Shown here: one piece after another, positions 1-64,000 of the stretch | Layout: every line of letters begins with the position of its first letter | How positions within the stretch are numbered: position 1 is the stretch's first letter | Source: Amoebidium appalachense | Taxonomy: Eukaryota > Protista > Ichthyosporea | Direction: 5' to 3' | Assembly: GCA_963693365.1 (NCBI GenBank) | Contig: CAVNZM010000015.1 | Coordinates: 5,960,624 to 6,024,623, forward strand | Length of the DNA stretch: 64,000 nt | Notes under the pieces: model-generated | The model's input: only the letters and a program-made list of their open reading frames with translations | What the model was told of the DNA's origin: nothing | Database searches by the model: none | Program-made: the position numbers and the translations under genes

Positions 1-4
1 GGGG

Positions 5-1657
5 TTAGCCCAAGGGAAGGGATAGGAACTCGTGGACCCAGGAGGGGAAGGGGCAGGGCTCTGGTTGCAGGGAAGGTCGGAGTCGTCGGGCCCGGGGAAG
101 TTGGTTACGAGAAATGGCATCGGCCAGATGGTTGAGGGGTCCTGGTAGGTAGGATGCCTGTAACGTAAATTGGTATTGCATTTCCATGCGGGTGATGAAC
201 CGAATAAGTTTGGCCATCACGGGGTGGGGGGAAGACCGGGAGTGCAGGTCGGACACAGCACCCGTGTTGTCGCATAAAATACGGACATGGTGGGTGGACC
301 AGGAGGGGGCCCAGAGGGCCACGGCGGCTGCGATGGCCAGGAGTTCGATGACGGAAGAACCGAGTTTACCCTCATGAGCATAGAGGGCTTGGGTGGAGGG
401 GGACCAGGGCATGAAGAACCATTGGTCGAGCCAGTGGCCACCTAGACCCACCGATCCGGCAGCATCAGTGGCCAGGGTGGTGTATGTGGGGGGTGTGATG
501 AGGTGCACCCCATTCCATGATGTGAGGAACTGGTGCCATTCGGCTATGTCGGCCCGGGCGGCAGCAGTCAGTCGTATGTGGTGGTGGCCGGCAAGGTGTG
601 GGTGGGTCCGGAGAAGGGCCCATAGGCGCTGGGAGAAGGCCCTCCCGGGGGGAACCAGCTGGGCACACCAGGTGAGTTTGCCGAGGAGGGACTGGAGGTC
701 CCGAATGGTGATGGTGGGCTTTGGGTGGGAAGTGAGGTCGAGTAGGTCCGAGAGCTTGGAAGCCGGGATTCGTGCCTCCATGGCGATGGAGTCGAATTCG
801 ATACCGATGAAGACGACACGGGTAGCCGGGCCCTGCATCTTGTCTTCGGAGATGGCAATGTGCAGCTCTCGGCAGAGTTGCAGGAAGGTGGATAGGTGAC
901 GTTGGCACTGCTCTTGTGTGGGGGCGACTATAATCCAGTCGTCTACGTAGTGGCGGATGAGGGTAATACCGTGCTGGTGTGCCAGCCACTGTAGGGTGGC
1001 CGCGATCCGTTCCCAGATGGCTGGGCTAGATTTCAGGCCGAAGGGCAGTCTGGTTTCAACGTAAAAATGCCCTTGCCATTTGAATGCCATTAAGTGGTGG
1101 TCTTCCGGTCGGATGGGCATGTGCCGGAAGGCAGCCTGCACATCTGCCACGGCCATGTAGCAGCCGGGGCCTGCGTCGAGAATGAGTTGGGTGACATCCC
1201 GGGCGCGAATGTACTGAAGTTCGTCGGGGTAGGTGATGTTGTCATTGACACTGCCACCCCGGGGCCAGGAGAGGTGGTGGATTCGACGGTACTTGGGGGG
1301 GTTCCCTTTCTTGGTAACGGCGCCGATGGGGGAGGAACGGTGGACGGGAAATTCGTCAAAGAATTGGGCCGGGGAGAGGGGGCCGCGCAGGTGGCCGAGG
1401 GCGACTTCTTTGGCAATATCCACCGTGATAGCGGCAGCTGCCTCCGGGGTGGTGGGTAGGTTGGGGCCCACCCGAGAGGTGGAGGGGCCGCGATAGCCGA
1501 TGTCGACGCCGAATTCGACATCGTGGAGGAGTTGTGCGGCGAATGGTTGGTCCGGGTAGGAGGCCAGCAGTTCCCGGAGGCGGGAGGTGTCAATGTGGTG
1601 CTGGGGCAGCGGGCGGGCCACCGGGTCTGAGCCTCGGGGGAAGGGGGTGGTTAGCAA
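5..1657 (-). CDS. DIRS/Ngaro-type reverse transcriptase-RNase H
   Basis: RT motifs KYRRIHHLS, ADVQAAF, LPFGLKSSP and YVDD; RNase H motifs TDAAG, ELLA, CDN and LADAISR. No ATG at the N-terminus. Confidence 0.92.
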   Translation of the reverse strand: MLTTPFPRGSDPVARPLPQHHIDTSRLRELLASYPDQPFAAQLLHDVEFGVDIGYRGPSTSRVGPNLPTTPEAAAAITVDIAKEVALGHLRGPLSPAQFFDEFPVHRSSPIGAVTKKGNPPKYRRIHHLSWPRGGSVNDNITYPDELQYIRARDVTQLILDAGPGCYMAVADVQAAFRHMPIRPEDHHLMAFKWQGHFYVETRLPFGLKSSPAIWERIAATLQWLAHQHGITLIRHYVDDWIIVAPTQEQCQRHLSTFLQLCRELHIAISEDKMQGPATRVVFIGIEFDSIAMEARIPASKLSDLLDLTSHPKPTITIRDLQSLLGKLTWCAQLVPPGRAFSQRLWALLRTHPHLAGHHHIRLTAAARADIAEWHQFLTSWNGVHLITPPTYTTLATDAAGSVGLGGHWLDQWFFMPWSPSTQALYAHEGKLGSSVIELLAIAAAVALWAPSWSTHHVRILCDNTGAVSDLHSRSSPHPVMAKLIRFITRMEMQYQFTLQASYLPGPLNHLADAISRNQLPRARRLRPSLQPEPCPFPSWVHEFLSLPLG

Positions 1658-1688
1658 GGGTGGTGTACCCTTGGGGAGATCCCGGCAG

Positions 1689-1738
<50 letters not shown>

Positions 1739-2136
1739 CAGGGCCCCGGGGGGTTAGAGTAGGGCAGCTGGGCCCAAGTGAGGGTTGGCAGGGAGGGGAG
1801 CGGGGCCCTGTGCAGGGGAATGTGCCCGAGCACGCGGGGGTGTGGGCGGACACAGCGGTAGAAGAAGGGGGGGGGGGAGGGAGTGCTAGGTGAGTGTAAG
1901 GGGGGGGGGGGGGAGGCTCGTGGGATGGGGGGGGGGAGTAAGATTATGTGCAGTGGCCAGAATAAAAGTCTTTGTGTAGGGACATTTATTCGTGACGCGC
2001 GCGGGCGCCGTAGTTGGCCTGCGAAATTTTGTACTCAGCCCTATTGGCCCGTTCTCCCGAGCTCCGTTTCCCTGTACTCGTGTGTCCTAGCTCCTAACCC
2101 CTATGTTCTAGCTGTGTGTGTGGGTGTGCGCGTAGA

Positions 2137-3307
2137 CTAGGCATTGTGCTTGCAGTCTTTGCGGGGGTGTGTGCCAGAGCAGAGCGGGCACACGTGGGAG
2201 AAGGGGCAGGGCTGCTTAGCGCAGGACCGACCGTTAATGTGGAAATTCCTGCAGTGCGTCGCGGGTAGATCCACGGGTCGGGCCGGTTTTGCCGGGCCGG
2301 GTTGCGGGCCAGGGCGGTTCGGGGTGTGACCCCCGCCGGGCTTGTGGGGCGGCTTAAAGCCGTCAAGACCACAGCCGGGCTTGGGGTACATGGGGCAGGC
2401 CGCGCTGGGGTGGTCGGGGGAAGCCACAGCGCTGACATGCGTCCGGGATGAGCAGAGTGGGTGGCAGGAGGAGATCCTGGTGGAGTTGGGCGAGCAGGTT
2501 GGGGCACTCGATCGGAGCCCGACCCTGCTGGTGGGCAACGGTGCGGGCGTATACGTCATAGTTGTGGATCTGGGCCCACGGGTATCGGGTGCTGAGGCGA
2601 GTGATGTGCTGAGTCCAAAGTACGTCTTTGTCCGTGGGAAGGCCGAGGTGGTGCTTGGCGGCCATGTAATGGGTCCAAGCTTGGATCCAAATGACGAGTG
2701 AACACAGGGGAACGGGTTTGTCTTGGCGAAAAGTCTCGATGCTGCCGTCGTCGGCCATGCGCAGATGCTGACCTTTCTTGGATGGGGCCAGGAGGGCGGC
2801 GGGGGTGAACTTATACAGATCGACGAAACGATTGGCGCGCAAATCTGCCAGCACATCCGCGGGCGGAAGCGGGAGTGTGCCCGGCTGAATGTCGCCAGTG
2901 TTCTCACCTGTGATGGGGGGCGCGGGCAGGGCAGGTAGGTCTAGGTCAGGGCCGAGATGCAGCCCCGGGGAAACCTCCCCGGGTGTGGAGGGCGCGGCGG
3001 GGGGCGCGGGAGGGTCGCGGTTGGTGAGAGCAGCCAGGACGCCAGCCATCTGGGTGCTGATGGCGGTGAGGGCGGCCAGGACGGCGTCTTGAGAAGTCAT
3101 CTGCGGGGACGGCGGGGCCTGAGGGGGGACTTCAGGAGTGGAGGGGAGAGTAGCCGGCGGGTCCGGGTCCGTGGTGGTATGGGCCGCTGGAGGCGCGTCA
3201 GTGTGCGCGGGAGCGTTGGTCAGCCTGTGGCGGAGGTCGCTGCGGGTCAGGCGCTTAGGTGCCGCGGCAGGGGCGGCGGCTGAGGCCTGGCGCTTTTTCG
3301 GCGGCAT
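2137..3307 (-). pseudogene. Ngaro gag-like ORF with one frameshift near 2415 (G-run, possibly a sequencing error)
   Basis: Same protein as intact ORF 27576-28745, split between ORFs 2363-3379 and 2137-2907. Confidence 0.85.
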
Positions 3308-3338
3308 GCTGACCGGCGTAGGGAAAGATAGGGAGAAT

Positions 3339-3687
3339 GAAAAGGAATATATAGCTGTAAGGCTGTGGATGCTAAACACAGAAGATGTGTTTGTAGCTTG
3401 CTGATCTGCTAAAAACTGTCGTGCTTATATACCTAAGCCTACCGATCTGAGCCAATCAAAAATCGATCTAGTGATATGTGAAATCTGATCCGAGCCAATC
3501 ATAACTCGGTCTAGTGATCTGTGGTATCTGATGTTTTGACTGGCTAATAGGTGCCCGTGTGCGGGCAGCCAACCGCTAACTGCTAAAACACGAAATGAAG
3601 CCTACATGGTTATGTTGGTATCGAACACCCATCCTACGTGTTTACCCAGAAAAAATATTTATGTCAATAATTTCCACAAATAAAACC
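3339..3687 (-). promoter_or_regulatory. Ngaro A repeat (~350 bp) with two CCAAT boxes in a short internal duplication and a TATA box
   Basis: On the element strand gattggct occurs twice, then ggtatataagc ~130 bp before the gag ATG. Repeated at 4343-4690, 5066-5395, 8415-8752, 23901-24248 and 28787-29134. Confidence 0.75.
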
Positions 3688-4342
3688 AAAGTAGGGGGGG
3701 GGAGTGTTACTTGTGTGGTGTGCGATGCCACTATCAACCGAAGTATAAAGTGACCATACGGAACACGTATGGATGTCGACATGTGAACATTGGAATACAT
3801 TGACAATGATCATGGGGCTGTGCTTACCGTACCGTGTGATATTGCAATATATTGAGATGTGATGAGGACAAAAAGATTAATACATTGGCAATGTTCGTCG
3901 ACGAGACACTCCATATGCCTTCATTTATAGCGCACTTATACTGTACTTTGCATGCATTCGTTCCCATATATTATTGGATTTGAAATAGTTGATATTTATA
4001 ATATATATGTAATATAACACTTATATCTTTATGGTGGTGGTATCATTCGTATGTTGAATATATAATGGAACATACTTACATATTCCTTATTTTAATGTGT
4101 TGATGTATTAATCATACCTCTGTTTATGTCATCAATATACTCACGTATATAGCAACCTATCGGCGATACCGCATTATATATGAATAGTTGATCATATGTT
4201 GATAATGTTATGTGATAATCTTTGATGAAAATATTGGAACTAATAATGCGAAGTGACAAATGCGAAAATACAGAATCCATCATCTTTGTTATTTGTGATG
4301 ATCGCCCGGAATGAATTGGAAACGTCAAATGCAGCGAAAGTA

Positions 4343-4818
4343 AGGTTTTATTTGTGGAAATTATTACATAAATATTTTTCTGGGTAAACACGTAGGATGG
4401 GTGTTCGATACCAACACAACCATGTAGGCTTCATTTCGTGTTTTAGCAGTTAGCGGTTGGCTGCCCGCACACGGGCACCTATTAGCCAGTCAAAACATCA
4501 GATACCACAGATCACTAGACCGAGTTATGATTGGCTCGGATCAGATTTCACATATCACTAGATCGATTTTTGATTGGCTCAGATCGGTAGGCTTAGGTAT
4601 ATAAGCACGACAGTTTTTAGCAGATCAGCAAGCTACAAACACATCTTCTGTGTTTAGCATCCACAGCCTTACAGCTATATATTCCTTTTCACATGGACCT
4701 CACGGATCAATAAATTGATGACTGGGGCTTGCCGTGGTTTACAACCATTGCAGGTTCACTTTCGTCCAAGGGGATGTCCCCCTAGAGGCAACACACGTCC
4801 CGCAGTAGTTTTCATAGA
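4343..4818 (+). mobile_element. Solo A-B relic of the Ngaro element
   Basis: Full A repeat, shortened spacer, then B repeat ending gtagttttcataga. No ORFs. Confidence 0.85.
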
Positions 4819-5425
4819 AACATTACTCTTATGCAAACAAAAAATACCAAAAAGAATCATGACAAAAAAAGAAGAAAAAAGAAGAAAAAAGAAAAAGAAA
4901 ACTACCACACAAGCACAACAGGCTGGGCTGGGGCGACACAGAAACGAAAAACGGAAACAACAGCAGCCATAGGACAAAGAGCCGGTACCCACCTCTAGAG
5001 TGGCAAAAAAAGAGTCGACAGAACGAACCTCAAACATAGTAAGGACGGAAACCCGGACCAGAACTAGGTTTTATTTTAAAATTACATAAATATTTTTTGG
5101 TAAACACGTAGGATGGGTGTCCGATATCAACAGACTTCGTTTCATGTTTTAGCAGTTCGCGTTCGGCTGCCCGCATACGGGCACCTATTAGCCGATCAAA
5201 ACATCAGATTCCACAGATCACTAGACCGAGTTTGATTGGCTCAGGATCAGATTTCACATAACACTAGATCGATTTTGATTGGCTCAGATCGGTAGCCTTA
5301 GGTATATAAGCACGACAGTTTTTAGCAGATCAGCAAGCAACAAACACATCTTCTGTGTTTAGCACCTACAGCTTTACAGCTATATTTTTCTTTTCTTCTC
5401 CCTATCTTTCCCTACGCCGGTCAGC

Positions 5426-6597
5426 ATGCCGCCGAAAAAGCGCCAGGCCTCAGCCGCCGCCCCTGCCGCGGCACCTAAGCGCCTGACCCTCAGCGACCTC
5501 CGCCACAGGCTGACCAACGCTCCCGCGGGCACTGACGCGCCTCCAGCGGTCCATACCACCACGGACCCGGACCCGCCGGCTACTCTCCCCCTCCCCCTCC
5601 TGAAGTCCCCCCCTCAGGCCCCGCCGTCCCCGCAGATGACTTCTCAAGACGCCGTCCTGGCCGCCCTCACCGCCATCAGCACCCAGATGGCTGGCGTCCT
5701 GGCTGCTCTCACCAACCGCGACCCTCCCGCGCCCCCCGCCGCGCCCTCCACACCCGGGGAGGTTTCCCCGGGGCTGCATCTCGGCCCTGACCTAGACCTA
5801 CCTGCCCTGCCCGCGCCCCCCATCACAGGTGAGAACACTGGCGACATTCAGCCGGGCACACTCCCCGCTTCCCCCCGCGGATGTGCTGGCAGATTTGCGC
5901 GCCAATCGTTTCGTCGACCTGTATAAGTTCACCCCCCGCCGCCCTCCTGGCCCCATCCAAGAAAGGTCAGCATCTGCGCATGGCCGACGACGGCAGCATC
6001 GAGACTTTTCGCCAAGACAAACCTGTTCCCCTGCGTTCACTCGTCATTTGGATCCAAGCTTGGACCCATTACATGGCCGCCAAGCACCACCTCGGCCTCC
6101 CCACGGACAAAGAAGTACTTTGGACTCAGCACATCACTCGCCTCAGCACCCGATACCCGTGGGCCCAGATCCACAACTATGACGTATACGCCCGAACCGT
6201 TGCCCACCAGCAGGGTCGGGCTCCGATCGAGTGTCCCAACCTGCTCGCCCAACTCCACCAGGATCTCCTCCTGCCACCCACTCTGCTCATACCGGACGCA
6301 TGTCAGCGCTGCGGCTTCCCCGACCACCCCAGCGCGGCCTGCCCCATGTACCCCAAGCCCGGCTGTGGTCTTGATGGTTTCGAGCCGCCCCACAAGCCCG
6401 GCGGGGGACAAACCCCCAACCGACCCGGCCCGCAACCCGGCCCGGCACCACCGACCCGACCCGTGGATCTACCCGCGACACACTGCAGGAATTTCCACAA
6501 CGGTCGGTCCTGCGCTAAGCAGCCCTGCCCCTTCTCCCACGTGTGCCCGCTCTGCTCTGGCACACACCCCCGCAAAGACTGTAAGCACAATGCCTAG
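5426..6597 (+). pseudogene. Ngaro gag-like ORF with frameshifts near 5865-5935
   Basis: ORFs 5426-5926 and 5881-6597 together match 27576-28745; zinc-finger motifs retained. Confidence 0.85.
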
Positions 6598-6989
6598 TCT
6601 ACGCGCACACCCACACCCACAGATAGAACATAGGGGCTAGGAGCTAGGTTACACGGGTCCAAGGACACGGAGCTCGGGAAAAACGGGGCACTAGGGCTGA
6701 GTAACAATTTTCGCAGGCCAACTACGGCGCCCGCGCGCGCCAAGAATAAATGTCCCTACACAAAGACGTTATTCTGGCCACTGCACATAATTTTACTCCC
6801 CCCCCCCCCATCCCACGAGCCTCCCCCCCTTACACTCACCTAGCACTCCCTCCCCCCCCCCCCTTCTTCTAACTCTGTGTACGCCCACACCCGCGCGTGC
6901 TCGGGCATCCCCTGCACAGGGCCCCGCTGCCCTCCCTGCAAACCCTCCCTCGGGCCCAGCTGCCCTACTCTAAACCCACCGGGGCCCTG

Positions 6990-7021
<32 letters not shown>

Positions 7022-7257
7022 GATGCCGGGATCTCCCCGAGGGTGCCCCACCCTTGCTAACCACCCCCTTCCCCCGAGGCTCAGCCCCCGGAGGCCCGCC
7101 CGCTGCCCCAACACCACGTTGACACCTCCCGCTTCCGGGAGCTGCTGGCCCCCCTACCCAGCCCAATCATTCGCCGCGCAGCTCCTCCGTAACCAACTTC
7201 CCCGGACCCGACGACTCCGACCTTACCTATCTCCCCTTCCGGAGCAACGCTGGCCGA

Positions 7258-8298
7258 TTGGCCCCCCACTTTGCTCCAGCCGAGCTGCTTCGTGCCACCA
7301 CTACCCTGCAGGAATGCCAGGCCCTGAGTCTCAACCTCGACTCTCGGGCCTTTTACTCCCGGGTGCAAAAAAAAAAAAAAGTATTCATCGATTTTTGTGT
7401 GGCATCTCGGCTGCAATCCTCCGCCGGGTCCTCCCTCCCGGCCTCCCCCCACACCGTGCAGCTTTTTCTCGCCTGGTGTGCCCAACGAGGGGTACAGGCC
7501 TCTTCCTTGGCCGGCTACAATTCGGCCATCACCAGACTCCACCTCGACATGGGCCTCCCTGCTCCCTACCCCCACGACAAGTCTCTGGCCTGGTTCCTCC
7601 GAGGGGTGGGCAGATGGCAGCTTTCTCTCAACATCCGACCCCGATCATCCACCAGGGAGCCCCTCCTGCCCTCCCACCTCAGCATACTCCATGACCAGTG
7701 CCCCAACAAGGCCTCCTCGGCCAATCTACGGCTATGGACGGCCCTCATCGTCGGTTTCTGTGGTCTCCTCCGTTCGGGGGAATTTACCTCCAAAACCCTG
7801 ACTTCCTTTGACCCGTCCCGTCACGTTAAACGGAAGGATGTGACCTTCAGCTACACCCCCACCGGTACTTTGTCCCATGCCACCCTCCACCTGCCAACCT
7901 CCAAGACGGATGTACAGGCCCGAGGTGTCAACGTCACTCTAGCTGCCCTGCCCCTCACCCACTTCTCCCCAGCCCATCTCCTCCGGCAATTCCTGGATAC
8001 AACGTCCGGTCAACCCGACGACCCCCTGTTCAGTCTCGGTGGCATTCCCTACACCAAGGGTGCTTTCTCTGCCGACTTCCGTGCCCTCCTCTCCCGGGCA
8101 GGCCTCTCACCCTCCCGGTTTGCCGGCCACAGCCTCCGCATAGGGGGGGCCACAGCACTGGCTGAGGCCGGGGTCGACGACTCCCGGATCAAACAACTCG
8201 GCAGGTGGTCCTCCGACTGTTTCCTGATTTATACCCGCCTTCGTCCGGCCTCCATTGCTGCCACTACCACACGTGTATTCGCCTCTATTCTTAAGTGA
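7258..8298 (+). CDS. Tyrosine recombinase (YR) of Ngaro copy 2
   Basis: Catalytic R-K-H-R-W-Y set: LLRSGEF, SKTD, HSLRIGGAT, GRWSSDCFLIY. Confidence 0.92.
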   Translation: MAPHFAPAELLRATTTLQECQALSLNLDSRAFYSRVQKKKKVFIDFCVASRLQSSAGSSLPASPHTVQLFLAWCAQRGVQASSLAGYNSAITRLHLDMGLPAPYPHDKSLAWFLRGVGRWQLSLNIRPRSSTREPLLPSHLSILHDQCPNKASSANLRLWTALIVGFCGLLRSGEFTSKTLTSFDPSRHVKRKDVTFSYTPTGTLSHATLHLPTSKTDVQARGVNVTLAALPLTHFSPAHLLRQFLDTTSGQPDDPLFSLGGIPYTKGAFSADFRALLSRAGLSPSRFAGHSLRIGGATALAEAGVDDSRIKQLGRWSSDCFLIYTRLRPASIAATTTRVFASILK

Positions 8299-8974
8299 AA
8301 CCTTTGGAGCAAGCATACTGCTCTCGTGCCGTGGTTTACAACCATTGCAGGTTCACTTTCGTCCAAGGGGATGTCCCCCTAGAGGCAACACACGTCCCGG
8401 AGTAGTTTTCATAGAGGTTTTATTTGTGGAAATTATTGACATAAATATTTTTCTGGGTAAACACGTAGGATGGGTGTCCGATATCAACAGACTTCGTTTC
8501 ATGTTTTAGCAGTTCGCGTTCGGCTGCCCGCATACGGGCACCTATTAGCCGATCAAAACATCAGATTCCACAGATCACTAGACCGAGTTTGATTGGCTCA
8601 GGATCAGATTTCACATAACACTAGATCGATTTTGATTGGCTCAGATCGGTAGCCTTAGGTATATAAGCACGACAGTTTTTAGCAGATCAGCAAGCAACAA
8701 ACACATCTTCTGTGTTTAGCACCTACAGCTTTACAGCTATATTTTTCTTTTTCACCCACCCACCTACACCCTACACTCAACCCCCATTGATCCCCACATA
8801 CGTGCTGTTTTTTCACGGGGCGAAGACTTCCCCCGTTTTTTGGGCACAAGGACCTCACGGATCAATAAATTGATGACTGGGGGCTTGCCGTGGTTTACAA
8901 CCATTGCAGGTTCACTTTCGTCCAAGGGGATGTCCCCCTAGAGGCAACACACGTCCCGGAGTAGTTTTCATAGA

Positions 8975-9748
8975 TAAGTCTAAAGAAGCAGAAAATAGCT
9001 TGAACGACTGGTGGATGGGGATGATAGCTATAGTGCTAACAGCAAAAGTAGTACCCACAGTCGCTGGTTCATGAACGTGAAAAGGCAACGTGCATCGGCA
9101 GCCAGCAGGCACGCGCACACGCACGCACACACATACACACACACGCACACAGACACAGACATAATCACAGGCACGGACACAGACCAGACAGACAAACGCC
9201 ACATGCACAAAAGCAGGCAACACAAACCTAACCTTCAAACGGCCTTTCAGCCGTTAGGCGAAGAAGCTGCAGCATACAGCATGGTCGAAACCATTCAGCA
9301 CGGTGGCTGCGCGACCTGCGGAGGGCAAAAAAAGAGTCGACAGAACCAACCTCAAACTTAGTAAGGACGGAAACCCGGACCAGAACTTATGAAGTCTAGA
9401 GAAGCAGAAAATAGCTTGAACGACTGGTGGAGGGGATGATAGCTATAGTGCTAACAGCAAAAGTAGTGCCCACAGTCGCTGGTTCATGAACGTGAAAAGG
9501 CAACGTGCATCTGCAGCCAGCAGGCACACGCACACGCACGCACACACATACAATCACACGCACACAGACACAGACACAGACACAGACATAATCACAGGCA
9601 CGGACACAGACCAGACAGACAAACGCCACATGCACAAAAGCAGGCAACACAAAACTAACCTTCAAACGGCCTTTCAGCCGTTAGGCGAAGAAGCTGCAGC
9701 ATGCAGCATGGTCGAAACCATTCAGCACGGTGGCTGCGCGACCTGCGG
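8975..9748 (+). repeat. Tandem duplication of a ~410-bp unit whose first copy is interrupted by Ngaro copy 2
   Basis: 5003-5065 matches 9325-9388, and 8976-9322 matches 9392-9748. Confidence 0.85.
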
Positions 9749-12700
9749 ATGGGACCTGTGACCAGGCGACCTGCGGGAAGGGAACTGCGACCAGGCGACC
9801 TGCGGGAAGGGACCTGCGACCAGCGACCTGCGGGAAAGGACCTGCTGACCTGCGGGAAGGGGGAAGAGAAATGGAGCAAACAACGTGCGTACAGGCTTAA
9901 ACGGACAAAAAATTGCAAACCGGATTGGGTTTAGCCAATCACTATTTGCTATCAGAAGCGGATTCCCATGGTGTACATAATGTGATTGGATCGATTCTCG
10001 GCGGATCGGTGAGGTTGGCGATATGGTGGACATATTTCGGACACCGTTGCCATACGTTCCGACGGAGCTTAAGTTATAACGTTAACGCTGTTTACTCGAG
10101 GCCTATCCCCGCTTTACGTAGAAAGGTCATGTGTGGGGGAAGATGTGAGCACCCAGACGTGTATGTACACCCGGGCAGGCCTGTGTACTCGTTGTTATGT
10201 TAATAGTTGGTTGATGGAGTACATCTTCAACGCGACGTATACACGCGTGCGTGCGATTCAGGAAGGGGTCCCCATATGGCTCTCGTATTATTTATATTCG
10301 TGTGATATATATATTCTATGTACTATCTATTACCAATATACGTTACGTATTGGTACAATATCACAAATAATAATTAAATATCGTCACGCGTGATGGTGAT
10401 GGCATCCATGTGCTCTGCAGCAGTGTGTGTGTGTGGTGCGTGTGTGTGTGGTGTGGAGAAGCGGCCTGGGGTGGGGGGGGGGGGGGGGGGGGGGGGGGGG
10501 GAGGGGCCCGGTGGGGGGGGGGGGGGGGGGGGATAGGCAAATACCAGACAGTGATGCATAATTGAACATTCTTTTGCAGCAACAGTTTGATGATATTTAC
10601 CCACCGTGTGCACCACACATGTGACCCCAGTCTTCCGAGGTGGTGTCACAGGTGGGCGCCAACACCAATAAATTGACTGGTGACGGGTGTACAACCAAAG
10701 AAACTCAGCAGGACATATAATAACGTTGATGCTATACCCTGCCTAGTTAACGTAATAATAAGTGCACCATCGCACGCATGACCCCCTCCCCCCCCCCCCC
10801 CCCCGGGGGGGGGGGGGGGGTGTTTTTGCCGCGCGGTACCCCTGATATTGTAGGTGTACACTGCCCCCACAACCCCAACTGTGTGCTGAATATCTCGTGC
10901 TAGGAAACCAATAACGCGAAACTAACACATGCCGCATGATATATGATATATATGGTACAAGGGGGGTTTCAATCCGGGCTACAATGATGTGTTTTTTTCG
11001 TGTGACCCTCGTACTCCAGAGGCACATTCACCATCCCCCCCATAAACTTTGTGGTAAATTTCTCGTGCTAGAAGCTGTTCTGTGGGTAGTTAATGAAAAA
11101 ACCAATAATGTCTAGGTAACACATGTACATATACTATGCTACAAGGGGGGTCTATACGAGCTACAACGTTGTGGTGTTTTCGTGTGCCCCTCATACTCCA
11201 GGGGCACATTCACCATCCCCCCCATAAACGTTGTGGTAAATTTCTCGTGCTAGAAGCTGTTCTGTGGGTAGTTATTGAAAATACCAATAATGTGTAAGTA
11301 ACACATGTACATATATTATGCTACAAGGGGGGTTCTATTCGAGCTACAACGTTGTGTTTTTTTCGTGTGACCCTCGTACTCCAGGGGCACATTCACCATC
11401 CCCCCAATAAACGTTTTGGTATATTTCTCGTGCTAGAGGCTGTTCTGTGGGTAGTTATTGAAAAACCCAAAAATGTCTAGGTAACACATGGACATATACT
11501 ATGCTAAAAGGGGGGTTCTATACGAGCTACAACGTTGTGTTTTTTTCGTGTGACCCTCGTACTCGAAGGGCACATTCCCCATCCCCCCCATAAACTGTGT
11601 GGTAAATTTCTCGTGCTAGAAGCTGTTCTGTGGGTAGTTATCGAAAAAACCAATATTGTCTAGGTAACACATGTACATATACTATGCTACAAGGGGGGTT
11701 CTATACGAGCTACAACGTTGTGTTTTTTTCGTGTGACCCTCGTACTCCAGGGGCACATTCACCATCCCCCCCATAAACGTTGTGGTAAATTTCTCGTGCG
11801 AGAGGCTGTTCTGTGGGTAGTTATTGAAAAAACCAATAATGTCTAGGTAACACATGTACATATACTATGATACAAGGGGGGTTCTAAACGAGCTACAACG
11901 TTGTGTTTTTTTCGTGTGACCCTCGTACTCCAGGGGTACATTCACCATCCCCCCCATAAACGTTGTGGTAAATGTCTCGTGCTAGAAGCTGTTCTGTGGG
12001 TAGTTATTGAAAAAACCAATAATGTGTAAGTAACACATGTACATATATTATGCTACAAGGGGGGTTCTATTCGAGCCACAACGTTGTGTTTTTTTCGTGT
12101 GACCCTCGTACTCCAGGGGCACATTCACTATCCCCCCCATAAACGTTGTGGTAAATGTCTCGTGCTAGAAGCTGTTCTGTGGGTAGTTATTGAAAAAACC
12201 ATTAATGTGTAAGTAACACATGTACATATACTATGCTACAAGGGGGGTTCTATTCGAGCTACAACCTTGTGTTTTTTTCGTGTGGCCCTCGTACTCCAGG
12301 GGCACATTCACCATCCCCCCCATAAACTTTGTGGTAAATTTCTCATGCGAGAGGCTGTTCTGTGGGTAGTTATTGAAAAAACCAAACATGCCTAGGTAAC
12401 ACATGGACATATACTATGCTACAAGGGGGGTTCTATACGAGCTACAACGTTGTGTTTTTTTCGTGTGACCCTCGTACTCCAAGGGCACATTCACCATCCC
12501 CCCTTATAATTTGTGGTGAATTTATCGTGCTAGAAGCTACTCTGTGGGTAGTTAGTGAAAAAACCCGATGCTTATAAGTAACGCATGCACAAATTGTCAT
12601 CATAGCATTATACTACCATAGTAGTTGGTCGACAATAACGATATATTGGGAACGTGGACACCATATTGTAAACCAAAAAATAACAACACCATAATATACT

Positions 12701-12811
12701 ACACATACCTAACAATGTATTGTGAATGAATAAAATACTTGCTTACGTGCTGGTAACATACGAGAAACAAGGATTCTCTCGCTCTTTTTTTCTTTCTTTT
12801 TTGTTTGTTTT

Positions 12812-12888
<77 letters not shown>

Positions 12889-13418
12889 AAGGGGGGGGGG
12901 GGGGGGGTCGTTTAGCAGATATATCGACTAGAGTCCCTCATCAGGGGACACATTCACAGTACTTTATTAAGATCGGCCTTCAAGGCCAAAAAAGCTCAAT
13001 CTCGAGTAAGATTAGATAGCATTTTATGAGGCCGGCCAGGCCTTAAATACAAAAAGGAGAAAAAACAACACACAGCTAAACATAGATCTAATATTAGCTA
13101 AATCAATCGACACACTGGTACATTGCCTGGAGTAAACAGCATCTATCCCACTGGTACATGTACTGTCATCATCCAACCAACACCCGTGTAGTACCTTTGT
13201 CAAGCGTTCCTACAATACTACATAAGAGAAGAGAGGGTTATATGTGTACGTGTGTACGTGTGTACGTGTGTGTGTATGTGTGTATGTGTGAGGGAGGGAG
13301 GGAGGGAGGGTTGGGAGGGAGGGAGGGGAGGGAGGGTTGGGAGGGAGGGAGGGAGGGAGGGGGGAGGGAGGGAGGGAGGGAGGGAGAGAAAGAGAGAAAG
13401 AGAGAGTGTGTGCATGTC

Positions 13419-13453
<35 letters not shown>

Positions 13454-13523
13454 GTGTGTGTGTGAGTGCATACGTGAGTGTGCATGTGCATGTGCATGTG
13501 CATGTGCATGTGCATGTGTGTGT

Positions 13524-13564
<41 letters not shown>

Positions 13565-14032
13565 GGGGGGGGGGGGAGGGAGGGAGGGAGGGAGGGAGGG
13601 AGGGAGGGAGGGAGGGACGGAGGGAGGGAGGGAGGGAGGGTTGGGGGGGGGGGGGGGGGGGGGGAGGGAGGGAGGGAGGGAGGGAGAGAAAGAGAGAGAG
13701 ACAGTGTGTGTGTGTGCATATCTGTATGTGTGTGTGTGTGTGCGTGTTTGCGTGTGTGTGTGTGTGTGCATATGTGAGTGTGCATGTGCATGTGTGTGTG
13801 TCTGTGTGTGCATATGTGCATGTGTGTGTGTGTGTTTGTATGCGTGTCTGTGTCTGATGTGTGGATGTCTGTGTATGTTGTGTGTGTGTGTATGTCTGTG
13901 TGTGTGTATGTGCTCAGTTGAAAGGGAAGGGGGGGAGAGGGGGGATGCACCGTGTGTGTGCATGTGTGCACGTGTGTGTGTGTGTGCTCTGTGGAGAGGG
14001 GAAGGGGAGGGGGGAAATGCACCGTGTGTGTG

Positions 14033-14088
<56 letters not shown>

Positions 14089-14231
14089 TTGTGTGTTTGT
14101 CTGTGTGTGCATGTCTGTGTGCGTCGTGTGTGGTGTGTGTGTGTATGTGCATGTCTGTGCATGTGTGCATGTGCTCGGTGGAGAGGGAAGGGCAAGGGGG
14201 GGATTCGTGTCCGTGCATGTGTGCATGTGTG

Positions 14232-14296
<65 letters not shown>

Positions 14297-14521
14297 ATGT
14301 ATGTGTGTGTGTATGTGCTCAGTTGAGAGGGAAGGGGGGGGGGGGGGGATGCACCGTGTGTGTGCATGTGTGCACGTGTGTGTGTGTGTGTGCTCTGTGG
14401 AGAGGGATGGGGAGGGGGAGGAAATGCACCGTGTGTGTGCATATGTGTGTGTGTCTCTCTGTATGTGTGTGTGTGTGTGTTGTGTGTTTGTGTGTGTGAG
14501 CATGTCTTTTTGTGTGTGTGT

Positions 14522-14573
<52 letters not shown>

Positions 14574-14714
14574 GGTGTGTGTGTGTGTCCCGGTGTGCAT
14601 GTGCGTGCGTGTGTGTGAGTGCATGTTTTTGGAGTGCATGTTTTTGCATTGTGTGCGAGCATGTGGATGCCTTGGTGAGAACAAGATTGGACGGTGTCGA
14701 ATGCTGTGTGTGTT

Positions 14715-14745
<31 letters not shown>
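9385..14745 (+). repeat. Left arm of a large inverted repeat
   Basis: 9385-9953 is the reverse complement of 36809-37365; 10620 onward of 36663 back into the satellite; 13490-14745 of 21565-22603 plus 34415-34657. Confidence 0.85.
10935..12590 (+). repeat. 183-bp tandem satellite, ~9 units
   Basis: Anchor ggtaaatttctcgtg (with variants) recurs at about 11054, 11236, 11419, 11602, 11785, 11968, 12151, 12334 and 12516. Confidence 0.95.
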
Positions 14746-14747
<2 letters not shown>

Positions 14748-14770
14748 CTGTGTGCGTGTGTGTTTTTTTG
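13240..14770 (+). repeat. Compound (GT)n/(GGGA)n/(GCATGT)n low-complexity block
   Basis: Directly visible; source of the spurious CVCV/HTHT ORFs. Confidence 0.95.
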
Positions 14771-14922
14771 GGGGGAGAGGGGTAGTAGGAGGACCAGAGG
14801 GGGGGGGGGGGGGGTTGGTAAAGAGTACGAGAGAAAGGGGTAAAATTTCAGACATGTGGAGGCTTGAGCAAAAGCAGGTTAAGGCCATAATGGGTAAAAC
14901 CGGCGCTGGAACGAGAGGGGAA

Positions 14923-14966
<44 letters not shown>

Positions 14967-15503
14967 GATGATGTGTGCATTCGAGGGTGGCAGCCAAAGA
15001 AGCAAAGCATCGCAAAGGACATTGCAATAGAGGGACACAGGACCAAAACAGGATCAATGGGAGAAGAGGGAAAAAAATTAATAGTTAACGGGGAGGGATA
15101 AGAAGAAATACTGCAAGTAATCGAGGCGAACAGGTATGGGGGGAACCGGGCAGGAAGAAGGGGGGGGGGGGGGGGGGGGGGGGGGAGTGAAGGACGAGAG
15201 GATGGGTCACAAGGACAGAGATTATTCAGTAGAGACTAAGGCTTCAGCCGGGAAGGGAGGGGAGGGGGGGAGGGGGGGAGAGGGAGGTGAGAGGAGGGGG
15301 TGGGGGGGGTCATAAAAGGACAAGGAAAGGAGGTGATTTCAGCAACCAGTCGAGGCTTGAACAAGAGTAGGTGAAGTTTGTAACGGTTAGCAAAACTGGT
15401 GCTAGAACGAGAGAGGAAACACACAGTGAAACGTAAAAGAGGGTAGAGAGTTGAGAGGAAGAAGGGGAAGTTTGTGTGTGTGCGTGTATGCATGGGTGGG
15501 TGG

Positions 15504-15618
<115 letters not shown>

Positions 15619-15970
15619 TGTGTGAGTGGTTACACTGGCAGCGTCCGTGGTGATGGGTTTGGGGGGGAAGGGGGTGAGGGGAGTGAGGGATGTTTCGAAG
15701 AAAGAAAAGTATTGCAAGTAACAAGGGGGCATAAAGACATAGGACTAAAACAAAATGGAGGGGGAGGAGGGGGGGATGCTGTAAACTTTGATGCGTCTCG
15801 GGGACGTGTGTAGGGACTGCGAGTTCTCTTAGATTTGCATTTCAGAATTTTTACTCTATTCCTCCAGGTTTTTTTAATATTTTTTTTAGGGTTGGGTTGG
15901 GGGGGGGGGAGGGGGGGGGGGGGGTTGTCATTACTTTCCTGTATTATCCTTCATGATACTTCAAGTTTTA

Positions 15971-16466
15971 TACCCTACAGCTTACACAGGATGTAGGCTG
16001 GTGAAAGGTTTAATGGTAGGACGTTCGGTGACGTTTGTACCACGGACCACGGGAACATCTTCCCCAGGAACAGTATTCAAAACAAAGAACTTTTATATTT
16101 TGGTTTTTTTATAAAAATATTTTCTGTAAACCGTGATGGTGTCCGATATCAACAGGCTTTGTTTCATGTTTAGCAGCGCGTCGCTGCCCGCAACGGCACA
16201 CGACAAAACACCAGATTCCAAGACAACCGAGTATTGCCAGGAAACAAAACACAATAGCAGCGAGCACACAGTTTAGCAGATCAGCAGGCAACACTAGCAC
16301 CTACAGCACGCTATTTTTCTTTTTTTAGGGTCCCTAAAGGTATACCCTACAGCTACACAGGAGTAGGTGGTGAAAGGTTTAATGGTAGGACGGTGACGTT
16401 TGTACCACGGACCACGGGAACATCTTCCCCAGGAACAGTATTCAAAACAAAGAACTTTTATATTTT
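15971..16466 (+). repeat. ~130-bp direct repeats flanking a degenerate Ngaro A repeat
   Basis: 15971-16100 matches 16341-16466. 16101-16326 retains A motifs gtccgatatcaacag, tttagcagatcagca and tagcacctacagc. Confidence 0.75.
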
Positions 16467-17665
16467 GAGGTGCTAAAAACGTGAGGACCATTTGTTATGG
16501 CCGTTGCCCTTCTCAATCTTGGTACGGAAATGCACCCATAATAAGTAACTGCAAATGTATTGTATATGACGTGTGTATATCGTACAGGTACTGGTAGTAT
16601 ATTGATAGTACCTCCTACGTAATGATTTGTTCGCAATCGAACATACTGGCAGTATATACTGAGACTATAACCAATATATGGTGTCCTTAGCTGTGTCCGT
16701 ATTGGTGACAGTATTATAGATGTATTCGTGACATTGCCAATACCACTTGTGCCTTAGATATTCGCAATAGGATAAAAGTTTTCTTGCTATATCATGTTTA
16801 TGTTTTACTAATATGGATGTGATATGGGTAGGATATGATCTACATAATGTCAGTATATGTCCACCCTAATACCACGGTATTAGCAATGTACTGCGCATAC
16901 AAGGACTACACTCCGAACATGTTTGTTGAACATGTGTTGGCAATACATTCACAATATTGCAACTACATAGGTAAAGTGACCTGATCTTTCATCCCCAATA
17001 TTTTACCAATATATTGGCAATAAAATACACGCCCCATATTTTCGGTTGCTTTTAGGCTATTGATAATAGGTGCATAATAGTCTTGATATTGTGACGGATA
17101 CATTGGCAATACATTTCGACCGAATTGAGATCCTATTATAATCATATCATAACCCTATAACCAATAGCGACATTATGTTTGTATCGGCCATATGGGACAT
17201 ATGGGTTGGGTATATTGCCAATATCCCGAAATGGTCAGGAAGAATACATTCATAATATATTGGCAATAGTCTTGCCACGTTGGACAATACCCTAATTTGA
17301 CACAAAATTGTCCTACATTTTATATATTCATAACGTATTGACAATACTCCGCAAGCAATAGTATAATACCGAATAAGTACATTGACAATATCGAAATTGT
17401 ATTGTTAATAGGCACACGTACACGCATTTTGGGATATTGCCAGTACATTACTCATACGGTATATAGTTATTGGTGGTAGACCTGACATGGTATGACAATA
17501 ATATAAAAATATTATGCCGATATTACGTCAATATTACAGTTCTATTACACTTCTATAGCGTCTCTACCACAGAAAATTTCTACTCGCAATACATTGGCAA
17601 TGGATAATTGATATTACTTCAGTATTAATCTGGTGTTTTTACGATATTGGCAATAGATAATAGCC

Positions 17666-18004
17666 TCACAATATTGGCAATACCACGGGGAAGTTTGCTG
17701 ATGTAAATAACGCCTGAAGTAGTCGACCATAGGGAAGTGGGAGTCCTCGAGTCGCCAACTTATGCCAAAGCAAATTCTTCGGAACCGTGTCGTAGGCATT
17801 CTTAAGGTCATGAAGCAAACCTCGCGATATCCCGAACGGAAGTGTCGTGTAAAAGAAGAGATGAGTATAGCACGAATAAGCATGCCGAAAACCGCCCGAA
17901 TGTTCTCGTCTCGCGGGGTCTGACTCACACGCTGGTTGGACAAACTTCCGGCTAGTCCAGTGATGCCTATATCGGTCTATTTTTGGAATGTGCGGGAACA
18001 ACAA
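17666..18004 (-). pseudogene. Non-LTR (LINE) reverse transcriptase fragment
   Basis: DLKNAYDTVPKNLLWHKLATRGLP...RLLQALF resembles the LINE RT D-x-x-K-A-Y/F-D-x-V...LW region. Confidence 0.75.
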
Positions 18005-19379
18005 AACAGTTACACCATATTCTCATCAGACCCACCACACCTTTGTTGGTTAGTTGAAACATGTTTTACAATCACCATCAGCCAGCAATCCAATTGTCTG
18101 ATGGTACGCAGTATTCACCCAATCACGATGCCGAGGTAGCCGAGCCAACCAGCTGTAGCATCAATGCCAATGTCAACGGATACCAGCTCCATTGTTTATC
18201 GCACGGGTCACATTTTTATCTCCCCTCACCTCGGAACGGAGGACACATCTACGGTCACTTCCCCGTCACAGCAACACGGACTTTATTTTCTATGCACCGA
18301 TCTCCCAAGTTCACTCCACCATCCCACTCACCGGCGTCCCTACAATAGCAGGCCGTGCCTACCAAGCAGTCCAAGCATGCTACCTCACCCTACAGATGAG
18401 GCACCACGACGGACTGGTTGCTCCATTTGGCATCATCCGTTCGTTTCTCCACTCCGAGTTCACTATCTACTGCGTCAGACCACAAGCCTATTATCATTCA
18501 AATTTCCACTCCTGTTTCTCCACACAGTTTGTGTAACTAAACGCCTTATTGCTCGCAAACAAGAGTGAACTCAATCGGCTTAGTATCAAAGTGCCTAAAG
18601 GAGATTCACCTCACCCTCCTGCAGGCCGTGCAGGATGCCGAAGCAGAGGGACCCACCCAGAGGTATTTATTCTCTCTCATCTATGAACAGTGATAGTGTG
18701 GTCGTAGTGTCGAATATCCCTATGTTGGGTTACGATCATCTCTCACCTAGACCACTTAGGCCAAACTCCTCCGTTACTCCTCAAGAGTCTAGGCCGTTGC
18801 CCCAAAGAACGACCCACACCCACCGGACGCTGGTTGATGGCCGTCAGCGCGGCGCACACCCCGGAGGTGGGGTGTTTGTTGTCAGCGTGATGTTGCGCAC
18901 GGCGTGCTCGCAGGAAAGCCCGCCCGTGCGTGCGCACAGCGAGGGAAGCGTCGGGCGTGTGGGGGCAGGCTGTGTGGGCGTCTGAGTGTGCAGCTGCGTC
19001 CAGCTCGCTCCCTTGTCCAGCAGCACCTGCAGCCCGTTGGCTGGCGGCAAACCGCACCATGATGTCCACCAGGCCGTTCCCGTGCCCGCTCGGGGGTACC
19101 CCACCGTGCCGAGCACCGTGCCACTGGCACCGAGTAGAGCCCGGACGCGACTGGTACTCGTCGAACGTCAGCGGTACACCAGGCTGCAGTGAGCCCGCAT
19201 AACTGGTGTCCTCCTTGTCGTACCGCGAGTTTGTGCCCGACGTGAACAGCGGCTGCGGCGGCCGAAACCAATTGCCCACAAGGCATCGGCACCGCTGTTC
19301 GTGCCGTCGCCGGCCCCATCAGCAATCTCCCCCCCTCGTAACCCCACCGAAGACCTCGTCGATGGGTTGGCACTGGTTT

Positions 19380-20200
19380 AGGACTGTCTAATGGATGGGT
19401 TTAGGGTTTTGAAGGAAAAACCTCCAAACCCGTCGACGACGTCGTAGACCGTCGGGGAGTGGTTTACGACCCCTTTAGGGATGACCGAATATTGGGACGC
19501 CCAAGATACCCAACCACACCATGAGGGCACCAAAGACCCTAACCCCAAATATACACTGATGTCGTGCACACCAAAAACTCACCCAAAAACGAAAAAAAAA
19601 CGAAAAACCCAAAACCCAAAGATGAAAAAGGCACCCCCTCGAAAAAAGGAAAGTCGAAGATGGTTACAATTCCATATGAATTCCGACAACCATTAGTTGT
19701 GTAAACCCCCCCCCCCCACGAATGAATGCTCTGCACACCCAACGTAAGACTGTAATGGACGTCTGAAAACCCGCTATTGGATTGTTTACACGGCACACCT
19801 CCGGATTACGACATCATAAGGTTGTCTTGCTGCACCCCCACGGAAGACTGTCTTAAGACGTCGGAAACAACTGTTGAATGGATGGGTTTACAATATCCAT
19901 AGGAATGTCCTCGACAACCATTAGTTGTCGTAAACCCCCCAGAGTGCGACATCGTAACATGCTCGGGCGACACCCAACGTAAGACTGTCAATGGACGTCT
20001 GAAAACCTGCCTAATGGATTGGTTTACAGTATCCATTTGAAGGTCCACGACACACCATGTATGTCGTAAACACCTGCAAATTACGACATCGTTAGATGAT
20101 ATTATGATGCCCCATCGTAAGACTGTCATTAGACGTCTGAAAACCCCGCCTGATGGATGGGTTTACCGTATCGATAGGAAGGTCATGGCAGGCCATGTTG
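19380..20200 (+). repeat. Degenerate ~100-140-bp tandem repeat
   Basis: cgtaagactgtc...gacgtctgaaaac...atggat(t/g)ggtttac recurs at ~19743, 19841, 19978 and 20115. Confidence 0.7.
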
Positions 20201-20536
20201 AAATCACATAAATTAGCACTGGTAGTAAAAAGCCAAGCTGAGTGTACATTTTAATTGAGAATCTGGAGGGGCTGCTGTATAGCTATATGATACCACTATC
20301 ATTAGGCAGATATGTGTAATATAGGTGTTAATAATTTTCTTGTAAAATTGTAAATAATAACTGGTGGCACGGCCTTCTGGATACATATAACCGTTATGGA
20401 TGTTTTATGGGGGTTTCGTGGGAATGCTGGCATACTTGAAAGAGAATACATAAGAGAACGAATCGGATGCTGAGGGGGTACAACAACTAGCAGAGTTTGT
20501 GGGTGCCTGGAACGGCACTGATTATAGTAGGGATAA

Positions 20537-20998
20537 TTAGACCCCCCACACAGAGAACTGCCTAATGCAAAGTTTGGTTGTGCTCCCAACAATCCCCTGC
20601 ACGTTATTAACTGTTGAATCCCCCCTTTTCCCTATGTATTATAGCGCATTTTGCCTAATATGGATGTACAACGGTTAATAACTTTCCCCACAGAAATGGG
20701 GAGACAGTCCGACCTGATGCGGTTTTGTTAGACCCCCCACACAGAGACACTCCCTCATGCAAAGTTTGGTTGTGCCCCCATCAATCCCCTGCACGTTATT
20801 AACCGTTGAATTCCCCCCTTTCCCTATGTATTACAGCGCATTTTGCCTAATATGGACGTACAACGGTCAATAACTTTTCCCACAGAAATGGGGGGACAGT
20901 CCGACGGTCGGACCGGTTTTGTTACATTAACCACACAGAGAAACTGCCTAAAGCAAAGTTTGGTTGGGCCCCATCAATCCCCTGCACGTTATTAACCG
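20537..20998 (+). repeat. ~190-bp tandem repeat, ~2.4 units
   Basis: ccacacagaga...gcaaagtttggttg...aatcccctgcacgttattaac occurs three times. Confidence 0.85.
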
Positions 20999-21426
20999 TG
21001 CAAATGTATCCATCTTGTAGTATCCACCTTTCGGTGGTTCACATGTCTACGGTGTAATAAAGATGTCCAAACATAGTCCATAAGAAGCCTATGTATATCC
21101 AGGGCCACCCCAAGACTGTACAATACATCAATTACTGTCGTAAAAGATATATCGTACGGAAAGAGAGAAAACGAGAACGACACAAACACCGCAGGAACTA
21201 TCAAAATGATACAGTACTCACCTGCAAAATGAATGCATGCAGAGTTGTATATGATCGGCATGCAGTATTTTGAGCCGCCCCAGCCCAGCGACCCCCCCCA
21301 GAGGGCCCAGAAAGAACGCCACGCCTGCTTTTTTTGTGATATACTAATAAATGCACTAGAGCGGGAGAACGGTACAACGTGAGGGGGGGGGGGGGTCGTA
21401 GTGGGAAGGAGGGAAGACAGGGGGGG

Positions 21427-21466
<40 letters not shown>

Positions 21467-21565
21467 ACACGTACGTTCTCGCTCCTTCATCTCGTTGAGT
21501 GAGTCCTTTTAGAATGTATTTCCGTTTATTTTTACACATATCGCCACACCGGCGACACAGCCCCG

Positions 21566-21600
<35 letters not shown>

Positions 21601-21724
21601 CAACACACACAGCACGATACCGTCCAACTTGCTCTTCCCAAGGCATCCACAGCCGCACACAATGCAGAAACATGCACTCACACACACGCACGCACACTGG
21701 CACACCGGGACACACACACACACC

Positions 21725-21806
<82 letters not shown>

Positions 21807-22004
21807 ACACACACACAAACACACAACACACACACACACACATACAGAGAAACACACACACATATGCACACGCACGGGCATTTCCTCCCCTCCCATTCCC
21901 CTCCACAGAGCACACACACACACACACGTGCACACATGCACACACATGGTGCATCCCCCCCCCCCCCCTTCCCTCTCAACCGAGCACAACACACACACAT
22001 ACAT

Positions 22005-22047
<43 letters not shown>

Positions 22048-24366
22048 CACACATGCACACATGCACGGACACGAATCCCCCCTTCCCCTTCCCTCTCCAC
22101 CGAGCACATGCACACAGCACAGACATGCACACACACACACACACCACACACGACGCACACAGACATGCACACACACACAAACACACAACACACACACACA
22201 CATACACACAGACACACACACACACACACACACACATACATGCACACACACGGTGCATTTCCCCCCTCCCCTTCCCTCTCCACAGAGCACACACACACAC
22301 ACGTGCACACATGCACACACACGTGCATCCCCCTCTCCCCCCTGCCCCAACGAGCACAACACACACACAGACATGCACACACACACAACATACACAGACA
22401 TCCACACACAGACACAGACACGCAACACACACACACACACGCACAAACACACACATGCACATATGCACACACAGACACACACACATGCACATGCACACTC
22501 ACATATGCACACACACACACACACGCAAACACACACACACACACACACATACAGATATGCACACACACACACTGTCTCTCTCTCTTTTCTCCCTCCCTCC
22601 CACTTTGTAATACGTATATTAAATGTAATCTCTAGTTTGTGTTATGTTTCAGTTCATATGCTTAGTGTAAATGCCACACTCCTATTATGTAAAGTGTAGC
22701 ATCGATCTCCGAACTTTATACTTTAATGTGTTGTATCGGCTTTAATCGTGTGTTGTAATATCGATTAGAATATTTATATTGTGTACACGGATCCACCCAC
22801 TCAGGGAGAGACGTTAATTTCGTGTGTACATAAATATCTCTGGTTATAGTTATCTATTACTATCTTTTTTTGATCTGTGCCTCTTTTCCTTCCTCTTTCT
22901 CCTTCCTTATTTTCTTTCCTTTCTCTCCTTGTCTTCATGTGTATAGTCGTATTTCTTTTACTAAAATTTAGGTAGATTTTTATTAATAGTATTAGGTACA
23001 ATAGCACAAAATAATGACTTATTTATTATTTCATGTGTTGCCGCTTAACCAATATCAAGGTTAAGTGTGATAGAGTCTTCAGTATGTATAGAGAAGAAAA
23101 AGTCCTATCGTGTACGTCTCCGACGAGAAAGCAAAACAGAAAAAGTAGGTACTGTTGCACTCACCACTGTGTCTCTCTTTCATCCCAAATACTTATATAT
23201 TTAACAGTTAGCAGCCTTTGCACGCTCCCTACACACACTAGAACTAGCGATGTTTTTCAATCATGGATCCAAACAAAATGGAAACAAAATAACCAGTGGA
23301 AAGGTGAAGGGAAGACTGGCCCGAAGCAACCACCATTTTCAATGGGAAATCATCTCGGAGATGACCGGCACAAAGGTGCGACTGTGGATGTTGACGCGAC
23401 ACTACGTCCCCCTACCACCGTCGCGGTGACGGGAACCCCCCACGGCACGGACCCGGGACCAAGGAGGCCCGCAATTGCCCCGCCCAATGAAGAACATCGA
23501 CCCTTCCGTCCTCACCACCGTTGCCCAGAGAGGACCGGGGGGCCACCCAGGCACCCGAGTCCGCATCCTCACCGTAGTGGGATGCCGTGCCCCAGCCCGG
23601 GAATCACACCACCACCTGAGGCGCAGACCACGGAACCAGCTCCAGTCCCTCCAAGATGAGTCCATTCACTTCACTCGTCTCTATGAAAAACTACTCCGGG
23701 ACGTGTGTTGCCTCTAGGGGGACATCCCCTTGGACGAAAGTGAACCTGCAATGGTTGTAAACCACGGCAAGCCCCCAGTCATCAATTTATTGATCCGTGA
23801 GGTCCATGTGCCCAAAAAACGGGGGAAGGCTTCGCCCCGTGAAAAAACAGCACGTATGTGTGGATCAATGGGGGTTGTGTGTGGGTATAGGTGGGTGGGT
23901 GAAAAGGAATATATAGCTGTAAGGCTGTGGATGCTAAACACAGAAGATGTGTTTGTAGCTTGCTGATCTGCTAAAAACTGTCGTGCTTATATACCTAAGC
24001 CTACCGATCTGAACCAATCAAAAATCGATCTAGTGATATGTGAAATCTGATCCGAACCAATCATAACTCGGTCTAGTGATCTGTGGTATCTGATGTTTTG
24101 ACTGGCTAATAGGTGCCCGTGTGCGGGCAGCCAACCGCTAACTGCTAAAACACGAAATGAAGCCTACATGGTTATGTTGGTATCGAACACCCATCCTACG
24201 TGTTTACCCAGAAAAATATTTATGTCAATAATTTCCACAAATAAAACCTCTATGAAAAACTACTCCGGGACGTGTGTTGCCTCTAGGGGGACATCCCCTT
24301 GGACGAAAGTGAACCTGCAATGGTTGTAAACCACGGCACGAGAGCAGTATGCTTGCTCCAAAGGTT

Positions 24367-25427
24367 TCACTTAAGAATAGAGGCGAATACACGTGTGGTG
24401 GTGGCAGCAATGGAGGCCGGACGAAGTCGGGTATAGATCAGGAAGCAGTCGGAGGACCACCGGCCGAGTTGTTTGATCCGGGAGTCGTCGACCCCGGCCT
24501 CAGCCAGTGCTGTGGCCCCCCCGATGCGGAGGCTGTGTCCGGCAAACCGGGAGGGTGAGAGGCCTGCCCGGGAGAGGAGGGCACGGAAATCGGCAGAGAA
24601 AGCACTCTTGGTGTAGGGGATGCCACCGAGACTGAAGAGGGGGTCGTCGGGTTGACCGGACGTTGTATCCAGGAACTGCCGGAGGAGATGGGCTGGGGAG
24701 AAGTGGGTGAGGGGCAGGGCAGCTAGGGTGACGTTGACACCTCGGGCCTGTACATCCGTCTTAGAGGTTGGCAGGTGGAGGGTGGCATGGGACAAAGTAC
24801 CGGTGGGGGTGTAGCTGAAGGTCACGTCCTTCCGTTTAACGTGACGGGACGGGTCGAAAGAAGTCAGGGTCTTGGAGGTAAATTCCCCTGAACGGAGGAG
24901 ACCACAGAAACCGACGATGAGGGCCGTCCATAGCCGGAGATTGGCCGAGGAGGCCTTGGTGGGGCACTGGCCGTGGAGTAGGTGGAGGTGGGAGGGGAGG
25001 AGGGGTTCCCTGGTGGATGAGCGGGGTCGGATGTTGTGAGAAAGCTGCCATCGGCCTACCCCCCGTAGGAACCAGGCCAGAGACTTGTCGTGGGGGTAGG
25101 GAGCAGGGAGGCCCATGTCGAGGTGGAGCCTGGTGATGGCCGAATTGTAGCCGGTTAAGGAAGAGGCCTGTACCCCTTGTTGGGCACACCAGGCGAGAAA
25201 AAGTTGCACGGTGTGTGGGGAGGCCGGGAGGGAGGACCCGGAGGAGGATTGCAGCCGAGATGCCACACAGAAATCGATGAACACTTTTTGCACCCGGGAG
25301 TAAAAGGCCCGAGAGTCGAGGTTGAGACTCAGGGCCTGGCATTCCTGCAGGGTAGTGGTGGCTCGAAGCAGCTCGGCCGGAGCAAAGTGGGGGGCCAATC
25401 TGCCAGTGTTGCTCCGGAACGGGAGAT
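24367..25427 (-). CDS. Tyrosine recombinase of Ngaro copy 3 (frame open from the predicted splice acceptor at 25427)
   Basis: LLRSGEF, SKTD, HSLRIGGAT, GRWSSD..Y motifs. Confidence 0.92.
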
Positions 25428-25454
25428 CTGGGGGGGGGGGGGGGGGGGGGGGGG

Positions 25455-27138
25455 TTAGCCCAAGGGAAGGGATAGGAACTCGTGGACCCAGGAGGGGAAG
25501 GGGCAGGGCTCCGGTTGCAGGGAAGGTCGGAGTCGTCGGGCCCGGGGAAGTTGGTTACGAGAAATGGCATCGGCCAGATGGTTGAGGGGTCCTGGTAGGT
25601 AGGATGCCTGTAACGTAAATTGGTATTGCATTTCCATGCGGGTGATGAACCGAATAAGTTTGGCCATCACGGGGTGGGGGGAAGACCGGGAGTGCAGGTC
25701 AGACACAGCACCCGTGTTGTCGCATAAAATACGGACATGGTGGGTGGACCAGGAGGGGGCCCAGAGGGCCACGGCGGCTGCGATGGCCAGGAGTTCGATG
25801 ACGGAAGAACCGAGTTTACCCTCATGAGCATAGAGGGCTTGGGTGGAGGGGGACCAGGGCATGAAGAACCATTGGTCGAGCCAGTGGCCACCTAGACCCA
25901 CCGATCCGGCAGCATCAGTGGCCAGGGTGGTGTATGTGGGGGGTGTGATGAGGTGCACCCCATTCCATGATGTGAGGAACTGGTGCCATTCGGCTATGTC
26001 GGCCCGGGCGGCAGCAGTCAGTCGTATGTGGTGGTGGCCGGCAAGGTGTGGGTGGGTCCGGAGAAGGGCCCATAGGCGCTGGGAGAAGGCCCTCCCGGGG
26101 GGAACCAGCTGGGCACACCAGGTGAGTTTGCCGAGGAGGGACTGGAGGTCCCGAATGGTGATGGTGGGCTTTGGGTGGGAAGTGAGGTCGAGTAGGTCCG
26201 AGAGCTTGGAAGCCGGGATTCGTGCCTCCATGGCGATGGAGTCGAATTCGATACCGATGAAGACGACACGGGTAGCCGGGCCCTGCATCTTGTCTTCGGA
26301 GATGGCAATGTGCAGCTCTCGGCAGAGTTGCAGAAAGGTGGATAGGTGACGTTGGCACTGCTGTTGTGTGGGGGCGACTATAATCCAGTCGTCTACGTAG
26401 TGGCGGATGAGGGTAATACCGTGCTGGTGTGCCAGCCACTGTAGGGTGGCCGCGATCCGTTCCCAGATGGCTGGGCTAGATTTCAGGCCGAAGGGCAGTC
26501 TGGTTTCAACGTAAAAATGCCCTTGCCATTTGAATGCCATTAAGTGGTGGTCTTCCGGTCGGATGGGCATGTGCCGGAAGGCAGCCTGCACATCTGCCAC
26601 GGCCATGTAGCAGCCGGGGCCTGCGTCGAGAATGAGTTGGGTGACATCCCGGGCGCGAATGTACTGAAGTTCGTCGGGGTAGGTGATGCTGTCATTGACA
26701 CTGCTACCCCGGGGCCAGGAGAGGTGGTGGATTCGACGGTACTTGGGGGGGTTCCCTTTCTTGGTAACGGCGCCGATGGGGGAGGAACGGTGGACGGGAA
26801 ATTCGTCAAAGAATTGGGCCGGGGAGAGGGGGCCGCGCAGGTGGCCGAGGGCGACTTCTTTGGCAATATCCACCGTGATAGCGGCAGCTGCCTCCGGGGG
26901 TGGTGGGTAGGTTGGGGCCCACCCGAGAGGTGGAGGGGCCGCGATAGCCGATGTCGACGCCGAATTCGACATCGTGGAGGAGTTGTGCGGCGAATGGTTG
27001 GTCCGGGTAGGAGGCCAGCAGTTCCCGGAGGCGGGAGGTGTCAATGTGGTGCTGGGGCAGCGGGCGGGCCTCCGGGTCTGAGCCTCGGGGGAAGGGGTGG
27101 TTAGCAAGGGTGGTGTACCCTTGGGGAGATCCCGGCAG

Positions 27139-27179
<41 letters not shown>

Positions 27180-27325
27180 CAGGGCCCCGGGGGGTTAGAG
27201 TAGGGCAGCTGGGCCCAAGTGAGGGTTGGCAGGGAGGGCAGCGGGGCCCTGTGCAGGGGAATGTGCCCGAGCACGCGGGGGTGTGGGCGGACACAGAGGT
27301 AGAAGAAGGGGGGGGGGAGGGAGTG
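25455..27325 (-). CDS. RT-RNase H of Ngaro copy 3 (one apparent frameshift in a G-run near 26898)
   Basis: ORFs 25455-27107 and 26806-27294 together give the same protein as 5-1657; YVDD present. Confidence 0.88.
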
Positions 27326-27575
27326 CTAGGTGAGTGTAAGGGGGGGGGGGGAGGCTCGTGGGATGGGGGGGGGGGAGTAAAATTATGTGCAGGGGCCAGA
27401 ATAAACGTCTTTGTGTAGGGACATTTATTCTTGACGCGCGCGGGCGCCGTAGTTGGCCTGCGAAATTTTGTACTCAGCCCTATTGGCCCGTTCTCCCGAG
27501 CTCCGTTTCCCTGTACTCGTGTGTCCTAGCTCCTAACCCCTATGTTCTAGCTGTGTGTGTGGGTGTGCGCGTAGA

Positions 27576-28745
27576 CTAGGCATTGTGCTTGCAGTCTTTG
27601 CGGGGGTGTGTGCCAGAGCAGAGCGGGCACACGTGGGAGAAGGGGCAGGGCTGCTTAGCGCAGGACCGACCGTTAATGTGGAAATTCCTGCAGTGCGTCG
27701 CGGGTAGATCCACGGGTCGGGCCGGTTTGGCCGGGCCGGGTTGCGGGCCAGGGCGGTTAGGGGTGTGACCCCCGCCGGGCTTGTGGGGCGGCTTAAAGCC
27801 GTCAAGACCACAGCCGGGCTTGGGGTACATGGGGCAGGCCGCGCTGGGGTGGTCGGGGAAGCCACAGCGCTGACATGCGTCCTGGATGAGCAGGGTGGGT
27901 GGCAGGAGGAGATCCTGGTGGAGTTGGGCGAGCAGGTTGGGGCACTCGATCGGAGCCCGACCCTGCTGGTGGGCCACGGTGCGGGCGTATACGTCATAGT
28001 TGTGGATCTGGGCCCACGGGTATCGGGTGCTGAGGCGAGTGATGTGCTGAGTCCAAAGTACGTCTTTGTCCGTGGGAAGGCCGAGGTGGTGCTTGGCGGC
28101 CATGTAATGGGTCCAAGCTTGGATCCAAATGACGAGTGAACGCAGGGGAACGGGTTTGTCTTGGCGAAAAGTCTCGATGCTGCCGTCGTCGGCCATGCGC
28201 AGATGCTGACCTTTCTTGGATGGGGCCAGGAGGGCGGCGGGGGTGAACTTATACAGGTCGACGAAACGATTGGCGCGCAAATCTGCCAGCACATCCGCGG
28301 GGGGAAGCGGGAGTGTGCCCGGCTGAATGTCGCCAGTGTTCTCACCTGTGATGGGGGGCGCGGGCAGGGCAGGCAGGTCAAGGTCAGGGCCGAGATGCAG
28401 CCCCGGGGAAACCTCCCCGGGTGTGGAGGGCGCGGCGGGGGGCGCGGGAGGGTCGCGGTTGGTGAGAGCAGCCAGGACGCCAGCCATCTGGGTGCTGATG
28501 GCGGTGAGGGCGGCCAGGACGGCGTCTTGAGAAGTCATCTGCGGGGACGGCGGGGCCTGAGGGGGGACTTCAGGGGTGGAGGGGAGAGTAGCCGGCGGGT
28601 CCGGGTCCGTGGTGGTATGGGCCGCTGGAGGCGCGTCAGTGTCCGCGGGAGCGTTGGTCAGCCTGTGGCGGAGGTCGCTGCGGGTCAGGCGCTTAGGTGC
28701 CGCGGCAGGGGCGGCGGCTGAGGCCTGGCGCTTTTTCGGCGGCAT
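27576..28745 (-). CDS. Ngaro gag-like protein, 389 aa
   Basis: Basic MPPKKRQ start, Pro/Ala-rich N-terminus, CX2CX4HX4C knuckle (CQRCGFPDHPSAAC), C-terminal CCCH finger plus CPLCSGTHPRKDC. Confidence 0.9.
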   Translation of the reverse strand: MPPKKRQASAAAPAAAPKRLTRSDLRHRLTNAPADTDAPPAAHTTTDPDPPATLPSTPEVPPQAPPSPQMTSQDAVLAALTAISTQMAGVLAALTNRDPPAPPAAPSTPGEVSPGLHLGPDLDLPALPAPPITGENTGDIQPGTLPLPPADVLADLRANRFVDLYKFTPAALLAPSKKGQHLRMADDGSIETFRQDKPVPLRSLVIWIQAWTHYMAAKHHLGLPTDKDVLWTQHITRLSTRYPWAQIHNYDVYARTVAHQQGRAPIECPNLLAQLHQDLLLPPTLLIQDACQRCGFPDHPSAACPMYPKPGCGLDGFKPPHKPGGGHTPNRPGPQPGPAKPARPVDLPATHCRNFHINGRSCAKQPCPFSHVCPLCSGTHPRKDCKHNA

Positions 28746-29134
28746 GCTGACCGGCGTAGGGAAAGATAGGGAGAATGAAAAGGAGTGAAAAGGAATATAT
28801 AGCTGTAAGGCTGTGGATGCTAAACACAGAAGATGTGTTTGTAGCTTGCTGATCTGCTAAAAACTGTCGTGCTTATATACCTAAGCCTACCGATCTGAAC
28901 CAATCAAAAATCGATCTAGTGATATGTGAAATCTGATCCGAGCCAATCATAACTCGGTCTAGTGATCTGTGGTATCTGATGTTTTGACTGGCTAATAGGT
29001 GCCCGTGTGCGGGCAGCCAACCGCTAACTGCTAAAACACGAAATGAAGCCTACATGGTTATGTTGGTATCGAACACCCATCCTACGTGTTTACCCAGAAA
29101 AATATTTATGTCAATAATTTCCACAAATAAAACC

Positions 29135-32100
29135 TAGCTGAGAAGTTCTTCAATGAACTCACCACCAGAGACGACCTCACCCCTGAGTTCAACCGTCTTA
29201 TCGAAGACTATCACTTCGGTGATAAGCTATTCCCCGACTTCGAGTCCCTCCACAACCACGTCAAGGGCATCGAGTTACGTCAAGACCTCAAGATGCAACT
29301 CCGGAGCAACCGTGCCCACCGTGCCTCCAAGTCCAGCATGGCATTAAATGCCAGTGCTCCCCCCCGTGATCTTCCTCGCCGTGACTTACGCAACCGACTT
29401 GACCGTACCCCTGGCACGGACCTCCGAACTCGTCTCTCCCGTCAGCACACCCGATCCCGTTCCCCCCACCGGCCTGCCTTCCGGTCCACGTCTCGTTCCC
29501 CCAGTCGTTCCCGTTTCTCGGGTTCCCGTCGTTCTGATTCCCCGGCTCGTTCTAACACCCCGTCCGTGAAAGCATGCTCCTACTGCCACGAGCCTGATCA
29601 CACGATCATCGATTGCCCTGAGCCGAAATGCCGTATGTCCAGACACAACCGTTCCCGTCAAGGCAGTGAGAAATCTGTCTCCTTTGCTTTCTCGGCATAC
29701 AATGCTAGCTCCGTCCCCGTGTCCTCCGACCCTGCCTGGGATTCCGGGTGTAACATGACTGTCTGCCCCACCCGTGAGTTCTTCCATGACCTCACTCCCC
29801 TTCCGACACCGACTCCCGTTGCTGCCTTCAATGGCACCCCCGTCTTGGCCACCCACACCGGCCATATCGTCATCAACACCACCACCGACCATGGCACTGC
29901 CACCCTTACCATTGAAGCCTACTACACCCCGTCTGGCCAAGCCTTCCTCATTTCAACATCCCAAGCTGCTGCCGAATACATCAAGGGTGATTTGAATGAT
30001 GCCTCCACTCCGTCATTCCTCTTCGACCGACTCACCGGCCGTCATCTCGTCAACCTCCGTCTCCACAACGGTCTGTATTACTTCAAGGACTACACCATTC
30101 AACCACCCACTCGTCCTGTGGCTCTGGCTGCCACTACCAGTGTTAACCCATCCATCTGGCACCATCGTCTGGGGCACCGTGCTATGACCAGCATCAAGGA
30201 CATGGTGAAACACGACCTTGTTATTGGTCTCCCCTCGTCTGTCCTCGACTGTGATGTTCCTGATTGTCATGGCTGCATTATGGGTAAAACCACCAAGGCT
30301 CCGTTCAAGGGTGACCGTCCTCACTCCAACATCCCCGGTCATGAATGGCATTGGGATTTTTTTGAGCCTACCACAACATCGTACGGAGGTTCCAAGGTTG
30401 CTCTCGTCACTGTCTGCCGTGCCTCTGGACTCGTCAAGATCTACCCGATGGCCGACCGTACAACCACCCTGGACATTCTCACAGCTCACACCAACCTCGT
30501 TGCTACCCATGCCCCCTCCAAAGTTGGTGTCTACCACTTCGACTCCGGCTCTGAGTTCACCTCCAAGGCTACCCGTGCTTTTTGCCTCTCCCAGGGCATC
30601 AAGGCCAGCTATGCTCCGGTGGACTGCCCTCAACTGAATGGCTACGTTGAACGTCGTATGCGGTTCCTACAAGAGATTGTTTGTTGCCTCCTCCATCAAG
30701 TCCAAGATCAGTCTCTGTCCCCCAAACTGTGGGCTTAAGCCCTCCAACATGCCGCCTACATCATCAACGTCACCCCGTCCACGACTGCCAATGGTCGTAC
30801 ACCATTCGAGGTTTTCTACGGTGTCAAGCCCGACATCTCCGAGCTCAAAGTGTTCGGTTGCCCTGCCTACACTCATGTGCCAGCCTCTAAACGGACCAAG
30901 CTGGCCCCACCGTCAAACTCGGCATGTATATCGGCTATGATCTTCAATCACACTGCCACCGGATCTTCAACCCCACCACCCATCGTGTCGGCCTCTTCGG
31001 TGATGTGATTTTCGACGAATCAGCCTATCTCCCGTCCGACATTCCCTCAACACTTCCGACCCCCGACACTACTGCTACCTCGACCACCCCACCCCCCACA
31101 GTTGACACTGAAGATGATGTTTGTCTGGTGTACTCTGGCCCCCCTCCTGCCATCGTCGTTCCCCCGACACCCCCCCCCCACCGGCGCCCCTGCCCCCGTG
31201 CCCGTCCAGCCTGCCGACCCTCATCCTGCCCCTGGCAACGTCACACCCATCCGACCCGGCTCCCCCGACAACTTCCACTCGGCCCCGTCCAGCCCGGAGG
31301 TTGCCCCCCCTGCAATTCCGAACTTCCAAGTTCCCCCCCCCCCCGTCTCCACCTCCCCCGGTTCCTGCACCCCGTCGTTCTGCCCGTCTACAGGGCAAGG
31401 TTGGACTTCAAGCCACCACCACCCTGCCAGTCCCCCCCGGTCCCCCCATCAACATCGACCAACTACCCAAACTTGTCCGTCAACTGTGTTCCGGCCCCAA
31501 TGGTGACCAGGTCAAGTCAGCCCTCACTGCTGAGTATCAAGCCTACGTTGACAAAGACATCTTTGAACTTGTTGACCCTCCCCCTGGTGCTAACATCGTC
31601 GGCTTCAAGTGGATTGTCTCCGAGAAAACTCTCAACTCGGCTGGTGACACCAAGATCAAGGCCCGTGGTGTTGCTCAAGGCTTCAGTCAGCAATACGGTG
31701 TTGACTATGAGTTGATTGAGAGCCCTGTCATCCGTCCGGCTGCTCTCTGTGCTATCCTAGCTCTGGCCGTTGTTGAAGGTCATGACATCCATCAACTCGA
31801 CGTGTCTACGGCCTTTCTCAACAGCCCACTCACCGAGACCATCTACATGAAACAACCCCCGGGATTCATCACCATGGCCACACTTGGCAAGGTCTGGAGA
31901 CTCAAGAAAGCCCTGTACGGCCTCAAGCAGGCCTCCAAGGCTTGGTACGACTTCCTCGACGGCATTCTTCTTGCCCATGGCCTGACCCGTACTAAGACAG
32001 ACCCGTGCATCTACCTCCGGTTCTTCCCCAACAACGATGTGGTTCGGGCTGGTAACTACGTCGACGACTCCACCATCACCAACACCCGGGGTTCTACTGC

Positions 32101-33021
32101 TGCCAGTGACCTGGCTGCCCACATCAGCAAGATGGCCAGCTGTCGTATGAGTCCATTTGACCGTATGCTCGGTGTTGATTTTAATCACTCTGATCCCCAT
32201 CACCTCCACATGCACCAGAGGTCTTACATCATGGATATCATCCACGACTTCAACCTCACCGATGCCAAGTCCAAGTCTACCCCCATCCCTGCAGGCACCA
32301 CCGTCTCCCTGGCTGACTGCCCCCCCCAACCGTTCACCGTGCCCTACCGTGAGTTACTCGGCCGTCTCCTCTGGGTGGCCCGGTGCACACGTCCCGACAT
32401 TGCCTATGCCATCGGCTTCCTTGGTCGGTTCAGCACCAACCCCGGCAAGACTCACTGGGACCTTCTCCGTCGTGTGGCCCGGTACCTGCTCGGCACCAAG
32501 TTGACCTTGGCATTGACTACAAGTACTCGGCCACCCAGCCCCCCATACTCGAATGCTACACGGATGCTGACTTTGCTGGTTGTGCCGACAGCAAGAAGTC
32601 TACCACCGGCTACATCATCGAGTTTGCTGGTATGCCCATCATCTGGTACTCCAAGCTCCAGCCCATAACGGCCACCAGCACCACTGAAGCTGAGCTGATT
32701 GCTCTCAATGCTGGCACCCAAGAAGTTGCTTGGGTCCGTGACCTCTTCAAGGAACTCGGCTGCCCCATGCTTGCTCCGACTCCGGTGTACTGTGACAACC
32801 AGTCGACCATTGCCATCGTCAACTCCACCGGCATCAAGCACCGTACCAAACACATTGCCGTCCGGTATCACAACACCAAGGACTACATTGCAAGTGGGGA
32901 TGTGGTTGTCCACTACGTTGAGTCAGCCCACAACTTAGCTGACATCCTCACCAAACCCCTCCCCGGCCCGAGTCATGTCACCCATCGTGCTCGACTTTGT
33001 TTACCGGATATTGTGGATTGA
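29135..33021 (+). pseudogene. Copia gag-pol (stop at 30736 and several frameshifts); N-terminal gag part lies at ~23300-23680
   Basis: CSYCHEPDHTIIDC knuckle, DSGC protease, WHHRLGH...CHGC, integrase WDF/FDSGSEF/VERR, RT QLDVSTAFLN/ALYGLKQA/YVDD, RNase H YTDADFAG/ADILTKPL. Confidence 0.93.
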
Positions 33022-34581
33022 CCCGTCCTACTTCAAGAGTGATTTTCTAATGTTTACTACTTACTTTATCATAATCATTATTTCATATGTATATTGACTT
33101 TGTGGGTATGCCCACTTAGGGTTTTTATATAAGGTTTGACCTGTACCATGACTCTACTCTATCTTTCACTGGTTTAAAACCCAGTTAATCAAACCCCGAC
33201 TATACACGTTATACATATTCGTTGTTTTTGCCCCGGTTCCTTCCCCCCCCCCCCCCCCCCCCTCCCCCCCCTCCCCCCCTCCCCTCGCCCCCTTCCCCCC
33301 CCCCCCCCTTCCCCCCCCCCCCCCCCCCCCCCTCCCCCCCCCCCTTCTCCCCCCCCCCCCCTCCCCCCCCCCCCCCCCCCCGGGAAAAGTACACACTTTA
33401 ATTTTTTTTCCGTTTCTGTTCTCAAGTGGGGAGATTTCACTAGTTCAGTGGGGATATGATAACACAAACTTCAAAGTCTTAAGTGGGGATGTTGTAATAC
33501 GTAGTATTTACATATGGTAAGATCTTCTCAGTTTGTGTTATGTTTCAGTTCATATGCTTAGTGTAAATGCCACACTCCTATTATGTAAAGTGTAGCATCG
33601 ATCTCCGATATGCTTGTATACTTGTAATCGTGTTGTATCGGCTTTAATCGTGTGTTGTAATATCGATTAGAATATTTATATGTGTGTACACGGATCCACC
33701 CACTCAGGGAGAGACGTGTACATGTTCGTGTGTACATAAATATCTCTGGTTATAGTTATGCTATTACTATCTTGTTTGGTGATCTGTGCTCTCTTTTCCT
33801 TCCTCTTTCTCCTTCCTTCTTTTCTTTCCTTTCTCTCCTTGTCTTCATGTTTATAATCGTATTTCTTTTCTACTAATATATGTTAGGTAGATTTGTGTTA
33901 CTTAATACGTGTTCATTGGACGGTAACACACTTAGGCTACACTTAGAATAGCATGTGTGTTTAGACTTCATTAATTTACTTTAGTTTTCATGTGTTGCCG
34001 GGCTTTAACCAATCATCAAGGTTAAGTGTGATATGTCTGAGTCTTTGCAGTATGTCATAGGTTAGAACTTCCTTGATGATGACACGAGTTGACCTTAACT
34101 AGTGTCTATGTCCTATCGTGTACGTCTCCGCGTACCGGATCTCTCTGAAAGCAATTGGTTCTTAGTGATTGGTTTCTATTAGAGATAGATCTGATTTCCG
34201 ACTGGTCGGAAATCATGTATGGATTGGACTTAGAGGAATTTCAGGTATTTATTCGAAGATCAGAATAAATTCAGTTCAGTCGTGTCTAAACATTGATGTC
34301 TGTTGTGTACACTGCTCCGATCGTTCCGTGTTTTGTTGTTGTGTGTGTCTGTGGTGTTTTTACACTGCACCACTGTGTCTCTGCTTTCATCCCAAATACT
34401 TATATGATTTAACACCCACCCTCCCTCCCCCCTCCCCCCTCCCTCCCTCCCTCCCAACCATCCCTCCCTCCCTCCCTCCGTCCCTCCCTCCGTCCCTCCC
34501 TCCCCCCTCCCTCCCTCCCTCCCAACCATCCCTCCCTCCCTCCCCCCGTCCCTCCGTCCCTCCGTCCCTCCCTCCCTCCTT

Positions 34582-34622
<41 letters not shown>

Positions 34623-34699
34623 CACACACACACATGCACATGCACATGCACATGCACCCGTTGTAGCATAGAACCCCCCTTGTAGCATAGTATATGTAC

Positions 34700-35434
34700 T
34701 GTAAACATGGTTGTGTATATTGTCGGACAGACTACGGGAGTCGCGCCCTGTAGTTAGTCGTGCTTACTGACCAATCAAAATGGTTGGTCGGGAAGCAGCG
34801 GCGTTGTCCCACAATCGCACGGCGAACTGTCCCCTATAAAAGGCGGCAGTATCAGCCAGATCCAATCAGTCCTGGACTCGAATCGATGAGTGCCGAGGAT
34901 AAGATCCCATCTCAAGATTGATCAGATCCCATACTGTAAAAGCAATCTGCGCTGCCGCTATGATACACAACCAAATTTACATTGGCGACCGCGGCAGGAC
35001 CCAAGGGGGCTGTTGGTCGGAGGGCCACGCCTGTATAACTTTGGGTGGAGCCGTTCGCGGGCTGCTACGACCTTGCCGGTGGGGTGTAGCGCGCGACTCC
35101 CCAACGGGAGGGGAGATGTAAACATGGTTGTGTATATTGTCGGACAGACTACGGGAGTCGCGCCCTGTAGTTAGTCGTGCTTACTGACCAATCAAAATGG
35201 TTGGTCGGGAAGCAGCGGCGTTGTCCCACAATCGCACGGCGAACTGTCCCCTATAAAAGGCGGCAGTATCAGCCAGATCCAATCAGTTGGGAACATGCCT
35301 GGACTCGAATCGATGAGTGCCGAGGATAAGATCCCATCTCAAGATTGATCAAATCCCATACTGTAAAAGCAATCTGCTTAAAAGGGTTTAGGGTTCAATC
35401 TGCGCTGCCGCTATGATACACAACCAAATTTACA
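34700..35434 (+). mobile_element. TRIM-like miniature LTR element
   Basis: LTRs 34700-34981 and 35117-35434 (TGTAAA...TTTACA), PBS tggcgaccgcggcaggac at 34983-35000, PPT gggaggggaga, 4-bp TSD GTAC, TATA-like ctataaaa in the LTR. Confidence 0.92.
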
Positions 35435-35438
35435 GTAC

Positions 35439-36410
35439 ATATGTTACCTAGACATTATTGGGTTTTCAATAACTACCCACAGAACAGCCTCTAGCACGAG
35501 AAATTTACCACAAAGTTTATGGGGGGGATGGTAAATGTGCCCCTGGAGTACGAGGGTCACACGAAAAAAGCACAACGTTGTAGCTCGTATAGAACCCCCC
35601 TTGTAGCATAGTATATGTCCATGTGTTACCTCAGTAGACATTTATGGTTTTTTCAATAACTACCAACAGAACAGCCTCTAGCACGAGAATTTTACCACAA
35701 AGTTTATGGGGGGGATGGTAAATGTGCCCCTGGAGTACGAGGGTCACACGAAAAAAACACAACGTTGTAGCTCGAATAGAACCCCCCTTGTAGCATAGTA
35801 TATGTACATGTGTTGCTTACACATTAAGTTGGTTTTTTCAATAACTACCCACAGAACAGCTTCTAGCACGAGAAATTTACCACACAGTTTATGGGGGGGA
35901 TGGGGAATGTGCCCCTGGAGTACGAGGGTCACACAAAAAAAAACACAACGTTGTAGCTCGTATAGAACCCCCCTTGTAGCATAGAATATGTACATATGTT
36001 ACCTAGACATTATTGGTTTTTTCAATAACTACCCACAGAACAGCTTCTAGCACGAGAAAGTTACCACACAGTTTATGGGGGGGATGGGGAATGTGCCCCT
36101 GGAGTGCGAGGGTCACACGAAAAAAACACAACGTTGTAGCTCGTATAGAACCCCCCTTGTAGCATAGTATATGTACATATGTTACTTGCACATTATTGGT
36201 TTTTTCAATAACTACCCACAGAACAGCTTCTGGCACGAGAAATTTACCACAAAGTTTATGGGGGGGATGGTGAGTGTGCCTCTGGAGTACGAGGGTCACC
36301 CGAAAAAAACACAACATTGTAGCCCGGATTGAAACCCCCTTTGTACCATATACATCATATATCATGCAGCATGTGTTACTTTCGCGTTATTGGTTTCCTA
36401 GCACGAGATA
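35439..36410 (-). repeat. Same 183-bp satellite in inverted orientation, ~5 units, with a further stub at 34660-34699
   Basis: Reverse complement of the 10935-12590 units. Confidence 0.93.
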
Positions 36411-37606
36411 TTCAGCACACAGTTGGGGTTGTGGGGGCAGTGTACACCTACAATATCAGGGGTACCGCGTGGCAAAAACACCCCCCCAGGGGGGGGGGGG
36501 GGTCACGCGTGCGATGGTGCACTAGTTATTACGTCAACTAGGCAGGGTATAGCATGAACGTTATTATATGTGCTGCTGAGTTTCTTTGGTTGTACACCCG
36601 TCACCAGTCAATTTGTTGGTGTTGGCGCCCACCTATGACACCACCTCGGAAGACTGGGTCACGTGGAGGACACGTAACTATAGTCTGATAGTTGTGACTA
36701 AGGGCACCGCTAAGGGCACCAAGCTGATGCACGCGCGCGCGCGAGCCGAAATCTATTTTTATCTTTTCCCTAATCAGGCGCGGCGGTTACTAAACCGAAC
36801 TATAGCAAATAGCAAATAGTGATTGGCTAAACCCAATCCGGTTTGCAATTTTTTGTCCGTTTAAGCCTGTACGCACGTTGTTTGCTCCATTTCTTTTCCC
36901 CCTTCCCGCAGGTCCGCAGTTCCGCAGGTCCCTTCCCGCAGGTCGCCTGGTCGCAGTTCCCTTCCCGCAGATCGCCTGGTCACAGGTCCCCTCCGCAGGT
37001 CGCGCAGCCACCGTGCTGAATGGTTTCGACCATGCTGCATGCTGAAGCATCTTCGCCTAACGGCTGAAAGGCCGTTTGAAGGTTAGTTTTGTGTTGCCTG
37101 CTTTTGTGCATATGGCGTTTGTCTGTCTGGTCTGTGTCCGTGCCTGTGATTATATCTGTGTCTGTGTCTGTGTCTGTGTGCGTGTGTGTGTATGTGTGTG
37201 TGTGTGCGTGCGTGTGCGTGTGATCTGCTGGCTGCAGATGCACGTTGCCTTTTCACGTTCATGAACCAGCGACTGTGGGCACTACTTTTCCTGTTAGCAC
37301 TATAGCTATCATCCCCTCCACCAGTCGTTCAAGCTATTTTCTGCTTCTCTAGACTTCATAAGTTTGTGCTTTTGTCTTTCAGCACAACGTACGCGTGTTT
37401 CACATGTTAGCATTTAGTGTTATTCATTCATTCTAACCCCCCCCAACCCCCCCCCCCCAAACACACACACACACTCACTCACTCACTTCCCCACCCACAC
37501 ATACAAAAAAACACACACACACCAAAAGCCCCTCCCATCCCCCCCCCTCCCCCCCCTCCCCCCCCTTCCAAAAAACTATCAAATGCCTCCATGCCCACCA
37601 ACACAG

Positions 37607-37888
37607 ATGTTCCAGGTTTCCCCTGTCAATGCCGCCGACCCCGACAAGTTGGCAGACCAGGTTAGGTGCCGCAAGAAGACGTGGGAGGGGTGGTTGGTGG
37701 AGGTTCAAGTTGAGTGCAACAACCATCCCTGTGGCCGCATGTACAGCGTCGATCCGGTGAGGGGCAACCCATGGGGCAACCCCGCCCTTCACCGCATCAT
37801 GTGCATGCCCCCCATCAACGGCTCCTACATCAAGAACCGCCTCAGCAGCTTCAAGACACTAAACGTTTGTGCCCATCCCCCCCCCCCC

Positions 37889-37919
<31 letters not shown>

Positions 37920-39050
37920 ACACCACACCCCAATCAAAGACGAAATCTTCTCATGCTGCTTTTTTTAACATGCTTATTCATGTTTAATGTTGTTGTTCTT
38001 CCTTATTGGTTCATTCTTAATGCACTGTGACCCCCCCCCCCCCCCCACACACACACACACACACTCACTCCCACTCCCTCCCTCCCACCTCCCCCTGTTG
38101 TCCCACGTACAAATCACCAACACATAACCACACAAGACATCAAATCCTTATCACTCAGAGAAACGGTACATGCATGGTTATCCAGTATCCATTCAGCTTC
38201 CCACTTCCTCAAGTCATTTCAGATTTTTCATTGTCGAATTCGGTTTTATTTGCTGCTAATGGAGAATACCCCCTTTCCTCATCACCACATACACACATGC
38301 TTACGTGTACGTACACGCAACACACACACCAACACCCACACAGGAGTTTCAAAAGGCGTTGCCCGAGCTCTTAAGCTTCATGCTCCACACATTTGAGTGC
38401 GGACTGCGGGATCCAATGGCCCACAAGTCTGCCACTCAGATTTCGTGGTCAGCTGTGAAGTATGGAGCTGACATGCCTGACTACGAGGGTGGTGCTCGGC
38501 CATCAGAGATCAGCAAGGTAAACAACTACCCCCCCCCCCCCCCCCCTTGCGTCCTCCCTGAGGATGGGCTCTGCTTATGACGCATACTGTGCACATGGCT
38601 GATGTTGCGTGCTTGAATGTTTGCCTTTGCATGTGTCCTGCACCATGCTTCTCATCGTGTATGCGTATTTCGTACCGTATTCTGCATTCAAACCCCCCCC
38701 CCCCCCCCCCATCATTGTGTTTTAGCTCCCGTCCGAAAGACAACGTATGGATATCGAAATGATGATATTGATAAGTCGTATGTATGGGTTACGTATCATC
38801 GTAGTGTTTTAGGATATCTCCTAAGCATGGGCAAGTATCATCCTATCATGTCATCTTTAGGTTTGGTATGGTAACATTGTGATAGCATTTTTCCCAGGTA
38901 CATACATGCTCAGGCTAGCCAGAAAAGTTAAAAACACTCACACAATCTCCTTCTGTCCCAACCCAGTATGCAAAGACCTGGGAAAAGATGCAAGGTCCGG
39001 GAGAAGGCAGTCCTGAGCCTGTCAGCAGAAAGGCGATGTGGGTGGGAGGG
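37607..39050 (+). CDS. Spliced gene fragment of unknown product (exons 37607-37864, 38344-38517, 38967 to an uncertain end)
   Basis: AG/GT-bounded, phase-0-compatible, non-repetitive exons (MFQVSPV...FKTLN / EFQKALP...EISK / YAKTWEKMQ). Confidence 0.5.
38559..38693 (+). repeat. ~135-bp dispersed repeat, copy 1 (others at 52306-52440 and 57981-58093)
   Basis: tgaggatgggctctgcttatgacgcatactgtgc...gcattcaaac shared by three loci. Confidence 0.9.
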
Positions 39051-39253
39051 TTGAGGATGATTAGAATGAGGAGGAATAGGGAAAGACCCCCCCCCCCCCC
39101 CCCCCCCCCGGAGGAAAAAAAAAAAAGAATTAATACTTAGTTTATGTCTCTTTTGGTGTAGTCCCGGCCTCTGCTAGGCTACGACCTGTTTATTAGATGT
39201 ATTGATTGGCTTGAGAAACACATCACTACAAAATTATAGCGCACGCGCACACA

Positions 39254-39328
<75 letters not shown>

Positions 39329-40196
39329 CCAGCTGATACCGAGTGTCCCAAGGGGAGCCCCTTTACAAAAAAAAAAAAAAAAAAAAAAAAAAAACCGGGA
39401 AACCCCAACTAATTGATTTCTCCTTGTAGTCTTTATGGTGTCTCGTAGAGAAAGTAAACCCTGATATATAGTCACCACCCGACATCTATGTACGTGATCA
39501 TGATATACCGCTGAGGGGATATTCCGAGCAAAACCCCCTCCCATACCTGAGACTGGTTCTCTTTGCCTCGAGTAAACAGCGTAAACCCCTTAATGATATC
39601 TGGAGTACGTCCATATGTCCATGAAACTGGCCCATGTTTGATTCAAGGGGCCCGGGGGAACAAGTTCATTCCAACTTCAAAACCTGCTCACGTTCGATAA
39701 GTCTTGCGTCAATCCCATGTTTTGATTCAAGCGGCACGTGCAACTTTGAAACTTCAAAACCTGCTCACGTTCGATAAGTCTTGCGTGAACCTGCCCGTAA
39801 TATTCAGGAAAACTGTGCAGCCTTGGGTTCGTTTTTCACACGAACCGTTAGAGGCTTTGGGATACCAAAAGGATAGACATTCCTTGAAATTGAGGCAAAA
39901 GTTTAGGAGGCTGCCCACGTACTTTGTTAGGTGTGACTGGTGCCAGTGCTTGGCGAGGCGTTCTATAGAATCTGAATCTGATGTGTGTGCATATGCGCAC
40001 GTGTTTGTGTGTGTGTGTTAAGCTTTGGGTGTGCGTTTGGGTGTGCACTTGTCTGTGTGGGTGTGTACGTGGGTCTCTGTGTGGGTGGGTTTTGGGTACC
40101 ACCTGGGGAGGGGGAGAAGGGGGGATGGGGGGAAATTCGAAGGGGTGGGGCGGGCTAGGGTGTGTTTCATGTGTTTGTGTATGTGTGTGTGTACGT

Positions 40197-40230
<34 letters not shown>

Positions 40231-40750
40231 GGGGGGGGGGGAAGGGGGAGGAGCTATGCGCTGCATGTGCGTCCTCGACAGCCGGCCAGCATGATGCAAA
40301 AAGTTTTGTTGTAACCCTTGCGCTTTTGAATTCCGAGTTTCAGTGTATATGCCGTGCAGAGATTCCGTTTACAGATGCATGAAAGTGTATAGGGGCTAAC
40401 GAAGCATGACTTGGGTTTCTATGAAGCTCACTGTTTTATTTGTTCTTTTCCAGGCATTCATTCATTGCTTTCTTATGAAAGATCACAGCTCGTTCATTTT
40501 CACACCCACAAAAGCACCAGACCAACCTCTAGTTGGTGGGTTTATACATACGCCATCCCTGCAATGGCCGTGGCTAACTTAGCGTAAGATCATTCGACGA
40601 CAATGTACCGGTACTGTGTTGTATGCGGTTGATGGGGATCAAGGACATTCAGTGATAACAAGTACGCGCGAGATTCCATACATTCTGTTGGAAATTTGAA
40701 AACCAACCCCCAATATTACTATCAAAAGAAAAGGGTACCGTAATCCAACA

Positions 40751-40786
<36 letters not shown>

Positions 40787-40961
40787 CGCACGGAAAAGAA
40801 CAACAAAAACCGGTCACCTGCATTCATCTGCATCACAATCCAAACAAAAGCCTAAAGGGTGATTAAAAACAACTCCCCCCCCCCCCCCCTCCCCCCCCAA
40901 CCCAACCACCCAACCACACACATGCACCATCCCACCTGGCCCGGACGGCACACACATCTGG

Positions 40962-40992
<31 letters not shown>

Positions 40993-41129
40993 AAAAGAAA
41001 AAGAAAGGGCATACACCCCACCACCACCCAAAAACCCAAAAAACCAGAACCTAAAAAGCATATTTAAAAGGGTTTAGGGTTAGGGTTATGATGCAACTGC
41101 CACGCACCCCCCACCACACCCACCCACTG

Positions 41130-50861
<9,732 letters not shown>

Positions 50862-50927
50862 GGCAGGGTGGCCCCTGCAGCCCCGTCAGCACACACACCC
50901 TAACAGCCACAGTTCCTCAAAAGCCAG

Positions 50928-50980
<53 letters not shown>

Positions 50981-51157
50981 AAAAAGCGTATGAAAAAGGG
51001 GCAAACGAGCACCCCCCCTCCCCCCCCCTCCCCCCCCCCCCCCCCCCCCCCCGCCCCCCCCGCTAAACGGTGACTGAACGCCCCGTTCCCACACGCCCTT
51101 TGGTGATTGTATGCCACTTCCACAATGCCCCCTCCCTCTCCCCTCGCCCCTCCGTCG

Positions 51158-51193
<36 letters not shown>

Positions 51194-52172
51194 CACACAC
51201 ACACACACACACTACCCCAAACATCCTCTCTTCCGTCCGCACAACCTGTGATGTGTTGCCCATGTGGCCTGGGTAGAAATTAATTAACACAGTGCCTAGG
51301 CAAAAATATGCCAATAAAATGCCACAGACACGTACGAAATGGAAAAAACAAACCATTCCCGTAACAGGAGTGCCTTCTGTATGGTTCAAACAAGAAAGCT
51401 CTTTCTCCTTGCCTCACCCCGTTCAGCTCTCAGCCCTACCCCTGTCATCCTTCCCCCCCCCCCCCCCCCCCCCCCCCCCACCGACGCTGCAACCAAGGAA
51501 AGACCCTTACCATATGCGGCAGCTTGCCGGCAGCCCCTCTGCAACCTTCTACTCGGGCTCCAACGCACTGTAGTGGCAACCTAGGCAGAGACTGGCGGTG
51601 TGGCCTGCACCCTGGGCCCGTGTCTGGCGTGGGTTTGGTGTGTGGTAGCGTGTGGTGTGCGCAGTCAGAGGCTATGGGCCTGTGCAACACTACGGCGCGT
51701 CTGTGCAACACTACGGTTCGTCTATGCACACGTGCAACTCTACCGTGGACCTGTGCAAGCCTACAGTGAGCCTAGGTCAGCCTGGGGTTATTTCGACTGG
51801 TTATTAGCGTGTATCGGTGTGGCAGTCTATGTGCGTCCCGGCCCTACCCCCTTGACATGAAGTGGCCTCTGATCGTCAGAGCGGGAGAATAGTATTGTAG
51901 GCTGGTGCGCGATGACGTCACAACAGCCCTTTCACACCAGGCCCCGTGCCAGTCAACTACTGACTGGCACACGCACATTGCGGTAGCCTAAGAGGTGGAG
52001 GGAACTAATTTGCGGTAGCCTAAGAGGTGGAGGGAACTAATTTGAATTGAATAGCAAGTCGAAGCGGACTGCCAGGTGTACACGCGTACGTAGCACAGGC
52101 ACACAACTAAACGTGCAACCCTGACACTGCCAACCAGCAAGCCCTCCGCGGCCACAGCCAAACAGCGCCACA

Positions 52173-55100
52173 ATGGCCGACGACAACAGCACTCTGCTGC
52201 CCGGTACAACACCCCCCCCCCCCCCCCCCCCCCCCTCCCCTCCCCCCCCCCCCCCCCCTCTTATTCAACCTCCAACCCCCCCCCCCCCCCCCCCCCTCCC
52301 ACATTTGAGGATGGGCTCTGCTTATGACGCATACTGTGCACATGGCTGATGTTGCATACTTGAATGTTTGCCTTTGCATGTGTCCTGCACCATGCTTCTC
52401 GTCGTGTATGCGTACTTCGTACCGTGTTCCGCATTCAAACCCCCCCTCCCACATCCTCTCTTCTCCCTCTCTCCCTCCCCCCTTCTTCTTCCTCCACAGC
52501 CCGCCTTCCCTTCCTCTCTATCCCTGTGCGCCTGTATACCCCCCTGACGTGTGTGTGCAGGAGACACGGCCACCGCACTGTGGGTTGCTGCCCGTGAGGC
52601 CCTGGGCCGTGTGGGGGCGCAGCTGGCGCCCAGCGAGCAGAGGGGGTTCACGCTGCTGCTGCTGCTGGCCTGGCTGGTACTGGCCCACCCGAAGACAGAG
52701 GCACTGGTGCGCAGGCTGCAGGTGCGTGTGCGCGTGTGTGGTGGGCGAGGGGACGGAGGGGGTTAGGTGGTTGGGGAGGTTAGAGCGGTGGAGTTCGGGC
52801 AACAGTGGCACCTTTGGCTATAGGTGTTACTGTTTGTTTTTTGGAAAGGCATACCCGTGGTTTGAACACGTGCAAGCATATTCGTCTAAACACACGTGCA
52901 AGAATACTAAATTCGCATACGTTCACGAAACGGTTGTCACACCGTGCTCTGCTTTCCCTGTACAGGCGTCACCCCTCCCACACCCTCCGGGGTCTCACTC
53001 TTTCAAATTCCGTGTGCTGGGAACTGGTCTAAATCCCTCCCCCCTCCCCCCTCCCCCTCTCCCCCTCCCTCCCTCCTTGCCCTACACGCAGACATACCGA
53101 TATTACCCCCCTCCCCCCCCCCTCCCTTCCCCTCCCCCTCCCCCCCCCGATTGTGCATTCAGCCTGACACGGAAACGTCCTGTACCTTTGCTCTTGCATC
53201 CACACGCCCACACCTTCTGGCCACCATCGTGTTCTATAAAGGTTCCTTGACCTGCCCTTCTCACACTCCCCTTTCTTCCATGCAAGGCAGATGTAAACCT
53301 GACAACCCCCCCCCCCCCCCCCCCCCCCCCAAGCAAGACTACCACTATGTGCAGCTACGTAACCGCCTAAAGCACCGCCTACGCCACACCCAAGTGGCCC
53401 ATCCTCAGGTGCGCTGTGCTCTTGCCTAGCCGCCCACAGTGTGCACGGCCGTTCTGGTGTAGTGGGTGGCTATGCATGGCCTGGCTGGGCTGGGTTGCGT
53501 AGGATTGGGCCCTTGCAGTGCATGGCTCTGAGCCACACAGGAGGCATGGGTGTGTCTTGTGGCTGTGCCTGTGGGTGTCGTCTGTGTGCATGCTTAGGTG
53601 TAAGCACTCCACCCGTGTTCGATATGCAAACTCAATTGCACGTGTGTGTGTCGTATGCACACACACTGTATGCACTAAACTTGGTAAACACGCCCACTGG
53701 CACGTTTGTGTATGGTAATGAGACACACTTGCCCTTGTGTACTAGAACCCACCCACACTTGCATGTGTGTGTATGGTATCCACCCCCGTATGCACAGTGA
53801 TGTACATGCTCGCTTGTGCTTATGTGGTATTCACACTCACTTGCGCGGGTATGTGGTACCCACACTCACTTGCACCTGTTCACTGATCTTTACCCCCTCC
53901 CCCCCCCCCCCCCCCCCGCCCCCCCCCTCTACAGCAGCGCTTGCCCCCCTGTGCCAAGGTGGTGCGTGCGGAGGAGGACGAAGTACCTGATCTTGCCCGG
54001 AGCAGCCCCACCCTGCTGTGAGTGGCCCTCGGGTGGGGTTGGGTGGGGGGGAGGGAGGGAGGGGGGGGGGGGATGAGGATGAGGGAGGTGTGTGTGTGTG
54101 GGGGGGGGGGGGGGGGGGGGAGGGGGGAGTGGGGGAGGTTGAGTGAAAGATGAAGGGGAGGTACAGGTGACCAAGGGCTCTTGTAATGGCATCGAGCTAA
54201 GGGAACAATGAATGCACAGAAGGAAGGTGGGGTGTTTGTGTGTAAACGTGTGCGAAGTGGCTGTCTCTGGTTGTGACTGTGTGTAGGGGCTAGTGCTGGG
54301 AAGGACGGGCTGATGCGAGATGCGCAGTGCATGTGATGGCAGAACAAGGTCAGTGCTGTGCCTTGTATGGAAAACATATTCTAAACCCTGTACTTTGTAT
54401 GGAAAACATATTCTAAACCCTTTACTTTGTATGGAAAACATATTCTAAACCCTGTGTCTTGCATGGAAAACATATTCTAAGCCCACCTACCCACAGACTG
54501 ACGGAGGACGAGCACGACATGCTGTCACGTGCAAAGGAGGCCATTGGTGGGTGGTCATGCGTGTTCGGCACACCTGCATGCACGGCACCATGTGAAAATA
54601 TGCCCAGTCGGACAACTGCACCCACCACATGCGCTGTAGGAGTTGTGCCGTTTGTTGCACTTCTTCCGTGTCCTTCTTCGCATGTCTTTGTTTTGAAAAC
54701 CCCCCTCGCCTCCCCCCCTCCCCCTGCCCCGCCTGTCCTCCTTGATCTTTCACCTGACTCCATGATTGTCCAATAATTTGTCTCTTAAGCGCGTATTGAT
54801 TGGCTGTCCTTGTGACCCCTGGACCTTCACTTCTCTTCCCATGCCATCTGCACTTTGTTCTGGCCTATGTTCCCACTCACCCACAATTCTGGCACTGACA
54901 TTGGGGGGCAGAGGCCAACGGCACGCAGTACATCATCGAGTTGATCAACAACAGCAAGAAGTCCACAGGTGGGTGGGGGGGTTTAATGGCATGTAATTCA
55001 GATGTGGAGGCATGTGCGCTGGGTTCAATGGAGGTGGGGTGTGTGAGTCTGTGCAGGGGAAATGAATTACCGGCACGTGTCAGTGAGGTGGTTGCACATA

Positions 55101-55602
55101 ACGGGTAAGGGTAGATGACTAAGGGGGATTGGTGTGGCTGCAGGCAGTGCGTTTTCCATCATCTCCACCCCCATGTCTCCCTTCGACTACTTCATTGAGA
55201 ACGACGAACAGTGCGTCAGCTTCCGCATCAAAATCCGGCCCCTTGAGGTTCGACCCCCCCCCCCCCCCCCCCCCACATTACATATAATGTGTGCGCAATG
55301 TGAGGAGGCATCTATGTGCTGCGACGTGCTACTTTGTGTCCACCATGTGCCCCCCCCCCCCCCCCCTTGCTTTCGGGCCGGATATCTTAGCATCTCCCCG
55401 TTTCGCCTGTTCTTCCGTCCTACCAGTTTGCGTATGTGTCGTCCCAAACAGCCTCGCATCCTGCCCCCCTGCGTGGCTAATGGTGCCTATCAGGCTGATA
55501 GTAGCAGGTTTCTTGCTCATAAGGTTTAGGCAGGTCTCTGCTGTGGGAGTTATTTGAGTCAGGGAGGGACGGGGGAATGAGGGAGGGAGGGATTGCCGGG
55601 GG

Positions 55603-55648
<46 letters not shown>

Positions 55649-56988
55649 GAGAGGGAGGGGGGGGAGGGGGGGGGCGGGGGATGGGACGAAGGTGGGAGAG
55701 AAGGAGGGAGGGAGTTGGGGTGGAGCAGGAGGGAGGGAGTTTGGGGGGGGGGGGGGGAGGGACGGGGAGGGTGGGAGCTGGGAGGGGTGGAGCATGAATT
55801 GAATGTCATAAAACCGTAGACCACATGTTTGTGCTCATGCCTGCACGCGTACACGCATACGAAGCGAAACACAAACACTGACCGGCCACGGACAGCGCTC
55901 ATCATCCACACATCTGCCGTTTGCCGTGCTGCCTGAGGGGGTGCTGAATGTCATTGTCAAGTTGACCTCCAAGGGCCAGCAGGTGGGTGTGTGCAGCGCA
56001 CGGCATGTGGGGCTGTGTGTGTTTGCAGTGCACGGCATATGTGGCTGTGTGTGGGGTGCGTGCACAACATGTGATGCTGTGTGTGGGGTGCGTGCACAAC
56101 AGGTGTGGCTGTGTGTATCAGGGTGTGTGTGTGCAGTGCTCCGATTTGTAAAGGGTGGGGTGGTTGCAGTGTACATGGGGTCATGTTGCATGGGCACGAA
56201 TGTAGACGGGGTGAGTGCCGGGGGGTTCAGGATGAGTATGTGATTGGAGGTGGTGGTGGGGAGGGGAGAAAGGGGTTCAAACGATGGAAAAGGGGGGGGG
56301 GGGGGGGGGGGGGGGGGAGGGGGTGCTAGGGAGAGGCGGGGGGGGGGGGGGGGGGGGGGGTTACGGTGTTAGAGAAATGAGCCGAAAGAGATGGTGAGGG
56401 CGAGCAAGCCTCGATCTGACTGGGTGGTTCAGTTACGTGAGCGGCAGTTTCAGGACGACTACCGCAACTTCCTGCACCTGACCCACTCATATGCCCTGGA
56501 CGACTATGGTGGGTTCACTGGGTGCGGGGTGCTGGGCAGGGGGTATGGGGGCCAGGGGTGACCTGGAGTAGTGGGGGGTAGTTTGGGCTGCTGGCCCAGC
56601 TCTGGGTGGCCCAACACCAGGTGTAGTACAACATCAGAGTAGTCAAATTTGGGTACACAATGCATGCCTCTGCCAGTGGGTAGGGTTTACCCAAACCCTT
56701 GGGTATACACACATTCTAAACCACCCCCATACCCACACACACAAACACACCCAATCACACTCATACACATGCACGTACGCACCACGCAAGCACACATGCG
56801 CACACACATTCATGCACACACAGCTGCACACACATACACGTGCGCACAAGTGGCACATACACGTTTCAAGTTGTGTACATATACACACACACACGATAAG
56901 CAAAAGGGCATATTTTGGCGTTGACGTTCAGACCATGCGGTTAAAGGAGAATAGTTGACTTCTTACAGGGAACGTGCTAACGTGCTGA
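52173..56988 (+). CDS. Unknown protein, 10 exons, ~247 aa, one hydrophobic (putative TM) segment
   Basis: Exons 52173-52203, 52561-52721, 53334-53408, 53935-54017, 54497-54546, 54912-54968, 55144-55247, 55896-55982, 56433-56508 and 56969-56988. GT-AG, several CTGAC branch sites, phases consistent (744 nt). Hydrophobic stretch FTLLLLLAWLVLA. Confidence 0.72.
52306..52440 (+). repeat. ~135-bp dispersed repeat, copy 2 (intron 1 of the unknown gene)
   Basis: Matches 38559-38693. Confidence 0.9.
54363..54482 (+). repeat. ~33-bp intronic minisatellite, ~4 units
   Basis: ttgtatggaaaacatattctaaaccc repeated with invariant spacing. Confidence 0.9.
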
Positions 56989-57237
56989 TGTTGCCATGAC
57001 CACAGAGTTTCCGTTTCCGCCGTATGACCCCAACCTGCAGAACACGCGTTGTTTAGAAACACAGGTTGGTGCTGGCACTAAGCCTCCCCTGAACATGGTT
57101 GGGATGTGTGTGGGGTGTGTGTAGTGTCTCAGAATGCAGGTGCGTGTGTGCTTGTGTGCCAATTGGGTGTGATCAAAATGAGGTGTGTTTGTGTGTGCTG
57201 TGTGTGGATATATTGTGTATGTGTGTGTGTGTGTTGT

Positions 57238-57290
<53 letters not shown>

Positions 57291-57894
57291 TTGTGTGTTG
57301 GCATCGAGCTTTACATGGGCCTTTCGGAACGATGCAAACTCAGGCTGGGGCCGCCCCCTTTGTCAGCCTTGTGTAAGAACGACGGAGAGCGCTTGTGCAA
57401 GTATGCACATGCAGTCATGCACATGTTGCTCAGGCCTGGGTGGCATTTTTGTGGGGTTGATCGCACTAATTAAAGAACAAGGAAAGAGAGGGCTCCTCAA
57501 ATGAAATTTGCCGAGGGCAATTTTTAGACTGCTTCAGCAGAGGGCCCAATCGAGCCCAGTCCAAGAATTGATCATGTTCGTATTGGCCGGGTGAGCCGTC
57601 AGCATTGCCATGCAGGGTCATCTTTGCGGCGGCAAAGATCGACCGTAAACATTGCCGCCACAAACATTCTGCTTACAATAACGGTCTATTGGCAAAATTC
57701 CATAGCTAGGTGGGCTGCCAATAGGGTTGGCGGGCTAAGGGCAAGGGCTGTGTGTGTGTGTGTCGCATGCTACGTTGAAACCGGGTGGGTGGCTGGCCTG
57801 TCTAACATGTTGCTGCGCATTGCAGAGATACACTGTGTTCAAGGGGCCTTTGAAAAAGTATGGCCGAGTAGAGATAGCCCTCCATGAAATTGAG

Positions 57895-57930
<36 letters not shown>

Positions 57931-57980
57931 CCCGGCTAAGGGGTCGAAACACATACGCAATTGATGACTTGGGCCCTCCC

Positions 57981-58093
57981 TGAGGATGGGCTCTGCTTAT
58001 GACGCATACTGTGCGCATGGCTATGTTGCATACTTGAATGTTTGCCTTTGCATGTGTCTTGTGCGTACTTCGTACCGTGTTCCGCATTCAAAC
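57981..58093 (+). repeat. ~135-bp dispersed repeat, copy 3 (internal deletion)
   Basis: Matches 38559-38693. Confidence 0.85.
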
Positions 58094-58283
58094 CACCCCC
58101 CCCCCCCCCCCTCCCCCCCCTCTTCTCCCCCTGCCCTCCGTTAAACCTAACACAACACTATTTTTAGGTGGTATCTGGTGCCAAGCAATCAATGATAGGA
58201 TGTAGTGATCTAGATTGGAATTCTGTACTGTGATTGCGCCAGTGCTCAGGCTCGTTGGTTCCTTCTTAGTGTTTTGTTTGCTG

Positions 58284-58330
<47 letters not shown>

Positions 58331-59859
58331 AAAAAAAAAAACTACCACCATTACCCCCCCCCCCCCCCCCCAAAAAAAAAAAAAAAAAAAACAATTCTGT
58401 GGCCCGTAGGAAATGGATACCTGCAAATGAGAAAATACGAGGAACTGATTAATGTATAATGGCAACTTGGTGTGTAATATGGTATTTGCATGCATGGATA
58501 TAATAGGGCAAGTATTTGAACCACCAAACCGCACATGAAGGCATGGATGAATGGAAACATGCACGTGCATATAGAAATATCACCCCACCTGGCTCACTCG
58601 GATCTTACCATGCGGCCCATCTGGAAGAGGGAGGCATGACTTTGTACTCACTCTCTGTGTTTGCTGTCAGCCCATCAAGCACCTCTTTTATGCCGCCAGC
58701 GACAAGGCCCCGCGCTTTCTAACCTGGATTGCCTGGGAGGTGGGTGTCTGTCCCCAAAGCTAGTGGTATGTAGCTACTGCTGTCGAGTGACCCGCCAGTG
58801 GTTTCGCGTACACCATGTATTAAATACCGAGGCTCTGCTCAGGAGATATAACAACTGCTTGCTTCCTGTTGTCCCCCCCCCCCCCCCCCCCCCCCCCCCC
58901 TCTTGCCCCGGGGTGCCCGTGCACCTACCAAAACAGTTACCAAAAAAAAAATATAAAAAAATAAGCACCTTATATACACCCACCCGCACACTCCCCTCTT
59001 TAGCTGAGCACACAACAATTGCCTTTCCTCGTAGGTCAGGCAGTCTGGATGGGGTGTTTTGCTTTTGGTTGGGTGTCCTGTTTTTGCTTGTGTAAGCGTG
59101 TGATCCTTCCCACAGTCAGTAACCGGGTATGGCAGCGTGTTTGTTTTGGTTGGTTGGTGCAATAGCTGATACCCGTTAACATGGGAACAGGTCAAGATCA
59201 TCGTGCCGTGCAAGCAGATATTAAAGCTCGTCCGGCGACAACAAGAGCGCACAGCTGGTACGGCTCAATAGCATTGTTCGCGTTGCAGGCCGACCTGGGC
59301 TTAGGAATCCTGGTTATGATCCGGGATATTTCTGGTGGTTGGCACATGCTTCCGTCTCTATTCACCAGTATGTAATGCAGCTGAATAGTCCATGGAGATT
59401 TGTAGGCAGGATTTTATAGGTAGATTGGGTGCCACGCTCACTCTGGCTGAGTATACCATGATTGATCATATGGGAGGCTGTAGTCAATATAACTAACTGT
59501 ACATAGCACTTATTATACAGAGCCGTATGGTTTTGTGGAGCTGAAGAGCAGATTGTCGGTTGAATATTCCACCTGCTCATCCCCGCCACTCATTATGTCA
59601 TGACATGTGAATATCATACCAGTCTTTAGAAAATCCCCTTCTCTGTGGATGCCTTCCACGGTGGGTGGACAATTCAGTTCAAGTCAATCTGGCTGAAACA
59701 GCAAAGGGTAGTGTCCTGTGTTGCATGTGTTCGGCAATGTTCATTATAAATGGTGAGTTCAACATGTTATTTTGACCATTTGATATCGGCTCTCATAAAT
59801 ACTGTAGTGGAGAGAGTGTGTGATAGAGAATTATGATTGTATTGGTTGAATGTTAATGT

Positions 59860-60050
59860 TGGTGCCCGTGGCGCCAGACCAAAATTATGTGCACATGCAT
59901 GCGTCTTCAGGGTGTGTGACCTGCGCGTGCACTCTCCCAACTTGGAGCGTACGACTCTGTTTCTTCTTCTCTTATTCTTCTTCTTCTTCTTTCTTTCTTT
60001 CTTTCTTTCATATCTTTTTCTTTCTTTCTTTCTTTCTTTTTTCTTTTTTT
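59860..60050 (+). repeat. ~100-bp SINE-like repeat with TTC/TTTC tail (second copy 60707-60888)
   Basis: tggtgcccgtggcgccag...cccaacttggag...cgactct plus a pyrimidine tail at both loci. Confidence 0.75.
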
Positions 60051-63019
60051 GGGGGGGGGGGATCACACGCCTTTTGCATAGGGCAAAATAGTCACAACGC
60101 AGGGACCGTGTCCGGCTGCATTCCGATCTCCTTCCATTTCCGTCAATCCGATCAAGCCGTTTTTTGAGAGAAGGGCAACAGAAATTGGTTTCAGCGCAAA
60201 ATCATGGCGTGCGCCAGCGGCAACCTTTTTAAGCTTTATAACATTGTATTTACTAAAGCAGCCAAATATAAGCAAATATATTATATAAAAAGATTTCTAT
60301 TAAAGATAACATGATAAATATTTGGTTATTGAATGTTTTTTGTCTTCCCTTTGACTGCGATGGCGTCGCCGCCTCAAGGTAAATGTGTTTGTCATACTCT
60401 GGCTCAAACGAATCAGGTAAAGCCGGCTCAGCGTCGTTGATCGATTGATTGGGCGCAAGCGGGAATCGGATTATTCAAAGTTATATGAGTTGATTGGATC
60501 CGCAATTCCATTTTAAAATACAAACTTTGAAGCCTTTTGATTGGATCCGCAATTCCAGTTTAAAAATTTAATGACTTTTTCGGTTGTGACTAATTGGCCA
60601 GATGTTTCTCCGGACATGTCTGGGGCTGCATGCGTTTTCAAATTCCACTCAGAGTCAAAAATTTAAACGTTTCATGATGCTGCTGCCTACTAGAGTGATA
60701 AACGTATGGTGCCCGTGGCGCCAGTCTACCAAAATTGTGTGCACATGCATGCGTCTTCAGGGTGTGTGACCTGCGCGTGCACGCGCCCAACTTGGAGTGT
60801 TCGACTCTTGTAATTCTTCTTCTCGTCTTCTTCTTCTTTCCTTCTTTCTTTTCTTTCTTTTCTCTCTTTCTTTTTTTTTTTTTTTTTTAGGGGGAGGAAA
60901 AGGGGGGGGGGGGGGAGGGGGGGGGGGGGGGGGGGGGGGTTACACGTCGGCCGGTTCGCTATGAGGGCCCGCCCGGCCGGTTCGCCGCGGATACAAGCGG
61001 TTCAGGGCGGATCCGGGCCAAAGTTCGCCGAGAGCCGCGAAAGATCTGCAGCCAATTACACGAGCCATTCGACGCGATCTGTGGAATGCGAATACCCAGC
61101 TCACGGCAGAGACACTCCTGACAGGCACCCAATCGATCGGAGCGCGGCGAAAGCATGAAACAGGATATAGCAATAAACGATAACACATAGATTTGAAGTA
61201 TGTAAAAGGCTTTAAAGATTATTAAAACACCGTACGTACAGGTATGCACATGCACGCGAACAAGGACATTGTCGCCGCACGTGTTAGGTCCTTGCTTGTT
61301 ATATAGACCAATCAAACTACGCTTGAGCGTTGCAAAATTCCTTTTTCATGATCTCGGTGCCACTCCTACCTGCCCATTCCTATTCAGTATTTAAGTTGTA
61401 TTAAATAGTAATATAATGATTTTTATCATTTATTTATACATTAAATTTATTCTTTGCAGATTATATGTACAATGTTGACCGTAACTACATGCTCCTTAGC
61501 GTCCTTTGCTTTGTCACCAATATGAGCCGAAAATTCCCATTTACCCGCATTTCTTAGTTCTCGTCTATGATTGGTTCACGTAAACAATTTCTTATCGCTT
61601 TGTCACCATCTTGCCACCCGCCGCACTGATCAGTTTCAGATGACGAGTGGCTCACACGCTGTGCAGTACAGCGGCCTAGTGGGGGAGGCACACACGTAGG
61701 GGAGGGACGCGGCCCACTGTGCGTTGATTGGCCAGGGAAGTATGTGGGATAGTCGTGGCGAAAGAGCAGGAATATGCACGCGGGTGATTGGATGGCGGAG
61801 AGAGGTGCAGAGGAGTGCAGGGGCAACGTATCGGGTCAGAGGAAGAGCGGGAAGAGAGATCGAGCCGGGTCAAGGGAAGCATGCGAGCCGGGTCAAGGGA
61901 AGCGTGCAAAAGGAAGAGAACGAGCCAAGAGAGCGGGCCGGGAGAGGGGAGAAATGGAGAAAGGGGGAAAGGGGGGGGATTACCTGATTGGTCGCCCATT
62001 GTAGTCATTCCCACCAATGGAGTAACAGCACCATTAGCTAGAAAAAGCTAAGATGAAGTAACCAAAAATGGAAGGCTTTCTGCTCAGGAAGGTAAAAAAA
62101 ACGGCTTCTACCCATCACCCCGATTGCAGGATTTGATTGTGGGACTAAATGTGGGACATAGCGGCAGAAACTTTTTCGCCAATCAAAACTGATAACTCGA
62201 TAACATCTGCTTATCACAAAGTAATCACAACGAGGACGATTAGAACGAAACAGGAATAACGGTTCCATATATTACTTGCGGAGGTTTTCCCAAGTCGACT
62301 TTCTGTCTACATATTTTACACATCGCTCATGCGCTTCAAAGAACGAGTAAGGAGCAGACAGGGCTGGTCTCTTCAGCACACAGCACACACCTTGTTTTGG
62401 ACGGCGTTCTTTTCGCGGGATAACGCAACAGCTTTAAGGTACTGTTAATTTTGGGGCTGCATCTTGGGAGTGTTGGTATATGGTGAACTGGTTCTGTTGT
62501 TGTTGCAAGTCACTCTCCATCGTCATCTACCACGCGTATTCAGACTTGCCTGTTATGTCCTATGCACCTGCGTCTGCAATTTTTGTTTATTTCGTGCCTC
62601 ATGGGGAATACCTCCTGCTTGTTTCACAGGTTAACCTGGTAATGGCAGGCGTAAATGGATATTTGTCCCCTGGGTTGCCTCTGTGTGTGCTGCGTGTAAA
62701 ACACACACACACACCATCGGTTGTGTCTGTCTCTGTGGATACATCTGCAGGCTCTCTTTTACGAACACCTCCCCCCCCCCCCCCCCCCCCCCCGGACACA
62801 CATACACGGAAGACACAACGCACACAACCACTCTCTCCCCCCTGTAATCCGTAACCTCTTCTACCTTTCCACGCACACACACCCGCTTCTCATTCTATAT
62901 TTATCATCCCCCCCCCCCCCCCCCCCTCCCCCCCCCCCCCCCCCCCGATCCCCCCTCTCCATTCACACCTCCCCTCGCACACCACACACGATAATTTGGG
63001 TAGCCACAAGCAGGCATGA

Positions 63020-63094
<75 letters not shown>

Positions 63095-63511
63095 GCTACG
63101 ACACATACAGCAATCGACAGCAGGAAAAGGCAAGGCCCCTAGGTTATGGTCAGTAAGGTAATCGCCTGCAGGCAAATGGCATTTGCCCCCCCCCCCCCCC
63201 ACCCACCCACCCCACCCCACCCCCTCCCCCCACCCCCTCCCCCCTACTCTCACACACTTATACGTGCACGTAGGCACACACACACACACACACACACAAT
63301 CTGTTCCACCTTTCCACCTTTGTACCTTTCTATCCTGTACGTCTTCTATGATGCCCCCCCCCCCCCCCCCCCCCCCCTCTCATTCGATATTTATCTTATC
63401 TTCTCCCTCCTCACCCCCCTCCCACCTGCAAGAGCACAATCACGGTGTGCGAACATGAATGCATGCGACACGACACACCAACACGACATTTAGCCCCATA
63501 TCATCTTGTGC

Positions 63512-63795
63512 CATTTTCCTGCTCCTTTTCAACGTTTTACAACTCTACCATTATACCTACCTTTACACCTTTGTACCTTTGTACCTTTATACTTTAGTAC
63601 CTTTGTACCTTTACACCTTAATACCTTTATACCTTTGTTACTTTAAACCTTAATACCTTTATACCTTTGTTACTTTAGACCGTTGTACCTTTATACCTTT
63701 GCACCTTTCTATCCTCAGGCTACGTCACCTACCACCCCCCCCCCCCCCCCCCCTCCACCCAACACACACGCACACACACAGACACACACACACAA

Positions 63796-63867
<72 letters not shown>

Positions 63868-64000
63868 TTTCCTGCTCCCTTGCTTCTTTTCAACGTTTTA
63901 CATACAACTCTACCATTATACCTACCTTTACACCTTTGTACCTTTATACTTTAGTACCTTTGTACCTTTACACCTTAATAACTTTATACCTTTGTTACTT
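63512..64000 (+). repeat. Duplicated block with tacctt(t/g) minisatellite and (CA)n
   Basis: 63512-63650 resembles 63865-64000. Confidence 0.8.

Follow-up and report, generated by a model that had tools for sequence, protein, structure and literature searches.

Introduction

Ngaro elements, members of the order DIRS, are described as having split direct repeats arranged A1-[ORFs]-B1-A2-B2, open reading frames (ORFs) for a gag-like protein, a reverse transcriptase/RNase H (RT/RH) and a tyrosine recombinase (YR), and no methyltransferase; the YR is reported as in frame, frameshifted or overlapping, and the sections that treat it give no route for its expression (PMC8547959, PMC3783388, PMC13465315). 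Splicing and introns receive no mention in the available text of PMC3783388 and PMC3266345. Our literature search found neither a route by which DIRS-order elements translate RT and YR, whose frames overlap and often lack an ATG, nor a description of a scheme that splices gag to RT and YR. The 2004 paper naming Ngaro is said to mention spliceosomal introns in some YR retrotransposons.

In Ogre, a Ty3/gypsy element of plants, splicing takes out stop codons so that a full polyprotein can be made. As described, this splicing lies between ORFs (PMC3735527), a feature shared with the element reported here. Ogre differs in being an LTR element with a DDE integrase and without a third, separately spliced recombinase exon. 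In Drosophila copia and barley BARE1, alternative splicing is described as balancing Gag against Pol, with the opposite logic: the spliced RNA gives Gag only and the unspliced RNA Gag-Pol (PMC3735527). Foamy virus Pol is reported to come from a spliced mRNA, and the start of the Rous sarcoma virus Env signal peptide to be gag-encoded and added by splicing (PMC7828637). Foamy virus Pol differs in not being fused to Gag, and both viruses are without a tyrosine recombinase.

Here we analyse an element in a 64,000-nt stretch of Amoebidium appalachense DNA (the window). An earlier note, made from the sequence alone, had proposed that its ATG-less enzyme ORFs are expressed from one promoter by alternative splicing from a single donor in gag.

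Results

An Ngaro-type element with one usable start codon

On the basis of its repeats, ORF order and domains we assign the element at 29135-23679 (minus strand; copy 3) to the Ngaro type.

28785-29135, minus strand: terminal repeat A1, 351 nt, 99.7% identical to A2
27576-28745, minus strand: gag-like ORF1 of 389 aa; no other ORF has an ATG of its own
25455-27077, minus strand: RT/RNase H exon, RVT_1 match
24367-25427, minus strand: tyrosine recombinase exon, Phage_integrase match
24248-24338, minus strand: repeat B1, 91 nt, 100% identical to B2
23899-24249, minus strand: repeat A2, 351 nt, pairs with A1
23679-23791, minus strand: AATAAA at 23791, then repeat B2 (23769-23679)
1-3687, minus strand: copy 1, truncated by the edge of the window, which falls at the RT stop
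5066-8974, plus strand: copy 2, a deletion derivative without most of RT and the YR acceptor

The split direct repeats (A1 ... B1-A2-B2, with 129 nt between A2 and B2), the ORF set in the order gag-like, RT/RH, YR, and the absence of a methyltransferase agree with Ngaro elements as far as the published accounts go. The AATAAA at 23791 together with B2 likely forms the 3' end of the full-length RNA. No methyltransferase domain follows the RNase H: the 539-aa frame matches only RVT_1 and RVT_thumb (E up to 1), and the RT/RH frame ends about 35 codons past the AD..SR motif. The RNase H part is without a Pfam match and was recognised through full-length similarity to relatives and through this motif, which we take to be typical of RNase H. 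A DIRS1-like assignment (inverted terminal repeats with an ICR, and a methyltransferase) does not fit the direct split repeats and the absent methyltransferase; of the features of PAT-like elements, a sister group of the DIRS1-like ones that combines split direct repeats with a methyltransferase, the repeats fit and the methyltransferase was not found.

A TATA box (TATATAA at 28879) lies within A1, and no other ATG stands between it and the gag ATG. The gag-like protein has a low-complexity N-terminus, a conserved core from about residue 141 and C-terminal CCHC/CCCH fingers. RT and YR have no usable ATG, as the earlier note had observed: counted from the acceptors described below, the first methionines are residues 157 (RT) and 104 (YR), and both fall inside regions homologous to relatives, which begin at residue 7 in RT and at about 25-45 in YR. 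All three frames are closed by stops within 40 nt of the gag stop, the single ATG-started frame in the gap has 13 codons, and neither gag nor the RT/YR overlap contains a slippery heptamer. With stops in three frames and no such heptamer, frameshifting or read-through from gag to pol is rejected.

A junction between the end of gag and the RT exon

27665-27673, minus strand: donor D2, ACG/GTCGGT, cut 27671/27670, phase 1, inside the CCCH finger, joined in run X19
27078-27670, minus strand: probable intron, GT..AG, 593 nt, spanning the gag stop, the gap AATAAA and long C-runs
27078-27105, minus strand: RT acceptor, GCTAAC (27105), pyrimidine-rich spacer, CAG, cut 27078/27077
27424-27429, minus strand: AATAAA in the gag-RT gap, which may act as the poly(A) signal of a Gag-only mRNA

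Among the contigs of eight sequencing runs, through which copies outside the window were covered, one contig of run X19 (depth 118.5) joins 27671 to 27077 across 593 nt, with CT..AC ends on the plus strand, a short side of 30 letters and one shared letter. X19 is labelled 'DNA?', a guess as to kind, and behaves like RNA. The joint is absent from X17, X18 and X2 (1536, 25 and 10062 contigs) and from X20, X23, X7 and X8; it is missing in the DNA-like runs, and GT..AG ends and a branch motif are present. A random joint would have GT..AG ends about 0.2% of the time, and acceptor 27077, one of 119 AGs in the examined stretch, had been named before X19 was examined. Two other AGs, at 27119 (AAG) and 27083 (GAG), were set aside in favour of 27077, the one used in X19. 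The join is in frame and gives a Gag(1-358)-RT/RH fusion of roughly 898 aa. D2 is the only GTNGGT from the gag ATG to the RT acceptor, and 11 of 19 host donors have this form; GCTAAC occurs exactly twice on the sense strand, once ahead of each enzyme exon, where about one occurrence is expected by chance. The GCTAAC and CAG of this acceptor and the donor at 27671/27670, which together make up the observed junction, had both been missed in the earlier note.

The RT acceptor is present in all three copies, and copy 1 (D1 2908, D2 2232, RT acceptor 1626) has its splice sites as in copy 3; copy 2 retains D1 (5828), D2 (6502) and the RT acceptor (7085). The three copies are 93-99% identical, and conservation of sites among them is weak evidence. 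From the RT acceptor, RT/RH is open for 539 codons in copy 1; in copy 3 the exon has one extra base at 26896, missing wholly or partly in five sequencing runs.

All three copies, as noted earlier, have an AATAAA between gag and RT; that it ends a Gag-only mRNA is a prediction. Depth in X19 is 675.6 at 27434 and 70.8 at 27299, low-depth DNA-like runs also drop there, an X20 contig ends near the signal at 27422, and no poly(A) loose end is among the loose ends listed. We left the drop out as evidence for polyadenylation because contigs cannot show RNA ends.

A candidate junction for the tyrosine recombinase

28340-28348, minus strand: donor D1, CAG/GTGAGA, cut 28346/28345, phase 1, candidate donor for YR
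25428-25459, minus strand: predicted YR acceptor, GCTAAC, 25-nt C-run, AG, cut 25428/25427

The sequences that the earlier note proposed as splice sites for YR are present as described. The donor ACAG/GTGAGA lies 400 nt past the gag ATG in phase 1, is kept in copy 1 (400 nt) and copy 2 (403 nt), matches the donor consensus better than any other GT ahead of RT, and stands just before the conserved gag core. The acceptor has the architecture GCTAAC, C-run, AG; its TAA is also the RT stop, and joining 28346 to 25427 would give an open frame of 486 aa. The comparison with host introns stands in part: each of the 18 host acceptors that we placed by eye has YAG at its end, and YTRAY lies 12-26 nt upstream in 10 of them, whereas a C-run directly precedes the CAG in only 2. 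Poly-C alone says little, because the window contains many dozens of C-runs of 12 nt or more.

As in Ngaro recombinases, the catalytic residues R, HxxR, W and Y are present; at R179, H298-x-x-R301, W324 and Y332 they are invariant in all 20 aligned YR sequences. A Gag(1-133)-YR fusion is plausible from these sites. For the donor of a Gag-YR fusion we lean slightly toward D1 (486 aa), and rank it above D2 (711 aa), which would be a possible, less probable source.

Run X20 ('RNA?') has no splice joint, and its contig 27802-28469 crosses D1 unspliced. X20 and X23 are uninformative on the acceptors because X20 is without cover at 25342-25653 and 26590-27213, and X23 over the genes. In X2, D1 is joined to an AG at 27915, 431 nt downstream, in a single DNA contig with 24 letters on one side, four shared letters and an out-of-frame product; a retro-copy of a D1-spliced RNA would produce such a joint, and so would a microhomology deletion.

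Phase of candidate splice sites in distant relatives

The comparison comprised 17 distant families (RT identity 31-72%), which are not independent of one another, 10 of them coming from one assembly; the DNA of the closest relatives, P0001 and P0141-P0143 (43-54% identity), lies outside the set. The phase pattern was noticed by eye before testing, and sites were scored by our own scheme.

Candidate acceptors in phase 1 recur ahead of both enzymes in these families. The first YAG past the RNase H AD..SR motif is in phase 1 to YR in 16 of 17 (null 0.23). It is a pyrimidine-YAG site with a mean acceptor score of 13.1 versus 7.5; it lies 2 to 12 codons past the motif, and its CAG doubles as an RT Gln codon in 15 of 16 cases. 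In family L015, where the YR/RT frame offset differs, the site tracks the YR frame. The best AG before RT is in phase 1 in 14 of 17 families (null 0.47, p=0.003), and so is the best donor of an ATG-started first exon, the counterpart of 28346, in 10 of 15 (null 0.40, p=0.037). Donors scoring at least 7.5 were in phase 1 in 9 of 9, a post hoc threshold on which we do not rely. A D2-like donor is not enriched: within the last 70 gag codons the best donor is in phase 1 in 7 of 17 (null 0.40).

Among the 17 relatives, an early ATG occurs in 12 of the RT frames and in 9 of the YR frames, so splicing is not forced there. Searches for fusion proteins returned 2 matches for longer YR proteins and 76 for RT; no spliced Gag-RT or Gag-YR fusion was found among 173 RT and YR homologs, and P0096, a fungal single-ORF protein, was the only homolog with a good gag-profile match. 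Among 80 loci searched for spliced retro-copies, none of 44 collinear deletions had GT..AG as its best placement.

Discussion

We favour, at a probability of about 0.72, an element with one usable start codon, in which removal of a 593-nt GT..AG intron joins the RT exon to the end of gag and YR is likely reached by a second splice. A promoter in A1 would yield one RNA for all products. Left unspliced, this RNA would encode Gag and serve as the template for reverse transcription; spliced from D2 to 27077 it would give Gag(1-358)-RT/RH, and spliced to 25427, from D1, D2 or both, a Gag-YR fusion. Splicing would then determine the Gag:Pol ratio and take the place of the frameshifting or read-through on which most retroelements rely. 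The long Gag part is predicted to draw RT into the Gag-RNA particle, and the short basic leader MPPKKR to take YR into the nucleus. The core of the earlier proposal, ATG-less enzyme ORFs spliced onto gag from one promoter, is supported by the gag-RT junction and the phase-1 acceptors of relatives; its specific scheme for RT was wrong.

That scheme had the single donor 28346 feed RT, through acceptors at 27325 or 27248, as well as YR, so that both enzymes would carry only Gag(1-133). D1 is indeed the best-scoring donor, in phase 1 and of a type that recurs in relatives; yet the joints listed for the eight runs include none that links 28346 to an RT acceptor, both ends being inside the X19 stretch examined, and the junction found produces Gag(1-358)-RT instead. 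In copy 3 the frame entered at 27325 closes after 42 codons; in copy 1, where this acceptor had been thought in phase, the phase-1 frame stops after 97 codons and therefore does not reach RT. Acceptor 27248 does run into the RT frame in copy 3, but only across a C-run whose length differs among the three copies (37, 46 and 29 nt); in copy 1 it meets a stop after 71 codons. We consider the single-donor scheme very unlikely; because contigs drop rare forms, a minor isoform joining D1 to 27077 may exist. The junction could also reflect a repeat that is cryptically spliced, or one subfamily that carries a DNA deletion, with the enzymes made from non-AUG starts or internal promoters. X19 is labelled 'DNA?' and the joint rests on one contig, and the out-of-frame D1 product in X2 indicates that unproductive joins occur. 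The joint is nevertheless in frame, falls on a pre-named acceptor at the homology boundary and has a single shared letter; neither X2 nor X17, which bear the same organism label as X19, contains it; phase is moreover conserved in relatives. We regard this explanation, too, as highly improbable.

Somewhat less remote, though still unlikely, is that RT is spliced as observed and YR is made without splicing, either through a ribosomal frameshift in the 100-nt overlap or by initiation at the ATG at 25570, on a message that is separate or re-initiated. From 25554 on the YR frame is open and overlaps the RT end, likewise in relatives, and no YR junction is among the joints listed, X20 being without cover at the site and the X19 stretch examined being without the YR exon. 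However, the overlap has no slippery heptamer, a start at 25570 needs a C-run of 24 or 27 rather than 25, a clean branch-pyrimidine-CAG site stands exactly at the start of YR homology, and acceptors are in phase 1 in nearly all of the 17 families.

Returning to the spliced reading, its generality can be put only tentatively. Alternative splicing onto gag may be the general, ancestral Ngaro route, in which gag donors in phase 1 serve phase-1 acceptors that lie ahead of RT and within the RNase H tail; a second donor may then have arisen in this lineage, leaving the Gag core on RT and only the basic leader on YR. If so, RT and YR would be sorted to the particle and the nucleus, respectively, and the N-termini of most RT and YR proteins annotated for Ngaro elements would be wrong.

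The exact gag-RT junction and the phase-1 acceptor signature make the proposal testable in existing RNA-seq of any Ngaro host. If true, the host spliceosome would control how much Gag, RT and YR are made relative to one another and how much unspliced template is supplied, protein annotations of Ngaro elements would need revision, and enzyme production would be accounted for across a whole class of such elements.

Structure and copies of the element

The minus strand carries a complete retrotransposon (29135-23679) with gag-like, reverse transcriptase/RNase H (RT/RH; RVT_1) and tyrosine recombinase (YR; Phage_integrase) ORFs; a domain search of the element found no methyltransferase. Repeat comparison placed its terminal features as follows.

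29135-28785, minus strand, repeat A1
24338-24248, minus strand, repeat B1
24249-23899, minus strand, repeat A2
23769-23679, minus strand, repeat B2

Split repeats together with gag-like, RT/RH and YR ORFs match the Ngaro plan as set out in passages of PMC8547959, and the element is classed as Ngaro-type on this agreement rather than on phylogeny. It is inserted, in opposite orientation, within the gag region of a Ty1/copia element (22900-33020; rve, RVT_2), whose frame seems uninterrupted across the insertion; the shared core is at most 2 nt and there appears to be no target duplication.

The window holds two further copies (98.6% and 93-94% identity). The complete element (copy 3) has an extra base at 26896 that is absent from contigs of sequencing runs X7, X8, X17, X18 and X19 and from part of X2's; at the matching position the RT frame of copy 1 is open. 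Copy 2 (5066-8974) is a deletion derivative without most of RT. Its breakpoint (equivalent to 25559/27013) recurs in X19 and X17, and the YR contig of X20 agrees with it at 23 of 29 listed variants; the deletion form is therefore a family. A comparable gag+YR derivative (L028) occurs in a distant family. A solo A-B repeat at 4343-4818, which has an AATAAA and a short spacer, resembles those reported for Cafeteria Ngaros. Elsewhere (34680-36400), a duplicated 300-nt repeat precedes a tandem array whose units are about 180 nt long; related sequence lies near 9000-11000.

RT and YR need another start

As the earlier note had observed, neither enzyme ORF has an ATG near its start: the first Met lies 157 (RT) and 104 (YR) codons past the respective acceptors, while similarity to relatives begins at RT residue 7 and about YR residue 25-45. 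With the first Met so far inside the homologous region, an ORF's own ATG would yield only a truncated RT or YR. Stops close all three frames within 40 nt of the gag end in copy 3, the single ATG in the gag-RT gap opens 13 codons, and neither the end of gag nor the RT/YR overlap contains a slippery heptamer.

A gag-RT junction in one sequencing run

Eight of 24 public runs, none on record as RNA, were compared with the element: X20, X23, X7 and X8 over 24250-28900, and X19, X17, X18 and X2 over 25470-28800, a span ending short of the YR exon. The first four gave no splice joint over their span; X20 has no cover at either acceptor, and one of its contigs spans 28346 in unspliced form. The other four gave seven listed joints, two with GT..AG ends. 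In X19, a joint with a depth of 118.5 connects position 27671 with 27077 and leaves out 593 nt; its short side has 30 letters, and one letter is shared. This joint is not in X17, X18 or X2 over 25470-28800. Acceptor 27077 had been named as the likely RT acceptor before the comparison with X19. The product, Gag(1-358) in frame with RT/RH, would be about 898 aa in an intact copy. The proposal that RT is spliced onto gag is supported, at sites other than those proposed (donor 28346, acceptors 27325/27248): among the joints listed for X19, X17, X18 and X2 over 25470-28800, none links 28346 with an RT acceptor. The other GT..AG joint, found in X2, takes donor 28346 to the AG at 27915. Skipping 431 nt and out of frame, with one side of 24 letters and four letters shared, it is a weak hint that the donor is functional.

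X19 is labelled 'DNA?'. We infer that it is RNA despite this label, because it yields 60 contigs on 25470-28800 against 10062 for X2 under the same organism label, several letters at 100% in X19 are minority letters in X2, and it holds the 27671-27077 junction. Were X19 DNA instead, its joint would represent either a precise deletion or the retro-copy of an RNA already spliced.

The window also holds two intron-rich host genes (41130-49720, minus; 52500-59040, plus), their introns rich in C-runs and CA repeats; one we take, from its motifs, to encode an AGC-type protein kinase. Host splice sites were read off exons that had been positioned visually in two to three genes (one acceptor anchor failed, one donor anchor was misplaced). 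All 18 usable acceptors end in YAG, ten with YTRAY 12-26 nt upstream and two with a C-run ahead of CAG. GT was found at 19 of 20 donor anchors, and 11 of these 19 read GTNGGT (GTGGGT, the commonest, in 7/19). From the gag ATG to acceptor 27077, GTNGGT occurs once, in the donor of the X19 joint, ACG|GTCGGT (phase 1). GCTAAC occurs twice on the element's sense strand (27105 and 25459), each time with a CAG after it that is in phase 1 to an enzyme frame.

Splice signals in distant relatives

Relatives were taken from the best 80 of at least 535 related stretches; 28 passed an intactness filter and formed 17 families (RT identity 31-72%), ten of them represented by one assembly. The first YAG past the RNase H AD..SR motif is in phase 1 to YR in 16/17 families (null 0.23); its pyrimidine score averages 13.1 against 7.5. 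It lies 6 to 36 nt from the motif and doubles as an RT Gln codon in 15 of the 16; in L015 it tracks YR's frame rather than RT's. Phase 1 also holds for the best-scoring AG over a wider interval before YR (13/17) and for the best AG ahead of RT (14/17; null 0.47). The best donor ending an ATG-started first exon ahead of the gag core, the position class of 28346, which directly precedes that conserved core, is in phase 1 in 10/15 families (two had none; null 0.40, p=0.037). The phase-1 pattern in relatives was noticed visually before it was scored, with ad hoc measures and in families that are not independent, which makes the p-values look stronger than they should. Donors near the gag end, like 27671, are not enriched (phase 1 in 7/17), so that 27671 may be particular to the lineage of the Amoebidium element.

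Early ATGs in 12/17 RT frames and 9/17 YR frames count against a universal need for splicing. Several families (L008, L015, L016, L051, L058, L059 and others) have a gag core without its own ATG, with a phase-1 acceptor ahead; in some of these a phase-1 donor closes a small, separate ORF upstream. A three-acceptor plan is possible for such families. A predicted protein of Antrodiella citrinella (1308 aa) combines matches to the gag profile, RT and YR in a single chain.

Proposed expression of the element

No description of Ngaro or DIRS elements that express RT or YR by splicing turned up in the literature searched, which comprised passages of PMC7192593, PMC3783388, PMC12477816, PMC5718144, PMC3735527, PMC6681497, PMC3950715, PMC13465315, PMC9341512, PMC4495291, PMC4157794, PMC7828637, PMC5633606, PMC3266345 and PMC8547959. 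A passage of PMC4495291 reports an inferred splice acceptor and poly(A) signal in a DIRS1-like gag co-opted in mammals. Analogous systems are Ogre, copia/BARE1, foamy pol and the RSV env leader. For some YR retrotransposons, spliceosomal introns are reportedly noted in the founding Ngaro paper; this could make spliced expression less novel.

Copy 3 has one usable ATG, a discontinuous gag-pol and, in one run, an in-frame GT..AG gag-RT junction. The idea of splicing stands, at revised sites for RT and with a predicted junction for YR. YR would be spliced in at candidate acceptor 25427, more likely from donor 28346 (486 aa product) than from 27671 (711 aa). The leader MPPKKR is predicted to direct nuclear targeting, the Gag part of the fusion would serve to package RT, and a Gag-only RNA may end past the AATAAA at 27429. 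A single promoter in A1 (TATA at 28879) would supply these RNAs, its unspliced RNA serving as both Gag message and template.
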